Source: a candidate division WOR-3 bacterium (GTDB taxonomy: Bacteria > Hydrothermota > Tepidihabitantia > B3-TA06). From it: a stretch of 64,000 bases of DNA. Numbering within the stretch: position 1 is the first letter of the stretch; every line of letters begins with the position of its first letter. The notes beneath the pieces were generated by a model. It worked only from the letters and a program-made list of their open reading frames with translations, was not told the DNA's origin and made no database searches. Shown piece by piece: positions 1-64,000 of the stretch. Location of the stretch: the NCBI GenBank assembly GCA_965649265.1, contig CBFGKC010000013.1, positions 26,879 through 90,878 on the forward strand, written 5' to 3'. The position numbers and the translations under genes are program-made.

Positions 1-7
1 GGAGGCC

Positions 8-883
8 ATGCTCGAAGGTGTGCTGTCGCTCTCCCCAGAGAGTTTCATCGTTCCCGCGCACATATGGACGCCCTGGTTTTCGCTCTTCGGTTCAAAGTCG
101 GGGTTCAATTCGATAGAGGACTGTTTCGGCAGGTATACCAAGGACGTTTTTGCACTCGAGACGGGACTCTCCTCGGACCCGCCGATGAACTGGCGTCTCT
201 CGGCTCTGGACCGCTTTACCCTCATCTCGAACTCCGACGCGCACTCGCCCGCCAATATGGGGCGTGAGGCCAATCTCCTCGATATAGAGCTCTCGTATTT
301 CGAACTCAAGGAAGCGCTGCGAACTAAGGACCCCAAGAGGATGCTTGCCACGATCGAGTTTTTCCCACAGGAGGGTAAGTACCACTACGACGGACACCGT
401 ACCTGCAACGTGCGATTCACACCAAGCCAGTCGGCGGCTGCAAAAAACCGCTGCCCTGTTTGCGGAAAGCCCTTGACTCTGGGTGTCGATAACCGGGTTC
501 AGGAACTTGCCGACAGGCCGGAGGGCACGAGGCCCGAGAATGCAATCCCTTATCATTCGATCATTCCCCTGGCGGAGATAATCGCCGAAGCAAAGGGAGC
601 AGGCCGCGATTCAATGGCCGTCACGCAGGTGTACGACAGAATCACTGAGGCCGCCGGCGGTGAGTTCAGGGCGCTTCTCTGGGCTTCCGAGGAGGAACTC
701 ACGAAGGCCGCGGGGGATGCCATCGCGCAAGGCATAATGAGGATGCGAAAGGGAAGGGTGAAGGTGGAGGAGGGTTACGACGGCGTGTTCGGCAAGATAA
801 GCGTTTTCTCCGACTTCTCGAGCGTACAGGAGCAGAAGCCGGAAGATCAGGACAAAGGCAATGAACAACTTTCCCTGTTTTAG
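8..883 (+). CDS. PHP-domain endonuclease Q-like protein (probably 5'-truncated by the window edge)
   Basis: PAHIWTPWFSLFG, ETGLSSDP, SNSDAHS, GKYHYDGHR, CPVCG zinc knuckle and GYDGVFG motifs; the frame is open to the window start. Confidence 0.8.
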   Translation: MLEGVLSLSPESFIVPAHIWTPWFSLFGSKSGFNSIEDCFGRYTKDVFALETGLSSDPPMNWRLSALDRFTLISNSDAHSPANMGREANLLDIELSYFELKEALRTKDPKRMLATIEFFPQEGKYHYDGHRTCNVRFTPSQSAAAKNRCPVCGKPLTLGVDNRVQELADRPEGTRPENAIPYHSIIPLAEIIAEAKGAGRDSMAVTQVYDRITEAAGGEFRALLWASEEELTKAAGDAIAQGIMRMRKGRVKVEEGYDGVFGKISVFSDFSSVQEQKPEDQDKGNEQLSLF

Positions 884-919
884 GAAAGCAGTAACATCGA
901 TCACACCGGAGGAGGTGTC

Positions 920-1414
920 TTGAAAAAGCTTTGGGCTCCGTGGAGGATGACTTACATCAAGGATGCGGCGAGGGAAGAAAAGGAGCAGGGCTGCGTGCTC
1001 TGCAGGATAGCGGCGGAGCGAGACAAGGACGAGGAAAACCTGGTGGTCGCGCGCGGCAAGCACGTCTTCGTGGTTCTCAACCGCTTCCCTTACTCCAACG
1101 GTCACCTCATGGTCTCTCCCTACAAGCATGTAAGGGAGTTCTCGGGGCTCGCGCCGAAAGCGGTCACCGAGCTTGTTGAGTACACACAGGGAGCCATCGA
1201 TACCCTGCGGAGGATGAGCAATCCGGATGGTTTCAACGTGGGCGCAAACCTCGGACGCGTGGCGGGCGCGGGCATTGACGCTCATCTGCACATGCACGTG
1301 GTGCCGCGCTGGTCAGGCGATACGAACTTCATGCCGGTACTGGCCGACGTGAAGGTCATTGCCCAGGCGCTTGAAGAAACATGGCTGGAGCTTCGCAAAC
1401 ACTGGGAAATCTGA
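920..1414 (+). CDS. HIT-family hydrolase (Ap4A hydrolase/phosphorylase-like)
   Basis: LWAPWR, CxxC, LNRFPYSNGHLMV and HLHMHVVPRW histidine triad; SD GGAGGAGG. Confidence 0.9.
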   Translation: MKKLWAPWRMTYIKDAAREEKEQGCVLCRIAAERDKDEENLVVARGKHVFVVLNRFPYSNGHLMVSPYKHVREFSGLAPKAVTELVEYTQGAIDTLRRMSNPDGFNVGANLGRVAGAGIDAHLHMHVVPRWSGDTNFMPVLADVKVIAQALEETWLELRKHWEI

Positions 1415-1426
1415 CCGGCTTCTTCC

Positions 1427-1454
1427 TTGATTTTTTTCCCCTGCAAGTTACAAT
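1427..1454 (+). promoter_or_regulatory. sigma70-type promoter, probably leaderless, for recG
   Basis: TTGATT-16 nt-TACAAT ending 6 nt before the ATG at 1461; no SD. Confidence 0.5.
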
Positions 1455-1460
1455 AAGCCG

Positions 1461-3545
1461 ATGAGAGGAACCGCAAAGGATCGGATGTCGCTCGAAATGC
1501 CGGTTCAATACGTTAAAGGTATCGGTCCCGCACGTGCCCTGAGGCTTGAGCGCCTCGGAATCAAGACGGTTGAGGATCTGCTTTTCCATCTGCCCGCAAG
1601 GTACATTGACCGCTCGAACCCTATCGCCCTCTCAAAGGTCGAACTTGGCAGGGAAGCGACGGTCGTTGTGAAGGTTCTCGGTTCGAAGTTCCGCTACTCG
1701 CGGCGGGGACCGATACTGGAGCTGCTCGCCTCGGAGGACGGAGACTTTTCCTCTCAGATATTCGTCTTGTGGTTCAACAGACCCGATCTGCGAGGCAAGT
1801 TCAAGGACGGCGAACGGCTCATACTTTCAGGGCAGGTGAGTTTTTACGGCCAGCGCCAGATGATAAACCCTTTTTTCGAACGGTTCGATGAAAACCCCGA
1901 CTTCTTTGAGCGTGCCGTCTTTCCAATCTATCCTTTGACGGAAGGGCTTGCTGCGTGGGAGATTCGAAAAGCGGTCGCGAAAGTTCTCGACGAGATAGAG
2001 GACATTCCCGAAACCCTCACGGATGAGACGCTCGAGCGCATGCGCCTGCCCGGGATACGTCGGACCCTTGAGATGGTGCATAGACCGAGAAACGCCTCTG
2101 AACCTGCGGTTGCCGTGAACCGGTTACGTTACGAGGAACTGTTTTACCTTCAAACTGTCGTAACACTGCGCAGGAAGGCACTCGACGAGAATCTCTCGGC
2201 AAAGCCTCTTTCAGGGGACGGCAGGCTGACTGCGGCATTGACCGCGGGGCTGCCCTTCACCCTCACGGACGACCAGCGAAAAGCGATGGAGGAGATAGCG
2301 TCCGACGTTCGGAGAACGAGGCCGATGCACAGGTTGCTCGAGGGGGACGTGGGATCGGGAAAGACCGTGGTCGCGCTTTACGCCATGCTTCGCGCCGTCG
2401 AGTGCGGGATGCAGGGCGTGCTCATGGCTCCCACAGAACTGCTTGCGGAGCAGCATTACAACGGCTGGAGAGAGCGACTCGAGAGCATCGGCGCCAGGTC
2501 GCTTCTGCTCACGGGAAGCATCGCCGCGGCCCGGAAGGAGGAGTGCTCGAGGATGATAGCGTCCGGAGAGGCCAATGTCGTTTTCGGCACGCATGCGTTG
2601 ATAGAGGAGCACGTTAAATTCGCGAATCTCGGACTGGTCGTTGTCGATGAGCAGCATCGCTTCGGGGTCATGCAGCGTGCGGCGCTGAGGGACAAGGGAG
2701 AGGAAACGCCGCACCTTTTAGTCATGTCCGCGACACCCATTCCGAGAACGCTCACCATGACTTATTACGGCGACTTGAACCTTTCGATACTCAAGGACAA
2801 GCCCAAGGGAAGGGCGGAACGCAGGACTGACATCGCGTACGAGAGCCGAAGAGCCGGGGTTTACCGCTGGCTCAAGGAGAAGCTCGAGGAGGGCGACCGC
2901 GCTTACGTTGTCGCGCCTCTCATTGACGAATCGGAGAAGCTCGACGTATCATCGGCCAAGGAGACGTACGAGGAACTCAAGGAGCTTTTGGGCGAGGAGC
3001 GGATAGCCCTGCTTCACGGAAGGATAAGGCCAAGGGAGAGGACGGAAACAATGGAACGTTTCCGCACAGGCGAGGTAAACGTTCTCGTTTCGACGACGGT
3101 GATAGAGGTGGGTGTTGACGTACCCGAGGCGACGATAATGATAATTCGCCACCCGGAACGCTTCGGCCTGGCTCAGCTCCACCAGCTGAGAGGAAGGATA
3201 GGGAGGGGGGCCAGGCCGTCAAGGTGCGTGCTGCTTTTGCCTTCAGGGCTGCCTGAGGAATCGAGAAAACGTCTTTCCTTTTTCTCGCAAACCGAAGACG
3301 GCTTTGCTCTGGCGGAGGAGGATTTGCGGCTCAGGGGACCCGGAGAAATCATGGGAACGCGGCAGCACGGGCTTCCCGATCTCAGGGTGGCGGATCTTGT
3401 ACGGGACAGGGAATTGCTCGAGCTGGCAAAGAGGGACGCGGGCGAAATCATAAACAGAGATCCGACGCTAAAGGAAAATCAGCGAATCGCCCGGACTATC
3501 CGCAGGCGATACTCGCAGGCCATTGAGCTTTTAGGAGTAGCATGA
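1461..3545 (+). CDS. recG: ATP-dependent DNA helicase RecG
   Basis: KGIGP N-terminus, GDVGSGKT, DEQHRFG, MSATPIPRT, QLHQLRGRIGRG, DLRLRGPGE. Confidence 0.97.
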   Translation: MRGTAKDRMSLEMPVQYVKGIGPARALRLERLGIKTVEDLLFHLPARYIDRSNPIALSKVELGREATVVVKVLGSKFRYSRRGPILELLASEDGDFSSQIFVLWFNRPDLRGKFKDGERLILSGQVSFYGQRQMINPFFERFDENPDFFERAVFPIYPLTEGLAAWEIRKAVAKVLDEIEDIPETLTDETLERMRLPGIRRTLEMVHRPRNASEPAVAVNRLRYEELFYLQTVVTLRRKALDENLSAKPLSGDGRLTAALTAGLPFTLTDDQRKAMEEIASDVRRTRPMHRLLEGDVGSGKTVVALYAMLRAVECGMQGVLMAPTELLAEQHYNGWRERLESIGARSLLLTGSIAAARKEECSRMIASGEANVVFGTHALIEEHVKFANLGLVVVDEQHRFGVMQRAALRDKGEETPHLLVMSATPIPRTLTMTYYGDLNLSILKDKPKGRAERRTDIAYESRRAGVYRWLKEKLEEGDRAYVVAPLIDESEKLDVSSAKETYEELKELLGEERIALLHGRIRPRERTETMERFRTGEVNVLVSTTVIEVGVDVPEATIMIIRHPERFGLAQLHQLRGRIGRGARPSRCVLLLPSGLPEESRKRLSFFSQTEDGFALAEEDLRLRGPGEIMGTRQHGLPDLRVADLVRDRELLELAKRDAGEIINRDPTLKENQRIARTIRRRYSQAIELLGVA

Positions 3546-4510
3546 ACAAATATTTTTTCTTCATTCCCGCCGCACTAATCCTCGCGGCAGGCTGCAAGGA
3601 GTTCAAACATGCCTCGGTTGGAGGCGCGCGCGACGTTTTGATATTCACCAACCACAAGGATTTGGTCGAAAACGAGATAGCCCTTGCTCTGGAGAAACCC
3701 GTGTACACCCCGGAGCCGGGCCCCGAGTTCGCAGTCGATTACATGGAAAGGAGCCAGCTGGAAGGCCATCTATATTACCACAGCTTGTTTTTTGTGGGGC
3801 TCGAATCGGATCCAATAATAAAAGAGAATTTCCCGAATTTTTCCGCCAACGATTCTTTTGCCCTTTACCGGATCGAAGACCCCTGGGCAAAGGGACAAAC
3901 GGTGCTGTTGTTTCTTGCCAGGGACACGACCACGCTTCTGTTCGGTCTTGGGAGCATGAAGGAGAAGATATACGAGACCTTCAAGTACAAACTTCTCGAG
4001 AGGCTCTCCGCCATGACTTACGAGAAGGGCGACGACTCAAAGCTCTCGCAGCAAGCCGAAAAGTACGGTTTCAAAATAAAAGTCCCGCGTGAATGGTATT
4101 TCCACGATAATTACGCGAAAGACGGTTTTATCTGGATTAATACCCATGATCCGGACCGGGTCATATTCGTCTACCGGGAGCCGCGTGAACGCGAGGATCT
4201 TTCCGTGCATTCGATGCTAGCCCTTCGCGACAGTCTTACGAAGCGCTTCTATGAGGGCGATTACATGGATACGACTTTCCTGACTGCGGGACCTTCTTAC
4301 TTCAGGGGTCTGAAGGCTACAAAAATCGAGGGTCTTTGGCAAAACGATTCGTTGATTATCGGCGGCCCAATGGTCGGTTTCGCCTACAACGAAGGCGGCA
4401 AATTCTGGATGGTTGACGCCATGCTGTTTTATCCCACGTCCGCGGCAAAAAAACTTTTCTGGTTGAATCAACTTGAAGTAATACTGGCTACATTTGAGCC
4501 GTTGAAGTGA
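3542..4510 (+). CDS. putative lipoprotein (DUF4837-like)
   Basis: Lipobox LAAGC; WAKGQ and GLW..IGGP motifs; ATGA overlap with recG. Confidence 0.6.
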   Translation: MNKYFFFIPAALILAAGCKEFKHASVGGARDVLIFTNHKDLVENEIALALEKPVYTPEPGPEFAVDYMERSQLEGHLYYHSLFFVGLESDPIIKENFPNFSANDSFALYRIEDPWAKGQTVLLFLARDTTTLLFGLGSMKEKIYETFKYKLLERLSAMTYEKGDDSKLSQQAEKYGFKIKVPREWYFHDNYAKDGFIWINTHDPDRVIFVYREPREREDLSVHSMLALRDSLTKRFYEGDYMDTTFLTAGPSYFRGLKATKIEGLWQNDSLIIGGPMVGFAYNEGGKFWMVDAMLFYPTSAAKKLFWLNQLEVILATFEPLK

Positions 4511-5616
4511 GCTTGAAGGTTTACCTTTCGACCTCCGAGCGTTCGGGCTTTGTCTATGCCCGGCTTCTCAGCAGGGAGCTTAAAAGGATGGACCCTGACG
4601 TCGAGATATACGGCTTGACTGAAAGTGCAGCCGTAAAAGCCGGCTCGCAGGAGCTTGCACCCGTCGGTTTCGTTCAAGGCGCCAGGGCTTCCGGAAACGT
4701 TCTCGACAGGGTGAAAGATATCGAGCGCGAAGTTCGCCTCATAAATCCCGACTTGTTCCTCGCAGTCGCGTGGTCGGAACCGAACATCGTTTTAGGCATG
4801 CGATTGAGGGACATGAAAGGGATGCGCCGCGTGTTCTTTGCGCCCCCGCAGCTTTGGGCATGGGGGAGATGGAGAACCTCTCTTCTCAAAAAGGGATACC
4901 ACTTGCTGCTCGCCTTGTATCCCAGAGAAGCCTTGTTCCTGAAATCGCTCGGTCTCAACGCGGTGTATGCCGGAAATCCTCTTAAAGGATTCATAGAGCC
5001 TTATTTCCTGCAACGCCGCGAGAAAGGATATAATTCCCAAAAAATCGCCCTTCTTCCTGGCACGAGAGATAACGAGAAGAGCACGAATTTACGGCTTCTC
5101 AGGGAATTCGTAAAAGAGTGGAGAAAGATAAACCCGGGCTACACTTTTTCGTGGCTTTTCCTGACTGCCGGGGAGGCCGAAGCCGAAAGAGCGTTCATGG
5201 GGGAGGGGGAGGTGGCCGTCGCAGGTGACGCGAGATTCCGGGAACTGGCCTCTGCAAGGCTTGCCCTTGTTACTTCAGGTACGGCGTCGCTGGAGACGGC
5301 GCTGGCAGGCGTGCCCCAAATCGTATTCTACTGCATGCCCGGACTTGAACTTGCACTTGCACGTGTGCTTACGAGAGTCAGGTGTTTTGCCCTGCCGAAT
5401 CTGGTAATGGGAAGAAATGTAGTCATTGAGAGAATCAATCCCAAAAAGCCCGATCTGGTGGCACTTTCGCAACAAATGTTGTCTGAAGAGCGGTCAGGTT
5501 GCGGTCTTGGAGAACTTATTCATTCGGAACTTACCCCCTTGACAAACGGGAGTCTTTCCTTAGAGTTATTATTAATTGATAATAGGATCGGAAGAATCCG
5601 AACCAAGGAGGCATAA
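4507..5616 (+). CDS. lpxB: lipid-A-disaccharide synthase-like glycosyltransferase (divergent)
   Basis: ERSG, PPQLWAW, YAGNPL, IALLPGTR, TSGTASLETAL, ALPNLV motifs. Confidence 0.7.
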   Translation: MSLKVYLSTSERSGFVYARLLSRELKRMDPDVEIYGLTESAAVKAGSQELAPVGFVQGARASGNVLDRVKDIEREVRLINPDLFLAVAWSEPNIVLGMRLRDMKGMRRVFFAPPQLWAWGRWRTSLLKKGYHLLLALYPREALFLKSLGLNAVYAGNPLKGFIEPYFLQRREKGYNSQKIALLPGTRDNEKSTNLRLLREFVKEWRKINPGYTFSWLFLTAGEAEAERAFMGEGEVAVAGDARFRELASARLALVTSGTASLETALAGVPQIVFYCMPGLELALARVLTRVRCFALPNLVMGRNVVIERINPKKPDLVALSQQMLSEERSGCGLGELIHSELTPLTNGSLSLELLLIDNRIGRIRTKEA

Positions 5617-7739
5617 TGAAAAGCAAAGGTGTTTTAATTCTGAGCGGGCTTCTGATCTTTATAACAACACTCTCCGCGAGAAAAAGCTGGATTGAGACTA
5701 CCCAGGAGGATTTCCGAGACGGAGATTTCAGCTCTGCGCTCTACGCTGCCGATACAGGTGTGGCAGTCGACGGGGCGGTGGAGATGATTCAAGTCCGCGA
5801 CATCGATAAAAACGGCAACTACGATTTAATCATATCCAACAGCCGCAGCGGAACACTTTCAGCGCCTGATTCCGCGTATTACTCCTACTGCTATGAGAAT
5901 ACGACCCTCACGGATTCTATCTTCGGATGGAACAGCTCTGCCAATCTCGTTGCCGACTACGACAATGACGGATATCCCGATGTCATTCTTTCCTCTTATA
6001 GCAACGAGGCAGCCCAGACAAACTTGTGGACCCATATTTATTACGGTCCGGATTTTAACCGAAAGGACAGTATTCAAACCGGTTATCATGCCATGGGAAT
6101 CAGCACGGCAGATCTTGACAACAACGGATACCTCGATTTGATTATCTCTAACCTTGAAGGTCGAGCCGTTATTAAATACGGTGGACCCGGAGGCGTTCTG
6201 GACACACTCACGTGTGCACGGTGCTACTCAAACGCCGTTGCCGACCTTGACGAGGACGGCGACCTTGACATCGTACTCGCCGGAGCGACCGGATTGATTT
6301 TCAACGGGCCGGGCTATACGTCACCTTTGACCGTTCCGGGCATAGATTCTCTTACGGACGTTTCCATTGCCGACATCGACAGCGACGGGAATCTGGATCT
6401 TGTATTCTCGGCATTCGGAGATACTTCTTATGTTGTATACGGTCCCGGCTATACCAGCCGCGAGAAAATGCCGACGTTTAACGCCATGGGTGTCACCGTT
6501 GCCGATCTTGACGGCGATGACAATCTTGATATCGTATTCTCTAACTTTTCCGACAATCTCGGGCAGGATTCCAGATCGTACGTATATTATGGTCCCATAG
6601 CGGAAACCAACATTCCCGATCAGGTTTCCACCTTCAGGTCCATTGGCAACATGGTTGCCGATTTTGACGTTGACGGCGACCTTGAGGTTTGCTTCACGAA
6701 CTCCATGACGCCTGATTCAGCGTCGTACGACGCTTATTCCTATATCTTTGAGGCTTCGGATTTCTCGGTATTCGACAGTGTTCCGAGCTTCGGTGCCCAT
6801 ATGAGTACCAACATGGATCTGGGGAACGTTTACGACAGGTCTAACACCGAATATTACGTTTCTTCAGTGTTCGACGCAGGAAGAACGGCCGACTGGGATT
6901 CGGTGTTCTATACGGCGGTTGCACCTGTGGGTTCGCAATTCGAGTTTTTTGTCCAGACGGGTGACACTATAGTTCCCGACAGCACCTGGAGCGGCTGGGT
7001 CAGGAGAGTCTCGGGTGATACCCTGGCAGACAGCCTGGCCTCACGTTACATCCGTTACAGGGTATTGATGGGGACCAATTACCTGCAAGGACCCAGGCTC
7101 GATGAAGTCAGGATATGCTATCCCGGAATTCCGGATGTTTCGCCTGACAGTCTTGTTTCCCCGAATCCGGCAGCGGTAACCGATTGCGGTACCCAGTTGA
7201 TTGTTGTAAGGGTCGCGAACTTCAGTGAAGACTCACTCGTTTTCCCCGTTCACTGTATAATCGACAGTCTTGGAACCAACCTTTTTGACAGCACCATCAA
7301 CCTTACGCTTCAGCCGAACGACAGCCAGCTGGTTTCCTTCGGCAGCGTATATGTCTGTCCCTCAGAAAGCTTGTGGATAATAACCGAGCTTGCAGAAGAT
7401 ATCGTCAAGAGCAACGACACTCTCTTCTGCGTTCTGGGTGGCACGGCTGTAACGGAGATGCCCGTCGCTGCGGTCACTAACCTATCATTATCGCAGGGCG
7501 GCGGCTCTATTTCCGTTTCTTACTCCCTTGCAAACGACGATAAGGTTTCCTTATCGATTTATGATGCGTCGGGCAGACTGGTCAAACTGCTTGATGCCGG
7601 AGAAAAGAGAAAAGGCCTGCACACCGTCAACTGGAACTCATTGAGCGGCACGGGCTCGCGAGCGAGTTCCGGCGTATACTTCGTCAGACTGGAGACGACC
7701 TCTTCGGTCATCTCACGCAAAGTGGTTCTTGTTGACTAG
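5616..7739 (+). CDS. secreted FG-GAP/VCBS-repeat protein with C-terminal FlgD-Ig/T9SS-A-like sorting domain
   Basis: Signal peptide; about 7 ADLDxDGxLDIV repeats; C-terminal LSIYDASGRLVK...GVYFVRL. Confidence 0.85.
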   Translation: MKSKGVLILSGLLIFITTLSARKSWIETTQEDFRDGDFSSALYAADTGVAVDGAVEMIQVRDIDKNGNYDLIISNSRSGTLSAPDSAYYSYCYENTTLTDSIFGWNSSANLVADYDNDGYPDVILSSYSNEAAQTNLWTHIYYGPDFNRKDSIQTGYHAMGISTADLDNNGYLDLIISNLEGRAVIKYGGPGGVLDTLTCARCYSNAVADLDEDGDLDIVLAGATGLIFNGPGYTSPLTVPGIDSLTDVSIADIDSDGNLDLVFSAFGDTSYVVYGPGYTSREKMPTFNAMGVTVADLDGDDNLDIVFSNFSDNLGQDSRSYVYYGPIAETNIPDQVSTFRSIGNMVADFDVDGDLEVCFTNSMTPDSASYDAYSYIFEASDFSVFDSVPSFGAHMSTNMDLGNVYDRSNTEYYVSSVFDAGRTADWDSVFYTAVAPVGSQFEFFVQTGDTIVPDSTWSGWVRRVSGDTLADSLASRYIRYRVLMGTNYLQGPRLDEVRICYPGIPDVSPDSLVSPNPAAVTDCGTQLIVVRVANFSEDSLVFPVHCIIDSLGTNLFDSTINLTLQPNDSQLVSFGSVYVCPSESLWIITELAEDIVKSNDTLFCVLGGTAVTEMPVAAVTNLSLSQGGGSISVSYSLANDDKVSLSIYDASGRLVKLLDAGEKRKGLHTVNWNSLSGTGSRASSGVYFVRLETTSSVISRKVVLVD

Positions 7740-7755
7740 AATATTTCTTGATTTA

Positions 7756-7789
7756 AGATCGGGGGGAGGGACTCCCCCCGATCTGTTTT
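7756..7789 (+). terminator. intrinsic terminator
   Basis: AGATCGGGGGGAG-GGA-CTCCCCCCGATCT 13-bp stem followed by GTTTT. Confidence 0.75.
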
Positions 7790-7798
7790 AGGAGCGGC

Positions 7799-8185
7799 GT
7801 GCACAGGTTTTCGTTAAAAGATCATTGGCACAACCTGTATCTCGCGGTCAATGTCTTAATCTGGGCAACCTTGATAATCATTCTGGCTCTTCGGGCAAGG
7901 CCGGTCTTCCTCTCAACAGGAATAATCATCGGAATATGCTCGATGCTGTCCGTCGTATCATGTGCCGTTCTCATAAGACCCGGAAAACGTCTTGCGGGAG
8001 GTATTGCTCAAATAATCGCATGGGCCGGTTTGATTCTCGCAACGATCTTTCTTGTTCCGGCAGCCCTCAAGCTCGCGGTCGTTCTTTTCATCCCGTGCGC
8101 GGCGGCAAGCCTCGCGAGTTTTGCCCTGCTGGGCGGTCTTGGAAAACGGTTGGAGCGCCAGTTGAATGATGCAATGAGGAAGTAA
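7799..8185 (+). CDS. hypothetical 4-TM membrane protein
   Basis: Four hydrophobic segments; SD AGGAG before GTG. Confidence 0.6.
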   Translation: MHRFSLKDHWHNLYLAVNVLIWATLIIILALRARPVFLSTGIIIGICSMLSVVSCAVLIRPGKRLAGGIAQIIAWAGLILATIFLVPAALKLAVVLFIPCAAASLASFALLGGLGKRLERQLNDAMRK

Positions 8186-8260
8186 CACTCTTCTTTAGAG
8201 ATAGGCAACCCTCACAGAACCCTTGACTCCCTGACTACACCCTTTATGTGGTTTCGCCCG

Positions 8261-8527
8261 TTATCTGTTGCGTTGTCCCTTTTTTATGAAGTAGCCGGCC
8301 GATATCCCGAAGGACACCGTAAAGAAGATAATGGCTGCAATCATCCAGCCCACGGGCAGCCTGACTGCGTTGACGCCGAACAGGTAGCACCCGCCCAGAA
8401 AAAAAAGTATACCGACCCACATGAACAGTCTTGACCAGCTTTTTCTGCGGTAGGCGGTTGCGAGCCATGCGAAGACGCTGAAGAGGAGAACCGCACCCAG
8501 GGCTATAGCAAATACGATGAGTATCAA
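8261..8527 (-). CDS. small hypothetical membrane protein
   Basis: Three hydrophobic segments; TTG start at 8527 overlaps the upstream stop (TTGA); the ORF track extends it to 8599. Confidence 0.55.
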   Translation of the reverse strand: MILIVFAIALGAVLLFSVFAWLATAYRRKSWSRLFMWVGILFFLGGCYLFGVNAVRLPVGWMIAAIIFFTVSFGISAGYFIKKGQRNR

Positions 8528-8868
8528 CTTGAGACCTTTCTTTGAGCAGATTTTGCAGTTTCGGTTATCACGAGCAGCGCCGTGCTCCATCCAAGGCACA
8601 GGCTGAGGGCAAGCGCACCTGCCAGAATCCAGACGAGTGCATCGAAGAAGATGACGAGCACCAGCCCGGCAATCGCCAACAAGACGAGGGCCGGTATGCT
8701 CCAGAGCAATCTTCGGGAAGTTTTTTCCAGGTTCGATGAATCCAGCACTTCGAAAAGATCAACCGGGACACGGCCCGTTCGGAGAAAAATCCACATCATG
8801 AACAATGCGGCGGAAGTGACAATGAGAAGGCCGGTGAAAACCATGAGTAGAATCAGAGACCAGTGCAT
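8524..8868 (-). CDS. hypothetical membrane protein
   Basis: Three TM segments; TTGACA-16-TATTCT promoter 7 nt before the ATG. Confidence 0.65.
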   Translation of the reverse strand: MHWSLILLMVFTGLLIVTSAALFMMWIFLRTGRVPVDLFEVLDSSNLEKTSRRLLWSIPALVLLAIAGLVLVIFFDALVWILAGALALSLCLGWSTALLVITETAKSAQRKVSS

Positions 8869-9017
8869 TGTTGTGAGAATAATTGATTATGCGAATATGT
8901 CAAGAGAAACGGGCGTGCAATCGGCAATCAACAAATGAAGTATCCCACTTTTGTTGTTACCTTCTTTTTTTGACCGGGCAGACCCGTGCGCCCATTTTCC
9001 GCCGCAAGGGGAACCTC

Positions 9018-9599
9018 TCAGGTGGCCTTGCCTGGTTTCTTTCGTGGTTTCGGTCTCAAGACGCCCTGGAACAACCCCAGGCCCCTCTGGGTCTTCTTTT
9101 TTTGCTCTCTTGGTTTTCCGATTATTGTTCTCAAAATACCCGGTTCCCTTGGGCTCGAGCGCTCCACCGTGATTGCCGTGATTATATCTCTCAGCGTCGA
9201 GAAGAATGATTCCTTCTTCTCGTCCGGTATGTGGCGCAGTATTCTGCGCATGCCGGCCTGCGTGTTGCGGTTGATGCGTTCGGTTATCTCGCCGCCCCTG
9301 GGCGTTAATCTTATGAGAACCTCCCTGCGGTCTTTATCCGAGTTCTCGCGCATGACGAGCCCGCTGCGGACCAGCCGGTCTATCATCGCGGTTATACTGC
9401 CCGGCGTCGTTCCCATCTGCCTTGCAAGCTCACCTACCACTGCCCTTTCCTTTCTTGCAAGAAGGGAGAGAACGAAAAACTGGTTAAGGGTGATGTCCAT
9501 GCCGGGAACGCGCGGCTCCAAAAGACGCAGGCTGCGAACCATGTCAGGCATCATCTCTTCCAGTTGACACATCAGCTCGACATCAAGTTCTCTGCTCAT
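9018..9599 (-). CDS. MarR-family transcriptional regulator
   Basis: ITLNQFFVL...VGELA...TAMIDRLVRSGLVMR...DRREVLIRLT winged helix; basic tail. Confidence 0.9.
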   Translation of the reverse strand: MSRELDVELMCQLEEMMPDMVRSLRLLEPRVPGMDITLNQFFVLSLLARKERAVVGELARQMGTTPGSITAMIDRLVRSGLVMRENSDKDRREVLIRLTPRGGEITERINRNTQAGMRRILRHIPDEKKESFFSTLRDIITAITVERSSPREPGILRTIIGKPREQKKKTQRGLGLFQGVLRPKPRKKPGKAT

Positions 9600-9816
9600 G
9601 ACTCGTGAAGAATAATCACTAAATTTGACGTGTCAACTATCTCGATTCGGTTCGATAATCCGAGGGGATATGTCGTGAATACCTTGCGGCGATTCCGGCT
9701 ATCTTTCCACTCCCGCGAATAAGGCGGGATATTCGTTTTCAGGTGTCCACGTCGTATAACACTTTCAGGTCAATTTTACTATCTCTTCACTTCAGCGAAA
9801 ATGAGAATTGTTTTAA

Positions 9817-9852
9817 GGGGTCCCCGGGAAAACGTTTCACGTTTTCCCGGGG
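9817..9852. repeat. intergenic palindrome, dispersed family copy 1
   Basis: GGGGT then CCCCGGGAAAACGT-TTC-ACGTTTTCCCGGGG (14-bp perfect stem) between divergent genes. Confidence 0.6.
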
Positions 9853-9900
9853 TAATTTTTACCTTGACATAGGGAGCGTTTGCAATAGAATTTATATGAT

Positions 9901-10236
9901 ATGGAAGATGAAAAACGCGCCCAGGCGGCAATAGGATACATACCGCCCTTTTTCTGGATTCCTCTCTGGCTTGCGCAAGACGCGCCGTTGGCGAAGCATC
10001 ACGGCAGGCAGGCGCTCGTTATCTTCATTGCGACCGTAATCACCTGGCTTGTGTTTCTGATTCTGCGATTCCTCCTTGGCTGGATCGCGCCATTCAAATA
10101 CTTCCTATTGGTCTTCGAGGGCGCTCTCTACTTCATCTACATCGTCTTTACCGTATGGGGCATAGTGAAGGCTGCACGCGGCGAGTTCTGGCGCATCCCT
10201 ATACTCGGCGCGTACTCCGACCGACTCAAAGTATAA
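9901..10236 (+). CDS. DUF4870-like small membrane protein
   Basis: HGRQAL and GIVKAARGEFWRIPILG motifs, 3 TM; TTGACA-16-TAGAAT upstream. Confidence 0.75.
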   Translation: MEDEKRAQAAIGYIPPFFWIPLWLAQDAPLAKHHGRQALVIFIATVITWLVFLILRFLLGWIAPFKYFLLVFEGALYFIYIVFTVWGIVKAARGEFWRIPILGAYSDRLKV

Positions 10237-10241
10237 TAAAA

Positions 10242-10280
10242 CCCAAAAAGAATCCTTCAGATTCTTTTTGGGGTCCCCCT
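10242..10280. repeat. palindrome, family copy 2 (could also act as a terminator)
   Basis: CCCAAAAAGAATC-CTTCA-GATTCTTTTTGGG followed by GTCCCCCT. Confidence 0.55.
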
Positions 10281-10415
10281 CCCGAACAAATCTCGACAAT
10301 TTTTTTACGAGTCACAAACACGTTCGTTATTCTTGGGTGACGTACCCTTATCTTGACAAAGGACAAACTGGCGAGTAGTCTTACATGAGACTTAAAGGAA
10401 AAGGAGGTTATCCTT

Positions 10416-11015
10416 GTGAGAAGAATTCCGATTGTGATACTGCCATGCGTGATGTTTTTGATGCTGGCATCCTGCGTTTCGCCGTTCTATGGAACTGCCA
10501 GGATCGAGAAAGGATTCCACATGGAAGCAGGTGCTTGCGCCATGTCTTACATAGGTGCCTTTAGTGAATGGAATACTCCATCCTTAGGCGGAGCGGCCAG
10601 TACCGCTTTCTTTTACGGTTTTAACCCGTATCTCGGAGTCGGAGGAAGACTGGGCTTAGGCTATGGTCAGACAGGTTTCATTGTCCACGATACCGCCGGC
10701 AACCCGCACAATCCGTGGGAGTTTTTTCCCGATATAGCGCTTAACCTTCAAGCAGCCTTGCCAACCCAGTCAATAACGCCTGCATTAAGAATCGAAGGGG
10801 CGCCGCCCCGTATTTTTTCCGCTTCATTTCTTTTGGGTATAGGTGAAAAGGAAAGAATTACTCTAGGTGTAAGGGCAGGACTAACAGGTCTGGATATCCT
10901 GGCAATTGTCCGACCTTTACCAAAGCTAGGTTTATTCATAGGGGCAGATCCCTTCTTTTTATTGAATACCCCTCGGCCTGTTGTTTCCCTGGGTATCGGT
11001 TATAAGCTTTTCTAA
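10416..11015 (+). CDS. hypothetical lipoprotein / outer-membrane beta-barrel-like protein
   Basis: Lipobox LASC, amphipathic strands, C-terminal GIGYKLF; SD AGGAGG. Confidence 0.6.
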   Translation: MRRIPIVILPCVMFLMLASCVSPFYGTARIEKGFHMEAGACAMSYIGAFSEWNTPSLGGAASTAFFYGFNPYLGVGGRLGLGYGQTGFIVHDTAGNPHNPWEFFPDIALNLQAALPTQSITPALRIEGAPPRIFSASFLLGIGEKERITLGVRAGLTGLDILAIVRPLPKLGLFIGADPFFLLNTPRPVVSLGIGYKLF

Positions 11016-11022
11016 GAAAATC

Positions 11023-12135
11023 TCAGAGAGGCTTCTGATATATACGGTAGGTCTTGGTGCGCCTGGAGCCCCAGGACTCTATGATGCGGATGATGTCCAC
11101 GTTGTCCTCGAGTATCCAGCTGAACTCGCCGCCCTTGAACCCGTGCTTCTCGACTCCCTTGAACACCGAGTGGTAGAGGAGCGCGTCCAGACCCGACTTG
11201 CGGTACTGCGACATGACGCCCAGGATGAGGATTCTGATTCTCGTTATCTTGTGCTGGTTGAAAAGGAGTTTGAGGAAGCCGAAAGGAAACAGCTTGCCGT
11301 TGGCTAACCGGATGATCTGGTTTGCGTCAGGCACCGCGACCGCCATCGCGACGGGCCGGCCGTCCATCTCGACTATGGGCACGATATCGGGAACCGCTAT
11401 GGGTTTCAGCTGCTCCACTATGTGCTCGAACTCGGCGTCGGTGAATGGCACGGCACCCCAGTTTTCCTTCCATGCCTCGTCGTGAACCGCCTTCAAAAGC
11501 CTTGCTTCCTCTTCAAGCTTCTTCATGTTTATGGGCCGGACCGTAACGTTGTAGCGCTTTTTCAGGAGTTCCACGATCCTTTCAACCTTTTCGGGCATGC
11601 CGTTCTTGGTGTAAGCCTCATAGGCGTAAACGTCCTTGATCTTTTTGAACCCCTCCCCCTCCACGAGTTTTGGATAGTAAGGGAGGGTGTAAGGCATCAT
11701 CACGTAGGGTTCCTGATCGAAACCCTCGACAAGAAGGCCGATTTCCTCGTTTATATTGGGATTCAGGGGTCCGCGTACATCAGTCATCCCGCGCAGCTTC
11801 AGCCAATCGGATGCCGCGGTGAACAACTCGTGGGCGACTTCCTGATCATCGACGCATTCAAAAAACCCGAAGAATCCGGTCTTCTCGTTGTAAAGCTTGT
11901 TGTGGTTCCAGCACACAGTGGCCGCGATGCGGCCCGCATTTTTTTCATCCTTTTCTGCTAGAAAGAGTTCACGTTCGGCATGCTCCCAGAAAGGATTTTT
12001 CCCAGGCGTCAGCATGGCCTCAATGTCCGATATCAGGGGCGGTACCCACTGCTTGTTACCTTTGTAGATGGGCCAGGCCATCTCCACGAACTCCCTCAGT
12101 TCCTTGCGGGTACGAGCAGGACGGACTGAGATCAA
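11023..12135 (-). CDS. GNAT/YghO-like N-acyltransferase, candidate bacterial ceramide synthase (bCerS-like)
   Basis: AGRIAA, GFFGFFEC, VRGP.NP, GLLVEGF, EFSWILEDN motifs; stop/start overlap with the SPT-like gene. Confidence 0.7.
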   Translation of the reverse strand: MISVRPARTRKELREFVEMAWPIYKGNKQWVPPLISDIEAMLTPGKNPFWEHAERELFLAEKDEKNAGRIAATVCWNHNKLYNEKTGFFGFFECVDDQEVAHELFTAASDWLKLRGMTDVRGPLNPNINEEIGLLVEGFDQEPYVMMPYTLPYYPKLVEGEGFKKIKDVYAYEAYTKNGMPEKVERIVELLKKRYNVTVRPINMKKLEEEARLLKAVHDEAWKENWGAVPFTDAEFEHIVEQLKPIAVPDIVPIVEMDGRPVAMAVAVPDANQIIRLANGKLFPFGFLKLLFNQHKITRIRILILGVMSQYRKSGLDALLYHSVFKGVEKHGFKGGEFSWILEDNVDIIRIIESWGSRRTKTYRIYQKPL

Positions 12136-13316
12136 AGAACCCCCGTCCTTTGACCTACGGTTCCGAATATCCCCAATGCATCATGAAGCTCCTCCTGGGT
12201 ATGAGTGGCCATGTAACTCGTGCGGATGAGAGACTTTGAGGGCGGCACGCCCGGCGGAAGAACGGGATTGACGAACACGCCGGCGTGATGGAGCTCCTGC
12301 CAGAAATAGATGGTCTTCATGTCGTCGCCGAGATGCAGGGGTATGACCGGGGTTTCGCTCGTACCTATGTTAAAGCCCAGCCTGGGCAGCTCGCGCAGCA
12401 TCAGACGCGCGTTGTTCCAGAGTCTCTCGCGGCGTTCGGGTTCGGTGATCATTATTTCGAGCGCCTTTAGCGCGGCGGCCGTCGATGCGGGTGTTATCGA
12501 TGCCGAGAAGATGAGGGAGCGTGCGTTATGGCGGATGAAGGTGATAACCTTCTTTTCGCCTGCCATGTATCCCCCGAGCGAGGCGAAGGACTTGGAGAAG
12601 GTACCCATGATCAGGTCAACTTCTCCGGAAAGACCGAAATGTTCACACACACCAGCACCCGAAGAACCCATCACACCCACCGAGTGAGCCTCATCCACGA
12701 GAAGACGCGCCCCGTATTTTTTGCAGACCTTCACGAGTTCGGGAAGCGGTGTAATGTCGCCTTCCATCGAGAATATGCCGTCCACGACTACGAGCTTGCC
12801 CGATTCCTCTGGCAGGGATTCCAGGACTCTTGAGAGTGAACTCATGTCGTTATGGACGAACCTCTTCATGGTTCCCTGCGACAGGAATGCGCCGTCTATG
12901 ATGGAGGCATGGTCAAGCTTGTCGGTCACGACGAAGTCGCCTCGCTGCACGAGCGCGGAGATGGTTCCAAGGTTGCTCTGGTAACCGGTAGAGAAACAAA
13001 TACAGTCTTCCTTGTGGTTGAACGCCGCGAGCTTCGATTCCAGTTCGAGGTGAATGTCGAGTGTGCCGTTCAGAAACCGCGAACCGGTGCAGCTTGTGCC
13101 GTACTTCTCGGTCGCCTTTATTGCCGCTTCCTTTACTCGGGGGTCTGCCGTAAGGCCGAGATAGTTGTTCGACCCGAGCATGATCATCTTTTTTCCCTTA
13201 ATGATAACGTCGTGATCTGGCTGAGAGCCTATGGGTATGAAATACGGATAGTACCCCTCATCTATAGCCTTGGCGTAGATGGGGTAATAATCTTCACACT
13301 TCTGGAAAAGATCCAA
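12132..13316 (-). CDS. alpha-oxoamine synthase, serine palmitoyltransferase-like (PLP class II)
   Basis: YPYF N-terminus, GSNNYLGL, GSRFLNGT, DHASIIDG, DGIFSMEGD, DEAH, GTFSKSFASLGG, SLIFSAS. Confidence 0.75.
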   Translation of the reverse strand: MDLFQKCEDYYPIYAKAIDEGYYPYFIPIGSQPDHDVIIKGKKMIMLGSNNYLGLTADPRVKEAAIKATEKYGTSCTGSRFLNGTLDIHLELESKLAAFNHKEDCICFSTGYQSNLGTISALVQRGDFVVTDKLDHASIIDGAFLSQGTMKRFVHNDMSSLSRVLESLPEESGKLVVVDGIFSMEGDITPLPELVKVCKKYGARLLVDEAHSVGVMGSSGAGVCEHFGLSGEVDLIMGTFSKSFASLGGYMAGEKKVITFIRHNARSLIFSASITPASTAAALKALEIMITEPERRERLWNNARLMLRELPRLGFNIGTSETPVIPLHLGDDMKTIYFWQELHHAGVFVNPVLPPGVPPSKSLIRTSYMATHTQEELHDALGIFGTVGQRTGVL

Positions 13317-13580
13317 TTCTGCCTCCGTGACCTTGTAAAAGCGATTCTACGCCCGATGCTCGGGATTGTCAACTCCCGGTGTCAGGTATACGAAGGATGA
13401 GCATAATGCTTTCCCGGATAGTTAAGAAGGCAGGGCTAAGTAACGACTTCTTGAGATTTCCGAAGAGAAATCGAGTTAAGCTCTCCGGACTCAGGGGGGA
13501 GGTCTCTGGAAACCAGACAAGGCAGAAATAAACAGGGGGAAACCGGAAAACACGATCGGGGGGGCTTGTTCGGGATAAAG

Positions 13581-14555
13581 CTACTTGAGGAGCACGAACC
13601 GTGCCATGGTGCTTCGTTGAGGGTATATGATACGCACGCCGTAGACACCGGATGCACACCCGTGGCCGGACATATCCTGACCTGACCACCGGACTTCGTA
13701 ATCGGGAGGCAGCGCTTTACCCCAGTATATGCGCTGGCCGACCGAGTTAAATATCTCGTAAATCACCTCGTTCTGGCCGGTCCACCCGTTAGGGAATCGA
13801 ATCAGAACCTGTCCCCTGGCTATTGAAGGCTCTAATATGATTTTGGATCTCAACGTATCCTCAGGGGTTGTGTCGGGCTTGGGCTCGTTAAACAGGCTTA
13901 CCGCCCGATAACTGGAGTACGCAGACCATGACGCGGAGGGGTTGTACCAGACCCGGCACGCGGAGCCTGAAGCCTCGTAGAGTGCGAATGTTCCGTAAGG
14001 GGGATTGGGGCCCGGGTCGGCAACGAGCACAATGTGGTGACCCAGGTAGGCAAGGGCGTCGCCGGGTTGAACCTGGGATTTGTCTATCTTGTAGTTTCTG
14101 TTGTAAACGCCGTCAACGTTCGTTCGTGCGATGCCCCAGACCCGGCAGACGAACGCGGAGCAGTCGATGCCCGTTGTCCAGTCGGGAGGGTAGATGCCGG
14201 TCTCTTCGCCATAGTTGTAGTAGTGGCACATGTGATTGCCCGCTCCGAGGTCCTGGGTGAGTTTGTCAGGGTAGCTCGTGGTATCATCGTTGCCGCCGTA
14301 GGAGTAGGGTATGCCCTGAAAGGTGTCTCCCGCTGTCCAGTCGGATGAGCGGTGCTCCTCGCAGTCGTGCGAGGAGAACCCCCAGCGGTAGTAAGCGGTG
14401 TCCCAGTCACATGTGTTGGCAGAATCCGCAATCCAAGTTAAGGAAGCAAAACTCTCCGCCCGCTCGAGGATGAGTTCGCGGGTAGGAGGGGCGGGCTGGG
14501 GCGAGTCGATGGCGAGGGGGGCGAGGATGGCGAGGAGGGCGAATCCCGGGGTCAT
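13581..14555 (-). CDS. secreted NlpC/P60-like cysteine hydrolase with C-terminal FlgD/T9SS-A-like domain
   Basis: GIPYSYGG, GIDCSAFV, VQPGDAL...HHIVL; C-terminal IFNSVGQ...SGVYGVR; ATG at 14555 overlaps the upstream stop (the track starts at 14570). Confidence 0.7.
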   Translation of the reverse strand: MTPGFALLAILAPLAIDSPQPAPPTRELILERAESFASLTWIADSANTCDWDTAYYRWGFSSHDCEEHRSSDWTAGDTFQGIPYSYGGNDDTTSYPDKLTQDLGAGNHMCHYYNYGEETGIYPPDWTTGIDCSAFVCRVWGIARTNVDGVYNRNYKIDKSQVQPGDALAYLGHHIVLVADPGPNPPYGTFALYEASGSACRVWYNPSASWSAYSSYRAVSLFNEPKPDTTPEDTLRSKIILEPSIARGQVLIRFPNGWTGQNEVIYEIFNSVGQRIYWGKALPPDYEVRWSGQDMSGHGCASGVYGVRIIYPQRSTMARFVLLK

Positions 14556-15463
14556 AAGGAGGGTCTCCATCTGAGTATCGCCGCCTTGCTGTCAGGAATT
14601 GATGCAAAGATATAAATGTTACCGGAATCATTTACCGAAACGTTTCGCCAGTCCTGGTTGTAGAAAAAGTAATCTACAGACAAGTGATCAATTAATCTTG
14701 TGGGAACATCGTTTGCTCTTACGTAAAGATATCTCTCAATAGTGGTCAATCCTTTCCTGCTCCTCGTATCCTTACCGCCTAATATGATTCTTATTGAGTT
14801 ACTATCTTTAAGAAAAGGCAAGGCCTGCTTAGATTTTCTGTATATTTCTTCCGAAAGGTCTGTTGAAAAACCGTCGTGATAATCTGCGGTATAACCAAAT
14901 CCCATCCGATCAAAATATTTTGATTCTTTTAAGTAAAACTTCTTTTGAGATTGCTGACAACTCAGAAGACCGCCTAAATCCAGTACAGGATTCAAAGGGT
15001 AGAATCTTCTTCCAGACAGAATCAATATTATATCCTCAGGATACACAACAATATTTACAGGTCTCAGACTGGCATTTCTTACCTCCAATCGCTCCGACTC
15101 TTTTCCTTTATCGTAAGCAACAACTATGGAGGGGTTTAAACAACCAGTCAAAACGTACACCCTGTCCGAACCGTCGACCGCCATGTCCAGGGGCTTGTAA
15201 TCTAGTTTGATTTCGGAGAGAAATGACCCCGATGTGTCGTAACACAGAACCCTTGAGTTGAGCTGGTCGAGCAGATAAAGCTTCGAGTTTACGGCAAGGA
15301 GCCTTGCCGGCCCCTGGGGCTTGTCACCAGGTATTAGCCCGACCTGGTACTCGCCCGAGCCCTGGGAGAAGAGGGCGACCTCTTCGGGTCCGACATAAGG
15401 AATGCTGTCAGGGGGGTAGGTTAGAAGTGAGAGGACAAGGAGAATCAATATACTGCACGCCAT
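14552..15463 (-). CDS. secreted beta-propeller (NHL-like) protein, paralog 3
   Basis: Hydrophobic leader; GP.RL...LYLLDQLNSRVLC.DT.G and WRNV...GNIY..AAILRW shared with neighbours. Confidence 0.65.
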   Translation of the reverse strand: MACSILILLVLSLLTYPPDSIPYVGPEEVALFSQGSGEYQVGLIPGDKPQGPARLLAVNSKLYLLDQLNSRVLCYDTSGSFLSEIKLDYKPLDMAVDGSDRVYVLTGCLNPSIVVAYDKGKESERLEVRNASLRPVNIVVYPEDIILILSGRRFYPLNPVLDLGGLLSCQQSQKKFYLKESKYFDRMGFGYTADYHDGFSTDLSEEIYRKSKQALPFLKDSNSIRIILGGKDTRSRKGLTTIERYLYVRANDVPTRLIDHLSVDYFFYNQDWRNVSVNDSGNIYIFASIPDSKAAILRWRPSL

Positions 15464-16308
15464 CTGAGTATCGCCGCCCAGCCTTCCTCGGTGGATGTGA
15501 ACGCGTAGACGTTGCCGTATTGATCGATGGTGACGTTGCGCCAGCCGGTATCGTAACAGTAAAAGTTATCCGGCAGTGAGATGAACGCAGGTTCCTCGTC
15601 GGAGTCGGAGAGAACGAGAATATCCCGCAAATAGAAGGAGCCGGATTTGTCCTGAATCAACTCCTCGGAACCGATCCATACACGACCCGAGCCGTAGGCG
15701 AGCAGCACTTCATGCTTTCTGTTTCTTACGGGGTTATCGAGTCCGATGAATCTGATGCCCGATACCTCTATTCCTGCGATTGAATCGGGATCAAGCGCCT
15801 TGAGATTGGCGGCGGCTGTTTGCCCGGCTGAGGAGCCTTCCCGAACAATCGCAAAGAGTTCCATCCCCGAAACCGCAATCAGGCTGTCCGGCGGGTGCGC
15901 GACGATTGCGGTCACCGGATGTTTGATGTCGTATGGTACAGAGATTCTTTCGACCTCGATCCCATCTTTGATAACCGCTATCCTGGCGGGCTGGGTGCGG
16001 ATATCGAGGAGGTAGAGCGCACCGGATTCGCCGACTGCCAGGTCCCATGTGTGGAAAGTGGTTTTGATCTCCCTGAGGTCACTCCCCGTGGTGTCGAAGC
16101 ACAGAACCCTCGAGTTGAGCTGGTCCAGGAGATAGAGGTTCGAGCCCGCGCACGTCAGGCGGTAAGGACCCACTGGGACGTCCTCAAAGGATAGACCGAC
16201 CTGGCCGGTGCCTGAACCTTGCGAAAGCAAGATAAGGGTGTCGGGCCCGGCATACGAGAACGCCCACATCGACGAGACTGCAAACAATAAAAGCATCATC
16301 CTTTTCAT
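15445..16308 (-). CDS. secreted beta-propeller (NHL-like) protein, paralog 2
   Basis: Signal peptide; same motifs; TTGACA-16-TATTCT 7 nt before the ATG. Confidence 0.7.
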   Translation of the reverse strand: MKRMMLLLFAVSSMWAFSYAGPDTLILLSQGSGTGQVGLSFEDVPVGPYRLTCAGSNLYLLDQLNSRVLCFDTTGSDLREIKTTFHTWDLAVGESGALYLLDIRTQPARIAVIKDGIEVERISVPYDIKHPVTAIVAHPPDSLIAVSGMELFAIVREGSSAGQTAAANLKALDPDSIAGIEVSGIRFIGLDNPVRNRKHEVLLAYGSGRVWIGSEELIQDKSGSFYLRDILVLSDSDEEPAFISLPDNFYCYDTGWRNVTIDQYGNVYAFTSTEEGWAAILRWRAVY

Positions 16309-16350
16309 TATTCTTAGAATAGGCGCGGGGGATTGGTTGTCAAGTCCGGA

Positions 16351-17301
16351 TTATTCTCCGGCCTTCCAGCGGAGTATGTGCGAGTAGTCGTCGAGCAGGT
16401 GTGTTCTAAAAAGGTATATGTCGCCCGAGGGTGCTATTGCTATATCGTGGTTTGCGTAGTCGTAGGCCGAGGAGCCCGGTTCGAGTCCGGTAATTTCCGT
16501 AAGAATCCTTCCATCTTTTATAACGATGAGCCTGCGTGCGATGTACTTGTTACCCTCGTTGTCGGTCTGGATAGACGTTCCGACGACATAAAGCCTGCCC
16601 AGCCTGTCATCTGCATGAAACTGGAAGAGTTCGCGGTCTAGCGGCTCGAGGCGAACTGGGGATATGCCGCCTGATGCGGTCTTGCCCGTGAACTCCGCCT
16701 CCCAGGTATCAGGAACCCTGCCTATGTGGGAATCGGTAAGCAGGTATCTGCCCGGTCTCTCGCCCATCGGCAGCAGTCTGTAATTTTGAACATCCTTTAA
16801 CTTTCCCGACTCCCCCCCCTCCTCGACCGGAACGAGCTTGTATGCGAACCCGCCCGAAAGAAGCAAGCAGTCGCCCGAGGGTGATATGCAAACCTCTGTT
16901 ACGGACGGCGAGTCCTTTAGCGAGAACTCCATCCGCGAAATTTCCTCGCCGCGCGAGTAGGTGGAGATGAAGCCGGGTTCGACCCTGGACTCGAGGAACC
17001 ACAGCTGACCCTTTGAGTCATAAGTCACGTCAGCAGGGCAGAAAGGGACGTGAAGGGAATCCTTGACGTTGCCTGACAGATCGAATGTCAAAAGCTTGTG
17101 ATCGAGCCTTGCAAGAAGAAAGATAGTTGTATCCGACACAAGAAGTCTCAGCGGTCCATGCCCTGCACCCTCGCGTACGAACCCCAGACCGTTCTGCGCT
17201 CTCTCTGTAAAGCGCGCGACTTCAACGGGATCTTCGTAAGTCAATGCCTGAAGCGAAAGAACGAAGCCTGCAAGAGTGATAATGGATAGTATCCGTCCCA
17301 T
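16351..17301 (-). CDS. secreted beta-propeller (NHL-like) protein, paralog 1
   Basis: Signal peptide; GPLRL, DIAIAPSGDIYLF...ILRW; TTGACA-16-TACGCT 6 nt before the ATG. Confidence 0.7.
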   Translation of the reverse strand: MGRILSIITLAGFVLSLQALTYEDPVEVARFTERAQNGLGFVREGAGHGPLRLLVSDTTIFLLARLDHKLLTFDLSGNVKDSLHVPFCPADVTYDSKGQLWFLESRVEPGFISTYSRGEEISRMEFSLKDSPSVTEVCISPSGDCLLLSGGFAYKLVPVEEGGESGKLKDVQNYRLLPMGERPGRYLLTDSHIGRVPDTWEAEFTGKTASGGISPVRLEPLDRELFQFHADDRLGRLYVVGTSIQTDNEGNKYIARRLIVIKDGRILTEITGLEPGSSAYDYANHDIAIAPSGDIYLFRTHLLDDYSHILRWKAGE

Positions 17302-17378
17302 TGGCGAAGCGTACTCTGGTATACTCCATTGTCAACGAAAAGCGGTAAGTCCAATGAATGATTCGGAGTAAGCTGCGG

Positions 17379-17411
17379 CCCCCGGAGGAATACCGTGTAT
17401 TCCTCCGGGGG
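17379..17411. repeat. palindrome, family copy 3
   Basis: CCCCCGGAGGAATAC-CGT-GTATTCCTCCGGGGG 15-bp perfect stem. Confidence 0.6.
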
Positions 17412-17417
17412 ATTAAA

Positions 17418-18389
17418 TCAAAAGTTGTACGTCACATCCACAAAAGGTATCCCCGGGAATATCTCCGCGAACATCCCGTTACCCGCCATGTTAAGGAATA
17501 CGACATCGACGCTGAATCTCTCGCCGAAAAAGCGAAGCCCATAAGATAGGCCCACGATCTGGTTAAGATCGGGAACATAGTAATTCTCGGTAACGAAGGA
17601 AACCCCTCGCCACAAGCGAAAGTCTGCGCCGAGCATAAAAGCCGGTGACTGCATGGCGTAAACATCCCTGCCGGCGAAATACCCGGATTCACCGTACACG
17701 CCGTAACCGATCCCTGCGGTAATGCTTGCGTTGGAATTTCCTATGGTTCCCGCGGAGTAGGCGAGGGTTATGTTGGGCAGGCCGTATTCACCAAGCCCCC
17801 AAAGACCGATGACGCCTGCCGATAGTGCGAGATTATCCGTCAGGTTGAAGCCTATCTTGGGCATGAAAAGAAGCTCCTGACCGCCGATGCCGAGTCCCGG
17901 TATAAGGGTCACTCCGCCTGCGATGGAGATGTTTTCGGTTATCCCGTACGAGGCGTATGGGAAGAACAGCATGTAATCGGAAGCGTAACCCCTGCCCTTG
18001 CCCTGCGGCCGGCCGGTGGGGCCCAAAATAAGTCTCGAGGAGTTAGGATTGGGAAACCAGTACTTGCCGTTTCTGATAGAGTTCTCCGGAACCTCCCTTA
18101 TTCTTTTGATTTGAGATATGCCCATCGTGATCTCCCCGAAGCTCGTTTGAAAACGTACAGATTCCGTCCCGATTTCGACTATTCTTCCAATGAACGACGA
18201 GCCTTCGTCCGTATATAATATCTGGACGTTTCCCGATTCAGGCAACGCTAAACCCTCAAGGGCAGAAAGGCTTGCAGGAATAATGAAGGCTAAGGCCGTC
18301 AATAACCCGGCCAGGGCCTTGTTCATCGAATGCATCTCGATTATGCTGGATTTTACGGTAAGGCGTTCCATTTTTCCTCCTTTTTTCAC
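17418..18389 (-). CDS. hypothetical outer-membrane beta-barrel protein (paralog A); the start is probably downstream of 18389
   Basis: Signal-like segment, small N-domain, NGKYWFPNPNSSRL linker, amphipathic strands, terminal YNF. Confidence 0.65.
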   Translation of the reverse strand: MKKGGKMERLTVKSSIIEMHSMNKALAGLLTALAFIIPASLSALEGLALPESGNVQILYTDEGSSFIGRIVEIGTESVRFQTSFGEITMGISQIKRIREVPENSIRNGKYWFPNPNSSRLILGPTGRPQGKGRGYASDYMLFFPYASYGITENISIAGGVTLIPGLGIGGQELLFMPKIGFNLTDNLALSAGVIGLWGLGEYGLPNITLAYSAGTIGNSNASITAGIGYGVYGESGYFAGRDVYAMQSPAFMLGADFRLWRGVSFVTENYYVPDLNQIVGLSYGLRFFGERFSVDVVFLNMAGNGMFAEIFPGIPFVDVTYNF

Positions 18390-18534
18390 TCACGAAGTCC
18401 CTGAAGACTCCCTTCTCGCCTTATAGTTGTGGAACTATATCCTTAAACGACGGCTTTGTCAAGCCAGGTCGTCTTTGAGTGGTCCTACGCATAGTAGTAT
18501 AAAAGAGATGTGAAGTATCCGGGGTTCGATCGGC

Positions 18535-19470
18535 CTAGAATTTGTAGGTGATGGCCGCTACCGGCAGCCCGGGAAATTTACCGGAGAAGCCGTCGTACCC
18601 GACAGTATTGATGAAGGCAACATCCAGGGTAACCTTCTCGCCGAAGAAGCGAAGGCCGTAAGTGACTATAGGACTGTAATTTAACCAATTCTGGATAAGA
18701 TAGTTCTCGGTTACGAAGGCCATCTTGCGAAGGATCCTGATGCTCGACCCGACAACGAATGCGGGCGTCGTGGAGAATAACGTATCGCCAGGATTTGTTC
18801 CCTTGTAGGCGGCATATCCTCCACCCAGGGTTGCGCTCAACTCAGGCGGTCCAAGTGTCACAAGTAAGAAGGCCGCCCCTAGCGCAGGCGAGAAACTTTC
18901 GCCTCCCCAGGCCTTTGCGGCCGCAGCGCCGCCGGCTAAAGAGACGAAATTACCGAAGGATATCCCGAACTTTGACAAGACGTAGAGTCCGCCGATCTGG
19001 GTTGACAAAAGGAAGGTTCCACCCCCTGCGAGCGAGACGTTATTTGTCAGTCCGTAGGCGGCGAGCGGTGCAATAATATAATAACCCGAGACATACCCTT
19101 CTCCTTTGTTCAGGGGGCGTGCTGTAGGCGTCAGGTAAAGCCTTGATGCATTCGGGTCGGGATACCAGTACTTGCCGTTCTTGATGCTCGTGAAAGGAAC
19201 CTCAGCGATAGATTTTATATCCGGGATAAATACCACCGTGTCGGTGGAGTCGGTTCGGAAGCTAATCTCGTCGCCCAGAATCTTCTCTATCCTGCCGATA
19301 AGGGTTGCCCCTTTTTTTGTGATGAGAATCTGCAGATTAGCGGAATCGGGAAGTTTTATGTGATCCTCAACCCTTTCAGCAGTCTTGCAATATACTTCCC
19401 CACCAGGTATTAACAGGGCGAGCAATCCGAAAGTCAGTACCCACAAAGATTTCATTATCTGCTTCCTCAT
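18535..19470 (-). CDS. hypothetical outer-membrane beta-barrel protein (paralog B)
   Basis: NGKYWYPDPNASRL, FVTENY and YGLRFFGE shared with paralog A; terminal YKF. Confidence 0.65.
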   Translation of the reverse strand: MRKQIMKSLWVLTFGLLALLIPGGEVYCKTAERVEDHIKLPDSANLQILITKKGATLIGRIEKILGDEISFRTDSTDTVVFIPDIKSIAEVPFTSIKNGKYWYPDPNASRLYLTPTARPLNKGEGYVSGYYIIAPLAAYGLTNNVSLAGGGTFLLSTQIGGLYVLSKFGISFGNFVSLAGGAAAAKAWGGESFSPALGAAFLLVTLGPPELSATLGGGYAAYKGTNPGDTLFSTTPAFVVGSSIRILRKMAFVTENYLIQNWLNYSPIVTYGLRFFGEKVTLDVAFINTVGYDGFSGKFPGLPVAAITYKF

Positions 19471-19516
19471 AATACTTTAAACGGATTAGAGTACTTGTCA
19501 ACCTGTCCGGGGGAAA

Positions 19517-20344
19517 TCAGTGGAAGCTTTCTTCTTCGTCAGGGAACGATCCCTTTTGCACGTCACTTGCGTATGAATCGAGCGCCGCTCTGACTGTCTC
19601 TGCCAGTTCGGCATATCGTCTCACGAACCGCGGCTTGAAGACGGGATCGAGGCCGAGAAGATCGTAAAGAACGAGTATCTGGCCGTCGCAGTCCGGTCCG
19701 GCACCGATGCCGATAGTCGGAATTGACAGGGAGTCGGTTATTCGTCCGGCGAGCGGTGAAGGTATCTTTTCGAGAACAATGGAGAAGCAGCCGGCCTGTT
19801 CGAGGAGTTTCGCTTCGTCAAGGATGAGTTCGGCATCTGCATCCTCCCTGCCCTGAAGCTTATACCCTCCGAAGCGATTAACGGACTGGGGGGTAAGCCC
19901 CAGATGTCCCATGACAGGTATGCCTATCTCCACCAGCTTGGAGACTATCTCGCGGATATGGGGGCCTCCCCCCTCCACCTTCACAGCCTTCGCGCCCGCC
20001 TTGAGAAAGAGACCGGCGTTGGTGATGGCGACCTCCTCGGAAGGCTGGTAGGAGAGAAATGGCATATCGGCGACGAGGAGCGGATGAGTAAGACCCGAGT
20101 TGACCGCCCTGGTCAGCATGAGCATTTCATCCATCGTGATCGGAAGAGTGGTGTCGTGTCCCCATATTACGTTGGACGCCGAATCCCCAACCAGAACGAG
20201 GTGAATAGGAGTGTCGTCGATGATACGGGCGAAACTCGCATCGTAGCAGGTGACTGAGGCTATCTTATTCTTACCCTTCATCGCGCGGATGTCGGGAACC
20301 GTGATCGCCTTGGGTTTCGCTTCCCCTGGTGAGGCGTTACTCAT
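19517..20344 (-). CDS. panB: 3-methyl-2-oxobutanoate hydroxymethyltransferase
   Basis: TCYDA, LVGDS, ADMPFLSY, VKVEGG, GHLGLTPQ, TIGIGAG, DGQILV. Confidence 0.97.
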   Translation of the reverse strand: MSNASPGEAKPKAITVPDIRAMKGKNKIASVTCYDASFARIIDDTPIHLVLVGDSASNVIWGHDTTLPITMDEMLMLTRAVNSGLTHPLLVADMPFLSYQPSEEVAITNAGLFLKAGAKAVKVEGGGPHIREIVSKLVEIGIPVMGHLGLTPQSVNRFGGYKLQGREDADAELILDEAKLLEQAGCFSIVLEKIPSPLAGRITDSLSIPTIGIGAGPDCDGQILVLYDLLGLDPVFKPRFVRRYAELAETVRAALDSYASDVQKGSFPDEEESFH

Positions 20345-20440
20345 AACCTGCCGCCTTGATGCCTGGTCGAGTAAGAGATGTGGGGCCTTAAGATGACAAA
20401 ATTCAGGGTTAAAGAAGGGGTCCTCCGGAGTGGGGGGGGG

Positions 20441-20467
20441 CCAAGAAATTGCAGAGCAATTTCTTGG
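20441..20467. repeat. palindrome, family copy 4
   Basis: G-run then CCAAGAAATTGC-AGA-GCAATTTCTTGG. Confidence 0.5.
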
Positions 20468-20473
20468 TTTTTT

Positions 20474-21106
20474 TTATGACCCAAGGAACCTCCTCGAGTT
20501 GCCCGTTGCGTCGATCTCTGAAATCAAGCGTCTGTAGTGTTCGGGATTCTCGATGAGCGAAAGATTATCCGTATTGACGACCAAAAGCGGGCCCTGGTAG
20601 TATGTGAGGAAGAAGCTGTTGTAAGCCTCGACGAGATTCTGGATGTAGTCTCGCTCGATGCCCTTCTCCATGGGCCTCGCGCGGCGGTCTATTCTGCGCA
20701 TAAGGCTGTCCACCCTTGCCTGAAGCAGTATGACCAGGTCGGGCTGCGGAACCTGCTCGACCATCTCCCGGTACATCTTCTCGTACACGGCAAAATCACC
20801 GTCGGAGAGGTTCAGAGAGGCGAAAATCCAGTCCTTGTAGATGGTGTAGTCGGCTACGGCGACCCTGTCAAAAAGACTCGTTTGCTTGAGCCTTGAAAGT
20901 TCCTTGAAACGAGATGTGAGAAAATGAAGCTGGACCGGGAAGGAAAAAGTCTCTGGATCATCATAAAACCGTTCGAGATAGGGATTTTCCAGCGCATCCT
21001 CGAGCAAAGAAACCGCGCCCCACTCCTCGGCGAGCTTGAGCGAGAGGGTGGTCTTACCCACGCCTATCACGCCTTCCACGCACACAAGGGTACGCTTCAT
21101 CACCAT
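20474..21106 (-). CDS. deoxynucleoside kinase (dck/dgk family)
   Basis: EGVIGVGKTTL P-loop, NPYLERFY, QLHFLTSR, PDLVILL, RIDRRAR. Confidence 0.92.
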   Translation of the reverse strand: MVMKRTLVCVEGVIGVGKTTLSLKLAEEWGAVSLLEDALENPYLERFYDDPETFSFPVQLHFLTSRFKELSRLKQTSLFDRVAVADYTIYKDWIFASLNLSDGDFAVYEKMYREMVEQVPQPDLVILLQARVDSLMRRIDRRARPMEKGIERDYIQNLVEAYNSFFLTYYQGPLLVVNTDNLSLIENPEHYRRLISEIDATGNSRRFLGS

Positions 21107-21591
21107 CTTTTAATCCCGCGTTTGTTGAGCGTTGCAAGCATCTGGTTTGCGGTCAACCCGGTGACAGGGTGACGGAAGTGCGGGGCTATCTCCATCATGG
21201 GTGCAAGAACGAAGGCACGCTCCGCGATGCGGGGATGCGGAATAGTTAACCGGGGATCTTTCATTACGGTATTATTATAGAAAAGGAGGTCGATGTCAAT
21301 CGTGCGCGGCGCGTTCTTGAAAAACCTGATCCGACAAAGTTTTTTTTCGATTCTCTGGATGAGTGCTAAGAGTTCGTAAGGGGTGAGCGTCGTTTCGGCG
21401 CATACTACTTGATTGAGAAAGGAAGGTTGGAACCTGAATCCGTAAGGAATGGTTAAATATATAGAAGATGAACTTTTCACTTGAACACCGTTATGCGAAA
21501 AGAGAGCCTCTGCCTTTTCAAGGAAGCCTTTTCTCCTCCCCAGGTTACTGCCTAACGAAAGGAATACAATGTCAGGCGCCCGAGCGAACAC
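21100..21591 (-). CDS. folK: 2-amino-4-hydroxy-6-hydroxymethyldihydropteridine diphosphokinase
   Basis: LSLGSNLG, FLNQV, PRTIDIDLL, LTIPHPRIAERAFVLAP; GTG start at 21591 chosen (the track start at 21738 lies inside the csp gene). Confidence 0.93.
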   Translation of the reverse strand: MFARAPDIVFLSLGSNLGRRKGFLEKAEALFSHNGVQVKSSSSIYLTIPYGFRFQPSFLNQVVCAETTLTPYELLALIQRIEKKLCRIRFFKNAPRTIDIDLLFYNNTVMKDPRLTIPHPRIAERAFVLAPMMEIAPHFRHPVTGLTANQMLATLNKRGIKRW

Positions 21592-21598
21592 GCCTTCC

Positions 21599-21802
21599 TT
21601 ATATCTTCTCGACCTTGACGGCCTTACGAGCCTGTTCGGATTCCGAGATCTCGAACTTGACAGAATCACCCTCGGAAAGGGCCTTGAAACCCTCGGCCAT
21701 GATATCGGAGTAGTGTACGAAAATGTCTCCGGAACCATCGTCTATTTCGATGAATCCGTAGCCCTTTTTGTTATCAAACCACTTAACCTTGCCTGTTGGC
21801 AT
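21599..21802 (-). CDS. cold-shock protein
   Basis: GKVKWFDNKKGYGFI...DIFVHYSDI RNP motifs; SD AAGGAG before ATG 21802. Confidence 0.95.
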   Translation of the reverse strand: MPTGKVKWFDNKKGYGFIEIDDGSGDIFVHYSDIMAEGFKALSEGDSVKFEISESEQARKAVKVEKI

Positions 21803-21936
21803 CAAACTCTCCTTGAAAAAGATTTCAGCCAAAAGTTCGCATTTCTGCAAACTAACCGTGCGTATGCTACACTTTTTTACGAACTTGTCAAGTCTCAGGT
21901 CGCCAATCCCGGAACCGGATATTTCCGATCACACCG

Positions 21937-24732
21937 CTAGTCTATTGACGGTTTATCGAGGAATTCCCGGACGTCCCTTGTCTTTTTCCCGATATTGATG
22001 GGGATGGATGTATCAAACCCGAAGACGGGTTTCACTTTCATATCGCGTGTGATGGCGACCCCTATTCTGGGAGCAAGGCTCATGAAATTCCATATGAGGT
22101 GGATTTCGGGAGAGAGTTCGATTCCGGCGGATGCTGCCATGAGGTCCCTCGAATCGAATGCGGCATCGACGAATATATTGGTGTATAAATCCTCGAAGAA
22201 GACGTTCGGGTTCCATATCCCGAAACGCATCTTCAGGAGCCTGTGGCGGTATTCAAGGGTTGCAGTCTGGAAGGTCATGTTCGATGTCGTAATCGTGGTA
22301 TCAAAGTATCCTCTGATTGCACTGGAATAAGCATACTCCGGCTGCTTCTCAATAGACAGGTCAATTCTCGACGATACGTCGCAGAAAAGCATTCCTCCGG
22401 CAAGGTCAAAGGCCGACACCGCCCTGAGAGCAAGGGTCGAGCTTTCACCGGTTGAAAAGATAGGCGATTCCCAGCCGTATCGGGCGGCAAGACCGAGCTT
22501 TACATAAGGCCACGCGAAATTCGATCCCAGTGAAGTCGAAAGCACTCTTTCTTCGAGCGATTGACCGCTTATCCGGAAACCTTCTCCCCACGTGAGGGAA
22601 GTCAACCCTTTTCCGCTGCGTACGACCAGGGGAAGCGTAAACGAGGGATTAATGTTATAATAATAGCCTTGAAGGGTGCCGGACTGGTCCCATTCGGGGT
22701 CAAGGTTGAACGCCAGATCGAGGCTCAGGGGCGCCAGTGTGAGGTTGTTCCATGCGATGCTGGTACGGGGAGCAAGTCCCACGGCGTCGTAGCCGGCGGT
22801 AATGGTATAGGAATTCTCGCCCAGAACATCTGCACCCATGAGAAAGAAGCCTGCCTCGAGATGAGAGAGCGTGAAATCGCCGTTGTATGGATCTGCAAGC
22901 TGCGGTGCAATGTAGGGAACGCGTGCCCAGGGTCTCAAAAGCGTCAGGTACGGAGAGAGGGATGAACGGCGTTCGAAACCCCCGTCGTACTGGGGCACGG
23001 GTCTGGTTTGAGGATCGGTGGGGGGCGAGGAGGGCGAGGAGGGTGGGGGAGAGGGGGTCATGCTAGTCTTGATCGAATAGATGTCGTAGCCAGAAGGGTT
23101 GAGCCCGACGAAGTAAAGCTCATCCCCGATAGTGACCGGGTTGAGGGTGAAGCTCGGTGTCTTGAACTGCTCGCAGGATTTCGTTTGCGGATCAAGCTTG
23201 TAAGCGCCTGCACATCCGTCTGAGCCGTAAGGGTTAGCGGAATAAAGAATGGAACCGTTGTCATTCAGGTTCAGACCCGTTTCCGCCCACGGTGTCTGAG
23301 TGAGGCGAAGCCAGGAATTGTCCCCGGTACGGTATTCAAAGATATCCCAGTTCTCGCCCTGGCCGCGTGCCGAAAAGTAAACCTTGCCGTCGTTCGATGC
23401 GAGGATTTCCCCTATAATGGTATCCCCAGCCCATATCTTCTCCGGTTTCGGAACCCCCTCCTTTATTCTGAGAAGTGCTGAGCCGAACACGGGGGTCCGG
23501 TCTACAGATACAAGGAAGGAGCCGTCTGGCAGCCGGTCGAACGCCCTGACCCTTCCTTCGTACAATACTTTCTCCCTGCAGGCATGACGAGACCGTTTAA
23601 GGTCAAGTGCACGAATCTCGACAAGCTCGCCGAACCCGAGTCCGGAGGTGTTCGGGAAAACCCTGCTCTCGACAGAAGCCCCGTAGTAGAGCACCCCGTC
23701 GTGAACGCGGATGGGAGGGTTTACCGTTGTTCTCGGCCGGGCCACGATCTCCCGTTTACCCGTTTTCGTGTCGAGTGCGGCGATGTCAACGAAGAATTTT
23801 TCGTAAAGAGCTGCTGGTTTCTTACCGTAAATCTGGCAGAAGTATATCTTTTCGTCTTCGGCGGCGAGCCCGCCGTTAAAGTACCAACCTTTGTCGGTAA
23901 GCCTGCGTGCCGCCGAGTCAGCCGGGAGGAATGCTCCTGCTTTCTCCTGAACGGATGCCTGCCAGTCCTTGATGAGATCGGGAAAGCGCTTGCCGAAGGC
24001 CTCCTTTGCGCTGCGGTCGAGAGAGAACAGGGGAATCCGCGAACCGTGGAGTCTGTAGAATTCATTCATCGCTTTCACGCCTTTTGTCTCGACGAGCCAT
24101 TCGTAGAAAGGCCCGCCGTAGGCGTAGATGGCTCCGCCGGGGTACTCGAAAAGCGAACCGTTCATGACCCAGCTTTTCGTGGCAACGCCCTGGCTTGCTC
24201 GTGTGAGGACGTTTGCGTCGTACTCGCCCGCCTCGAGTCTGCCCTCGTATGGCGTGACATGCGACTCGGTAAAGACGGTAATGCCTTCCACCATCCATCC
24301 CGGTGTGACCATGTTAGGAATCACCCAGGGGCCAAGGAGAACCTGGAGCACCCTCGGAAATCCCCACACGGAGGATAGCGACACTTCGTGCGCGTACTCA
24401 TGAATGCCGACCGTGCGCATCCAGTCCTGTGTTGATAAATCAAAACCCGCAGGGGGGGTGGTGTAAAGATGAATCATATTTCCTACGGGATTCGAAAACC
24501 CGTTGACCGTCATCCCCATATCTTCGATTACGACCCAGGTCCTCCCCGGGTCATAAGAAACGGTATTTATAGGCTTTGAACGTTCGGTCTCCATCCAGCT
24601 TATGGCCCAGCGGGCCTGCTCCTCGTACCCTTTAGGGTAAACCAGGTTGAAATGATCGCTTTTTAGAACCTGCCATTGTATAGAAGCATTAAGCAGCAAA
24701 GGCAGTACGGCGAGCACGGCGAATCTTTTCAT
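21937..24732 (-). CDS. outer-membrane-associated protein: zincin-like N-domain, beta-propeller and probable C-terminal barrel
   Basis: Signal peptide, HEYAH...WMVEG, TolB-like WDIF/GYDIY repeats, amphipathic C-terminal strands. Confidence 0.65.
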   Translation of the reverse strand: MKRFAVLAVLPLLLNASIQWQVLKSDHFNLVYPKGYEEQARWAISWMETERSKPINTVSYDPGRTWVVIEDMGMTVNGFSNPVGNMIHLYTTPPAGFDLSTQDWMRTVGIHEYAHEVSLSSVWGFPRVLQVLLGPWVIPNMVTPGWMVEGITVFTESHVTPYEGRLEAGEYDANVLTRASQGVATKSWVMNGSLFEYPGGAIYAYGGPFYEWLVETKGVKAMNEFYRLHGSRIPLFSLDRSAKEAFGKRFPDLIKDWQASVQEKAGAFLPADSAARRLTDKGWYFNGGLAAEDEKIYFCQIYGKKPAALYEKFFVDIAALDTKTGKREIVARPRTTVNPPIRVHDGVLYYGASVESRVFPNTSGLGFGELVEIRALDLKRSRHACREKVLYEGRVRAFDRLPDGSFLVSVDRTPVFGSALLRIKEGVPKPEKIWAGDTIIGEILASNDGKVYFSARGQGENWDIFEYRTGDNSWLRLTQTPWAETGLNLNDNGSILYSANPYGSDGCAGAYKLDPQTKSCEQFKTPSFTLNPVTIGDELYFVGLNPSGYDIYSIKTSMTPSPPPSSPSSPPTDPQTRPVPQYDGGFERRSSLSPYLTLLRPWARVPYIAPQLADPYNGDFTLSHLEAGFFLMGADVLGENSYTITAGYDAVGLAPRTSIAWNNLTLAPLSLDLAFNLDPEWDQSGTLQGYYYNINPSFTLPLVVRSGKGLTSLTWGEGFRISGQSLEERVLSTSLGSNFAWPYVKLGLAARYGWESPIFSTGESSTLALRAVSAFDLAGGMLFCDVSSRIDLSIEKQPEYAYSSAIRGYFDTTITTSNMTFQTATLEYRHRLLKMRFGIWNPNVFFEDLYTNIFVDAAFDSRDLMAASAGIELSPEIHLIWNFMSLAPRIGVAITRDMKVKPVFGFDTSIPINIGKKTRDVREFLDKPSID

Positions 24733-24832
24733 TACGTGTCCTCCTTAAAGCCTGACTATAATTTAACGATTACTGGGTGTCAACCCTTGGTTTTCCGGGT
24801 ACTGGGAATATATATGGAGAGAGACCGGGATT

Positions 24833-24861
24833 CCCGCAGTTTTACTTGGTAAAACTGCGGG
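24833..24861. repeat. palindrome, family copy 5
   Basis: CCCGCAGTTTTAC-TTG-GTAAAACTGCGGG between divergent genes. Confidence 0.6.
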
Positions 24862-25031
24862 GCTTTAGCCCGCCTCCCTGTGCCGATAACGCAAGGATTA
24901 AGGCCAAAACCAGACTGCTCATATCACGAGTATAGATGCAGGTTCCTTGCCGTCAATCTTGACATCCGTAGATTTCTTTCTATATTTATTGTCGTTGGTC
25001 TTTTAAAATCCTTTCAAGGTTAGGAGGCAAG

Positions 25032-25712
25032 ATGAAAAGTATTATCCTTGTTATTACTCTTCTGGTAACAACCGCCGGAGCCGTGGAGTTGGGCATTACA
25101 GGCGGAGGTAACTACCAGAAGTGGAACACGAGCCTTCCCTCGACGCTCGACCCTGAAGAGACAGACCCGGTAAATTACCGGGGGCTTTCTTACCACGCCG
25201 GTTTGACTGCGAGCCTGGGTTTCACCAAGCCCTCAGACCCTGTATTCCTGGGGCTGGAGAGCGGACTGAGGTTTACTGCGGTTCATTACTACACTGAAGT
25301 GGATTCGGTGTATGACCTCGATCACGGGACCCTCGTAAAAATACCGAGAATTCCTGCGGAATACAACTATTTCAATCTTTCGATGCCGCTTTTGTTCAGG
25401 ATATCGGTTCCGGAGAAAGACTGGTTGGAATGGGGAGTCGCCCTTGGTCCCGTCATAATATTCACCCCGGAGCACACCGAATATTTTCACGATTATTACG
25501 TGGAATGGTACGGACAGGAGTTTACGGTTCCCCAGAAGATAGATCTGGGGGTCGAAGCCAGGGCAGGGGTGGCATTCAAGGTGTGGAGGAACCTCTGGAT
25601 AGGACCTTCCTTCGCGGTCATATACAACTCGACGCCTGATAAACCCCAGACCCCGGCCGCGGATGAAGAACAGTTCATGAACCTTTCATTGAGGGTTAGT
25701 TACAAGATATAG
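25032..25712 (+). CDS. outer-membrane beta-barrel (porin-like) protein
   Basis: Signal peptide, alternating strands, LSMPLLFR, terminal LRVSYKI; SD AGGAGG. Confidence 0.7.
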   Translation: MKSIILVITLLVTTAGAVELGITGGGNYQKWNTSLPSTLDPEETDPVNYRGLSYHAGLTASLGFTKPSDPVFLGLESGLRFTAVHYYTEVDSVYDLDHGTLVKIPRIPAEYNYFNLSMPLLFRISVPEKDWLEWGVALGPVIIFTPEHTEYFHDYYVEWYGQEFTVPQKIDLGVEARAGVAFKVWRNLWIGPSFAVIYNSTPDKPQTPAADEEQFMNLSLRVSYKI

Positions 25713-25877
25713 TTCAAGTCCTCGTTTAAGACATCCAGTGCTATTGGATTAGACCGTTTTCTGAAGCCAGTGGCAGTTTTTCCGTCTGTAGTTTTTTGTG
25801 TGGCGGCAGGATTCGGACTTTCTCCATAAGTATGTAATTAGTTGTTTTACATGCCTTGATTTTTAAGGCATCGTACG

Positions 25878-26900
25878 TTAAAGTTCAGGTATCTCGAACT
25901 CCGCCACAAAGGGGGCATGGTCAGACTCCGGGAACTTTGTGTCAGTCGCAAAAGCCACGGATTCGTCGTGCAGTGTCTCATTATGTATTTTTGAATCTCT
26001 GTAATACGGAAGCATCGCCTTGGAGATGAGCATGTGATCAAGAAGATTCTTCTTTCCGTAATGAAGATAAGTGTATCGGGACGTCTCGGGGATAGTCATC
26101 TCGCACGACACCATTTCTCCTCCTTTAAGGTCAGGATTTCCGGTATCTTCAACAGCTCCACGAATCGCATCTATAGGTACTTCTCCCGGTTCGGAGTTAA
26201 AGTCACCGCAGACCACAATTCTTGCGTCCTTGTCATCTTCTAAAAGTGAATCGATTAACCGTCGCGTTTCAAGGGCTTGTCCCACTCTTTTCATGGATGA
26301 GATAAAAAATCCTTCAGCCCAACCTGCGCTGGACTTCCAAACGTCAAATTTAGTTGACTTTTCTTTGTCCTTTTGTCCAGGTATGTCGTCCGGCCTTTTT
26401 GACTTTAGGTGAAGATTGATAACGTGAAGTTGAAAGTTACCATTTATCTCGATTAACGCATAAAGAATCGGTCTATCCCACGTGACAGGTTCTGCTTCTT
26501 CGGAGGGTTCCGCCATAATTTTTTTGTACTGCAACTTTTTAATCCAGAAATTGTTGTATTCTTTTGTGTCTGTGATTGTTATCCCGGAATCAGGGCGTGT
26601 CACGATTACCATGTTTTGCTCTAGAGTCACTTGTCCGTTTTTTTTCGTTGTAGAAACCATGGTTTTATTCGAAAAATCAACCCCTTTGAAAGCAGTATCC
26701 TCCAGGAGTTCTTTCAAGGCCAGAAGGTCATTGTGGCTATCGTCTATTTTCTGACCTATTACTTCCTGGAAACACATAATGTGTGCATCCATTCTTTGGA
26801 TTTGTGGTCTCAACACCGCTTTTCTTTGTTGAAGTGTCGGTGTTTTTTTCTTTTCGTCGTTAAGGTTTTCGAGATTAAAGGTTGCGATGCGCAACTTCAT
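25878..26900 (-). CDS. endonuclease/exonuclease/phosphatase (EEP) family protein
   Basis: IATFNLEN, CFQEV, NLHLKS, VCGDFN, LDHMLIS, SDHAP. Confidence 0.92.
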   Translation of the reverse strand: MKLRIATFNLENLNDEKKKTPTLQQRKAVLRPQIQRMDAHIMCFQEVIGQKIDDSHNDLLALKELLEDTAFKGVDFSNKTMVSTTKKNGQVTLEQNMVIVTRPDSGITITDTKEYNNFWIKKLQYKKIMAEPSEEAEPVTWDRPILYALIEINGNFQLHVINLHLKSKRPDDIPGQKDKEKSTKFDVWKSSAGWAEGFFISSMKRVGQALETRRLIDSLLEDDKDARIVVCGDFNSEPGEVPIDAIRGAVEDTGNPDLKGGEMVSCEMTIPETSRYTYLHYGKKNLLDHMLISKAMLPYYRDSKIHNETLHDESVAFATDTKFPESDHAPFVAEFEIPEL

Positions 26901-27032
26901 TTCGCTCCTCCTTACTTATTGGTTTTCGCAGATACTAAAAATATACCCAAAAAATATTCTTTGTCAAGCGAAAAAGCAAATGTAATACTCGTGGACGATT
27001 CAGCGATGGGGGATTTTGGGAAAGTATTAGAT

Positions 27033-27965
27033 CTATTTAAGAATGTCTGCGAGCGCGGCGGCGCCGAGTATGCCGGCACGGTCGCCGAGGTGGGAGCGGA
27101 CTACCCGGAGTTTGCGCCCACGCAGAGGCATGGTGTAGGATTTGAGGGTCTCGCGGATGGGTCCCATCAGTATACTACCTGCGTTGCTTATTCCGCCGTT
27201 GACTACTATGACTTCGGGGTCAACAAGCTGGACAACGTTTCCGAGCGCTCTGCCGAGTCTTTCTCCAGCCTCCCGGAATATGGCGAGTGCGACAACGTCA
27301 CCAGCTTTTGCGGCTTCCGCGATGTGTTTTGGTGTAAGTCTGGTTTTGGCCGCGATCCGGAAAAGCGGCGAGCCTTTCTTCATCCTGCGCCTGGCCTGCG
27401 AAACGAGTCTTGATGAACCGACGTACGCCTCCAGACAGCCCGAAAGTCCGCAAGCGCAGCGTGATGATTTCTCGAACGAGGTATGTCCGAACTCAGCCGC
27501 CGCATCGTTTGCGCCGAGTATGAGCCGGCCGTCAGATACTATGCCGCCGCCCACACCGGTGCCCAGGGTGAAACAGAAGAGGTTAATGGTCTTATATCCT
27601 CCAAAGCGGTACTCGCCCCATGCGATAACGTTCACGTCGTTGCCCACGGCAACGGGCACGCCGAGTGAATCTTGAAGCATCCTTTTGAGTTCGACGTTAT
27701 TCCAATCCAAAAGATTCGGCGAGAAGCGAACTATACCCTTTCGGTGATCGATGAGGCCGGCAATTCCCACCCCGGCCTGGGTGATTGAGGTCCCTTCACC
27801 GACCATTCGCAGCGCTTTTTCCGAGATTCGGTTAACGAGATTCGCAGGTCCTTCTTCCATAAGGGTAGGTATCTTTTTTTGTGCGATTATCCTTCCCTTT
27901 GCGTCCACGAGCCCCATGCGGATATTGGTCCCGCCAACGTCAATTCCCAGGAGCCTAGGCGTCAT
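27033..27965 (-). CDS. ROK-family sugar kinase (glucokinase-like)
   Basis: GIDVGGT, NDVN, TLGTGVGGG, EFGH, CACGLSGCLE. Confidence 0.92.
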   Translation of the reverse strand: MTPRLLGIDVGGTNIRMGLVDAKGRIIAQKKIPTLMEEGPANLVNRISEKALRMVGEGTSITQAGVGIAGLIDHRKGIVRFSPNLLDWNNVELKRMLQDSLGVPVAVGNDVNVIAWGEYRFGGYKTINLFCFTLGTGVGGGIVSDGRLILGANDAAAEFGHTSFEKSSRCACGLSGCLEAYVGSSRLVSQARRRMKKGSPLFRIAAKTRLTPKHIAEAAKAGDVVALAIFREAGERLGRALGNVVQLVDPEVIVVNGGISNAGSILMGPIRETLKSYTMPLRGRKLRVVRSHLGDRAGILGAAALADILK

Positions 27966-29139
27966 ATGTGGTCAATTCCAGATGCAGCTTTGCAACGCGT
28001 TCGAGAAATGCCTGACCCGTTTTCACATCACGGCGCATCATTACGCGTTCCGCGGTAGTTGAAAGCTGTGAGAGGCCGTAGACCTCCCCCTCCCCCCATG
28101 CGAACGAGGGGATATTTTTAGAACAAAGCCCGCCTCCAAGTATGTTCGCAAAAATTCCGATGACAGCTCCTGTCGGGATAAGCGTTCCGATGGACGTTTT
28201 GGTGTGGTCGCCCATTATGCAGCCGAACTTGGTAAGGCCGGTGGCGTACTCCTCGCCGTTCTGGACGACCCTGATCTCGGAATAGTTGTTCTTCAAGTCG
28301 GAGTTGGTCGTCATCGCGCCAAGGTTGACCCATTCGCCGATGTAGGCGTGACCGATGAAACCCTCGTGATGCTTGTTTACGTAACCGTGAAAGATGGATG
28401 CCTCGACTTCGCCTCCAACCCTGCACTGAGGGCCGAGCACGGTTCCGGCGCGCAGCCTTGCGCTGTCGACGACGGTCTCAGGACCTATATGGCAGGGACC
28501 CTCGATGAGGGTCGGTCCCTTGACTAACGCACCGGACGAAATGGTTACAGGGCCCTTGCGGCAGTCGATTATCGTGCCTGTATCGACCACGGCTCCCTCC
28601 TCGAGTCTCAGGGCATCCCCGTAGACCACGGCGCGATTGTCGATGGTTCCCTTCGACTCTTTGCCCTGGAAATCCCGGGTCACCTCGAGCTCAAGACCCG
28701 CGAGTATCTCCCAGGGGTACAATATGCGTCTGGCCGGTATCCTGCGATCGGAAAGTCTGGCTGATTCAAGGAATTCGGTAACGCTCTCGGCGCTTTGATA
28801 TCCTGAAAGACCGTCGGTCGTGAAGCCGACAGTCCTGCCCCTCTCATCGAGAAAAAGCTCATTGGCTTCAGAAATCGGCAGGGTATCCGCAAGGATGCTT
28901 CCCGCGGATACAAAGAGATGGTGTCCCTGAGGGACGGTATTGGCGTTCTTTGCGACCTGTGGCCATTGTTCAAAGCAAAGGTCCACAAGCTCTTCACGAA
29001 CGATAAGACGAACCTCTTCGCGAAACAGCTTCTCCAGTTTCTCCCGAAAAGTAAGAACACCGGCGCGGATCTCGGACACCGGCCTCAGGAAAGAGAAAGG
29101 CTCGTAATTACGCCACGAATCCTCGTAAATGAAAACCAT
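27955..29139 (-). CDS. GlmU-related putative sugar nucleotidyltransferase/acyltransferase
   Basis: RPVSEIRAGVLT, hexapeptide region, GGEVE, NKHHEGFIGHAYIGEWVNLGA, SDLKNNY. Confidence 0.85.
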   Translation of the reverse strand: MVFIYEDSWRNYEPFSFLRPVSEIRAGVLTFREKLEKLFREEVRLIVREELVDLCFEQWPQVAKNANTVPQGHHLFVSAGSILADTLPISEANELFLDERGRTVGFTTDGLSGYQSAESVTEFLESARLSDRRIPARRILYPWEILAGLELEVTRDFQGKESKGTIDNRAVVYGDALRLEEGAVVDTGTIIDCRKGPVTISSGALVKGPTLIEGPCHIGPETVVDSARLRAGTVLGPQCRVGGEVEASIFHGYVNKHHEGFIGHAYIGEWVNLGAMTTNSDLKNNYSEIRVVQNGEEYATGLTKFGCIMGDHTKTSIGTLIPTGAVIGIFANILGGGLCSKNIPSFAWGEGEVYGLSQLSTTAERVMMRRDVKTGQAFLERVAKLHLELTTYDA

Positions 29140-29522
29140 ATTCTAGCTTATCAAGGATTCAGGGTTTGTCAACTATGACTACAGACTTCGTCTGTGTCAA
29201 AATCATATCTAATATCCGGGATTTCTGCATCTCGGCTTGATAGTGCACTTGCATGACTGCTTTTAGGCAACTTGACACAAGTCGTTTTGCGCCTAATATA
29301 AATATAAAAGAAAGTGAAGTCCCGCTCTTTGTGGTTAATCTCTAATAGATGGATTGAGGGCGAAAAAGCTTAATGTAAAATACATCTGATTTGTGATACT
29401 ATGTGTTACAGGCTTTTTCTGTGCTAAACCGTATATCCATTATATAACTTTGATAAGTCCCCAGCTATTGACATGCTCCTTTAGTTCCTTACACTTGACT
29501 CGAAAGACTCAAGGAGGAGCAA

Positions 29523-32495
29523 ATCAAGAAGCGAGTACTAAAATCAGCTTTCCCGATTGCATTTCTCTTTTCAACGACCATTGGGAGCATTTCTGGTTTC
29601 GGCAGCACTCTCTCCGATTCACTGGCTTTTAAAGCCGACAGCCTCCACGAAAAGGGTATATGTCTTATCAATTGCTACCAGTACGACAGTGCAGCCCTGT
29701 ACCTGTCCGCCGAAGTTTTGCTCCGTGATTCTTTGAGTGATTCGCTCGGCCTTCTGGACGCCGTAAGCGCGTTGTCATGGGTGCTCATACTTTCGTCCCA
29801 GTACGATTCCGCCCTTACAGTGGCGGAAAGCGGTCTTTCGGTCGCCAAGGCAAAACCGGGAGAAAACGACACCCTTACCGCCAGGATTCACAGCCTTGTC
29901 GGTAAGGCCTATGCCGGACTTAACAGATACGGGCCGGCAATGGATCACCTCAAAACCTCGCTTGTTATCCGTCTTGGTGCCCTGGGCGAGAGACACCGAA
30001 GGGTCGCGGACGCCTATTACGACCTTGGCGTTTACGAATTCCAGTTCGCGCATTTCGACGAGGCACTCGAGAAGCTTTATTCCGCAGCCCGGATTTACAC
30101 CGAATTCGACACCCTTGAAGCAGCGCGAAGCTGGCAGTGGATTGCCGCCGCATGGGGAGCCAAAGGCCGGCTTGCCATGATGGACACCGCTTCAGAGAAA
30201 AGTATCAATCTCGCATTGGAGTCGAGGGGTGATACCTCTCCTGAACTCATCTCCTTCTACGGCTTTGCCGGACAACTTTACGCAGGGCTCGGGTTCGAGG
30301 AGCAGGCGCGTTTATATCGGTCGAGAGCTTACGAACTCGCGGTTCAGGCGGGGGAGCCGTGGTGGTTCGCACTGGCTTCTTGTGATCTTGCCTCGACTTA
30401 CCTTGAACTGGGTGAATTGGAAAAGGCCGACTCTCTCGCTTCAGGAGCGCTGGATATGTTCATTGAGGTTTTCGGGGAGGAGAGTCCTAGGGTATGGGCA
30501 TACTACAGCCTTCTCGGCGAGATAAAGCTTAAGAAAGGGAACACAGAGGAGGGACTCGAACTCATGACGAAAGCGGTCTCGAGACTCAGGGAACTTCCGG
30601 AAGGCGCTCATCCCCAGATGCTTGCTTCCTCTCTCGACGACCTGGCATCCGCGTACCGGCAATCTGGGAATTACGAGCAAGCCGTAATCTATTACGAAGA
30701 AGCCCTGGGGATTTGGGACCAAAGCCCTGTGGGGACCGGACTTGGAGCAGCCGAAACTATGGATGGACTTGGAATAACCTTTCTCGAATCCGGAGAGCCC
30801 ATGAAGGCCGTCGGGTACTTGAAAACGAGTCTCGCGATTCACGAGAAAAACTCGGCCCTTGCACCTGTCGCCCTTGCCGAGAGTTACGCGCATCTTGCAA
30901 GAGCCGAGGCTGAGCTTGGAAAGCGGGATTCCGCACTGGAGGACGCAAGAAAAGCCGTCGAATTATTCGAAAAAAGCAGTCTGAGGATAGGAAGTCAGTA
31001 CGTCAAGAGTTACGCCGCTATGCACAAGGAGATTTACGAGGAATACATCAACCTTCTCGTAAAAAAAGGCAGATTCGAGGAGGCATTTCAGGTCATCGAA
31101 CGCTCAAAACTCAAACAGCTTCAGGTGTCACTTGAAGAGAAAAACTTGGCCCTGGGCGAAGATTCTCTGATGAACAAGATCAACGAAAGTCACGAACTCT
31201 CTCTCGAGGAAAGACTTCTTGCCGAGCAACTCCTGGAAGAACAGTCAAAGGACAGCACCGAGCAGGCCTCGGAAAGAATAGCCAATCTTTCAAGACTTCT
31301 TGCCGAAACTAAAGCCGAGTTTTTCAGGGTGGTGAGCGAGATAAAAACGGACCCGGATTACGCCTTTACGGTGACGGTCGATCCGGTACTTTTTGCGTCG
31401 CTGAGACAGGAACTGCCGCACGGGCAGAAACTCCTCATGACGTATCCTGCTGAGAACGAGTTGTACCTTTTCCTGGTTTCGGATTCGGGCTACGAGGCAA
31501 GATGCGTCGATATAACCAAGGATTCGGTGTCCGCTCTCGTAAAAAAATGCAGGTACCTTTGCTTTGATAACGGCGTCAGGCTCATTCGAGAGAAGGAGAT
31601 ATCTCTCTGGAACTGGAACTCCTCAAGCGATTCTTTTTATATCACTGAAGTCAAACCTTTCAAGGACGTTTTGACGTGTTTGTACGATTTGATAATCCGT
31701 CCTTTTGAGGCGTCGCTCGCGGACGCATCAATATTGACTTTTATCCCCTCCGGTGAACTCTACTACTTGCCTTACGGCGCACTGGCATTTGAGGAGGGTA
31801 ATAGCCTTCACTTTTTGTGCGAAAGGATGAATCTTAACGTGCTTACTTCAGCTGAACTGCTCAAGTGCATTCAGAGAAGATCAACGGCGGTTTCAACAGC
31901 TCCGGATACCCTGTTGCTTGTCGGTGACCCCGAGGGGGTCAATCTGCCCGAGTCGGCAATCGAAACCCAAGCGATAGGAATTGCTTATCCTGGTTCAATC
32001 TTGCTTTCCGGAACGAGTGCAACCGAGAGTGCGGTCACAGATTCTTGCAGTGATGCAAAAGTCTTGCATCTTGCCACGCACTGCCGTCTTAATCCCAAAT
32101 CCCCGTGGGAATCCTACATTCAGCTCGCCCCGAGTGACGGCTCGGACGGGCGCTGGACTACTACTGAAATCTCGGGACAGGAATGGAAAAGAATGGAACT
32201 CGTCACTCTTTCGGCGTGCGAAACGGCGGTGGGCGCCGACAGACCGGGGCTTGAATGGGAGAGTATGGCCAAGGCCTTTTCACTAGCGATGGAGGGGCCC
32301 CCCTCTATAGTTGCTACGCTCTGGCCGGTGTACGATCCTTCGACCAAGGATTTCATGGTCAGCTTTTACGACGCATTGAAGAATAATTCCAAGACCGAGG
32401 CATTGAGAAAGGCCCAGATCGAGTTCATTCGATCAAGTCATTATTCGCATCCGTTCTTCTGGGCACCGTTCATCCTGATTGGGGAGTGGAGATAG
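29523..32495 (+). CDS. TPR-CHAT (caspase-like) domain protein, probably exported, with a non-canonical ATC start
   Basis: TPRs; CHAT motifs VLHLATHC, LVTLSACET, VATLWPV, HPFFWAPF; the frame is open from 29499, SD GGAGG lies 5 nt before ATC 29523, and the first TTG is at 29718. Confidence 0.8.
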   Translation: MKKRVLKSAFPIAFLFSTTIGSISGFGSTLSDSLAFKADSLHEKGICLINCYQYDSAALYLSAEVLLRDSLSDSLGLLDAVSALSWVLILSSQYDSALTVAESGLSVAKAKPGENDTLTARIHSLVGKAYAGLNRYGPAMDHLKTSLVIRLGALGERHRRVADAYYDLGVYEFQFAHFDEALEKLYSAARIYTEFDTLEAARSWQWIAAAWGAKGRLAMMDTASEKSINLALESRGDTSPELISFYGFAGQLYAGLGFEEQARLYRSRAYELAVQAGEPWWFALASCDLASTYLELGELEKADSLASGALDMFIEVFGEESPRVWAYYSLLGEIKLKKGNTEEGLELMTKAVSRLRELPEGAHPQMLASSLDDLASAYRQSGNYEQAVIYYEEALGIWDQSPVGTGLGAAETMDGLGITFLESGEPMKAVGYLKTSLAIHEKNSALAPVALAESYAHLARAEAELGKRDSALEDARKAVELFEKSSLRIGSQYVKSYAAMHKEIYEEYINLLVKKGRFEEAFQVIERSKLKQLQVSLEEKNLALGEDSLMNKINESHELSLEERLLAEQLLEEQSKDSTEQASERIANLSRLLAETKAEFFRVVSEIKTDPDYAFTVTVDPVLFASLRQELPHGQKLLMTYPAENELYLFLVSDSGYEARCVDITKDSVSALVKKCRYLCFDNGVRLIREKEISLWNWNSSSDSFYITEVKPFKDVLTCLYDLIIRPFEASLADASILTFIPSGELYYLPYGALAFEEGNSLHFLCERMNLNVLTSAELLKCIQRRSTAVSTAPDTLLLVGDPEGVNLPESAIETQAIGIAYPGSILLSGTSATESAVTDSCSDAKVLHLATHCRLNPKSPWESYIQLAPSDGSDGRWTTTEISGQEWKRMELVTLSACETAVGADRPGLEWESMAKAFSLAMEGPPSIVATLWPVYDPSTKDFMVSFYDALKNNSKTEALRKAQIEFIRSSHYSHPFFWAPFILIGEWR

Positions 32496-32608
32496 TTTCC
32501 GCAGCGGCTTGACAAAGCATCTGCAGGTAGTAGACTTGTTTGAGGCTGGGGCGTACGAGGCTGTGGTTTGAAAAGTACGAAAATCTACAAAACTGGAGGA
32601 GGTCATAT

Positions 32609-33598
32609 ATGACCAGGAAATACCTTGTGATTGCCCTTCTGGCCAGCGCGTTTGCGTCTTTGCTTTCCGCACAAACCGACTACAAGATGCTCAGCATAAC
32701 AGAGGACGGTACGTATTACAAGAACCGCCTTGACGTGACCGACTGGAAACCGGGCGAGGACTTCGTATATCTGCGTTCCTACTACATTCCATGGCAGGGT
32801 GAGGACAGCATGGATTACCAGATAAGAATGGGAAACCTTAAAGTAAACGGCCAACTGGTTGGAGTCGACCTCGTCGAGAATCCGCTTCCCGACGCAGTGG
32901 ACAAGTCCAGGATAGTTACTGTGCAGGTGGACCCAGTTCACCTGAAAGATCTATCGACCCTTCCCGGGGTGGTGGCCGTGAGTTTCGTGGGCGTGAAAGA
33001 GGCCGACCTTGCCAATCTTAAAGACATGGAGAACCTCAGGGCGCTTGATCTGGCCTACACCAAGATTACAGACGGCGCTCTCGCGTACATCTCGCCTTTG
33101 AGCAACCTGCGGGTTCTCAATCTCGCCAATACGCAAATATCGGATGCGGGTCTCAAGCATCTCTCAACCCTCACGAACCTGAAAGCGCTTGACCTTGAGA
33201 GCACTGATATCACGGATTCCGGCATTGAATATCTCAAGGATCTCAAGGAACTGCGTTCGCTCAATCTTTTTCACACAAAAGCCACCGGCGGTCTTGCGCT
33301 TCGCGGAGCTCCCGTAAGCGTTTCCGATCATGGCGCCAAGGTCATTTCAGGACTAGGCTCTCTGAGTGAATTAAATCTGCACGGAGCTTCGCTTACAGAT
33401 GCCGGGATTGCGGAGATTGCCAAACTCGGCAACCTGAAAATTCTGAACCTCAGTGCCACCGGAATCACCGACGCGTCCGTCGAGAACCTTTCAAGGATGA
33501 CGACGCTGCGGACGCTTGATCTTGAAGGCACGGATATTACACCGGTGGGTCTGCGAAAACTCCGCGCCGCCCTGCCCAACACGGTGATTAACTATTAG
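32609..33598 (+). CDS. secreted leucine-rich-repeat protein
   Basis: Signal peptide ending LLSA-Q; repeated LxxLxLxxTxITDxGL units; SD GGAGGAGG before ATG 32609. Confidence 0.88.
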   Translation: MTRKYLVIALLASAFASLLSAQTDYKMLSITEDGTYYKNRLDVTDWKPGEDFVYLRSYYIPWQGEDSMDYQIRMGNLKVNGQLVGVDLVENPLPDAVDKSRIVTVQVDPVHLKDLSTLPGVVAVSFVGVKEADLANLKDMENLRALDLAYTKITDGALAYISPLSNLRVLNLANTQISDAGLKHLSTLTNLKALDLESTDITDSGIEYLKDLKELRSLNLFHTKATGGLALRGAPVSVSDHGAKVISGLGSLSELNLHGASLTDAGIAEIAKLGNLKILNLSATGITDASVENLSRMTTLRTLDLEGTDITPVGLRKLRAALPNTVINY

Positions 33599-33674
33599 TC
33601 TTCCTCTGACTTTGCGAGCACCGGCTCGGGAAGCGCGTTGACTGATTGGTAAGCTCTAGTATACTCCATCCCTG

Positions 33675-34421
33675 ATGAAGAGAGCAAGGATCGGAGACTG
33701 GATTACCTTCGGGTCCGGGGTTCTGGTAATAGGAGCCGTTGTCGCGTTTGTAATCTGGCAGTGGCCAAGTATCGTTCACATCTTTTCCAATCCCGACGAT
33801 CTCAGGGAATACGTTAAATCCTTTGGATTCTGGGCCCCGTTTGCTTTCGTCGCCCTCTACGTTCTTCAAATAGTCGTTGCGCCTATCCCCGGCTCGATAA
33901 TGAATTTTGCGGGCGGTCTCTTGTTCGGCTGGACCGGCGGGGTGCTCCTGTCATGGATAGCCTGTATTGTTGGCGCGTCGGTATCAATAGGCATAATGCG
34001 GGTTTTCGGTCGTTCGCTTATGCGGATATTCCTCTCGGATGAAAAGATAGACAAGTTCGATTCCTACGTTCGTACACGCGGCTGGGTTTATCTCTTTCTC
34101 ATCTACCTCATCCCCAACCCTATCGGAGACTCCGTAAACTACATGGCCGCGCTTTCGGGAATCAGGTTCTGGAAACTTCTCGTGATGGTTGCTATCGGCC
34201 GGCTGCCTTCTCTCATGATCGGCAGCCTTATCGGAACCCAGTCCATACGTTTTCAGACCATCCACTGGATTATTCTCGGGGTCGCGTTTGTGGTTTTGCT
34301 CGTGGGGGTATACCTGGTTCACAAGCCGCTCGAAGCCCTGGCGATAAAGCTCTCGGCAAAGCTCTTTCCTCCCAGATCGCCTGAAATTAATTCCTCACAG
34401 ATAAAAGAAGAAGATAAATAA
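33675..34421 (+). CDS. TVP38/TMEM64 (VTT/DedA superfamily) membrane protein
   Basis: LQIVVAPIPG, GGLLFG, DSVNYMAAL, GRLP. Confidence 0.88.
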   Translation: MKRARIGDWITFGSGVLVIGAVVAFVIWQWPSIVHIFSNPDDLREYVKSFGFWAPFAFVALYVLQIVVAPIPGSIMNFAGGLLFGWTGGVLLSWIACIVGASVSIGIMRVFGRSLMRIFLSDEKIDKFDSYVRTRGWVYLFLIYLIPNPIGDSVNYMAALSGIRFWKLLVMVAIGRLPSLMIGSLIGTQSIRFQTIHWIILGVAFVVLLVGVYLVHKPLEALAIKLSAKLFPPRSPEINSSQIKEEDK

Positions 34422-34494
34422 AACCTTAAATCCACGATATCATTAAGTACCCATTGAAGATATAGGGATTGCGATCAATGCGAGGATATTATTC

Positions 34495-34522
34495 TTGACA
34501 ACTTCTCTCAAAGCTCTATGCT
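34495..34522 (+). promoter_or_regulatory. sigma70 promoter, leaderless purM
   Basis: TTGACA-16-TATGCT ending 6 nt before the ATG; no SD. Confidence 0.65.
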
Positions 34523-34528
34523 TCGGGT

Positions 34529-35527
34529 ATGGACTACAAGAAATCGGGCGTAGACATAGGAACCCTTGATGCAATAAAGAAAAGGATGGGTAGGGCGGTC
34601 AAGGCCACATTCACGAGGGATGTAGTCACCGAGTTCGGGCACTTCGGGGGCGGTTTCAGGCTCAGGGGGTTCAAAAAACCAGTGCTCGTATCGTCGACCG
34701 ACAGCGTTGGAACCAAGGTAAAGATAGCCTCAATGCTCGGGAATTACAGGACGGTGGGAGCCGACATCGTAGGACACTCTGTAAACGACGTTCTCTGTAC
34801 CGGCGCGACACCGTTATTCTTTCTCGATTACGTCGCCTTCTCCACGCTCGAACCCGCGCACGTCGCGGAGATTGTTGAAGGCGTTGCAAAAGCGTGCAAG
34901 GGGGAGGGGATTGCTCTTGTAGCCGGCGAAACGGCACAGTTGCCTGACGTATACAAGCCGGGCGATTTTGACCTTGTGGGAACCATAGTGGGCGCACTGG
35001 AGGAAGGAAAGATAATCGACGGCTCGAAAATTCGTCCGGGTGATTCTGTCATAGGTCTTCGCTCATCCGGCCTGCACACCAACGGATACAGCCTAGCCCG
35101 AAAGATTCTCGTTGATTCAAAAAATGCGCCCGGGCTTGACTCTCTTGTACCAGGGTCGAGGATGACGGTCGGTAAAGCCCTTCTCGCGGTTCACAGGTCT
35201 TACCGGAAGGAGGTTGAGCGGGTCAAGCCCCTTCTGAAAGGCATCGCCCACATCACGGGCGGCGGCTTTGAGGGCAACATCTCCCGCCTGCTTCCAAAAA
35301 ATGTGAACTGCCTCATTGAGCGTACGGCGTGGAAGCCCCTGCCGATATTCAAATTCATCGAGGATCTGGGTAAGGTTTCTCAAAGTGAGATGTACAGGGT
35401 CTTTAACATGGGGATAGGCATGGTCCTCGTCGTGAGGAAGAAGGATGAAGAGTTCGTTCTGAAGAAGACAGCCGGACTGAGAATAGGTGAGATCTCGAGG
35501 GGCACGGGAAAAGTCGAAATCTCATGA
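34529..35527 (+). CDS. purM: phosphoribosylformylglycinamidine cyclo-ligase
   Basis: YKKSGVDI, STDSVGTK, GATPLFFLDY, GETA, SSGLHTNGYSL, AHITGGG, FNMGIGM. Confidence 0.97.
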   Translation: MDYKKSGVDIGTLDAIKKRMGRAVKATFTRDVVTEFGHFGGGFRLRGFKKPVLVSSTDSVGTKVKIASMLGNYRTVGADIVGHSVNDVLCTGATPLFFLDYVAFSTLEPAHVAEIVEGVAKACKGEGIALVAGETAQLPDVYKPGDFDLVGTIVGALEEGKIIDGSKIRPGDSVIGLRSSGLHTNGYSLARKILVDSKNAPGLDSLVPGSRMTVGKALLAVHRSYRKEVERVKPLLKGIAHITGGGFEGNISRLLPKNVNCLIERTAWKPLPIFKFIEDLGKVSQSEMYRVFNMGIGMVLVVRKKDEEFVLKKTAGLRIGEISRGTGKVEIS

Positions 35528-35931
35528 ACGAAATCCAGTCGGGTCTGGCAAGGCTTGCCGCAGTAGCCGCCCGGGATCGGCGCTTCAAGGTTGAAGCGTA
35601 CGTTTTCGTAATAGAGGCTTTGAATTTCGAGCTTTCGATACTCGGGATCAAGATCCCTTCAAAGCACCGTCATCTTACCGCAAAGGAGCTTCTTGAAGGC
35701 ATCCGCGCACTCGGATGGGAACGCTACGGCCGTCTTGCGAAGGATGTATTCGAGAGCTGGGGTGTGTACTCTACGCACGACTTCGGGGAGATAGTTTTCA
35801 ATCTTATTGATGCCGGCGAATTCACCAAAACTGAAGAGGATCGCAGGGAGGATTTCGACGGCGTCTTCGATTTCGGTCACGATCTCGTTGAGACCTACCC
35901 TTTAGGGGATGCAAGAAAAGATAAGGCTTGA
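35524..35931 (+). CDS. Minf_1886-like conserved hypothetical protein
   Basis: EAYVFV.EAL, RHLTAKELL, YG.LA..VF..WG, DFGEIVFNLI. Confidence 0.75.
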   Translation: MNEIQSGLARLAAVAARDRRFKVEAYVFVIEALNFELSILGIKIPSKHRHLTAKELLEGIRALGWERYGRLAKDVFESWGVYSTHDFGEIVFNLIDAGEFTKTEEDRREDFDGVFDFGHDLVETYPLGDARKDKA

Positions 35932-37864
35932 ATTCGAAGGCCGCGGCGAAATTATCTCGAGGCTGGCGGGATACGAGCGCCGCAAGGGCCAGCTCGAGAT
36001 GGCTCTCAGCGTGGCCCGGGCACTGGAAGAGAAAAAGAATTTAATGGTCGAGGCCGGCACCGGCATCGGAAAAAGCTTCGCGTATCTTATCCCCTTGATT
36101 TACTGGACACTCAAAGAAGGCAAGAAAGCTGTAATAGCGACAGGAACGAAGGTATTACAGAACCAGCTGGCGGAGAAAGACCTTCCCTTCCTGGCAAAAG
36201 AGGGAGAGGTGAAATTAAAGTACGAGGTTCTTTACGGGCAAGAAAACTTCTTCTGCAGGCGCAGGGCAGGCATGATTGCCCAGTACGGGCTTTTCGACGA
36301 TCCGGCTGATGCGGCGGAACTCGAGCGCATCGCGCGCTGGGCGGCAGAGGAGAGCGGCATCTTCGAGGATTACCCCGAACAAATTTCTCCGAGGCTCAAG
36401 TCAGAGATAAGCAGACGCACCGAGGCGTGCCCACGTAAAAACTGCAGCTACTACAGCTCATGTCCTTTCTACCGAAAGCGCAGGGCGGCCGAAGAAGCCG
36501 ACATCATCGTGATCAATCATCACCTCTTCTTCGCGCATCTGGAGTCCGCCGGAAAGCTCCTGCCCGAGTTCGGTGCGGTAGTTTTCGACGAAGCTCATAG
36601 GCTTGAGCAGGTTGCTGCGTCGTACTCGGGAGTCAGGCTTTCCAACATCGGCCTTGCCATCCTTCTTGGACGCATCTACAACCCGAGAAAAAACATGGGG
36701 CTCCTCCCGAAGCTCGCGGATTTCAACTCTATAAAGACCAAGGTAAAAAGCCTCGTTGATGACGTAAAGATTTCGGCCGATGATTTTTTCGCGAACCTTG
36801 CAAATCTTCTGGGACCTTCGGAACTCAAGAAAAGGATACGTACCCCCAACTGCGTGGAGAGCGAACTGGAGCAATCTCTTGACGCGCTCGCCGGGTTTCT
36901 TTTCGAGAAGGCGAGGGACGTGGATGACGAAGATTTCTCGTTTGAATTGACCTCGCTTGGCGACAGGGTCGCTGGGGCAAAGGGTGCAGTCGTGAGTTTC
37001 CTGGACACCGTTGATCCGAATTCCGTTTACTGGATAGAATCGGACAGGCAGTCGGACAGGATATCGATCAATTCGGAGCTCATAGACGTGTCCGAACTCA
37101 TGGCGAACTCGGTGTGGAGCCAGCCCTGGATCAATGTCCTCACTTCTGCGACATTGACTACCGCAAAGAAATTCGACTTCACGAGGGAGAGGATAGGTTT
37201 TAACGACGAGACGCTGCTTATAGGCTCGCCCTTCGATTACGAACGCAACGCGCTGGTTTACGTTGCGCACGATCTTGTCCAGCCCCAGCATGAACTCTGG
37301 GAGGAGCGCATGACTCAAAGAGTTGGGGAACTCGTAAAGGCTAGCAGCGGCCGAGCCCTCATCCTTTTCACGAGTTATTCGACGTTGAACAGGACAGTCT
37401 CCGCGCTGGAGGAGGAGGTGGGCAAGAACCACAAGGTGTTCGTTCAGGGCCGCGCGCCGCGCAATGTGTTGCTTGATGAGTTCCGCTTCGACACGTCATC
37501 CGTGCTCTTTGCAACCCAGTCTTTCTGGGAAGGGGTTGACGTGCCCGGCGAATCGCTCGTGCTCGTAGTAATCACGCGGCTGCCTTTCGAAGTACCGGAT
37601 GATCCCCGCGCCGAGGCGATACTGGAGGAATACAGGAAAAAGGGGCGCGAGCCCTTCAGTGAGTATCAGCTTCCGCTGTCCGTTCTGAGGTTCAGACAGG
37701 GGATAGGCAGGCTGATCAGACGCGATACCGATTACGGGGTTATTGCCGTGCTGGATTCAAGGATCGTCAAAAAAGCGTACGGTAAACTCTTCATGGAATC
37801 CCTCCCCCCCTCTCCGGTCGCCTTCAACTTGTACGAGGTTCAAAGGTTTTTTGAGGATCGTTAA
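35909..37864 (+). CDS. dinG: DinG/YoaA-family ATP-dependent helicase
   Basis: EAGTGIGKS, Fe-S cysteines, DEAH, TSATL, SFWEGVDVPG, RQGIGRLIR. Confidence 0.92.
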   Translation: MQEKIRLEFEGRGEIISRLAGYERRKGQLEMALSVARALEEKKNLMVEAGTGIGKSFAYLIPLIYWTLKEGKKAVIATGTKVLQNQLAEKDLPFLAKEGEVKLKYEVLYGQENFFCRRRAGMIAQYGLFDDPADAAELERIARWAAEESGIFEDYPEQISPRLKSEISRRTEACPRKNCSYYSSCPFYRKRRAAEEADIIVINHHLFFAHLESAGKLLPEFGAVVFDEAHRLEQVAASYSGVRLSNIGLAILLGRIYNPRKNMGLLPKLADFNSIKTKVKSLVDDVKISADDFFANLANLLGPSELKKRIRTPNCVESELEQSLDALAGFLFEKARDVDDEDFSFELTSLGDRVAGAKGAVVSFLDTVDPNSVYWIESDRQSDRISINSELIDVSELMANSVWSQPWINVLTSATLTTAKKFDFTRERIGFNDETLLIGSPFDYERNALVYVAHDLVQPQHELWEERMTQRVGELVKASSGRALILFTSYSTLNRTVSALEEEVGKNHKVFVQGRAPRNVLLDEFRFDTSSVLFATQSFWEGVDVPGESLVLVVITRLPFEVPDDPRAEAILEEYRKKGREPFSEYQLPLSVLRFRQGIGRLIRRDTDYGVIAVLDSRIVKKAYGKLFMESLPPSPVAFNLYEVQRFFEDR

Positions 37865-37880
37865 CGCGGACAATCGATTG

Positions 37881-37909
37881 TTGACACAGGCCTTTAGTTA
37901 TCTTATCAT
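37881..37909 (+). promoter_or_regulatory. sigma70 promoter, leaderless serS
   Basis: TTGACA-17-TATCAT ending 5 nt before the ATG. Confidence 0.6.
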
Positions 37910-37914
37910 ACGCA

Positions 37915-39168
37915 ATGATAGACCCCAAAAAGATTAGAGAAAACCCTGAAGAGATAAGAAAGCTTCTTGCCTCGCGGAAATGCCCGGTTTCCGTGGACGA
38001 AGTCATTGCACTTGACGACGATCGCCGCAAGCTGCAGGCCGAGCGTGATGATGCTAGACACGCTCTGAACGACGCATCTGAATCCATCGGCAAACTCAAG
38101 AGGGAAGGCAAGGACGCGTCGGAGGCCATTGCTAAAACAGCGGAACTCAAAGCAAGGGTAAAAGCGCTTGATGAGAAGCTCTCCCAGGCCGAGGCTTCCT
38201 TTGAGGAAATGCTCTGGAAGCTTCCAAATCTGCCAGACCCGGAATCGCCCACGCAGGATACGGTTTTAAGGTCGTGGGGTACCAAACCCGAATTCGACTT
38301 CAAGCCTCTCGATCACGTCGCCATAATGGAGAATCTCGGTCTTGCCGATTTCTCCTTCGCGTCGCAGTACTCCGGTGCGCGCTTTGTAGCCTACACTGGA
38401 GAAGGCGCAAGACTTGTTCGCGCGCTCAAGCAGTTCATGCTCGACCTGCATACCAATGAGCACGGCTACAAGGAGATTTACCCGCCGGTACTGGCAAGGG
38501 AGGAGGTGGTGCGCGCGGCAGGGCAGTTGACCAAGCTCGAGGATATGTACGCACTCAAGGACGATCCCTTGTACCTCATACCGACCGCAGAAACGGCTCT
38601 CATCAATCTCCATATGGGTCAGGAAATAAGGGAGTCGGATCTTCCGCTGCGCTATACGGCTTACACCATGTGCTTTCGCAGGGAAGCGGGCACCTACGGC
38701 AAGGATACTCGGGGACTTTTCAGAATCCACCAGTTCGACAAGGTGGAACTAGTTCAGTTCGTCCATCCGGAGCGTTCGCGTGACGCATTTGACGAGATTG
38801 TTTCTCATGCAGAGAAAGTATTGCAGCTTCTGGAGATTCCATATCAGATAAAAGCCCTGTCTCCGGCGGAGACTGCGTTCCAGTCGGCTTTCACCTACGA
38901 TATTGACATCTGGGCCACAGGCGCTTCTGACTGGCTCGAAGTTTCTTCCATATCCAACTGCAAGGAGTTCCAGGCGCGCCGCAACAAGACGAGGATGAGG
39001 ACGACGGGGGGACAACTTGAATATCCGCATATCCTCAACGGCTCGGGCACCGCTTTCCCCAGATTGATAATCGCGCTTCTTGAAAACAACCAGCAGGCTG
39101 ACGGCAAGGTGTTGATTCCAAAGGCGCTTCGACCCTACATGGGTTCTATGGAGTTTCTTGGGGGATGA
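37915..39168 (+). CDS. serS: serine--tRNA ligase
   Basis: N-terminal coiled coil, LIPTAE, CFRREAG, HQFDKVEL, EVSSISNC, LNGSG. Confidence 0.97.
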   Translation: MIDPKKIRENPEEIRKLLASRKCPVSVDEVIALDDDRRKLQAERDDARHALNDASESIGKLKREGKDASEAIAKTAELKARVKALDEKLSQAEASFEEMLWKLPNLPDPESPTQDTVLRSWGTKPEFDFKPLDHVAIMENLGLADFSFASQYSGARFVAYTGEGARLVRALKQFMLDLHTNEHGYKEIYPPVLAREEVVRAAGQLTKLEDMYALKDDPLYLIPTAETALINLHMGQEIRESDLPLRYTAYTMCFRREAGTYGKDTRGLFRIHQFDKVELVQFVHPERSRDAFDEIVSHAEKVLQLLEIPYQIKALSPAETAFQSAFTYDIDIWATGASDWLEVSSISNCKEFQARRNKTRMRTTGGQLEYPHILNGSGTAFPRLIIALLENNQQADGKVLIPKALRPYMGSMEFLGG

Positions 39169-40310
39169 GCGAAAACCTCTTTCCGGAGTTTTCCCTCGAG
39201 GATAGAGGCTACATGCAGGAGGCGTTGAAGCTGGCGGAAAGAGGGCGTGGAGCGGTTTCCCCGAATCCGATGGTCGGAGCGCTTGTGGTGAAAGAGAGAG
39301 GCGTTGTGGGAAAGGGTTATCATTCGCGCTGCGGCGGGCCTCATGCCGAGGCGATAGCGTTGGCAGACGCGCGGGGAAAAGCCGACGGTGCAACCCTTTA
39401 CGTGAACCTTGAACCATGCGTGCACTTCGGACGCACACCACCATGCGTCGAGCAGATAATCAAGTCGAGGATAAGACGCGTGGTCATCGCCACGCTCGAT
39501 CCTGACAGACTGGTGAACGGCAAGGGCATAGAGCAGCTTCTGCGCGCGCACGTAAAAGTCGACGTGGGTCTCATGCAGGATGAGGCAAGAAGTCTCAATG
39601 AGGCATACTTCAAGCACAGAATGAAGGGCGTACCCTTTGTTATTCTCAAACTGGCCTCTACACTCGACGGCAAACTCGCGACCGCATCCGGTGATTCCAG
39701 GTGGATTACGGGCGAGGAAGCGCGGCGGTATTCACACCAACTCAGGGCCGAATCCGACGCTGTAATGGTCGGCGTAGGCACGATTCTCAAGGACGATCCC
39801 GAACTCACAGTCAGGCTTGTACCGGGTCGCAATCCCCTGAAGGTCATTCTTGACACCACGCTGAAGACACCGTTTGACGCAAAGGTTTTCAGAGAGGGAA
39901 AAACGCTCATCTTTACCTCGCGAGAGAGCTTGACGGCGCGGGAGAAGTATGACGAAGCGAGGGTCTCTTTTGCCGGAGCGGATGTTGACGAAAAGGGGAA
40001 TCTCGATCTTGTTCAGATTTTGAAGGAACTCGGCAGGCGCCAGGTTTCGCAGCTCCTTGTGGAGGGGGGAGGTACTCTTGCATCTGAGCTCTTGAGACTA
40101 GATCTCGTGGATCGTCTCAGCCTCTGCATCAATCCCTCTTTTCTCGGGAAGGGTATGGGCTACACCGAAACCATGGAGTGCGCACTCGTAAGCGAAAGGG
40201 TCAATCTGGAGAATGTCAAGGTAAGTATGATCGGTGAAGATTTGAGAATAGAAGCCAGACCTTCGCCACCCCGACGAGGCGACGGCGAGGCCGGGACTGA
40301 GGAGGGTTGA
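39165..40310 (+). CDS. ribD: bifunctional riboflavin deaminase/reductase
   Basis: PNPMVG, HAE, LEPCxHxGRTPPC, STLDGK, SRWIT, VEGG. Confidence 0.96.
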   Translation: MSENLFPEFSLEDRGYMQEALKLAERGRGAVSPNPMVGALVVKERGVVGKGYHSRCGGPHAEAIALADARGKADGATLYVNLEPCVHFGRTPPCVEQIIKSRIRRVVIATLDPDRLVNGKGIEQLLRAHVKVDVGLMQDEARSLNEAYFKHRMKGVPFVILKLASTLDGKLATASGDSRWITGEEARRYSHQLRAESDAVMVGVGTILKDDPELTVRLVPGRNPLKVILDTTLKTPFDAKVFREGKTLIFTSRESLTAREKYDEARVSFAGADVDEKGNLDLVQILKELGRRQVSQLLVEGGGTLASELLRLDLVDRLSLCINPSFLGKGMGYTETMECALVSERVNLENVKVSMIGEDLRIEARPSPPRRGDGEAGTEEG

Positions 40311-40312
40311 GG

Positions 40313-40900
40313 GTGTTTACAGGTCTAATAGAGGAAGTGGGCACAGTCAGGCGTGTTTCAGCGATCGGGGAGAATAAGATTCTCGAAATCAAGACTTTGC
40401 TCGAGCTTGCGACCGGAGACAGCCTTTCAGTCAGCGGAGTGTGCCTTACGGTAACGGAAAAAGGAAACGGCTGGGTAAAAGTCGAAGCCACGGAGAAGAC
40501 CATTGGGCGGACGACACTCAGGGACGTTTATGCCGAGACCCGCGTCAATCTCGAGCGCGCCCTCACTCTCTCAAAACCCCTGGGCGGTCATCTTGTGCAA
40601 GGACACGTGGACGAGGTCGGCAAGATTACGGGAATCCACAGGACCGAGGACGCGTGCAAGATTGAAGTTGCTTTTTCAAGAGAGTTCTCGGAGCTGGTCG
40701 TCGATCAGGGCTCTGTGGCGATTGACGGCGTGAGCCTCACAGTCCTCGAAAAGAAGAACGGACCCAAGTTGTCGGTCAACGTCATCCCGGAGACCCTGCG
40801 CAGAACCACACTGGGTGAACGAAGGGTTTCAGATAAGGTCAACCTGGAGTACGATCTTTTGGCCAAGTACGTCCGGGAGAACGTGCGCGCAAGAATCTAA
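40313..40900 (+). CDS. ribE: riboflavin synthase (alpha chain)
   Basis: MFTGLIEEVG, GVCLTV, NLERA, GGHLVQGHVD, DGVSLT. Confidence 0.95.
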   Translation: MFTGLIEEVGTVRRVSAIGENKILEIKTLLELATGDSLSVSGVCLTVTEKGNGWVKVEATEKTIGRTTLRDVYAETRVNLERALTLSKPLGGHLVQGHVDEVGKITGIHRTEDACKIEVAFSREFSELVVDQGSVAIDGVSLTVLEKKNGPKLSVNVIPETLRRTTLGERRVSDKVNLEYDLLAKYVRENVRARI

Positions 40901-41101
40901 AGAGCAGAGGCCCGATTTAAAGTCTTTTTTTAACCCCGTTAACGGTGTTGACATACCATGCTCTGAGAATATACTTAGTTTTGATGAAGCGGGTCAAACA
41001 TGCAATTCCCGTAAAACATACAAGGGACGGATGGCATTGTTTCAGAAGGAAGGCGTATATTCCCCAAAAAGAAATTTTAAAACCCTTAGTTGGAGGCATT
41101 A

Positions 41102-42169
41102 ATGCATAAAAAGCTTTTCATACCAGGACCGACCGAGGTCCTTCCCGAGGTTCTTGCGGCACAGACTAAGCCGATGATAGGTCATCGCATGAAGGATTTC
41201 TCCGCCCTCGGCACGTCCGTTCTCACAAAATTCAAGAAAGCTTTCGAAACCGACTGGGACGTCATCATCTGGACTAGTTCCGGTTCGCTCGTCATGGAGG
41301 CATCGCTTCGCAACTCTGTCAAGAAGGGCGTCCTTCACACCCTTGGCGGTTCGTTCGCGGAACGCTGGTACAAGATGTCCGGGGCAAACGGGCTTCCCAA
41401 CGGAAAGATAGAGGTCGAATGGGGCAAGGCTTTCAAGCCGGAGATGGTGGATAAGGAACTTGCGACAGGCAAGTACGACGTGCTCTGTTTAACGCACAAC
41501 GAGACATCCACCGGCGTCATGAATCCTACCGCCGAGATCGCGGACATGGTTCACCAGAAGTACCCGGATGTACTTATACTCGTTGACGCGGTATCATCTA
41601 TGGCCGGCGCAAAGATCGACTTCAGCAAGTACGACGTCGTGTTGACTTCATCGCAAAAATGCTTCGGCCTCCCTCCCGGAATAGCCTTCTCGGTCGTCTC
41701 CCCGCGCTTCATGGAGAACGCGAAAACCGTGCCGAACCGAGGTCTCTACACTGATTTTCTTGACATGAAGAAGTACATTGTCGAGAAGGAAGGCCAGACT
41801 CCCTCCACCCCTGCTATATCGCTCTACTACGCGCTCGATCTCCAACTCGATCGCATGCTTGCCGAAGGCATGGAGAACCGCTACAAGCGTCACCAGGCAA
41901 TGGCCGAGCGCACGCGCGAGTGGGTAAATAAGCATTTCGCTCTGTTCCCCGAGCCGGGTTACGAATCACTCACGGTCACCGTCGGCTCCAACACCAAGAA
42001 CGCCAACATAGGCGATCTAAACAAGGCGCTTGGCCAGAAAGGCATGGCCATTGCGAACGGCTACGGCAAGCTTAAGGATCAGACCTTCCGCATCGCCCAC
42101 ATGGGTGATTTGACAATGAAGGACATTGATGAGGTCCTTGGCGCCATAGACGAAATACTCGGTCACTAG
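41102..42169 (+). CDS. class V PLP aminotransferase (serine-pyruvate/phosphoserine aminotransferase-like)
   Basis: LFIPGPT, HNETSTG, DAVSS, SSQKCFGLPPG, FRIAHMG. Confidence 0.88.
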   Translation: MHKKLFIPGPTEVLPEVLAAQTKPMIGHRMKDFSALGTSVLTKFKKAFETDWDVIIWTSSGSLVMEASLRNSVKKGVLHTLGGSFAERWYKMSGANGLPNGKIEVEWGKAFKPEMVDKELATGKYDVLCLTHNETSTGVMNPTAEIADMVHQKYPDVLILVDAVSSMAGAKIDFSKYDVVLTSSQKCFGLPPGIAFSVVSPRFMENAKTVPNRGLYTDFLDMKKYIVEKEGQTPSTPAISLYYALDLQLDRMLAEGMENRYKRHQAMAERTREWVNKHFALFPEPGYESLTVTVGSNTKNANIGDLNKALGQKGMAIANGYGKLKDQTFRIAHMGDLTMKDIDEVLGAIDEILGH

Positions 42170-42178
42170 GAGGAAAAG

Positions 42179-43081
42179 ATGAAGGTTCTCATTTCCGATC
42201 CCATCGCTCCTGCGGGAGTGGAGAAGCTGCGCAAGGCCGGTTTGGATGTAGTCGAAAAGCCTGGACTTTCGCCCGAGCAGCTCAAGGTCGAGATCAAGGA
42301 TTACGATGCCATAATAGTGCGCTCCGCGACCAAGGTCAAGAAGGACATCATCGAGGCAGGCACGAACCTCAAGGTCATAGGCCGTGCCGGAGTCGGTCTG
42401 GATAACGTCGATAAGGACGCCGCAAAGGAGCGCGGCATAAAGGTCGTCAACACGCCTGAGGCCACTTCCATTTCTGTTGCGGAACTCGCTTTGGGGCTCA
42501 TGCTGGCCGCCGCAAGGCACATCGCGCAGGGTACCGTCAGTCTCAAAGAAGGCCGCTGGGACAAGAAGAAGTTCGAAGGCGTCGAGCTTTACGGCAAGAT
42601 ACTCGGGATCATCGGCATCGGCCGCATCGGCTCCGAGCTTGCCAAGCGCGCCGAGGCACTGGGAATGAAAGTCTTCTTCTATGACCCTTACGTCAAGGAG
42701 ACCCAGTTCGGCATAGCAAAGGATCTTTCGGAGCTTCTTTCCAATGCCGATTTCATCTCCCTTCACCTGCCCCATACCGAGGAAACGCACTACCTTATCG
42801 GGCGTGACGAGTTCGCGAAGATGAAAGAAGGAGCAATACTCATCAATGCCGCTCGCGGCGGGGTTGTGGACGAGGAAGCCCTTTATGAGGCGCTGACATC
42901 CGGAAAACTTCGTGCCGCAGGCGTAGACGTCTTCGAAACGGAACCGGCGGTAGGACACAAACTCTTTACCCTTGAAAACGTGGTCGCCACCCCTCACGTC
43001 GGCGCCCAGGCCGAAGAAGGTCAGGTGCGTGCGGGGATTCAGATAGCCGACCGCGTAATCGAGGCTTTGAAAGGCAAATAG
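42179..43081 (+). CDS. serA: D-3-phosphoglycerate dehydrogenase (short form, no ACT domain)
   Basis: IVRSATKV, RAGVGLDNVD, GIGRIG, INAARGG, DVFETEP, TPHVGA. Confidence 0.85.
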   Translation: MKVLISDPIAPAGVEKLRKAGLDVVEKPGLSPEQLKVEIKDYDAIIVRSATKVKKDIIEAGTNLKVIGRAGVGLDNVDKDAAKERGIKVVNTPEATSISVAELALGLMLAAARHIAQGTVSLKEGRWDKKKFEGVELYGKILGIIGIGRIGSELAKRAEALGMKVFFYDPYVKETQFGIAKDLSELLSNADFISLHLPHTEETHYLIGRDEFAKMKEGAILINAARGGVVDEEALYEALTSGKLRAAGVDVFETEPAVGHKLFTLENVVATPHVGAQAEEGQVRAGIQIADRVIEALKGK

Positions 43082-44367
43082 TGGCTGAGATTCGTCCATT
43101 TCGCGGGCTGAGGTACAACCCCCAGAAGATCGGTAATCTTTCGGAAGTCATCACCCAGCCTTACGACAAGATCACGGCAGAGATGCAGGCCTCCTACTAC
43201 GGCAAGCATCCCCAGAATTATGTCCGCTTGATTTACGGAAAAGAGCCGGACCGCTACCAGGAATCGCTGGACTTTTTCGAAAAGTGGATGGCTGAAGGAT
43301 TTCTCGTAAGAGACGACAAACCTGCGATTTACCCCTACACGCAAACCTACAAGATCGAGGGAAATCCTGCTCCTGTGACACGCACCGGTTTTATTGCAGC
43401 TTTAAGGCTTCATCCTTACGAAGATAAGGTCGTACTTCCCCACGAGCGTACCCTTAAGAGTGCCAAGGAAGACCGCTTCAAGCTCTATGCCAAGACGCTT
43501 AAGGATTACGAACAAGTTTTCATGCTCTACGGCGACCCCGAGCGTAGAATCGAGAAACTACTCGAAGCAACGCTTGCGGAAAAGCCGCTCATGGAGGCGA
43601 CGGACGAATACGGCTGCATCCACCGCGTATGGAAAATGGATGACCCGGCTATGATCGACAAAGCCCAGGCGGTACTGGCCCCCCTCCCTGTAATGATAGC
43701 TGATGGTCATCATCGCTACGAGACCTCCCTTGCGCTCAAGGAGTATCTCATCGAACGTCATCCCGATGCCGTGACGGAGAGCGCTTTCAACTACCGCATG
43801 GTCACACTCGTGAATCTTTTTGACCCCGGCCTTCTCGTGCTGCCCACTCACCGGTTCGTCATCAAGCTCAAGGGTTCCTTCGACGATTTCAGGAAAAAGC
43901 TGGAGGGTTACTTTGAAGTGGCGAGCATACCGAAGGCCGATATCCAGACAAGGCTCAAGGCTGAAAACAAAAAGCAGGCATTCGTCCTTTACAGCAAGGT
44001 CGATGCCTTGCTGCTCACGTTCAAGAACCCGCAAGTGATGGACGAACTCTTGCCTGGCTCCCCCCCCGAGGTAAAAGCCCTCGACGTAGCCGTTCTTCAC
44101 GGGCTAGTAATCGAGAAGCTTTTGGGCATCTCCAAAGAGGAGATAGAGTCCTACATCAAGTACGAACGCTATACCGATAAAGCCATTGAGAGAGTCGATG
44201 CCGGCGAGTACGAGATGGTCTTCCTGATGAACCCGACAAAGGTCGATCAGGTGGAGTCGGTATCGAAAGCCGGGGAAAAGATGCCGCAGAAATCGACCGA
44301 TTTCTACCCGAAACTTGTTTCGGGGCTTGTGGCATTCGACGTAGCCCCAGGTGAAGTGCTCGGATAA
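43081..44367 (+). CDS. DUF1015 family protein
   Basis: IRPFRGLRY, PYD, PHERT, IADGHHRY, MPQKSTDFYPKL. Confidence 0.9.
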   Translation: MAEIRPFRGLRYNPQKIGNLSEVITQPYDKITAEMQASYYGKHPQNYVRLIYGKEPDRYQESLDFFEKWMAEGFLVRDDKPAIYPYTQTYKIEGNPAPVTRTGFIAALRLHPYEDKVVLPHERTLKSAKEDRFKLYAKTLKDYEQVFMLYGDPERRIEKLLEATLAEKPLMEATDEYGCIHRVWKMDDPAMIDKAQAVLAPLPVMIADGHHRYETSLALKEYLIERHPDAVTESAFNYRMVTLVNLFDPGLLVLPTHRFVIKLKGSFDDFRKKLEGYFEVASIPKADIQTRLKAENKKQAFVLYSKVDALLLTFKNPQVMDELLPGSPPEVKALDVAVLHGLVIEKLLGISKEEIESYIKYERYTDKAIERVDAGEYEMVFLMNPTKVDQVESVSKAGEKMPQKSTDFYPKLVSGLVAFDVAPGEVLG

Positions 44368-44450
44368 GAATGAGCACTTCTGATTAGAAAATTTGATTGT
44401 AAGAGCTGCTCAGCCCTGCTGTGCAGCTCTTGGTTTTTCGAGGAGGATTG

Positions 44451-47216
44451 ATGTCTTTGCTTTTCGTCCTTGCACTTTTGAATGCGCCTGCAGATACACT
44501 CTGGAAGGTTGAATATGATTACCTGCTACAGGGTCTGGAACTCATGAACCTTTCGACGAAGGATCTTGAATACGACAAACAGTGGATTCCCGACAGCTTC
44601 AGATTGAAGGTCGTTTCTGATTTGATGAACAGGCCGCTCGAAGTTCCCGACTACGTATTCTCATCAGGCAGAGACCTCAAGAGCTGCAAGCGCGCGGCCG
44701 ATTATTTCACTTTCGCCTCACGGCAGATAACGGGCAAGGAGGCGCGCGCAGACGCGTTCAAGACAAGGGACGTTGAAGGAAGGATCAAGGAGATATTCGT
44801 TCTCACGCAGGGACATCTGGACAGGGCATTTGCGAAACTCTCTGCCGGACAAAAGGACAGCCTCTGCTATACCGCCCCCGCCCTCTGGTCGGACGAGGCC
44901 GATTCGCTGGAAAAAGGGTATGCAGGAGCGTTGGAGAGGGAGTTCGGCGCGGCAAGGGATACGGGGTATGCCCTCAAGATGGTTGATCTTCTGAAACTTT
45001 CGCAGAATGTTGACGTAACCGAACTCGACAGGGCTGGCGCGACGCTCGCCGAGGGTGTCGAAGGTCTGATTCCTTTGGCAAAAGAGCTCGCCAAGCAAGG
45101 TAACCTTCCCGATCTCGAGGTCGATGGAGTTGTCGGCGGCATCTGCGCGGTTTACGATCTGGGCGGCGGACGCAAAGCGGTCATCGGCGGTCCTGGCCCG
45201 AATATATACACGGGCGACTTTGCCGTGATTGTCGACCTCGGCGGAAACGACATCTACGAGGGACGCGCGGCGGGGGCTCTCGGGACTCTTGGCTCGCCGG
45301 TTAGCTTTGTTCTCGATCTTTCGGGCGACGACGTGTACCGCAACTCCGGAAAGCTCGTAAACCAGGGCGCGGCGCTGTTCGGCGCGGCCCTTCTCTGGGA
45401 TGTGGAGGGTAACGATTCGTATAACGCTTTTCACATCTCACAAGGGGCAGGTCTTTACGGCGCGGGCATGCTGATTGACGAGAAGGGTGAGGATTCATAC
45501 AATGCCGGCTATTTCACCCAGGCGGCAGGCAACTTCGGCACGGGTGTTCTCATCGAGCGTGGTGGAAACGATACATATCGCGCATGGGACTGGGCGCAGG
45601 CCCTTGGCGGTCCCTGGGGGTACGGGCTTCTCGAGGACAAGTCGGGTAATGATCTGTATTATGCCGGCGGAAGGTATCTTCATATGCCTCTCGATCCCGA
45701 CCAGTACCGCTCCTTTGCCCAGGGTTTCGGCTTCGGGTGGCGCGACGTCTGCTCGGGCGGCATAGGTTTTCTGTGCGACCGCGAAGGAAACGACAAGTAC
45801 ATCGGCGAGGTATATGCCCAGGCCACTTCTTACTGGTTCGCCCTGGGGATGATTCTCGACGAGCAGGGAAACGATCTATACACGGCGGCGCAGTACTCGC
45901 AGGGCGCGGGAATACATCTCTCGGTCGGGGGACTATTCGATCTTGAAGGTGATGACCATTACTTTTCGCGATTCGGACCCTCCCAGGGGGAAGGGCACGA
46001 CCTTGCAGTGGGCTGGCTTCTCGACAAGGACGGCGATGACGTGTACTACGCCTCGGGCGGCCAGGGGATAGGTCTCACCAACTCGGTGGGGATATTCGTG
46101 GACAGCCGCGGCTCTGACGATTACACATCACGGGAAGCGCTCAGCGAGGGCGGCGCTAACTGGTCACGAGGTACCGGTGGAATAGGTCTGTTCATTGATT
46201 TGCAGGGTGCAGATCGATACGCGGAAAAGGACAAGGGCAAGGACAACTCTGTCTGGACGTCGGGCACGATGGCTCTGGGCATGGACGTTGAAGCTCTCGA
46301 GCCAAAGAAGGAGGAGTGGGAGGATACGACTGCCGTATTCCCGGAACTCGATACGATGCAAACGGATTCCGCCAGGATCTCGAGGCTCTTTCATTACGCC
46401 TCGTTGTGGCAGGTTCGTGCCGATATCGGAAAGGTGCGCACAGCGCGCAGGATGCTCAAGGAACAGTATGGGGCTAAGGCTGTAGACTTCATCTTCAACT
46501 ATGAGTTTTCCACTTACGACGGCCTTACGCAGGAGGCCTTCGACGCAATATTCAAGGATTTCAAAGACACCGTGGGCTTCTATCTTTTCAAGGGTCTGCA
46601 CTCACCCAACGACACGATTCTGCGGAATTCCATTTACTTTCTGGGATCCCTTCAGATTGAGGGCGCTTCGGACACGTTGACGGCTATGCTCGAGAAACAG
46701 ACCACTGACAGCCTTGTCGGCGCTCTCATATCCGCCCTGGGATCGCTCAAGGCCTCCAAGGCCGTACCCTTCATCACCCGATACGCCGAACACAAGAAGG
46801 AACGCATGAGGCTGCGTGTGGTTACCGCCCTCGGCGAGATAAAGGATTCGTCAACGCTTCCCACACTCATCAGGAGACTATCAGATGAATCGTTTACGGT
46901 CAAGGTAGCCTCAATGGCCGTCGTCGCGTCTTTCGGAAAGCCGGCGCTCGGCCCCTTGAAGAGGGAACTCCTTGCCGCGAAGAAGGACGATTACCGGACG
47001 ATTCTCTTGAGGACGCTGCGCAATACTTTCAGACAACTGGTCGATGCCGATAAAACCGCTTCGTTGAAGAAAGAGCTCGCGGAACTCGCCGGACCCTACA
47101 TGGATTCAAAATATCCTGCGCTGAGAGAGCAGGCGCGCAAGATGATTGACGAGGTCGAAGGCAGGGCGGTTCTCGGGCCCACCGATCTGTTTCTTTTACC
47201 CGAAGGGGAAGAGTAA
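44451..47216 (+). CDS. large protein with Gly/Asp-rich beta-helix repeats and C-terminal HEAT repeats
   Basis: About 10 L.D..G.D.Y......QG repeats; ALGSLK/ALGEIK HEAT-like units; SD GAGGAGG before ATG 44451. Confidence 0.75.
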   Translation: MSLLFVLALLNAPADTLWKVEYDYLLQGLELMNLSTKDLEYDKQWIPDSFRLKVVSDLMNRPLEVPDYVFSSGRDLKSCKRAADYFTFASRQITGKEARADAFKTRDVEGRIKEIFVLTQGHLDRAFAKLSAGQKDSLCYTAPALWSDEADSLEKGYAGALEREFGAARDTGYALKMVDLLKLSQNVDVTELDRAGATLAEGVEGLIPLAKELAKQGNLPDLEVDGVVGGICAVYDLGGGRKAVIGGPGPNIYTGDFAVIVDLGGNDIYEGRAAGALGTLGSPVSFVLDLSGDDVYRNSGKLVNQGAALFGAALLWDVEGNDSYNAFHISQGAGLYGAGMLIDEKGEDSYNAGYFTQAAGNFGTGVLIERGGNDTYRAWDWAQALGGPWGYGLLEDKSGNDLYYAGGRYLHMPLDPDQYRSFAQGFGFGWRDVCSGGIGFLCDREGNDKYIGEVYAQATSYWFALGMILDEQGNDLYTAAQYSQGAGIHLSVGGLFDLEGDDHYFSRFGPSQGEGHDLAVGWLLDKDGDDVYYASGGQGIGLTNSVGIFVDSRGSDDYTSREALSEGGANWSRGTGGIGLFIDLQGADRYAEKDKGKDNSVWTSGTMALGMDVEALEPKKEEWEDTTAVFPELDTMQTDSARISRLFHYASLWQVRADIGKVRTARRMLKEQYGAKAVDFIFNYEFSTYDGLTQEAFDAIFKDFKDTVGFYLFKGLHSPNDTILRNSIYFLGSLQIEGASDTLTAMLEKQTTDSLVGALISALGSLKASKAVPFITRYAEHKKERMRLRVVTALGEIKDSSTLPTLIRRLSDESFTVKVASMAVVASFGKPALGPLKRELLAAKKDDYRTILLRTLRNTFRQLVDADKTASLKKELAELAGPYMDSKYPALREQARKMIDEVEGRAVLGPTDLFLLPEGEE

Positions 47217-47352
47217 CACCAAAGAAATAAGATTTAATATTCTTTTTACTCTTTTCGTCTACGGTTAAAAGTTCCAAAAGTATCCAGAAATATATCTCTA
47301 GACACATCAATATAGCCGATAGTATCTTTTATGCTAATTATTTTAAAGGGTA

Positions 47353-47380
47353 TTGACAAGATATAAGCAGAGTATATAAT
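47353..47380 (+). promoter_or_regulatory. consensus sigma70 promoter upstream of the paralog array
   Basis: Exact TTGACA (47353-58), 16-nt spacer, TATAAT (47375-80) in an AT-rich region. Confidence 0.8.
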
Positions 47381-47437
47381 CTCCGTGAAATAGAATCCAT
47401 TTACAGATTCTTTTTACGAAAATTTTTTGGAGGAGAA

Positions 47438-47674
47438 ATGCACGACGAAAAAAAGAATCTTTTAAAAATGCGCAGCCGGGTTGATGCGTCAAGGGCGGCT
47501 CTCAAGTGCTGCAAGCGTTTCTCGAAAACCTCTCGTTTACGCGATCAGATTTCTTCTCTGTTCCCAAAAAATGTAGCAAAAACATTGTTTTTTATCAAAT
47601 TTTTTCAAATCAATTTGTTATGCTTTCCGGAAGTCTGGGGTGATTTGGAATGTCTTCGAACATCAAAGATCTGA
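47438..47674 (+). CDS. possible leader ORF, 78 aa, unrelated to the array family
   Basis: GGAGGAG SD just before the ATG, downstream of the promoter; no recognisable motif. Confidence 0.3.
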   Translation: MHDEKKNLLKMRSRVDASRAALKCCKRFSKTSRLRDQISSLFPKNVAKTLFFIKFFQINLLCFPEVWGDLECLRTSKI

Positions 47675-47747
47675 CTGATTCACATCTGGGGTCGTAAAAA
47701 CCGGGCGTTCTGAGGAGGAGCATTAACTCTTTAACAAAGGAGTAGAA

Positions 47748-48188
47748 ATGTCAAAAATCAGAACACTGACCCTCATCCTCTCAGCAATCATACTGTTCGC
47801 GGCAACCCCGATAATGGCCCAGCTTGCCGGTACGTGGGCCGGCACAGGCACGGGCATTGCCTATCCACCGTCGGGAGCAATCATATATCCCTGGCAAAAC
47901 TGGAAGGGCGCTATTCCTGCGACAGAAACATCCTTCAAGGGCGACTGGTGGGATGCAGACGGCCATTCCGGCACGTTCGAGGGTAAACAGGTCCCTTCGC
48001 CCATACCCGAGGAAAGGGTATTTCAGGGAACCTGGGTGCTGATTGACCCGTCAGGAATCTCCGCCAAATCCGGCGATTTCGAGATGCATTTCTTATTCAT
48101 TGAAGGAACCTGCAAGGGAACCTGGACCTCCATCTGGCCGTCATCGATCTCCGGCGGAACCATGAAAGGCGAAAGAGTAGACGACTGA
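47748..48188 (+). CDS. array family A copy 1, secreted Trp/Gly-rich protein
   Basis: Signal peptide; GTWAG, PWQNWKG, GDW.D.DG, GTF, GDF.M.F, CKGTW, GTMKG. Confidence 0.88.
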   Translation: MSKIRTLTLILSAIILFAATPIMAQLAGTWAGTGTGIAYPPSGAIIYPWQNWKGAIPATETSFKGDWWDADGHSGTFEGKQVPSPIPEERVFQGTWVLIDPSGISAKSGDFEMHFLFIEGTCKGTWTSIWPSSISGGTMKGERVDD

Positions 48189-48225
48189 CCAGGCTTCTTG
48201 AAGAAGCAAGTCAAGGAGAATTACC

Positions 48226-48672
48226 ATGAAAAGAAAACTTCTCGTTGCCGCGCTCGCGGCAGCAGTGCTTCTGGCTGCAAGCCCGGCATTCGCCCATCTC
48301 TCGGGTGCCTGGGAGGGAACGGGAACCGGGTATTGCTATCCGAGAAGCAGCATAATCATCTATCCATGGCAGGATTGGCAGGGTCAGATACCCAATGCCG
48401 CCAACTCTTTCACCGGCACATGGAATGACGCGCTGGGAAACCACGGCACATTTAAGGGTTCGCCCGCACCTTCCATTCCTGAGATTGCCGTATTTAAGGG
48501 AACGTGGACATGGTTCGACCCCGACGGCTCATCCACGATACCGGTCTACGGCGGTGATTTCACGATGACCTTCTATATTTTAGACGACACATGCGCCGGG
48601 ACTTGGACAACAATCTGGCCCACGCCGTATAAGGTCGGAACAATGAGAGGAGCCTGGGTTACGCCCGACTGA
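48226..48672 (+). CDS. array family A copy 2
   Basis: Same motif series; SD AAGGAG. Confidence 0.88.
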   Translation: MKRKLLVAALAAAVLLAASPAFAHLSGAWEGTGTGYCYPRSSIIIYPWQDWQGQIPNAANSFTGTWNDALGNHGTFKGSPAPSIPEIAVFKGTWTWFDPDGSSTIPVYGGDFTMTFYILDDTCAGTWTTIWPTPYKVGTMRGAWVTPD

Positions 48673-48825
48673 CGAATAGAACGATGCTTTATTTAATCAC
48701 TAAAAAAGAGCGCTCAGTCACGGTCGAAGAAATGGAATCCGCGATCCGCGGCTGAGAGCAATAATGTAGCGGGGGGAAGTGGCTTCCACCTCCCCCCCGG
48801 CTTCAAAAAATGCTAAGGAGGAGAA

Positions 48826-49272
48826 ATGATAAAATCAACAAATGCGAAGGCAATGTTCAGCGCCGTCGTGCTGATTCTTGGTGTGCTGATCGTGACGCCG
48901 GCTCTGGCGCAGCCCGCGGGCCGCTGGATCGGAACAGGTTCGGGCAGCACCACCCCCCCCTCCCTCGATCCTTCTCAGGAGCCGATACACCCATGGCAGG
49001 AATGGAAGGCCGATTTCATTGACGGCGTCTTCCTGGGCGTATGGCTGGACAAAGATGAGAACTACGGTCAGTTCAATGCCAAGATGGTCTCATCCACCCC
49101 GACAACGGCAACCTACAAGGGAACCTGGTCATGGCTCGCCCCCTCGGGCTGGCTCGTCGAGATAGGGGAGTTCAAAATGACTTTCAAGATAGACGAGTGG
49201 CTCTGCTACGGAGAATGGACGACAAATTACAATTCAGATGGTGGAACGATGGAGGGAGAGAGAACGGAATGA
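48826..49272 (+). CDS. array family A copy 3
   Basis: Same motif series; SD AAGGAGG. Confidence 0.88.
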   Translation: MIKSTNAKAMFSAVVLILGVLIVTPALAQPAGRWIGTGSGSTTPPSLDPSQEPIHPWQEWKADFIDGVFLGVWLDKDENYGQFNAKMVSSTPTTATYKGTWSWLAPSGWLVEIGEFKMTFKIDEWLCYGEWTTNYNSDGGTMEGERTE

Positions 49273-49315
49273 ACGCCGGAATAAACCGGCATTCATAAAA
49301 ACGCAAGGAGGAGAA

Positions 49316-49696
49316 ATGAAACGCATCCTCATAGCCGCAGCGATAGCGGTATGCATAATGCCCGCAATGCTTATGGGCAGCTTATTCATCACAAGCCCTG
49401 CAGCAGATACTTCATGGAAAATATGGACCTATCACGACATCACATGGACATGGACAGGCAATACACCTGACAGCTTCGTAATAGAGTGGCTTGAAAACAT
49501 ACCAGGGCACTACCACTGGTTACCCATAGTTACGGTATTAGGTACTTATAACAGTTACAACTGGTATGTAGGTTCGGGGCTCTTCCACGTACCCGTCTGT
49601 CCCTATCCAGATGCTCTCGTAAAGATACGCGTCTTCGATGATGGAGGTCTAATCGATTACGCCATTTCCGACGGATTCCTCATCCATAACTACTGA
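49316..49696 (+). CDS. array family B copy 1, secreted Ig-like (Kre9/Knh1-N-like) domain
   Basis: Signal peptide; ITSP...W...ITW...Y.W.V...SD.F.I; start re-called at the SD-linked ATG. Confidence 0.8.
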   Translation: MKRILIAAAIAVCIMPAMLMGSLFITSPAADTSWKIWTYHDITWTWTGNTPDSFVIEWLENIPGHYHWLPIVTVLGTYNSYNWYVGSGLFHVPVCPYPDALVKIRVFDDGGLIDYAISDGFLIHNY

Positions 49697-49802
49697 GGAT
49701 ACTTGATACTTGAAATAAGAATAGAAGGAAAGATTTCTAAGAGGAACTTTTGTTGAAGTAGATAACAAAAGGACGAGGAGGCCTAACAAACAGAAAGGAG
49801 AG

Positions 49803-50261
49803 ATGATGAATCTCAAAAAGACTCTTACTCTGTTCGTTGCGATCTTCATTATTGCCGCGACACCTGTTTTTGCCCAGCCGAACGGGACCTGGGCTGGTGG
49901 CGGCGAGGGCTGGTGCCCTTATCCCGTACCCTACCCCGGCGATTACATGAAGCCGTGGCAGAACTGGAAGGGCATTGTCGAAAACGAGGAAGTGTTTTAT
50001 GGAGACTGGTGGGATGCCGGCGACAATTCCGGAACCTTCAAAGGCACCGTGACTATTATCTCGAGTTATGAGGCTTACTCCGAAGGCGAATGGTACTGGA
50101 TCGACTACAGATACGATCCGCCTCAATACCACTATATGGGAACCTTCTCGATGAAATTCAAGTACCCTATGACCAGTTTGCCTTACTGCTATGGAGAATG
50201 GCAGGGATACGTGCCCTCAGGCATCTACACCGGGACCATGAAAGGAAAACTGGTTGATTGA
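49803..50261 (+). CDS. array family A copy 4
   Basis: Same motif series. Confidence 0.88.
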   Translation: MMNLKKTLTLFVAIFIIAATPVFAQPNGTWAGGGEGWCPYPVPYPGDYMKPWQNWKGIVENEEVFYGDWWDAGDNSGTFKGTVTIISSYEAYSEGEWYWIDYRYDPPQYHYMGTFSMKFKYPMTSLPYCYGEWQGYVPSGIYTGTMKGKLVD

Positions 50262-50367
50262 ATAGAAGACAAGTCTTTAACCTGTTCATTTTGTATGACT
50301 GCGATTGAAAAACGGAAAAGAGTAGGTGGCTAATAAACCCCTCAACCTAAATACGATGGAGGAAAAC

Positions 50368-50820
50368 ATGAAAAACTCAAGGACCCTGATCATGCTGCTG
50401 GCGAGCCTTGTCGTCCTTGCGGCGACTCCGCTTATGGCCCAATCACTCCCTGGCAACTGGGAAGGCACCGGCGATGGAATATGCCCGCCGCCATGGCCGT
50501 CGACTACACCTTTGATGATGAATCCCTGGCAAAACTGGGCCGGCCAGATTCCGGCCACCGGAACAAGATTCAGCGGAGAGTGGCACGATGACGCCGGCTT
50601 TGACGGCAACTTCAGCGGGACAATAGAGATATCTTCGGTAACCTACGCCACATGCAATGGTGAATGGACTGCAATAAATCGCAGCGTCAATCCACCTCAG
50701 GAATACGTCATGGGCGCTTTTACCATGCGTTTCTACTATGCAGACCTAACGTGTAATGGTGAATGGTATTCGGCGAGCGCCGTCTACAGCGGAACCATGA
50801 ACGGCGAAAAGGTCGATTGA
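50368..50820 (+). CDS. array family A copy 5
   Basis: Same motif series; start re-called at the ATG after GGAGG. Confidence 0.88.
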   Translation: MKNSRTLIMLLASLVVLAATPLMAQSLPGNWEGTGDGICPPPWPSTTPLMMNPWQNWAGQIPATGTRFSGEWHDDAGFDGNFSGTIEISSVTYATCNGEWTAINRSVNPPQEYVMGAFTMRFYYADLTCNGEWYSASAVYSGTMNGEKVD

Positions 50821-51482
50821 TCGGGATCCTGACAAGGGTTCTCGCGCAAAAGCGATAAACGACGGTCAAGAATTAGTGGAAACCTGTAAACAACAAAAAC
50901 CAAGAAATGGACAGGAAAACCATAAAACCTCGATCATCTATGGAGGAAACAATGAAAAGCTCGAAAGCGTTGATGGTGCTTCTCGTGGTCGTAGTAGCCA
51001 TTGCTGCAACCCCGCTTGGAGCTCAATTTCTTGCGGGAACATGGAAAGGAACTGGAGACGGAGCATGTATTCCGCCGTTCCCTACCCCTGTCCCCGACTC
51101 GATGTTCCCATGGCAAAACTGGGTGGGCGAGATACCTGACTCAGAAACCGTAATGACGGGTACTTGGCACGACGTATCAGGCTATACGGGCAATTTCAGC
51201 GGAGACATAATCCTTGCCGGGCCTCTCTACGCCATATGTAATGGCATGTGGTTGGTCTTGAATCCGTTCGTCACGCCTCCGTCTCAGACAGTAGGTGGAA
51301 GCTTCACAATGCGCTTATACTACGGAACGCAGACATGTGAAGGTGAATGGTATTCTGTAGGCGGTACATACAGTGGAACAATGGAAGGTGAGAAAGACTA
51401 GTGATCAGGCTCCTGACCCGGTTTTCGCGTGATGGCGTTAAACGACGGTCAAGAATTCGTGGAGGCCTGCAAACAACAAAAA
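50818..51482 (+). repeat. about 80-bp imperfect intergenic direct repeat (50818-50899 and 51402-51482)
   Basis: Both copies contain TCCTGAC, an identical TAAACGACGGTCAAGAATT, and AAACAACAAAAA. Confidence 0.8.
50952..51401 (+). CDS. array family A copy 6
   Basis: Same motif series; close to copies 5 and 8. Confidence 0.88.
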   Translation: MKSSKALMVLLVVVVAIAATPLGAQFLAGTWKGTGDGACIPPFPTPVPDSMFPWQNWVGEIPDSETVMTGTWHDVSGYTGNFSGDIILAGPLYAICNGMWLVLNPFVTPPSQTVGGSFTMRLYYGTQTCEGEWYSVGGTYSGTMEGEKD

Positions 51483-51497
51483 ATAAGGAGAAGCATA

Positions 51498-51953
51498 ATG
51501 AATCTCAAAAAGACACTCACCCTGCTTGCCGTGATATTCATCATTTCGGCGACACCGTTGGCAGCCGACCTCTGGGGAACCTGGGCCGGCACCGGTGAAG
51601 GTAACTGCTATCCCCATCCCGGTGTAGTGATATACCCCTGGCAGAGCTGGAAAGGTGAGGTTTACACTTCGCCCGACCAGGATGCACCGATTTTCGAAGG
51701 CGAATGGTATGACGAACTCGGCAATCACGGCACTTTCAAGGGTAACATCTACTACCCTCCAATTGAGGAAGAGGCAATTGCCGAAGGCGAATGGACATGG
51801 TACGATCCTGACGGAATATCCCCCCAGCCCACGGTCGGCGGTAAATTCCAGATGACCTTCTATTTCCTTGAGGACTACTGCATCGGGAAAAGGACAACCA
51901 TATGGCCGTCCACCGGCGCAGTAGGCAGCATGGAAGGCAAGGATCAAGACTAG
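51498..51953 (+). CDS. array family A copy 7
   Basis: Same motif series; the last GxW reads GKR. Confidence 0.86.
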   Translation: MNLKKTLTLLAVIFIISATPLAADLWGTWAGTGEGNCYPHPGVVIYPWQSWKGEVYTSPDQDAPIFEGEWYDELGNHGTFKGNIYYPPIEEEAIAEGEWTWYDPDGISPQPTVGGKFQMTFYFLEDYCIGKRTTIWPSTGAVGSMEGKDQD

Positions 51954-52042
51954 AAAAGCGATAAGTTATGAGGGTGGGGCACCGCCCTCATACTCGTAAA
52001 AAAGCTGTAAAAGCATGAATCATCGATTCGATGGAGGAAAAA

Positions 52043-52495
52043 ATGAAAAGATCAAAAGCATTGATGGTGTTTCTCGTGGCCGTGGTGGCCATTGCAGCAA
52101 CACCGCTTATGGCTCAGTCACTCCCCGGAATTTGGAAGGGAACTGGCGACGGAGTATGTCCTCCGCCTTTTCCAACCCCCCTGCCCGTCATGATGAATCC
52201 GTGGGAGAACTGGAAGGGCGAGATACCCAACACGGGAACAGCATTCAAGGGTACGTGGTACGACAGTCCGGGATACTACGGTAACTTCCACGGCGACATT
52301 CTGCTTTCGACACCGACTTATGCGGTATGCAACGGTGAGTGGAGCGTTACCAATCCATATACCATACCTCCCACCGAGGTAGTAATGGGAAACTTCACCA
52401 TGCGTTTCTACTACGCCACTCTTACGTGCAAGGGTGAATGGTATTCGTCGAGCAACGTCTACCACGGAACCATGAAAGGCGAGAAAGTCGAATAA
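52043..52495 (+). CDS. array family A copy 8
   Basis: Same motif series. Confidence 0.88.
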   Translation: MKRSKALMVFLVAVVAIAATPLMAQSLPGIWKGTGDGVCPPPFPTPLPVMMNPWENWKGEIPNTGTAFKGTWYDSPGYYGNFHGDILLSTPTYAVCNGEWSVTNPYTIPPTEVVMGNFTMRFYYATLTCKGEWYSSSNVYHGTMKGEKVE

Positions 52496-52554
52496 AAAAC
52501 CGGCTCCGGGGGCGCAAGCCCCCGGAGCACTAAAAACGACTCAAGGAGGAGAAA

Positions 52555-52920
52555 ATGAAACGTCTCATTATTGCAGCATCTATAGCTGTGTGCATGTTGC
52601 CGGCAATGGCTTCGGCGACACTGGTCGTAATCTCTCCGGACGGCAATGATACATGGAGAGCCATGACAACCGAGACAATCGAATGGACATACTCCGGCGA
52701 AACACCGGACTCCTTTCAAATAGTGTGGCTGGAGGTCGGCACCGAGAATCGTTATATCATCGATTACGTCGACGGGAATGCAAGGGAATACGATTGGCTC
52801 GTTGGAAACCCGTGCATTCACGCAATCTTGGAACCCATTCAGGCTGTCGTCTTCGTTAACGCAGTAGATATTGAAGTAGATCAATCGGACACGTTCACAA
52901 TCATACCTTACCGTTGGTAA
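52555..52920 (+). CDS. array family B copy 2, secreted Ig-like domain
   Basis: MKRLIIAASIAVCMLPAM leader and TPDSF.I.WLE shared with B1. Confidence 0.8.
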   Translation: MKRLIIAASIAVCMLPAMASATLVVISPDGNDTWRAMTTETIEWTYSGETPDSFQIVWLEVGTENRYIIDYVDGNAREYDWLVGNPCIHAILEPIQAVVFVNAVDIEVDQSDTFTIIPYRW

Positions 52921-53011
52921 TGAAAAGGAGGCAAAGCTCCAAACAAAAGAGGCAAGAATTTGCCTGTTCGACAGCCGATCATAAAACACACAATCATCAA
53001 AGGAGTAAAGG

Positions 53012-53422
53012 ATGCGTAAATCGATTTTGACAATAGCAATCCTAGGAATATTGCTCGGAACGATGCCTGCGTTCGCACACTTCACGGGATTCTGGGAGGG
53101 AACAGGAACCGGTACGCTGCCTGTTCCGCCGGTCGTAATTAACCCCTGGCAATTCTGGGGCGGGAATATAACCGCCGATCACCTGGTCTTCTACGGGGAC
53201 TGGAATGATGCCGCAACCGCCGGAACGTTCAAAGGCTCGCTCGTTAGCATGTCGAGCGATGTGGCCGTTTACAAGGGCTACTGGTACTGGAACGAGAAAC
53301 CTGACAAAACGATGGGCGACTTCAAGATGACCTTCTACTGGAACAACGGCGTTTGCTACGGCGAATGGCACTCCTTTGATCCGGCTGGTTTCTCGGGAAC
53401 GATGACGGGCGATAGATGGTAA
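53012..53422 (+). CDS. array family A copy 9
   Basis: Same motif series, short loops. Confidence 0.88.
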   Translation: MRKSILTIAILGILLGTMPAFAHFTGFWEGTGTGTLPVPPVVINPWQFWGGNITADHLVFYGDWNDAATAGTFKGSLVSMSSDVAVYKGYWYWNEKPDKTMGDFKMTFYWNNGVCYGEWHSFDPAGFSGTMTGDRW

Positions 53423-53456
53423 GAGAAAACGACTAAAAAAATTAAAAGGAGTAACG

Positions 53457-53921
53457 ATGAAAAAGATAATACTTGTCGCTATTGCGGTTTTGATGCTTGC
53501 AGGAGTGACGCCGGCATTAGCTCAACCCGTCGGAACGTGGTCCGGCGAGGGTGATGGCTGGTGCCCATTTCCCGTACCGTACCCATCGGAGTACATGAAG
53601 CCATGGCAGACATGGAAAGGTCGCTTTGAGCCCAACCCGGAAGAGATAGGATACATATTCTATGGAGAGTGGCACGACGGAGACGGCAATTACGGCACCT
53701 TCAAAGGTGAAGCCATACTGGGAACACCCACCGAGATTTCTTGTACGGGAACCTGGACCTGGTGGGACGAACGCCTTGACCCTCCCCGGGTCTACGAGAT
53801 GGGAAATTTCACCATGCTCTTTCGGCGAGACGGGAGTTCCTGCGAAGGCGACTGGTACGACACTATCGATCCCAGCGGGATATATCACGGCACGATGAAA
53901 GGCTACTGGGTAGAACCCTGA
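53457..53921 (+). CDS. array family A copy 10
   Basis: Same motif series; close to copy 18. Confidence 0.88.
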   Translation: MKKIILVAIAVLMLAGVTPALAQPVGTWSGEGDGWCPFPVPYPSEYMKPWQTWKGRFEPNPEEIGYIFYGEWHDGDGNYGTFKGEAILGTPTEISCTGTWTWWDERLDPPRVYEMGNFTMLFRRDGSSCEGDWYDTIDPSGIYHGTMKGYWVEP

Positions 53922-53963
53922 GAACTGGAAAAATGCAACTCCCGGATGAATTAAGGAGTAACG

Positions 53964-54380
53964 ATGCGTAAGGTTTTATTCGCAACGGCGTTTATTCTCT
54001 TGACCGCCATACCCGTTTTTGCTCAGCTTGCCGGCACCTGGAACGGCGAGGGCACAGGCACCTGCGATTTCTACGGAACCCTTCTGCGTCCGTGGGAAAC
54101 ATGGACGGGGACAATCCCTGCCACTGAAGATTCGTTCACGGGCATCTGGTCCGACGGCCTGGGAAACTCGGGCACTTTCTTCAACACCAATATCGAAGTC
54201 ATAAGTGACGATATCGTCGTAATTGAAGGCAGATGGACGCTCACGATTCCAGACGGTCTAAAAAAGCTGGGTACTTTCAAAATAACCTTCTACACGCACA
54301 ACCGCGTTTGCTACGGCGAGTGGGACAGTCCATTTCCCACCGTTCCGCCCAGAACGATATACGGCAAAGTGGTATGGTGA
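53964..54380 (+). CDS. array family A copy 11
   Basis: Same motif series, short loops. Confidence 0.86.
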   Translation: MRKVLFATAFILLTAIPVFAQLAGTWNGEGTGTCDFYGTLLRPWETWTGTIPATEDSFTGIWSDGLGNSGTFFNTNIEVISDDIVVIEGRWTLTIPDGLKKLGTFKITFYTHNRVCYGEWDSPFPTVPPRTIYGKVVW

Positions 54381-54421
54381 CCGCAGCCGCTTTGCTCGTT
54401 CATTGATTGAAAGGAGAAAAC

Positions 54422-54859
54422 ATGAGATGCTTTAGCAAAATTTCCATGGCATCCCTTGCGATGATAGTTATCGTTGCAGCTGCTCCGCTCGCGGCGCAGG
54501 TTGCCGGCGCATGGGGCGGAGTAGGAGACGGCGAAGCCTACCCGCCGACAGGTGATATCATCTATCCCTGGCAAAACTGGACAGGCGAGATTCCTACCGA
54601 CGAGGAAACCTTTTCAGGCAGCTGGTGGGATGCTGACGGCAGCCACGGCACGTTCTACGGAGTACAGGGACCGTCCATCTCTCCCGTAATCGCAGTCTTC
54701 TCAGGAACCTGGACCTGGGAAAACTCCGACGAAATAGTCAAGGGAGGCGAATTCACGATGAATTTCTACCTCCTTTACGGAACCTGCTCCGGAACGTGGA
54801 CCTCAGTATGGCCTTCGCCCGGCACTCCCGGAACGATGAAAGGCGAAAAGTTAGATTAG
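54422..54859 (+). CDS. array family A copy 12
   Basis: Same motif series; start re-called. Confidence 0.88.
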   Translation: MRCFSKISMASLAMIVIVAAAPLAAQVAGAWGGVGDGEAYPPTGDIIYPWQNWTGEIPTDEETFSGSWWDADGSHGTFYGVQGPSISPVIAVFSGTWTWENSDEIVKGGEFTMNFYLLYGTCSGTWTSVWPSPGTPGTMKGEKLD

Positions 54860-55024
54860 CAAGTGAATTCGGCCTTTGGCTGAACCCTCCCCCCGGGGGT
54901 CTCAATACCCCCGGGGGCATGAATCTTCAAGGAACCAGGCAAGGTGACTGGATGGAAAACTAGCAAAAATGAAGGCGGCGTTCGTCGTTCTTCAGAACTT
55001 TAAGATGTTAGTCAAGGAGGAGAA

Positions 55025-55480
55025 ATGCGCAAAATAATACCCGTCGTTGCGGCAGCAATAATACTCTTTTGGGGAGCCCCTCTTTTTGCCGATCTTGACG
55101 GACTCTGGGAGGGTGAAGGCAAGGGCTACTGCTACCCCCCGTTCCCGACGCCTTATGCCTATACCATCTATGCCTGGCAGAAATGGTCAGGCTGCGTCGA
55201 GAACAAGGAAGTATTCTACGGAAAGTGGGAGGACGAAAAAGGAAACTACGGGCAGTTTGAAGGAAAGATACTTCCAGTGAGTCCATCGGATAAGTATGTG
55301 ATCGGTGAAGGCAAATGGACATGGTTCAACGTTTTCGGAAAGGAACCTGAGGAGATAACAATGGGTCCTTTCACAATGTATTTCTACTACAACGACGACT
55401 ACTGTGAAGGCAAGTGGTGGACCGACTACTCGCCTTCGATAAAGATCGGAACAATGACAGGAAAGAGGATTGGCGACTAA
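55025..55480 (+). CDS. array family A copy 13
   Basis: Same motif series. Confidence 0.88.
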   Translation: MRKIIPVVAAAIILFWGAPLFADLDGLWEGEGKGYCYPPFPTPYAYTIYAWQKWSGCVENKEVFYGKWEDEKGNYGQFEGKILPVSPSDKYVIGEGKWTWFNVFGKEPEEITMGPFTMYFYYNDDYCEGKWWTDYSPSIKIGTMTGKRIGD

Positions 55481-55504
55481 TAACTCAAAACATAAGGAGA
55501 AGAA

Positions 55505-55954
55505 ATGAAAACAACCAAAGCCCTGATCGTTATTGTTGTCTTGATGCTTGCAGTTGCTGCAACCCCGGCGGTTGCCCAGCTTGCTGGCGTCTGGGAAGGC
55601 ACAGGTAAAGGCAATGCCTACCCTCGCAACAGCACCGTGATCTATCCCTGGCAAAAATGGGAGGGTGAAATACCGAACACCCAGGATGTTTTTTCAGGCA
55701 CCTGGTCTGACAGCATCGGGAACCGCGGAACATTTAAGGGTGAAGTCGAGTTCTCGGCTATTCCTGAGCTTGCAAAGGCGAAAGGCTCCTGGTATTGGTT
55801 TGATCCTCTGGGCCCATCTAATGTCCCTGTGTACGGCGGTGATTTCGCCATGGATTTCTGGTTCACGATGGGTACATGCGAAGGAACCTGGACGACCATC
55901 TGGCCTTCAACAGGCGTAGTAGGAAGCATGGAAGGCTGGAAGGTCACAGACTGA
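55505..55954 (+). CDS. array family A copy 14
   Basis: Same motif series. Confidence 0.88.
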   Translation: MKTTKALIVIVVLMLAVAATPAVAQLAGVWEGTGKGNAYPRNSTVIYPWQKWEGEIPNTQDVFSGTWSDSIGNRGTFKGEVEFSAIPELAKAKGSWYWFDPLGPSNVPVYGGDFAMDFWFTMGTCEGTWTTIWPSTGVVGSMEGWKVTD

Positions 55955-56018
55955 TTCGAAGCGCAGTACAAAGAGGGGGTGGTCCCGCCCCCTCGCGACT
56001 TCTCAGCTAGGAGGAACA

Positions 56019-56474
56019 ATGCGTAAAGCTATGTTTTCGGCAATCGCCCTGGCGCTTCTTGCATCCGCGACATCGTCGTCTGCGCAGCTTCTGGGTATAT
56101 GGGCAGGTGAAGGCAAAGGCAGTTGCTATCCATATTCAGATTGCGAAATCTTTCCATGGCAGAACTGGAAAGGCGTGGTTTACTATCCCGACGATGCCAA
56201 AAAACCTGTTTTCGTGGGTGAATGGTTTGATGCCGAGGGAAATCACGGAACCTTCTTCGGCAAGAATTACCCGACACCCATAGAGGAGTACTATCTCTTC
56301 AAGGGCGAATGGACCTGGTACGATCCGGCATCAAAAACGGCCGAACCGGTCGTCGGCGGAAATTTCGAGATGAAGTTCTACTTCATTGCAGGAACATCGA
56401 GCGGCTTCTGGGATACCGAATGGCCCTCGCCCTCGGAACAGGGCACCATGTGGGGCAAATGGGAGGGTGAATAA
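56019..56474 (+). CDS. array family A copy 15
   Basis: Same motif series; lacks the usual last Cys and has two in loop 1. Confidence 0.88.
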   Translation: MRKAMFSAIALALLASATSSSAQLLGIWAGEGKGSCYPYSDCEIFPWQNWKGVVYYPDDAKKPVFVGEWFDAEGNHGTFFGKNYPTPIEEYYLFKGEWTWYDPASKTAEPVVGGNFEMKFYFIAGTSSGFWDTEWPSPSEQGTMWGKWEGE

Positions 56475-56519
56475 AACGAGAGACGGCATCGTCGTCTCAT
56501 AACCCGATAAGGAGTAACA

Positions 56520-56960
56520 ATGCGTAAAGTGATCGTTTCGGCAATCGCGCTCGCGCTCATCCTTGGAGCGAGTCCGGCTCCGGCACAGGTCGCCGGCACA
56601 TGGGTGGGCACGGGCGATGGCAACGCCTACCCTCATCCCGGAGTAGTAATCCATCCCTGGCAGCAGTGGAAGGGTGAGATTCCGGATGCACAAGACGTGT
56701 TTTCGGGCGAATGGTCCGATGGAGACGGCAACCACGGCATTTTCAAAGGTTCGCCTGTGCCGTCCATACCGGAAGTCGTCGTATTCAAGGGCGAATGGTA
56801 CTGGTACGACCCAGATGGGTTTTCCGATCAGCCCGTGCTCGGCGGCGACTTCGAGATGACCTTCCATTTTATGGGTGAATACTGGTGTGAAGGTACATGG
56901 ACATCGGTATGGATATCCTCCAGTTCTGACAAGGGAACCATGAAGGGCTGGAAGGATTAG
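56520..56960 (+). CDS. array family A copy 16
   Basis: Same motif series. Confidence 0.88.
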   Translation: MRKVIVSAIALALILGASPAPAQVAGTWVGTGDGNAYPHPGVVIHPWQQWKGEIPDAQDVFSGEWSDGDGNHGIFKGSPVPSIPEVVVFKGEWYWYDPDGFSDQPVLGGDFEMTFHFMGEYWCEGTWTSVWISSSSDKGTMKGWKD

Positions 56961-57024
56961 GTGAAGACGGCAAATCGAGATGGACACGTGCACATATCGA
57001 TCACAAACAAAAAAGGAGAAACCA

Positions 57025-57471
57025 ATGCGTAAATCACTCACGACAATAGTCGCGGCAATGCTTTTGATTGCCGCCGTTCCGGCTCTGGCGCAGCTGGATG
57101 GAAACTGGAAAGGCGAAGGAAAGGGTGTCTGCTCACCGCCGATAGGAACTACCGATTTTCCGATCTATGCATGGCAAACATGGAAAGGCGAGATCAACGG
57201 CGACGATTTCTGGGGCAGCTGGAGCGACGAAAACGGCAGATACGGCAACTTCAAGGGTACAATCCTCTGGGTAAGCGAAGAGGAAGCGTACGCCGAAGGC
57301 GAATGGACCTGGGTTTACGGCCCCGACTCCGATCCTCCTCAGGAGTATCTCATGGGTCCTTTCCAGATGAATTTCGTTCATTTCCCAGTAGAGACGCCGT
57401 ACTGCTACGGCAAGTGGCAGACTTATTACAGCGATGAAGCGGGAACCATGAAAGGCAGGATGATATTCTGA
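57025..57471 (+). CDS. array family A copy 17
   Basis: Same motif series; start re-called. Confidence 0.88.
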   Translation: MRKSLTTIVAAMLLIAAVPALAQLDGNWKGEGKGVCSPPIGTTDFPIYAWQTWKGEINGDDFWGSWSDENGRYGNFKGTILWVSEEEAYAEGEWTWVYGPDSDPPQEYLMGPFQMNFVHFPVETPYCYGKWQTYYSDEAGTMKGRMIF

Positions 57472-57526
57472 AAGGGTTTAACAGGATGCGTTGAAGTCGA
57501 ACGCGCAACATAAAAAAGGAGTAGAA

Positions 57527-57991
57527 ATGCGTAAGATACTTTTGGCCGCTCTCGCGGCGGCACTCGTTATCGGTGTGACACCGGCTTTTGCCCAGCCCGA
57601 AGGAACATGGGACGGAACGGGCGACGGCTGGTGTCCTTATCCGATATTCTCCACGCCGGGTGACACGATGTTCCCCTGGCAGGAATGGAAAGGACGTTTT
57701 GAACCTGATCCCAACGGAACGGGTTACATCTTTTACGGAAACTGGCACGATCAAAGACTCAATCAAGGGACTTTCAGCGGCAGCGCGATTCTGGGAACCC
57801 CGACCGAAATAGGCTGCAACGGGGACTGGTACTGGCTTGATGAGCGGGTTGATCCACCTGTATCTCGTTACATGGGTACTTTCACAATGACCCTGAGGCG
57901 GGACGGAAGTTATTGCCACGGAACATGGATAACGACCGTTTTTCCTGCCGTCTACCGGGGCACAATGGAAGGAGCATGGGTCGAACCGTGA
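57527..57991 (+). CDS. array family A copy 18
   Basis: Same motif series; start re-called. Confidence 0.88.
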   Translation: MRKILLAALAAALVIGVTPAFAQPEGTWDGTGDGWCPYPIFSTPGDTMFPWQEWKGRFEPDPNGTGYIFYGNWHDQRLNQGTFSGSAILGTPTEIGCNGDWYWLDERVDPPVSRYMGTFTMTLRRDGSYCHGTWITTVFPAVYRGTMEGAWVEP

Positions 57992-58043
57992 TCGATCACG
58001 ATCCGGTTTTAAACCGCTCCAAAAAGACTGAAAAGGAGAAAAC

Positions 58044-58481
58044 ATGCGCAAGATATTACTTGTCGTTATCGCCGCATTGTTCCTTGTTGCTGCAACACCG
58101 CTCCTTGCCCAGATCTCAGGCCCGTGGGAAGGCACCGGTACAGGTGCCTGCCCCCCGCCCTTCCCCTCTCCGTCGAAAGCAATGGGACCCTGGCGTTACT
58201 GGACGGGTGAAATCCCCGATGACGAAACAACATTCTCGGGTGTCTGGCAGGACGACTGGGGTTTTCACGGAACGTTCTACGGCGAGGCTGTCGCGGGCAC
58301 GCCTGAAGAAGCCGTTTTTACCGGGACTTGGACGGTAATAGACGATGCCGGTGGAATGGTTTACGAGATGGGTACCTTCTATATGCACTTCCCGTACGCG
58401 GCCAGGGCATGCCACGGGGAATGGTGGAACTATAACAGCGACTTGGCCCAGGGAACCATGACCGGCCACAGAGTTGACTGA
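58044..58481 (+). CDS. array family A copy 19
   Basis: Same motif series; close to copy 22. Confidence 0.88.
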   Translation: MRKILLVVIAALFLVAATPLLAQISGPWEGTGTGACPPPFPSPSKAMGPWRYWTGEIPDDETTFSGVWQDDWGFHGTFYGEAVAGTPEEAVFTGTWTVIDDAGGMVYEMGTFYMHFPYAARACHGEWWNYNSDLAQGTMTGHRVD

Positions 58482-58550
58482 TTGAAAAGCCTATATGGCA
58501 AGTGGCGAACCAGTCGCCTCGAGAACACAAAAACTTGAAAGGAGAAAAAA

Positions 58551-58997
58551 ATGCGTAAAACAGCTATAACGGTGCTTGCATTAATCCTTGTGCTTGCCGC
58601 AGCGCCGCTTGCGGCACAGATTGCTGGAACCTGGCAAGGAGGAGGAGACGGTGTATGTTCTCCCCCGCCCTTCTGGCCTTCAGACATTCCTATCTATGCC
58701 TGGCAGTCGTGGACCGGCGAAATACCGGCATCTGAGAGTTCATTCAAAGGAGAATGGCACGACGAACTCGGTAAATTCGGGTACTTCTCCGGGACAATGA
58801 TTGCACAATCGTTGACTGAGGTCTACTGCGAAGGCACATGGACATGGGTATACAATCCCGACGTTGATCCTCCCCAGGAGTACACAATGGGTCCCTTCTC
58901 GATGTGGTTCCATAAAACCGAACTGACGTGTCGAGGCGAGTGGTCCACAAGCTACAGCAACGAGGGAGGCAGTATTTGGGGAGCGATGGTCGACTAG
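58551..58997 (+). CDS. array family A copy 20
   Basis: Same motif series. Confidence 0.88.
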   Translation: MRKTAITVLALILVLAAAPLAAQIAGTWQGGGDGVCSPPPFWPSDIPIYAWQSWTGEIPASESSFKGEWHDELGKFGYFSGTMIAQSLTEVYCEGTWTWVYNPDVDPPQEYTMGPFSMWFHKTELTCRGEWSTSYSNEGGSIWGAMVD

Positions 58998-59114
58998 GTG
59001 CCGATGGTCTATTTAAAAACGGTGTCGACAGGAATTCCAAGGTCGACCTGGAACTATCGCAGAGGGGGCTCATTCCGGGCCCCCTCTACACTAAAGACTT
59101 AGTAAGGCGGAACA

Positions 59115-59567
59115 ATGCGCAAAATTATCTTTGCAGGCCTGGCGATAGTTTTTGCTCTTGCTGCCCCGCCTGTGTTCGCCGACCCATACGACTGGTCGGG
59201 AACGGGTGATAAGATACCGTGGGAAGAATCCCCCAAGTATATCGTTTATCCGTGGTTCGAATGGTGGGGCACACTTTCTGAAGGCACGTTTGCAGGCAAC
59301 TGGGCGCCCGACACGCCGAACTATGAAGGCGGAGGCACGTTGTACCGAATCTTTTCGGGTCAAATCCTCTATTATTACACGCCGGAAGAAGGGGGCCCCA
59401 CATACGCTCACTGCGAGGGCGAATGGACGCGCCTGCACGATTACCGGGCGCAGGAGTGCGGCTGGTTCGAGATGGAGTTCAACGTGACTGATGGAACGTG
59501 CGAGGGCGTTTGGGGATTCGTTGAAGATGAAACCGTTGCCGGAAAAATGTGGGGCGGCGGGAATTGA
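59115..59567 (+). CDS. array family A copy 21 (divergent subgroup)
   Basis: DWSGTG, YPWFEWWG, HCEGEW, FEMEFN, TCEGVW. Confidence 0.85.
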   Translation: MRKIIFAGLAIVFALAAPPVFADPYDWSGTGDKIPWEESPKYIVYPWFEWWGTLSEGTFAGNWAPDTPNYEGGGTLYRIFSGQILYYYTPEEGGPTYAHCEGEWTRLHDYRAQECGWFEMEFNVTDGTCEGVWGFVEDETVAGKMWGGGN

Positions 59568-59587
59568 TCACAAAGAAAGGAGCGCAA

Positions 59588-60034
59588 ATGCGTAAACTTC
59601 TCTTGATCGCTCTGTCGGCTGCGGTCGTTTCAGGAGCAACACCTGCCCTGGCCCAGATCGCAGGCTCGTGGGAGGGCACCGGAACAGGAAGCTGCCCAAA
59701 TCCTACCTCCAATCCCGTTGAAACCATGCGTCCATGGAATATCTGGAGCGGCGAAATACCCGACGATGAATCGACCTTCTCGGGCGAGTGGCACGATCCT
59801 GCCGGAGTACATGGAACCTTTACAGGCGAAGCAACATTCGCAACACCGGAAGAAGTTGTTTTCACAGGAACATGGAATGCGATAGACGACCTTGTAGATC
59901 CTCCCGTTATCTACGAAATGGGAACCTTCTACATGCATTTCCCTTACACAGCCAGGGCATGTCACGGCGAGTGGGTGACGTATGACAGTGATATTCCTCA
60001 GGGAACCATGACCGGTCACAGAACCGACGGATGA
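59588..60034 (+). CDS. array family A copy 22
   Basis: Same motif series; start re-called. Confidence 0.88.
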   Translation: MRKLLLIALSAAVVSGATPALAQIAGSWEGTGTGSCPNPTSNPVETMRPWNIWSGEIPDDESTFSGEWHDPAGVHGTFTGEATFATPEEVVFTGTWNAIDDLVDPPVIYEMGTFYMHFPYTARACHGEWVTYDSDIPQGTMTGHRTDG

Positions 60035-60099
60035 AATTCTCTTTGATATGCGGGGCGGTCTCGGCCTCGCGAACACAAAAACCTCAACAAGGAGGAATC

Positions 60100-60525
60100 A
60101 TGCGTAAAGCACTATATGCAATCATTGCGTGCATCGCTGTGCTCGGAGCAACGCAGCTGATGGCCGAAGACTGGGCCGGCACCGGCTCGGGCTCATGGAT
60201 AAGACCTGACGGCTCCACGCTGGTGTATCCCTGGCAGGTATGGTCGGGGACGCTCGAGACCGGCGCGTTCACGGGCACATGGTCGGACGATCTCGGCAAT
60301 GCCGGCGGCTTTTCAGGCTCGATCATCTACTACTATACCTCGGTCGATCCCGGCGATACCTATGGTCACTGTGAAGGCTCATGGAACATATACGATCCGA
60401 CTGGCGTGACCATCGGCGGGCCGTTCGAGATGGAGTTCAACCTGACCCAGGGAACCTGCAAGGGTGCATGGGTACCAAAAAATGGCACCGGCAAAGGAAC
60501 GATGACCGGCGAAAGAATCGACTAG
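60100..60525 (+). CDS. array family A copy 23
   Basis: Same motif series; close to copy 21. Confidence 0.88.
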   Translation: MRKALYAIIACIAVLGATQLMAEDWAGTGSGSWIRPDGSTLVYPWQVWSGTLETGAFTGTWSDDLGNAGGFSGSIIYYYTSVDPGDTYGHCEGSWNIYDPTGVTIGGPFEMEFNLTQGTCKGAWVPKNGTGKGTMTGERID

Positions 60526-60622
60526 ACTAAAACAAGGAGTGGGAGAGAGACGCTCAAGACGTCTCTCTCTCAGGAACCGGGAGGATTGAGGAGGGATAAA
60601 CAACAAAGAAGTAGGAGGAAAG

Positions 60623-61138
60623 ATGCATAAAACAACAAAAACCGTCGTAGCCGTGCTAGGTTTCCTTGTTCTTGGACTCACGGTAGGCTTCGCTTATCCG
60701 GAGTGGTTCCACGGAACCGGTACGGGAACCTGCTATTATTCCCATGACGAGGTGATAGACACTATTGAAGTCTTCTATGCATGGCAGCTCGAGCATGTTC
60801 CCCAGACTAACGGCTTCATTGGCTGTACCTGGGACAATAACGGTCGCGGTGCCTGCCTGACGACTGCCGTATTTTTTGGCAGCGGCAATTGCGAGTATGA
60901 TGGGGGCGGATCGTGGGAACTATACAATCCTATTGTAAACGATAGTACTTCAGTGTATGACGATGGAACCCTTACATTCTGCATTGATTCTGTAAACGCA
61001 ACAATATGGACATTAAGCGGAACCTGGGTAGCCACGCAAGAATTTCTCACGGGTTCCGGCACACTTTCAGGTCACGGGCATTTTTCAGAGCCCGATGGCT
61101 GGTCATCTTGCGGGAGCTGTCCTGTCGAAGATCCGTGA
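60623..61138 (+). CDS. array family A copy 24, highly divergent and Cys-rich
   Basis: Signal peptide; GTGTGTCY, YAWQ, GCTWDNNG, GSW, SGTW, GTLSG; CGSC tail. Confidence 0.75.
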   Translation: MHKTTKTVVAVLGFLVLGLTVGFAYPEWFHGTGTGTCYYSHDEVIDTIEVFYAWQLEHVPQTNGFIGCTWDNNGRGACLTTAVFFGSGNCEYDGGGSWELYNPIVNDSTSVYDDGTLTFCIDSVNATIWTLSGTWVATQEFLTGSGTLSGHGHFSEPDGWSSCGSCPVEDP

Positions 61139-61156
61139 TGCAAAAGACTTAACATT

Positions 61157-61188
61157 TCGGGGCGGATTGTTCCGCCCCGAATTATTTA
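61157..61188 (+). terminator. hairpin closing the array
   Basis: TTCGGGGCGG-ATTGTT-CCGCCCCGAA followed by TTATTT. Confidence 0.65.
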
Positions 61189-61276
61189 AAACCAGGAAAC
61201 CCTGTCCCTTCCACATGGATTCTTCAGTCCTCTTGATTTTCACGAAGAATCGCATACAATCTTGACGGAGGCGACG

Positions 61277-61834
61277 ATGAAGACAGTCGTAGTTTATTAT
61301 TCTCGATACGGAAACTCTCGCGTGGCGGCAAAACTCATAGCCCGGCAGCTCGGGGCGCCCGTACACAACATAGAAGTAAAACGCCAGAAGGGCGTGTTCG
61401 AGTCAACCTTTTCCGCGCTTTTCAGCCGCAGGCCGAAGATAAAGTCCATGCTACTCAATTCCCAGGATTGGGATATTATGGTTCTTGTCGCTCCGATATG
61501 GATGGGGAAACCTGCGACGCCCGTCAAGACTTTCCTTGCAGATACAAGGGTCGGCGACAAACGCATTGCGGTGTTTTTCTCCTACACCAAGACCGACCCA
61601 CACGAAGCCGCAATATGGCTTAGGCGTGTTCTCGATCACTTCGGCGCTCATCTCATCGCCGTCGGCGGTTACGACACGAGCGTAAAGAATCACACCGTTC
61701 TCAAGCAGAAGGTCTGGGAGTTCCTCTCGCAGCTTCCTCCCGCCGCCATCACCGAGTCAAAACCGGCAAAGCCCCAGAAGGCGAAGCAGCAGGCTCCGGC
61801 AAAGAAAGCCGCTAAAAAGTCCCCAAAGAAGTAA
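61277..61834 (+). CDS. flavodoxin-like protein with Lys/Ala/Pro-rich tail
   Basis: VVYYSRYGNS..AKLIA, LVAPIW.G.PA.PV. Confidence 0.8.
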   Translation: MKTVVVYYSRYGNSRVAAKLIARQLGAPVHNIEVKRQKGVFESTFSALFSRRPKIKSMLLNSQDWDIMVLVAPIWMGKPATPVKTFLADTRVGDKRIAVFFSYTKTDPHEAAIWLRRVLDHFGAHLIAVGGYDTSVKNHTVLKQKVWEFLSQLPPAAITESKPAKPQKAKQQAPAKKAAKKSPKK

Positions 61835-62173
61835 TTGCACGCCCTGTTCAAGGGATGCTTTTCGCCCCTTAGGGGCGCGCGCGGGGCAATGATGTTTCTC
61901 ACCATTTTATTTAACCCATAAATTGAAGCAGCCTCTCGAACGCAAGTTCGACTCATGCGCCTTCCAGACGCTCGCTTGCCCACTTTAGTGAGGGGAGGGT
62001 CCGAACTATCACGAGAACGTCTTGATGATTTATACGATGGTTCTCTACCCTTCCCCTTCATAAGGGGGGCTTCAACACTTCCACCTACCCTCAGGGGGAG
62101 GAACAACCCTGAAGCGGTTTTTCAAACCTGATCATGAACCGTTAGACCTGAATTCTCGCGCTTTGAATAAAAA

Positions 62174-62209
62174 GGGGTCCCCATAAAATTACCTGGTAAT
62201 TTTATGGGG
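62174..62209. repeat. palindrome, family copy 6
   Basis: GGGGT then CCCCATAAAATTAC-CTG-GTAATTTTATGGGG. Confidence 0.6.
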
Positions 62210-62253
62210 AGTGGTTAGAGGGGCGAACCCCTCTTCTTTATGTTGTAATGACC

Positions 62254-62916
62254 TTATTTCTTCTCGATTCTGGGTGCGATAAGGGCGATAAAGGAGTCGA
62301 GCGAACGGGTCTGAATCCAGACGCGGCCGGGGCCGGTGAAGCTCGCGACAAGTCCTTCGCCTGAAAGCAGCGTGCTCTTTATGCCGCCAACGCGCTTGAC
62401 TTCGTATTTTACGCCCTCGTCGAACGCGACCATGTGGCCGGTGTCTACCTTAAGCTGCTGGCCTGCGGCAAGCTCGCGCATTGTTATGGCGCCGTAGGAA
62501 CTTATGAAAAGATCGCCCGTGCCCGATATCTTCAAGAGGAACAGGCTTTCGCCGGTGAAGAACGTCTTTGCGCCGCCGAACTTGGTGTCGACGTTGATAT
62601 CGCCCGCCGAGCATATGAACGAGCCCGACTGAACCATGAGAGTGTTGCCGGACATCTTGATGTGGCTTATGTCGCCCGGCGTGCTCGATGCGAACGTGAC
62701 CTCGCCCTGGCCGGTGAAGTGGTTGACAAAGAAGCTTTCGCCGCCGAGGAACGAGCGCTTGAGCGCCGCGCCCAGCCCGCCCTGCATCTTGGTCTCGATG
62801 TTGACAGTGCCGTCCATGGTAACCATCGCGCCCGATTCGGCGGTGACTTTTTCACCCTGACCGATTTTTACCGAAAGAAGGGAGAACGATGGACTGTAAT
62901 CTATCTTATGTTCCAT
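62254..62916 (-). CDS. AIM24/TIGR00266 family protein
   Basis: AESGAMV, GGESFF.N.F, SSYGAI, VDTGHMVAF, SGEGLV..F.GPG.VWIQTR. Confidence 0.92.
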   Translation of the reverse strand: MEHKIDYSPSFSLLSVKIGQGEKVTAESGAMVTMDGTVNIETKMQGGLGAALKRSFLGGESFFVNHFTGQGEVTFASSTPGDISHIKMSGNTLMVQSGSFICSAGDINVDTKFGGAKTFFTGESLFLLKISGTGDLFISSYGAITMRELAAGQQLKVDTGHMVAFDEGVKYEVKRVGGIKSTLLSGEGLVASFTGPGRVWIQTRSLDSFIALIAPRIEKK

Positions 62917-63062
62917 TGCAAACCTCCTACAGGTTTTAGGATATAATCTTCAGGAATGCCCACTTGTCAAGCTTCTTGCGCTCTTGCTCCAAAAGACGAT
63001 GGCGGGAGGGGGCTCTGCGCTTTTATTGACATATCGGGAAAAGAGGCTTAAAATGAAGAATC

Positions 63063-63527
63063 ATGAAGGGGACTGAGGATTACACCACGCTCTACACGGA
63101 TGAAGATATCGCAGATACCCTTGAGATAACGCTCGGCTCGAACGTGGATACAATCAGCATACCGGGCAACGACTACTCGTGGTATGAGCAGAACATAGCG
63201 TCAAACAGCGACACCATGAACCTCAAGATAAAGAAACTATCGAGAGATGGCTTTATTCCGGTGAGCCGTGTGATGGTGCGGGAGCGCAGCGATTCGGGTC
63301 TGTTCATGATGAAGGGTAAACCGATTGCAGGTCCTGAGAAGATAGTGTTCTGTCTTTTCCAGCCGAACCCGAATCCGTTCAGTGATGCTGCCACAATAAG
63401 ATACTCCCTGCCCTATGAGACCAATGTCAGCCTCAAGGTATACGACATATCGGGTAGACTGGTCAATACCCTTGTTCAGGGCAAGGTTCAGGCCGGAGTC
63501 CATACCATCCGCTGGGAAGGTAAATGA
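63063..63527 (+). pseudogene. fragment of a FlgD/T9SS-A-CTD protein, truncated
   Basis: PNPNPF...IRYSLP...LKVYDISGRLV...HTIRWEGK-stop; no signal peptide; the domain stops before the usual GVYF motif. Confidence 0.5.
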
Positions 63528-64000
63528 CAACGGCCGCAGCGGCTGCGCCTGACCGGAAGTGTTTATTGTTGGAGAAGTTTGCTGTCCCTTTTTATTCATT
63601 GGCAAACTTCAAGCGCTCCACTGGAGCGCCGTGTACTTCGTCAGATTCGTTGATGGCACACAGCGGTTCCTATTCTGGTTCGTGTGACACGAGGGAATAT
63701 CCCGGAGTCGCACAGTCAGATTCAGCGGTAATAATACAGGAGTTTAGCGTCAGGAAGGCTGTTTCTGATATTGATAGTTTGGTCATATACTACGCTGATT
63801 TCCCAAAGAACGTGAGTCCCGCCACGTGTGCAACAGCCTTCGTAGGCTTATATATAAATGCTGATTCTACCTCATACTCCTTAGCCGGTTACTACTTGAC
63901 TTATCCAGGTTCGGGGGCTATTTCGGTTCCGCCATGGGTTTTCTTAGAGGTTATTGACTTTCCAGCCGATAGCAGCTGGCATTCATTGTCGAAGAATGCT
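63524..64000 (+). CDS. partial hypothetical ORF running off the window end
   Basis: Frame open from ATG 63524 (alternative ATG 63653, MAHSGSYS...) to 64000 by manual translation; start uncertain. Confidence 0.45.
   Translation, partial: MTTAAAAAPDRKCLLLEKFAVPFYSLANFKRSTGAPCTSSDSLMAHSGSYSGSCDTREYPGVAQSDSAVIIQEFSVRKAVSDIDSLVIYYADFPKNVSPATCATAFVGLYINADSTSYSLAGYYLTYPGSGAISVPPWVFLEVIDFPADSSWHSLSKNA

Follow-up and report, generated by a model that had tools for sequence, protein, structure and literature searches.

Homogeneous polyimmunity loci are built from tandem paralogues of SUKH, Imm6, Imm11 and similar families, and the accessible part of their description depicts them as co-oriented, probably polycistronic, set in toxin-free surroundings, variable in number and concentrated in one main locus (Zhang et al. 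2012, PMC3482391). Published examples also include immunity paralogues that are exported or sit in the membrane and occur in strings, such as TsaI and TipC, as well as T7SS EsaG strings, as far as the accessible text of PMC9484751 goes. A tandem array from a candidate division WOR-3 bacterium, located in the 64,000-nt stretch of contig CBFGKC010000013.1 that was analysed as a whole (the window), shares the traits set out in the accessible text of PMC3482391, being made of co-oriented, diverged paralogues of one small family that vary in number.

The array (47748-61138) consists of 26 intact + strand ORFs of 121-171 aa arranged head to tail (Table 1). An AGGAG/GGAGG Shine-Dalgarno (SD) sequence lies 5-9 nt upstream of the ATG in all 26, and every N-terminus carries two or three K/R residues followed by at least nine uncharged residues, resembling a signal peptide, as the initial annotation had described. 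Two of its gene starts were corrected to the SD-preceded ATG, at 51498 (gene 8) and 57527 (gene 20). Twenty-four of the genes are paralogues that can be aligned over the full domain, and none has an internal stop (0/24). Their pairwise identity averages 0.38 and ranges from 0.16 to 0.68, which agrees with the earlier description of strongly diverged yet intact copies. In these 24 an [A/V/L/I/S/G]-x-A motif precedes the mature part, after the signal-peptide-like N-terminus, and the array proteins are predicted to be exported. The alignment contains nine invariant columns and 14 columns that are at least 90% conserved. The motifs of the consensus proposed initially occur in all 24 copies, but in CxGxW gene 8 has R for W and gene 17 lacks the Cys. 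The two remaining genes, odd genes A and B, form a separate pair with 43% identity to each other. Odd gene A had no match in a Pfam search, and odd gene B had a Kre9/KNH Ig-like match that fell short of the cut-off (E=0.003), a homolog search that returned only three proteins, its own sequence included, and a structure model with a pLDDT of only 58.7.

Table 1. Array genes and associated signals, with positions in the window.
Feature	Position	Strand	Description
Sigma-70-like promoter TTGACA-16-TATAAT	47353..47380	+	12/12 consensus positions; upstream of array
78-aa ORF with SD	47438..47674	+	inside 360-nt leader
Array gene 1	47748..48188	+	barrel gene, 146 aa; mature domain modelled, pLDDT 93.3, 8 strands
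Array gene 2	48226..48672	+	barrel gene, 148 aa
Array gene 3	48826..49272	+	barrel gene, 148 aa; ortholog in relative G001
Odd gene A (array gene 4)	49316..49696	+	126 aa, predicted exported all-beta; outside barrel family
Array gene 5 (4th barrel gene)	49803..50261	+	152 aa
Array gene 6	50368..50820	+	barrel gene, 150 aa counted from SD-preceded ATG
Array gene 7	50952..51401	+	barrel gene, 149 aa
Array gene 8	51498..51953	+	barrel gene, 151 aa; R for conserved W in CxGxW
Array gene 9	52043..52495	+	barrel gene, 150 aa
GC-rich hairpin, 11-bp stem	52503..52528		between genes 9 and 10; + strand without T-run
Odd gene B (array gene 10)	52555..52920	+	121 aa, predicted exported all-beta; weak Kre9/KNH Ig-like match
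Array gene 11	53012..53422	+	barrel gene, 136 aa
Array gene 12	53457..53921	+	barrel gene, 154 aa
Array gene 13	53964..54380	+	barrel gene, 138 aa
Array gene 14	54422..54859	+	barrel gene, 145 aa
Array gene 15	55025..55480	+	barrel gene, 151 aa
Array gene 16	55505..55954	+	barrel gene, 149 aa
Array gene 17	56019..56474	+	barrel gene, 151 aa; CxGxW without Cys
Array gene 18	56520..56960	+	barrel gene, 146 aa
Array gene 19	57025..57471	+	barrel gene, 148 aa
Array gene 20	57527..57991	+	barrel gene, 154 aa
Array gene 21	58044..58481	+	barrel gene, 145 aa; recent paralog of gene 24
Array gene 22	58551..58997	+	barrel gene, 148 aa
Array gene 23	59115..59567	+	barrel gene, 150 aa; divergent subtype; ortholog in G001
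Array gene 24	59588..60034	+	barrel gene, 148 aa
Array gene 25	60100..60525	+	barrel gene, 141 aa; divergent subtype
Array gene 26	60623..61138	+	barrel gene, 171 aa; most divergent; 7 Cys; Cys-rich C-terminal extension
Terminator-like hairpin, 11 pairs (8 G-C), T-rich tail	61156..61181	+	18 nt past last gene; consensus scan

The sequence family is new, and its fold and style of expansion are already known. Searches of Pfam, NCBIfam, PADLOC and PDB sequence profiles gave no match to the barrel family, in line with the initial failure to assign it to a named family, and a profile search of 1.84 billion representatives recovered 74 relatives. No conserved catalytic-looking set of polar residues, lipobox or T9SS tail was found in the family proteins.

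The TTGACA box of the sequence upstream of the array can be aligned in five of six upstream regions of relatives and is predicted to belong to an active promoter. In the leader, the SD and first codons of the 78-aa ORF can be matched to the place where the first array gene begins in four relatives, beyond which the sequences diverge, and the rest of the ORF has no match to the barrel family; the ORF probably represents the degraded beginning of a gene that once headed the array. The array would thus read as a single long operon in which a conserved sigma-70-like promoter precedes 26 genes, each with its own ribosome-binding site, and one terminator closes the unit, and the 26 genes are likely to be co-transcribed.

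A Pfam scan of 20 flanking ORFs, a part of the ORFs of the window, detected no domain of an integrase, transposase, reverse transcriptase or toxin, which upholds the earlier view of the flanks, and no recombinase sits beside the locus. The same two genes flank the array in every relative examined, and arrays bounded on both sides contain 3, 3, 5, 6, 6, 11, 13, 19 and 24 copies, so homologs in relatives also sit in arrays. All 11 genomes examined from one taxonomic family encode the barrel family, and 261 other genomes of the phylum yielded only a single weak match. Gene 26 is missing from a related strain, as a relative's contig that connects 60570 directly with 61228 shows. For no pair of copies does DNA identity exceed 0.70 over the body or 0.79 over the 5' part, and independent contigs of a relative, mostly 90-95% identical, contain genes 7-13 and 15-25 in the same order. 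Mis-assembly, a concern raised at the outset, is therefore unlikely. The locus is inherited vertically, and many of its copies, being old, have orthologs across a genus.

A phylogenetic tree pairs 14 of the array copies one-to-one with copies from a sister species. Surface identity is 0.63 in these 14 ortholog pairs versus 0.23 in 276 paralog pairs, a comparison in which synonymous sites are saturated and the contrast is inflated because ortholog pairs were chosen from the tree, that is, by similarity. The family genes have dN/dS values of 0.21-0.48 versus 0.02-0.15 for flanking genes of the same genomes. When pooled by residue class over seven pairs, dN/dS is 0.04 for inward positions, far from the value near 1 across the framework that the initial annotation had named as refuting its view, 0.61 for outward positions, without a sign of positive selection at class level, and 0.36 for loops. 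Sequence comparison thus indicates that the copies are intact, old and under purifying selection. Since they are also predicted to be exported, the array is best regarded as a maintained, genome-encoded repertoire rather than junk, as was first proposed.

The AlphaFold model of the gene 1 mature domain is an eight-stranded up-and-down beta-barrel (pTM 0.86) with short strands of 6-12 residues. The inward strand face is 50% hydrophobic and 39% Gly, with near-invariant Trp, Phe, Met and Gly and an entropy of 0.73 bits, and polar or charged residues make up 66% of the outward face, which at an entropy of 2.58 bits is the least conserved part. This distribution suggests that the barrel is soluble and not membrane-embedded. 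The best PDB matches in a Foldseek search are eight-stranded meander barrels (TMq 0.52-0.66), among them NHBA, TbpB and hemophilin barrels, Cap15 and designed barrels; none reached an E of 1e-3, and the resemblance is at fold level only.

The conservation of the same core with its own surface in every copy suggests a panel of binding proteins. The reading favoured here, held tentatively and with somewhat less than even confidence, is that a co-transcribed operon supplies soluble, exported barrels that act as non-enzymatic binding modules, each with its own target, perhaps for protective neutralisation. The output would be a mixture of some 24 distinct proteins, small, acidic, soluble and Sec-exported, each a closed barrel around a near-invariant Trp/Phe/Met/Gly pack, with a polar exterior and loops that vary from paralog to paralog and are conserved between orthologs. 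LpxB is encoded in the window, indicating that the host has an outer membrane and, as a producer of lipid A, most likely retains the proteins in the periplasm. There the stable scaffold may present many surfaces, each adapted to a separate target that is probably a macromolecule. Foreign effectors, lytic enzymes, peptidases and other harmful proteins entering the periplasm could be neutralised in this way; such a protective inhibitor or immunity-like role is a first guess and unproven, and the target class is likewise a guess. One distant relative in Opitutales (E=2e-9) carries a fused BsuPI proteinase-inhibitor domain, a fusion confined to a single distant lineage with an uninformative gene neighbourhood. 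Neither RHS repeats nor a T6SS sheath gene was detected in the host's own genome (96% complete), suggesting that any immunity would be aimed at foreign weapons only. In none of the genomes examined is the array linked to a gene for a binding partner, toxin, peptidase, receptor or transporter, and turnover of the locus is slower than is typical for conflict loci, which counts against a protective role, as do the empty PADLOC search, the missing recombinase and the outward dN/dS. The ligand-scavenger, decoy and immunity functions suggested initially are likewise conjectural.

Alternatively, the barrels may be small-ligand carriers of the calycin/avidin/hemophilin type, which is possible but unlikely. 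A common hydrophobic ligand or cofactor, held in the barrel or at one end, would explain the invariant interior, and the exteriors would dock different partners or merely drift. The near-invariant, aromatic-rich interior is consistent with such carriers, as are the fold neighbours hemophilin (TMq 0.52), nitrobindin (0.46), Cap15 (0.57) and designed fluorogen-binding barrels (0.53-0.57), and the N-terminal GxWxGxGxG-YP, which we take to resemble the start of nitrobindin. A language model gave leads to clusters with avidins among their members (16-27%) and to DUF6006 and Calycin_like clusters, none of which reached the 0.9 level. However, with about 12 bulky inward residues and Gly, an eight-stranded barrel of 120 residues would have little cavity room, no avidin is among the 50 PDB matches listed, lipocalins reach a TMq of only 0.37-0.44, and Pfam gave no avidin, lipocalin or THAP4 match up to E 10. 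No receptor or transporter gene is adjacent, and one common ligand leaves 24 distinct ortholog-conserved surfaces unexplained.

A lectin-like panel of Trp-rich acidic proteins, binding different oligo- or polysaccharides in the periplasm or at surfaces, appears more doubtful. The family is rich in Trp (6.7%), Gly (14%) and Thr (9.7%) with pI values of 4.1-5.3, a make-up common among carbohydrate-binding proteins, and the OAA-family lectin domain PF17882 (0.86, 116 shared features) heads the named language-model leads for gene 1. This score is under the reliable level, however, only two of the ten best named leads belong to its family or clan, and no OAA lectin is among the 50 fold matches listed. 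The conserved Trp residues face inward and so are not exposed sugar platforms, and the array has no linked genes for glycoside hydrolases or sugar transporters.

A structural or bulk role, as surface layer or polymer subunits, periplasmic filler or chaperone-like proteins whose copy number reflects dosage, is very improbable. The consensus promoter and a strong SD per gene suggest high output, and all copies are acidic, but dosage predicts near-identical copies, whereas DNA identity is low and paralog-specific surfaces are conserved. The initial suggestion of surface-polymer subunits is disfavoured, given that a shared assembly interface needs a conserved outer surface; the barrel is closed without free edge strands, its exterior varies most and no shared interface is evident. 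Small eight-stranded outer-membrane proteins of the OmpX/PagP/OmpW type are hardly credible despite the outer membrane of the host and a fold match to PagP (TMq 0.54), as the outward polarity and inward hydrophobicity are the reverse of a membrane barrel, the strands are short and a C-terminal aromatic residue occurs in only 3 of 24 copies.

Among known systems, the best structural neighbours of the array barrel are the NHBA C-domain (6cuj, 5o1r), TbpB lobes (4o4x, 9dc4, 5kkx) and hemophilin (7rea). These C-terminal barrels of neisserial/Slam (type 11 secretion) cargo are likewise small, closed and eight-stranded (TMq 0.52-0.66, E 2.5e-3 to 3e-2) and exported by diderm bacteria, but at 11-18% identity there is no sequence-level relation, and the array proteins, unlike Slam cargo, are bare barrels without a handle domain or lipobox. 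To our knowledge, Slam cargo genes do not occur in 24-gene arrays. A genome search for Slam (PF04575) gave no match, with the control of the same search silent too. Avidin/streptavidin-like and calycin barrels are also soluble eight-stranded meanders, about 100-130 residues long and rich in aromatic residues inside. Many are exported and act as binders or inhibitors, and the weak language-model leads point to avidin and calycin-like clusters. MliC/PliC and Inh/AprI are periplasmic barrel inhibitors. The array family differs from avidin, MliC and Inh in having no Pfam match, and none of these chains is among the 50 fold matches listed. Cap15 (7n34, 7n35) and the designed b10 and b11 (6czj, 6czg) are similarly minimal eight-stranded barrels (TMt 0.58-0.63, TMq 0.53-0.57), with 12-19% identity to the array barrel; b10 and b11 are artificial, and Cap15, a CBASS effector of the cytoplasm or membrane, is neither exported nor arrayed, whereas the array barrels are predicted to be exported. 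The 2018 barrel design rules of Dou et al. reportedly rely on inward Gly and Trp, as does the array family. In genomic organization, the Staphylococcus aureus lpl cluster (PMC2568036) also comprises tandem diverged exported paralogues shaped by duplication, loss and exchange, but its members are lipoproteins of a different fold and family on a pathogen genomic island, whereas the array lacks a lipobox and occupies a conserved chromosomal locus. From polyimmunity loci, the array differs in that no barrel-family member is tied to a toxin, the family is outside Pfam and PADLOC, no recombinase is adjacent, unlike at many such loci, and the locus passes on vertically and in synteny, its copies retained as orthologs across a genus. 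Polyimmunity families are mostly described without signal peptides in the accessible text of PMC3482391, whereas the array proteins are predicted to be exported. If the protective role is correct, the array would correspond to a homogeneous polyimmunity locus whose products are exported.

The array consists of 26 head-to-tail open reading frames of 121-171 aa, each preceded by AGGAG or GGAGG 5-9 nt upstream of the ATG and separated from the next by 20-165 nt. It spans 13.4 kb, or about 0.5% of the 2.74-Mb host genome (96% complete). The N-terminus of all 26 products carries two or three Lys/Arg followed by at least nine uncharged residues, and in all 24 family members [A/V/L/I/S/G]-x-A precedes the mature part. 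No plausible lipobox was found among the 26 products, the sole pattern match (gene 25) being located within the hydrophobic run, or h-region. A full-length alignment was achieved for 24 of the 26 genes and contains nine invariant columns and a further 14 that are at least 90% conserved; the motifs listed by the initial annotation (GxWxGxGxG, PWQxW, FxGxWxD, GxF, GxW, GxFxM, CxGxW and GTMxG) were all recovered. The description of the copies as diverged yet intact also held, given that none of the 24 has an internal stop and identity between paralogues averages 0.38 (range 0.16-0.68). The two remaining genes, odd genes A and B, encode a separate exported all-beta pair with 43% mutual identity, for which the only domain match was a sub-threshold one to Kre9/KNH Ig-like domains and a homologue search returned three proteins, the query's own among them. 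A structure model of odd gene B reached a pLDDT of 58.7, too low for a fold search.

Locations of the array, its signals and related or neighbouring features (window positions unless a contig or locus is named)
Feature	Position	Strand	Description
Array	47748-61138	+	26 genes, 24 of the barrel family
Odd gene A	49316-49696	+	array gene 4
Odd gene B	52555-52920	+	array gene 10
Promoter	47353-47380		TTGACA-16-TATAAT, perfect match in a consensus scan
Leader ORF	47438-47674		78 aa, no family signal
Hairpin	52503-52528		perfect, 11 bp, GC-rich, between gene 9 and odd gene B
Terminator-like hairpin	61156-61181	+	downstream of the last gene
HEAT-repeat gene	44421-47216		931 aa, signal-peptide-like start, many GNDxY-type repeats, C-terminal HEAT repeats
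TPR-CHAT gene	29718-33598		925 aa, with a gene for a 352-aa leucine-rich-repeat protein directly after it; a pairing that recalls conflict or signalling modules
Large ORF	21937-24732	-	931 aa, no Pfam match at E 1e-4 or better
Sorting-domain proteins	5616-7739; 63063-63527		Por_Secre_tail / FlgD_ig
Upstream pair	C13:21963-23072 (contig of the window)	-	two tandem distant members, both with a signal peptide, about 4 kb ahead of the window start; E=3e-7 and 7e-5 against the array profile
Mini-array	L013:4670-6307 (contig C2)	-	three distant members of 133 aa
Solitary member	L014:4800-5291 (contig C11)		163 aa
Opitutales fusion (P0050)	L017:8001-8867		288 aa, exported, BsuPI domain fused to a distant barrel

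The barrel family is not represented in the domain collections searched. None of the 24 members matched Pfam above its cut-off, with matches listed to E=10; NCBIfam gave no match for 10 proteins scanned, PADLOC none for seven array proteins, and a sequence profile search of the PDB returned only noise at E>6. A homologue profile search of 1,835,955,588 representative proteins (E <= 1e-3) identified 74 relatives, nearly all of the same build and 90-190 aa in length. A word-indexed search retrieved 34, none with a Pfam domain, and those bearing names are 'hypothetical protein' of Candidatus Stahlbacteria or candidate division WOR-3 bacteria. Across 272 genomes of the phylum, matches are present in 12: all 11 members of one taxonomic family, the host included, and one genome elsewhere with a weak match (E=1.2e-4). 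A search of 41 genomes of relatives gave the same distribution, and no match to phages or plasmids was obtained with tblastn. Outside the array, the host genome carries distant copies as a three-gene mini-array, a single gene and an upstream pair, bringing the superfamily to about 30 genes. Such arrays are not mentioned in the main text of the papers searched on Stahlbacteria and WOR-3, among them the genome survey PMC12542636 (0 occurrences of the six terms sought); gene-family tables might be held in supplements.

An AlphaFold2 model of the mature domain of gene 1, built from the 24-row alignment, has a pLDDT of 93.3 and a pTM of 0.86 and comprises eight strands (residues 3-11, 26-31, 37-43, 49-57, 64-74, 80-91, 96-102 and 111-118). 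The mature proteins, at 113-146 aa, consist of the barrel alone. Foldseek found no match in the PDB at E 1e-3 or better, and the best neighbours are small closed meander barrels: the NHBA C-domain (query-normalised TM-score 0.58, E 2.5e-3, the best), Cap15 (0.57), TbpB lobes (0.52-0.66), a quinohemoprotein amine dehydrogenase domain (0.54), PagP (0.54), the designed barrels b10/b11 (0.53-0.57), hemophilin (0.52), nitrobindin (0.46) and lipocalins (0.37-0.44). A search of viral folds in BFVD likewise gave no match at E 1e-3 or better. In a language-model atlas all matches scored at most 0.90 with few shared features, and the leads were OAA lectin, avidin-part, DUF6006 and Calycin_like clusters.

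The strands present two very different faces. The conserved face is 50% hydrophobic or aromatic and 39% Gly, with an entropy of 0.73 bits, and on the other face polar or charged residues make up 66% and the entropy is 2.58 bits. Such a pattern describes a soluble barrel whose core is built of Trp, Phe, Met and Gly, the reverse of what a membrane barrel would show. The loops at the two ends are variable (2.0-3.1 bits), loop 1 being the longest and most length-variable at 13-20 residues; the residues conserved in loops, D..GN and DP, are ones that typically form turns. Of the 24 copies, 23 have the near-invariant Cys of CxGxW, among them all six in which it is the sole Cys of the mature domain. 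This Cys shares the inward register of the Phe of the other odd strands and so appears to belong to the core and not to a disulfide. To the eye, the odd strands (Phi-x-G-x-W) suggest a fourfold hairpin origin, which lacks statistical support, hhalign of the N-terminal against the C-terminal half giving 2.5% probability over nine aligned columns.

Upstream of the array, the -35 box of the promoter, the Shine-Dalgarno sequence and the ATG align in five of six upstream regions of relatives, where this ATG begins the first barrel gene. In the window it opens the leader ORF, the first codons of which match the relatives' first barrel gene and the remainder of which does not; this ORF is probably the relic of a lost or decayed first gene, now part of the leader. 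The array may be transcribed as a single unit, a proposal kept conditional because promoter-like sites are not enriched overall (16 against 11.3 +/- 3.3 in shuffles). The internal hairpin, which has a T-run only on the gene-free minus strand, may have a part in RNA processing or stability, and Rfam gave no hits in window 46500-62500. In 14 intergenic stretches, nothing better than E=2 was detected as a pseudogene relic.

The initial annotation had left room for mis-assembly, which is unlikely given that any two copies share at most 0.70 DNA identity in the body and 0.79 in the 5' part. The gene order is also backed by one further study, three runs of which yielded contigs of a relative, at mostly 90-95% identity to the window, with genes 7-13 and 15-25 in the same order. 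A contig of this relative joins window 60570 straight to 61228, indicating a strain without gene 26, and in its runs other sequence replaces approximately 48704-49849, which contains gene 3 and odd gene A. In a comparison aimed at exchange at gene junctions, 18 of 24 genes had one best partner by 5' region and another by gene body; the 5' regions compared are short and only 0.61-0.79 identical.

The array is flanked in every relative examined by the same two genes, encoding the exported HEAT-repeat protein and a flavodoxin-like protein. Both flanks are conserved in the genomes of six relatives and the HEAT side alone in a seventh; among 11 metagenome loci, one flanking gene or both are present in seven, three of which are bounded on both sides. 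Arrays bounded on both sides contain 3, 3, 5, 6, 6, 11, 13, 19 and 24 copies, and the window array is the largest seen so far. In one genome from another family, the HEAT gene is 76% identical and the next 1.5 kb contain no barrel gene; a functional link of the HEAT protein to the array is not indicated, since its homologues also occur in families without the array.

A quick maximum-likelihood tree of 92 domains, in which 18 of 89 inner branches are starred, pairs 14 window copies one-to-one with copies of the sister species and places others in lineage-specific duplications, such as family members 19/22 and 5/6/8. Between these two species synonymous sites are saturated, and non-synonymous divergence is 0.10-0.39 for the family against 0.06-0.20 in five flanking genes. 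Within genus g3 (dS 0.2-1.1), nine reciprocal-best family pairs have dN/dS of 0.21-0.48 and flanking genes 0.02-0.15, so that the barrel copies are constrained, two to four times less so than their housekeeping neighbours. When seven g3 pairs were pooled by site class, dN/dS was 0.04 for inward, 0.61 for outward and 0.36 for loop positions, with no class above 1, in agreement with the initial view of a repertoire under selection. Surface identity is 0.63 in 14 orthologue pairs and 0.23 in 276 paralogue pairs, a contrast inflated by the choice of pairs by similarity.

A stable scaffold showing many surfaces would serve as a panel of binders. This reading is favoured by a core that is fixed and filled, the lack of a catalytic-looking conserved polar cluster, a surface that is polar, paralogue-specific and conserved between orthologues, and a single promoter. 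The periplasm is the likeliest compartment from the gene content, since the host has LpxB and the family lacks type IX secretion (T9SS) tails: the cargo domains Por_Secre_tail / CHU_C are present in none of the 24 members. Sorting domains of this kind occur in two other window proteins, so some of the host's exported proteins, though not the barrel family, appear to travel by a T9SS-type route. A panel of exported binding modules, with a protective neutralising set as the first guess, is a credible reading that falls somewhat short of probable. The protective guess draws on the traits of polyimmunity loci, on strings of paralogues such as TsaI and TipC and on the BsuPI fusion of an Opitutales genome, in which a proteinase-inhibitor domain (Pfam E=4e-20) is joined to a distant barrel (E=2e-9). 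The cluster of this fusion has 43 members, with uninformative neighbouring genes. Against protection stand the lack of a linked toxin, peptidase or partner at the loci inspected, a host genome without RHS repeats or a T6SS sheath gene, the absence of a nearby recombinase together with vertical inheritance and long-lived copies, and the absence of a site class with dN/dS above 1. In its fullest and more doubtful form, the proposal would make the array a germline-encoded periplasmic neutralising panel, the first homogeneous polyimmunity-type locus on an exported beta-barrel scaffold, in which an ultra-stable Trp/Gly core and about 24 individually conserved recognition surfaces would protect a WOR-3 lineage against many different incoming protein weapons or lytic enzymes, and the copy number, between 3 and 24, would rise and fall with the threats met by each species.

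A set of carriers for a common ligand is unlikely, though to be taken as seriously as that fullest form; small ligand-binding barrels such as hemophilin are among the fold neighbours, and macromolecular targets seem likelier than small ligands because the variation lies on the exterior, not in the lining of a pocket. Lectin-like proteins, towards which the OAA lectin lead would point, are less likely again, and a structural or bulk role for so many exported copies is distinctly improbable beside surfaces that are specific to each paralogue. An outer-membrane barrel is scarcely tenable despite the eight strands and PagP among the neighbours, as the hydrophobic core points inward, the exterior is 66% polar or charged and an aromatic C-terminus is present in only 3 of 24 members, which also removes the family from OmpX/PagP/OmpW.

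To our knowledge, very few members of the phylum have been cultured, and experimental work on its biology is almost absent. The family goes undetected by Pfam, NCBIfam and PADLOC, forms only 74 representative clusters in a set of 1.84 billion proteins and is a marker of a single taxonomic family. The array is a natural experiment on one minimal barrel scaffold carrying many surfaces, and its invariant core and paralogue-specific surfaces provide a map that binding studies and scaffold engineering could use. Should the protective reading be right, exported barrel proteins and an uncultured lineage would be brought under the polyimmunity idea; should it be wrong, a name and a function would still have to be found for the family.

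Among known systems, avidin/streptavidin (PF01382) gave no Pfam match and was absent from the 50 fold matches listed; language-model matches include clusters with PF01382 in 16-27% of their members. Lipocalin/nitrobindin (THAP4) membership was rejected at TM-scores of 0.37-0.46 and an rmsd of 6-10 A, with no Pfam match, and PF08768 (THAP4) has no match in the host genome. The cargo barrels of Slam / T11SS (TbpB, NHBA, fHbp and hemophilin) are the top fold neighbours (0.52-0.66, E at best 2.5e-3), a likeness at the level of the fold only; they carry an N-terminal handle or ligand-binding domain, and usually a lipobox, before the barrel, whereas the array proteins have neither. Slam itself (PF04575) had no match in the host genome, nor in any of 14 control genomes, so that the control was silent. 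Homogeneous polyimmunity loci, as defined in PMC3482391, are tandem, co-oriented, diverged paralogues of variable copy number with no adjacent toxin, and the array shares all of these traits; it also resembles the strings of exported or membrane immunity paralogues, for example TsaI and TipC, described in PMC9484751. A polyimmunity family would also be expected to be linked somewhere to a cognate toxin gene or to neutralise one; no toxin domain was found in the inspected flanks of any copy in the window, of the outlying copies or of the relatives' loci. The family therefore lies outside the avidin, lipocalin, Slam-cargo, T9SS-cargo and outer-membrane protein families and has only its gene organisation in common with polyimmunity loci; it is a new sequence family that combines a known fold, the minimal soluble eight-stranded barrel, with a known mode of expansion, that of tandem exported paralogues.

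What the first reader, a model, noticed from the sequence alone, without database searches (positions are those of the whole stretch)
47748..60525. Four-fold hairpin repeat predicts a calycin/avidin-like barrel with variable loops on one face (natural anticalin-like library)
Seen: each mature domain has four units that open with GxW and close with WxG, GTFxG, GxFxM or GTMxG. Length and sequence variation concentrates inside hairpin 1 (CPYPVPYPGDY, CPPPWPSTTPLM, CDFYGTL), hairpin 3 (DPSGISAK, DYRYDPPQYHY, NEKPDKT) and hairpin 4, while the hairpin 2 turn DxxG is nearly fixed. Established: lipocalins and avidins are 8-stranded up-down barrels with an N-terminal GxW, and their intra-hairpin loops all lie at the ligand-binding end. 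Inference: a fixed scaffold carrying Pro/Tyr/Trp-rich, CDR-like loops with different specificities.
Basis: inference. Interest (0 to 1): 0.78.

Follow-up and report, generated by a model that had tools for sequence, protein, structure and literature searches.

The report
Tandem array of secreted mini beta-barrels
An uncultured bacterium carries 24 neighbouring genes for small exported proteins that are all predicted to fold into the same eight-stranded barrel, with an unchanging tryptophan-glycine core and an outside that differs from copy to copy; the family has no name and its job is unknown.

Summary
The repeat is real. No Pfam, NCBIfam or PDB sequence match. AlphaFold2 models of two divergent copies are confident (pLDDT 87-88) and show eight strands. 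Best fold matches are closed 8-stranded barrels: TbpB/LbpB/fHbp/NHBA/hemophilin barrels Z 10-11, designed barrels Z 9-10, avidins Z 7-9. So the barrel prediction holds, but calycin membership is not shown: no 3-10 cap, no lipocalin helix, no HMM hit. The "variable loops on one face" idea fails. Loop-length spread is equal at both barrel ends (SD 1.85/1.89/0.98 against 1.83/1.64/1.00). Outward-facing strand positions are as variable as any loop. The family is confined to one family of the WOR-3/Stahlbacteria phylum. It always sits at the same locus, with 4 to 24 copies. Paralogues are old and each is conserved between genera. Function is unknown. My best guess is a co-expressed set of periplasmic or extracellular binding modules that use their outer surfaces.

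The parts
47353..47380 (+). sigma-70-like promoter consensus (TTGACA-16-TATAAT, 12 of 12), 368 nt before the first copy
   Evidence: a consensus match only, not shown to function
47748..48188 (+). copy 1 (146 aa); AlphaFold2 model 1
48226..48672 (+). copy 2 (148 aa)
48826..49272 (+). copy 3 (148 aa)
49803..50261 (+). copy 4 (152 aa; long Pro/Tyr-rich L1 and L5); AlphaFold2 model 2
50368..50820 (+). copy 5 (150 aa from MKNSRT)
50952..51401 (+). copy 6 (149 aa from MKSSKAL)
51498..51953 (+). copy 7 (151 aa)
52031..52495 (+). copy 8 (154 aa)
53012..53422 (+). copy 9 (136 aa, shortest)
53457..53921 (+). copy 10 (154 aa)
53964..54380 (+). copy 11 (138 aa)
54422..54859 (+). copy 12 (145 aa)
55025..55480 (+). 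copy 13 (151 aa)
55505..55954 (+). copy 14 (149 aa)
56019..56474 (+). copy 15 (151 aa)
56520..56960 (+). copy 16 (146 aa)
57025..57471 (+). copy 17 (148 aa)
57527..57991 (+). copy 18 (154 aa)
58044..58481 (+). copy 19 (145 aa)
58551..58997 (+). copy 20 (148 aa)
59115..59567 (+). copy 21 (150 aa; insertion in L4)
59588..60034 (+). copy 22 (148 aa)
   Evidence: 30.4 bits, E 1.5e-5 at Z=1e6, against an HMM of the other 23
61156..61181 (+). terminator-like hairpin (11 pairs, 8 G-C) 18 nt after the last copy
   Evidence: a pattern match only

Best explanation
SHOWN OR PREDICTED WITH CONFIDENCE (about 0.9). This is an unnamed protein family restricted to one lineage. Each member is Sec-exported, soluble, acidic and has a mature domain of ~120 aa. 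The members are predicted to fold as eight-stranded up-down beta-barrels. Every second residue of each strand is invariant Gly, Trp, Phe or Met. By alternation these residues should point inward and form a solid aromatic core, with 5-6 Trp and about 12 Gly. The remaining positions differ almost completely between paralogues; these are the outward-facing strand residues and the loops at both ends. The same positions are kept between orthologues of two species of one genus. The array sits at one fixed chromosomal site and has grown and shrunk by tandem duplication, giving 4 to 24 copies. One strong promoter-like site in front, a Shine-Dalgarno sequence before each gene, short same-strand spacers and one terminator-like hairpin at the end suggest that the set is expressed together. 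INFERRED (about 0.35). The proteins work in the periplasm or outside the cell as a co-expressed set of binding modules. Each would recognise a different partner, probably a macromolecule, through its paralogue-specific outer surface and loops. A small ligand held inside an open calyx is less likely, because the interior appears filled and the long Pro-rich first loop is modelled as an ordered lid.
For: Family and array: 24 paralogues, 23-52% identical to copy 1. The own genome gives 29 profile matches, 24 of them in the array, and 7 divergent ORFs at four other loci.
Export: all 24 copies have 2-3 Lys/Arg in the first 8 residues. In 23 of 24 a hydrophobic run of 17-20 residues follows and ends in ...A-Q/H/D. 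None has a true lipobox; one regex match lies inside the hydrophobic core of the signal peptide.
Solubility: mature pI is 4.1-5.3. Outward strand positions are mainly T/E/K/Y/S (mean hydropathy -1.08). Inward positions are 41% G, 19% W, 15% F and 7% M.
Fold: pLDDT 87.4 and 88.3 with 8 strands each; loop blocks are mostly above 80-90. VIA Z is 10-11 against closed 8-stranded barrels, over 94-113 aligned residues at rmsd 2.3-4.2.
Conserved core, variable exterior: entropy is 0.75 bits for the conserved alternating positions and 2.8-3.5 bits for all exterior classes.
Old, maintained paralogues: I took 14 G000-G100 pairs from the tree of 77 rows. Eleven are starred sister pairs, one has support 91, and two are nearest rows in unresolved forks. 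Exterior identity is 58-73% between orthologues (L3 41%) and 8-26% between paralogues. pN is 0.09-0.31 while pS is 0.62-0.86.
Fixed locus: the 931-aa HEAT-repeat gene and the flavodoxin gene flank the array in 4 of 5 other genomes examined; the fifth shows the HEAT gene only. Copy numbers are 24, 19, 13, 11, 6 and 4.
Co-expression signals: (family D9, AAGGAGG before ATG).
Against: No experiment and no expression data exist; no RNA run was listed. I had no model coordinates. Barrel closure, the inward/outward assignment, the filled interior and the lid role of L1 are therefore inferred from the DSSP strings, residue alternation, rough volume arithmetic and superposition scores. The 'core' class was defined by conservation, so its low entropy is circular; only comparisons among exterior classes are free of this. 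The fold-match list falls smoothly from Z 11 to 7 without a step, which the tool warns may mean only a common arrangement. A variable exterior is also what relaxed constraint on a stable scaffold would give. No partner gene is evident in the locus.
Confidence: 0.4

Rival explanations
1. These are calycin/avidin-type barrels with an open end. Conserved residues there hold a common ligand moiety, and the hairpin loops L1, L5 and L7 tune specificity, like a natural anticalin library.
For: Eight-stranded up-down barrel. GxW in strand 1: W30 is 98% conserved in 108 members. Lys/Arg at the in-phase position 143 of the last strand in 63% of 108 members and 13 of 24 copies, which partly resembles the calycin Trp-Arg/Lys latch (definition read in a passage of section 3.1 of PMC2954199). 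Avidins match at Z 7.1-8.9. ESM-Atlas leads: a cluster with Avidin on 27% of members (0.85 and 0.81), DUF6006 (0.86 and 0.80), Calycin_like (0.75); all are below the 0.9 level, so they are leads only. Conserved D69, Q50, N73, P48 and W49 lie at the odd-loop end.
Against: No lipocalin or avidin HMM hit at E<=1. Blc in NCBIfam reached only E 0.094 in 1 of 24 copies, below its cut-off. No 3-10 helix cap: only 2-4 residues lie between the predicted cleavage site and G28, and DSSP shows no helix there. No C-terminal helix. Variation is not confined to the odd-loop face. The inward positions carry 5-6 Trp, 4 Phe and 2 Met, which by my rough estimate fill the barrel (an inference).
Confidence: 0.15
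2. A periplasmic inhibitor or immunity battery. Each copy would neutralise a different hydrolase or toxin (protease, cell-wall hydrolase, interbacterial toxin) reaching the periplasm. Known small 8-stranded-barrel inhibitors work this way.
For: One family member in public data (P0067, 288 aa) is fused to an N-terminal BsuPI 'intracellular proteinase inhibitor' domain, E 4e-20. The proteins are exported and soluble, and each paralogue-specific surface is conserved in orthologues. They appear to be co-expressed as an array. Recalled, not from a call: serralysin inhibitors, staphostatins and MliC/PliC lysozyme inhibitors are 8-stranded barrels, and immunity genes often pile up in arrays.
Against: There is only 1 fusion among the 93 representatives, and no longer fused forms were found. 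No toxin or protease gene lies in the locus. None of the named inhibitor families appears in either top-50 fold list, which does not exclude them.
Confidence: 0.2
3. Lectin-like sugar binders, similar in kind to the Trp/Gly-rich OAA-family lectin barrels.
For: The nearest named ESM-Atlas clusters for copy 58044 are OAA-family lectin sugar-binding domains (0.86 and 0.81). The family has 6-10 Trp per ~120 aa and conserved Asp/Gln/Asn at one end.
Against: The scores are below 0.9, and only 124 and 118 of 256 features are shared; the tool calls this a lead only. No PF17882 hit at E<=1. No OAA structure is in the top 50 of either fold search. The conserved Trp alternate with Gly in strands, as core residues do.
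Confidence: 0.08
4. Distant homologues of the C-terminal barrel of TbpB/LbpB/fHbp/NHBA/hemophilin-type surface lipoproteins. In those proteins the barrel serves export and anchoring, and another domain binds the ligand.
For: These are the top structural matches for both models: Z 10.2-11.2, 94-113 residues at rmsd 2.3-4.2, apart from one TbpB row at rmsd 13.5. The best Foldseek hit is the NHBA C-domain, E 7.9e-4, TM 0.53.
Against: The PF01298 (TbpB_B_D) HMM finds nothing in the six-frame own genome or in the 26 proteins. There is no lipobox and no handle domain; the proteins end 3-5 residues after strand 8. Sequence identity in the superpositions is 8-17%. The Slam (PF04575) search was uninformative because its controls did not ring.
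Confidence: 0.07
5. No specific binding role. A very stable periplasmic scaffold protein (structural, stress-related or bulk) was amplified by tandem duplication, and its surface drifts under weak constraint.
For: Substitution rates are uniform over the whole exterior, 19-30% per class in 14 close pairs. Copy number varies widely, from 4 to 24. No partner is evident.
Against: Exterior positions are 58-73% identical between orthologues whose synonymous sites are saturated (pS 0.62-0.86), so each surface is under purifying selection. Deep paralogue lineages are kept in several genera.
Confidence: 0.1

Closest known systems
C-terminal 8-stranded barrel of TbpB / LbpB / fHbp / NHBA / HpuA / hemophilin (Pfam PF01298 TbpB_B_D and relatives)
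   Same: Best fold matches for both models (Z 10-11). Small, closed, soluble 8-stranded up-down barrel in an exported bacterial protein.
   Different: No HMM match. No lipobox and no handle domain; the barrel is a free-standing domain. Found in a non-pathogenic uncultured lineage, in a 24-copy tandem array.
De novo designed 8-stranded beta-barrels (PDB 6czj, 6d0t, 8ah9)
   Same: Z 8.2-10.2 over nearly the whole chain. [quoted passage not shown] I read those rules in one passage of PMC11236705, which quotes Dou et al.; the original paper was not held.
   Different: This is a natural family with long ordered loops and a signal peptide. Whether its Gly residues act as kinks could not be checked without coordinates.
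Avidin / streptavidin family (PF01382)
   Same: Eight strands, ~120 aa, no helices, Trp-rich. Z 7.1-8.9. Weak ESM-Atlas lead.
   Different: No HMM hit. Ranks below the TbpB-type barrels. Biotin-site residues were not examined. The homodimer prediction gave no verdict.
Lipocalins and engineered anticalins
   Same: Up-down 8-stranded barrel, with GxW in the first strand.
   Different: No N-terminal 3-10 helix and no C-terminal helix. Foldseek TM is only 0.37-0.40 for anticalin and lipocalin chains. Variation is not limited to the four loops of the open end.

Membership tests
Calycin superfamily | Eight-stranded antiparallel barrel with +1 (up-down) topology | tested here: met
   Two AlphaFold2 models with 8 consecutive strands. 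They superpose on closed 8-stranded barrels. Closure was not checked on coordinates.
Calycin superfamily | Conserved Trp in the first strand (GxW) | tested here: met
   W30 is at least 90% conserved in the 24 copies and 98% in 108 members.
Calycin superfamily | Lys/Arg in the last strand stacking on that Trp (definition: passage of PMC2954199 section 3.1) | tested here: inconclusive
   Position 143 is K/R in 63% of 108 members and 13 of 24 copies. The contact could not be checked without coordinates.
Calycin superfamily | Short 3-10 helix capping the barrel before strand 1 | tested here: not met
   DSSP shows no helix between the signal peptide and strand 1 in either model. Only 2-4 residues separate the ...AQ cleavage motif from G28.
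Lipocalin family | Match to lipocalin HMMs | tested here: not met
   No lipocalin family at E<=1 in 26 proteins. NCBIfam Blc E 0.094 in 1 of 24 copies, below its cut-off.
Lipocalin family | C-terminal alpha-helix packed on the barrel | tested here: not met
   The chains end 3-5 residues after strand 8, and no helix outside the signal peptide appears in the models.
Avidin family (PF01382) | HMM match | tested here: not met
   No PF01382 hit at E<=1.
Avidin family (PF01382) | Fold similarity | tested here: inconclusive
   Z 7.1-8.9 for streptavidin, shwanavidin, zebavidin, BBP and agroavidin. This lies within the tool's 'common arrangement' range.
Avidin family (PF01382) | Biotin-binding residues and tetramer | not tested
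   No residue-level alignment was made. The dimer prediction gave no verdict.
TbpB-type barrel (PF01298) | HMM match | tested here: not met
   No match in the six-frame own genome or in the hmmscan of the copies.
TbpB-type barrel (PF01298) | Lipoprotein signal and an N-terminal handle domain | tested here: not met
   No true lipobox in any of the 24 copies. These are single-domain proteins.
TbpB-type barrel (PF01298) | Fold similarity | tested here: met
   Top of both VIA lists, Z 10-11.

The most novel reading that the evidence does not exclude
Stahlbacteria keep a co-transcribed battery of up to 24 soluble mini-barrels (31 genome-wide). They share a Gly/Trp-patterned core that obeys the same rules protein designers had to discover. 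Their whole exterior has diversified copy by copy and is then held fixed in each copy. On this reading the array is a natural, germline-encoded repertoire of binders or inhibitors, for example a periplasmic immunity or anti-hydrolase cocktail, built on a scaffold that belongs to no named family.
Probability: 0.25. Interest if true: 0.7.

Novelty: new variant of a known kind. Interest (0 to 1): 0.45.

Why it matters
If the models are right, this is a compact, helix-free barrel of ~120 aa. It tolerates almost complete resurfacing and loop-length changes at both ends while its core stays fixed. That would make it a natural counterpart of designed beta-barrels and a possible new binder scaffold. 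The family takes up about 13 kb of a 2.7-Mb genome in a phylum with almost no cultured members, so finding its partners would reveal part of how these bacteria deal with their surroundings.

Tried and rejected
1. Homodimer prediction for mature copy 1: no verdict (score 0.00); it counts neither for nor against self-association.
2. Public sequencing runs: no RNA holder listed. Only small-share DNA holders from one study appeared, and I did not lay them.
3. Slam/SlipAM PF04575 in the own genome: no match, but the controls did not ring, so it is uninformative.
4. Sigma-54 promoter pattern: 17 matches against 22.8 expected, so nothing.
5. Rfam on the 532-nt leader: no match at E<=1.
6. dN/dS between G000 and G100 orthologues: synonymous sites are saturated (pS 0.62-0.86), so no ratio can be trusted. 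I used identities and pN only.
7. Fused or longer forms: none at E<=0.001, which is weak evidence. Among hits longer than 175 aa, only P0067 (BsuPI plus barrel) looks real. P0084 and P0092 are Trp/Gly-rich repeat proteins, probably spurious.
8. The Thr-Cys-Tyr-x-Pro motif of another tandem family in this genome (earlier finding): CY.P occurs in 1 of 24 copies and TCY in 1 of 24, so there is no link.
9. Disulfide idea: Cys122 occurs in 97 of 108 members, Cys38 in 69 and Cys92 in 37. Cys38 and Cys122 lie at opposite barrel ends by topology, so no consistent pair could be assigned.
10. Internal-repeat ancestry: hairpins 2, 3 and 4 resemble each other above 30 column shuffles (0 of 30 reach the observed score; P 2.5e-5 to 1.6e-4). 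Hairpin 1 does not (3-7 of 30 shuffles reach it). The shared signal is essentially the GxW and G-x-[FM] motifs, so duplication and convergence cannot be told apart.
11. Contexts of the 7 dispersed copies: no common neighbour.
12. Earlier scan notes near this place or resembling this sequence: none.
13. Literature: one search for 'Stahlbacteria' found 9 papers and listed 8. By title and abstract start, none concerns this family. I ran no search on the motif itself.

Full report
WHAT IS THERE. Between 47748 and 61138 the + strand carries 24 consecutive ORFs of 136-171 aa that are paralogues of one another. The 24th (60623-61138) is divergent but still scores 30.4 bits against an HMM built from the other 23. 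Two unrelated small ORFs, 39% identical to each other, are inserted in the array at 49313-49696 and 52555-52920. Identity to copy 1 is 23-52%.

All 24 copies begin with 2-3 Lys/Arg. In 23 of 24 a hydrophobic run of 17-20 residues follows and ends in A-Q, A-H or A-D. None has a real lipobox; the single regex match lies inside the hydrophobic stretch. I read this as a Sec / signal-peptidase-I signal; no signal-peptide predictor was available. The mature domains are acidic (pI 4.1-5.3) and carry 6-10 Trp and 14-23 Gly each.

THE OBSERVATION. The four-fold pattern is real. GxW opens strands 1, 3, 5 and 7: G28-W30, G65-W67, G94-W96 and G124-W126. Strands 2, 4, 6 and 8 carry W52-x-G54, G75-x-F77-x-G79, G109-x-F111-x-M113 and G137-x-M139-x-G141. 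All of these are invariant or at least 90% conserved in the 24 copies. They are 79-100% conserved in a 108-member alignment that adds public homologues.

Profile-profile comparison of the four hairpins shows that hairpins 2, 3 and 4 resemble each other above column-shuffled controls (0 of 30 shuffles reach the observed score). Hairpin 1 does not (3-7 of 30). The shared signal is essentially the motifs themselves, so I cannot separate hairpin duplication from convergence on the same structural solution.

FOLD. AlphaFold2 was run on copy 47748 with the 24-row alignment and on copy 49803 with a 103-row alignment. The models have mean pLDDT 87.4 and 88.3, pTM 0.78 and 0.79, and eight strands in sequence order. 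Most loop blocks are also confident.

Foldseek's best PDB hit is the NHBA C-terminal barrel (E 7.9e-4, TM 0.53). Lipocalins and anticalins reach only TM 0.37-0.40. The exhaustive VIA search gives the same ranking for both models:
- TbpB, LbpB, fHbp, NHBA, HpuA and hemophilin barrels: Z 10-11.
- Designed barrels: Z 8.2-10.2.
- Eight-stranded outer-membrane barrels: about Z 9.
- Streptavidin and other avidins: Z 7.1-8.9.
- One lipocalin-like chain (BcnB): Z 8.4.

The list falls smoothly, which the tool warns may reflect only a common arrangement. The outward strand positions are polar, so these are soluble barrels and not membrane barrels. I had no coordinates. Barrel closure is therefore inferred from superposition on closed barrels across residues ~25-146, and inward/outward assignment from residue alternation.

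NO KNOWN SEQUENCE FAMILY. These searches found no significant match:
- Pfam at E<=1 on 26 proteins.
- NCBIfam on the 24 copies.
- A profile search of all PDB sequences.
- The TbpB_B_D HMM over the six-frame own genome.

A profile search of 1.84 billion cluster representatives found only 93 proteins at E<=0.001; at least 4 of them are the window's own. The word-indexed search found 35 proteins, none with a Pfam domain. The only informative source names were Candidatus Stahlbacteria (2 rows) and candidate division WOR-3 (1 row). ESM-Atlas gave only sub-threshold leads: OAA lectin 0.86, DUF6006 0.86 and 0.80, and a cluster with Avidin on 27% of members at 0.85 and 0.81.

WHERE THE VARIATION LIES. 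By topology, loops L1, L3, L5 and L7 (inside the hairpins) lie at one barrel end, and L2, L4 and L6 lie at the other end with the termini.
- Length spread in the 24 copies, odd end: L1 SD 1.85, L3 0.29, L5 1.89, L7 0.98.
- Length spread in the 24 copies, even end: L2 1.83, L4 1.64, L6 1.00.
- Mean column entropy over 108 members: 2.81-3.31 bits for odd loops, 2.94-3.50 for even loops, 3.09 for outward-facing strand positions and 0.75 for the conserved alternating positions. The last class was defined by conservation, so that value is circular.
- Between paralogues, every exterior class is only 8-26% identical, and indels are as frequent in L2 and L4 as in L1, L5 and L7.
- In 14 independent close pairs (70-95% identical), odd loops differ at 110 of 422 sites, even loops at 46 of 213 (p=0.24), the outer wall at 131 of 518 and the core at 17 of 495.

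The scaffold therefore has a fixed core and an exterior that is variable all over. The 'one variable face' picture is not supported.

EVOLUTION. In 272 genomes of the phylum, the profile hits all 10 other genomes of the window's own taxonomic family. Outside that family there was one weak partial hit among 261 genomes.

In the five arrays I fetched, the copy numbers are 19, 13, 11, 6 and 4. In four of them the array lies between the same 931-aa HEAT-repeat gene and the same flavodoxin gene as in the window. The fifth shows only the HEAT gene in the stretch fetched.

A tree of 77 mature domains mixes the genomes thoroughly. From it I took 14 pairs between the window's genome and its congener. 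Eleven are starred sister pairs, one has support 91, and two are nearest rows in unresolved forks. There are also a few recent duplications, for example 58044/59588. Synonymous sites between these orthologues are saturated (pS 0.62-0.86), while pN is 0.09-0.31. Exterior positions stay 58-73% identical between orthologues (L3 41% on 27 codons). Most paralogues thus predate the genus and each is under purifying selection. Loops are slightly better kept than the outer wall, which is the opposite of CDR-like hypervariability.

EXPRESSION SIGNALS. These are pattern matches only.
- A perfect TTGACA-16-TATAAT site lies at 47353-47380.
- Spacers between genes are 20-165 nt, all on one strand.
- AAGGAGG-type ribosome-binding sites precede the start codons.
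- A terminator-like hairpin lies at 61156-61181, 18 nt after the last copy.
- No RNA data set was listed.

MECHANISM. What the data support is a family of exported, soluble, very Trp/Gly-rich mini-barrels with paralogue-specific, selectively maintained surfaces, probably made together.

My rough estimate from the inward positions (5-6 Trp, 4 Phe, 2 Met, Ile, Cys, and ~12 Gly) is that the interior is filled. The long Pro-rich L1 is modelled with pLDDT 82-95 and with bridge contacts, as if it covers one end. I therefore favour binding through the outer surface and loops of both ends, to different and probably macromolecular partners, at about 0.35.

A more specific version is an inhibitor or immunity battery. 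Its only direct hint is a single natural fusion of this barrel to a BsuPI proteinase-inhibitor domain (P0067). In its favour, D69, Q50, N73 and P48-W49 are conserved at the odd-loop end, and position 143 of the last strand is Lys/Arg in 63% of members. That recalls the calycin Trp-Arg latch described in PMC2954199 (passage of section 3.1). The 3-10 cap that belongs to that signature is absent.

COMPARISON AND NOVELTY. The family works like other small soluble 8-stranded barrels and resembles them, but it fails or leaves open the membership tests for lipocalins, avidins and TbpB-type barrels (see the table). [quoted passage not shown] I read that in one passage of PMC11236705; the original paper by Dou et al. 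was not held.

I rate this a new variant of a known kind. It is an unnamed family, unusual for its 24-gene array and its fully resurfaced exterior, with unknown function. One literature search for the lineage name found 9 papers and listed 8; by title and abstract start, none concerns this family. I did not search the literature for the motif itself.

Its Cys-Tyr motif is not a feature here.

Noticed in passing
window 49313-49696 (+) and 52555-52920 (+): Two small ORFs with signal-peptide-like starts are inserted in the array. They are 39% identical to each other (E 7e-26) and have a weak Kre9_KNH Ig-like hit (E 0.0032, below the cut-off). tblastn at 1e-5 finds no counterpart in the five arrays fetched from other genomes.
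   Followed up: partly
window 44421-47216 (+): A 931-aa protein with a hydrophobic N-terminus, about a dozen GxDxY-type repeats and C-terminal HEAT repeats. It lies directly upstream of the array in all five other genomes (44-74% identity). A second 931-aa ORF at 21937-24732 (-) has no Pfam hit.
   Followed up: partly
G000 C2:203236-204306, C11:4800-5291, C13:21960-23072 (just upstream of the window), C4:137387-138506: Seven divergent members of the same barrel family lie outside the array, mostly in pairs. The C4 pair lies just downstream of a 1691-aa kinase-STAND-TPR-GAF-sigma54-activator gene. No neighbour is common to all four loci.
   Followed up: partly
protein P0067 (public metagenome protein, 288 aa): The only fused form seen: an N-terminal BsuPI proteinase-inhibitor domain (E 4e-20) followed by one barrel of this family.
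   Followed up: partly
window 47438-47674 (+): A 78-codon ORF with a strong GGAGGAG ribosome-binding site lies in the 532-nt leader, between the promoter-like site and copy 1. It is not conserved in the five other loci (tblastn E>3) and is probably not a gene.
   Followed up: yes
window 52503-52528: A perfect 11-bp G+C-rich hairpin in the spacer after copy 8. Its T-run is on the minus strand only, so it is not a canonical terminator for the array.
   Followed up: partly
window 29718-33598 (+): A 925-aa TPR-CHAT protein (CHAT E 2.7e-51) is followed by a 352-aa leucine-rich-repeat protein.
   Followed up: no
window 63063-63527 (+): A 154-aa ORF whose C-terminus looks to me, from memory, like a T9SS-type sorting domain. 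Not tested with any tool.
   Followed up: no
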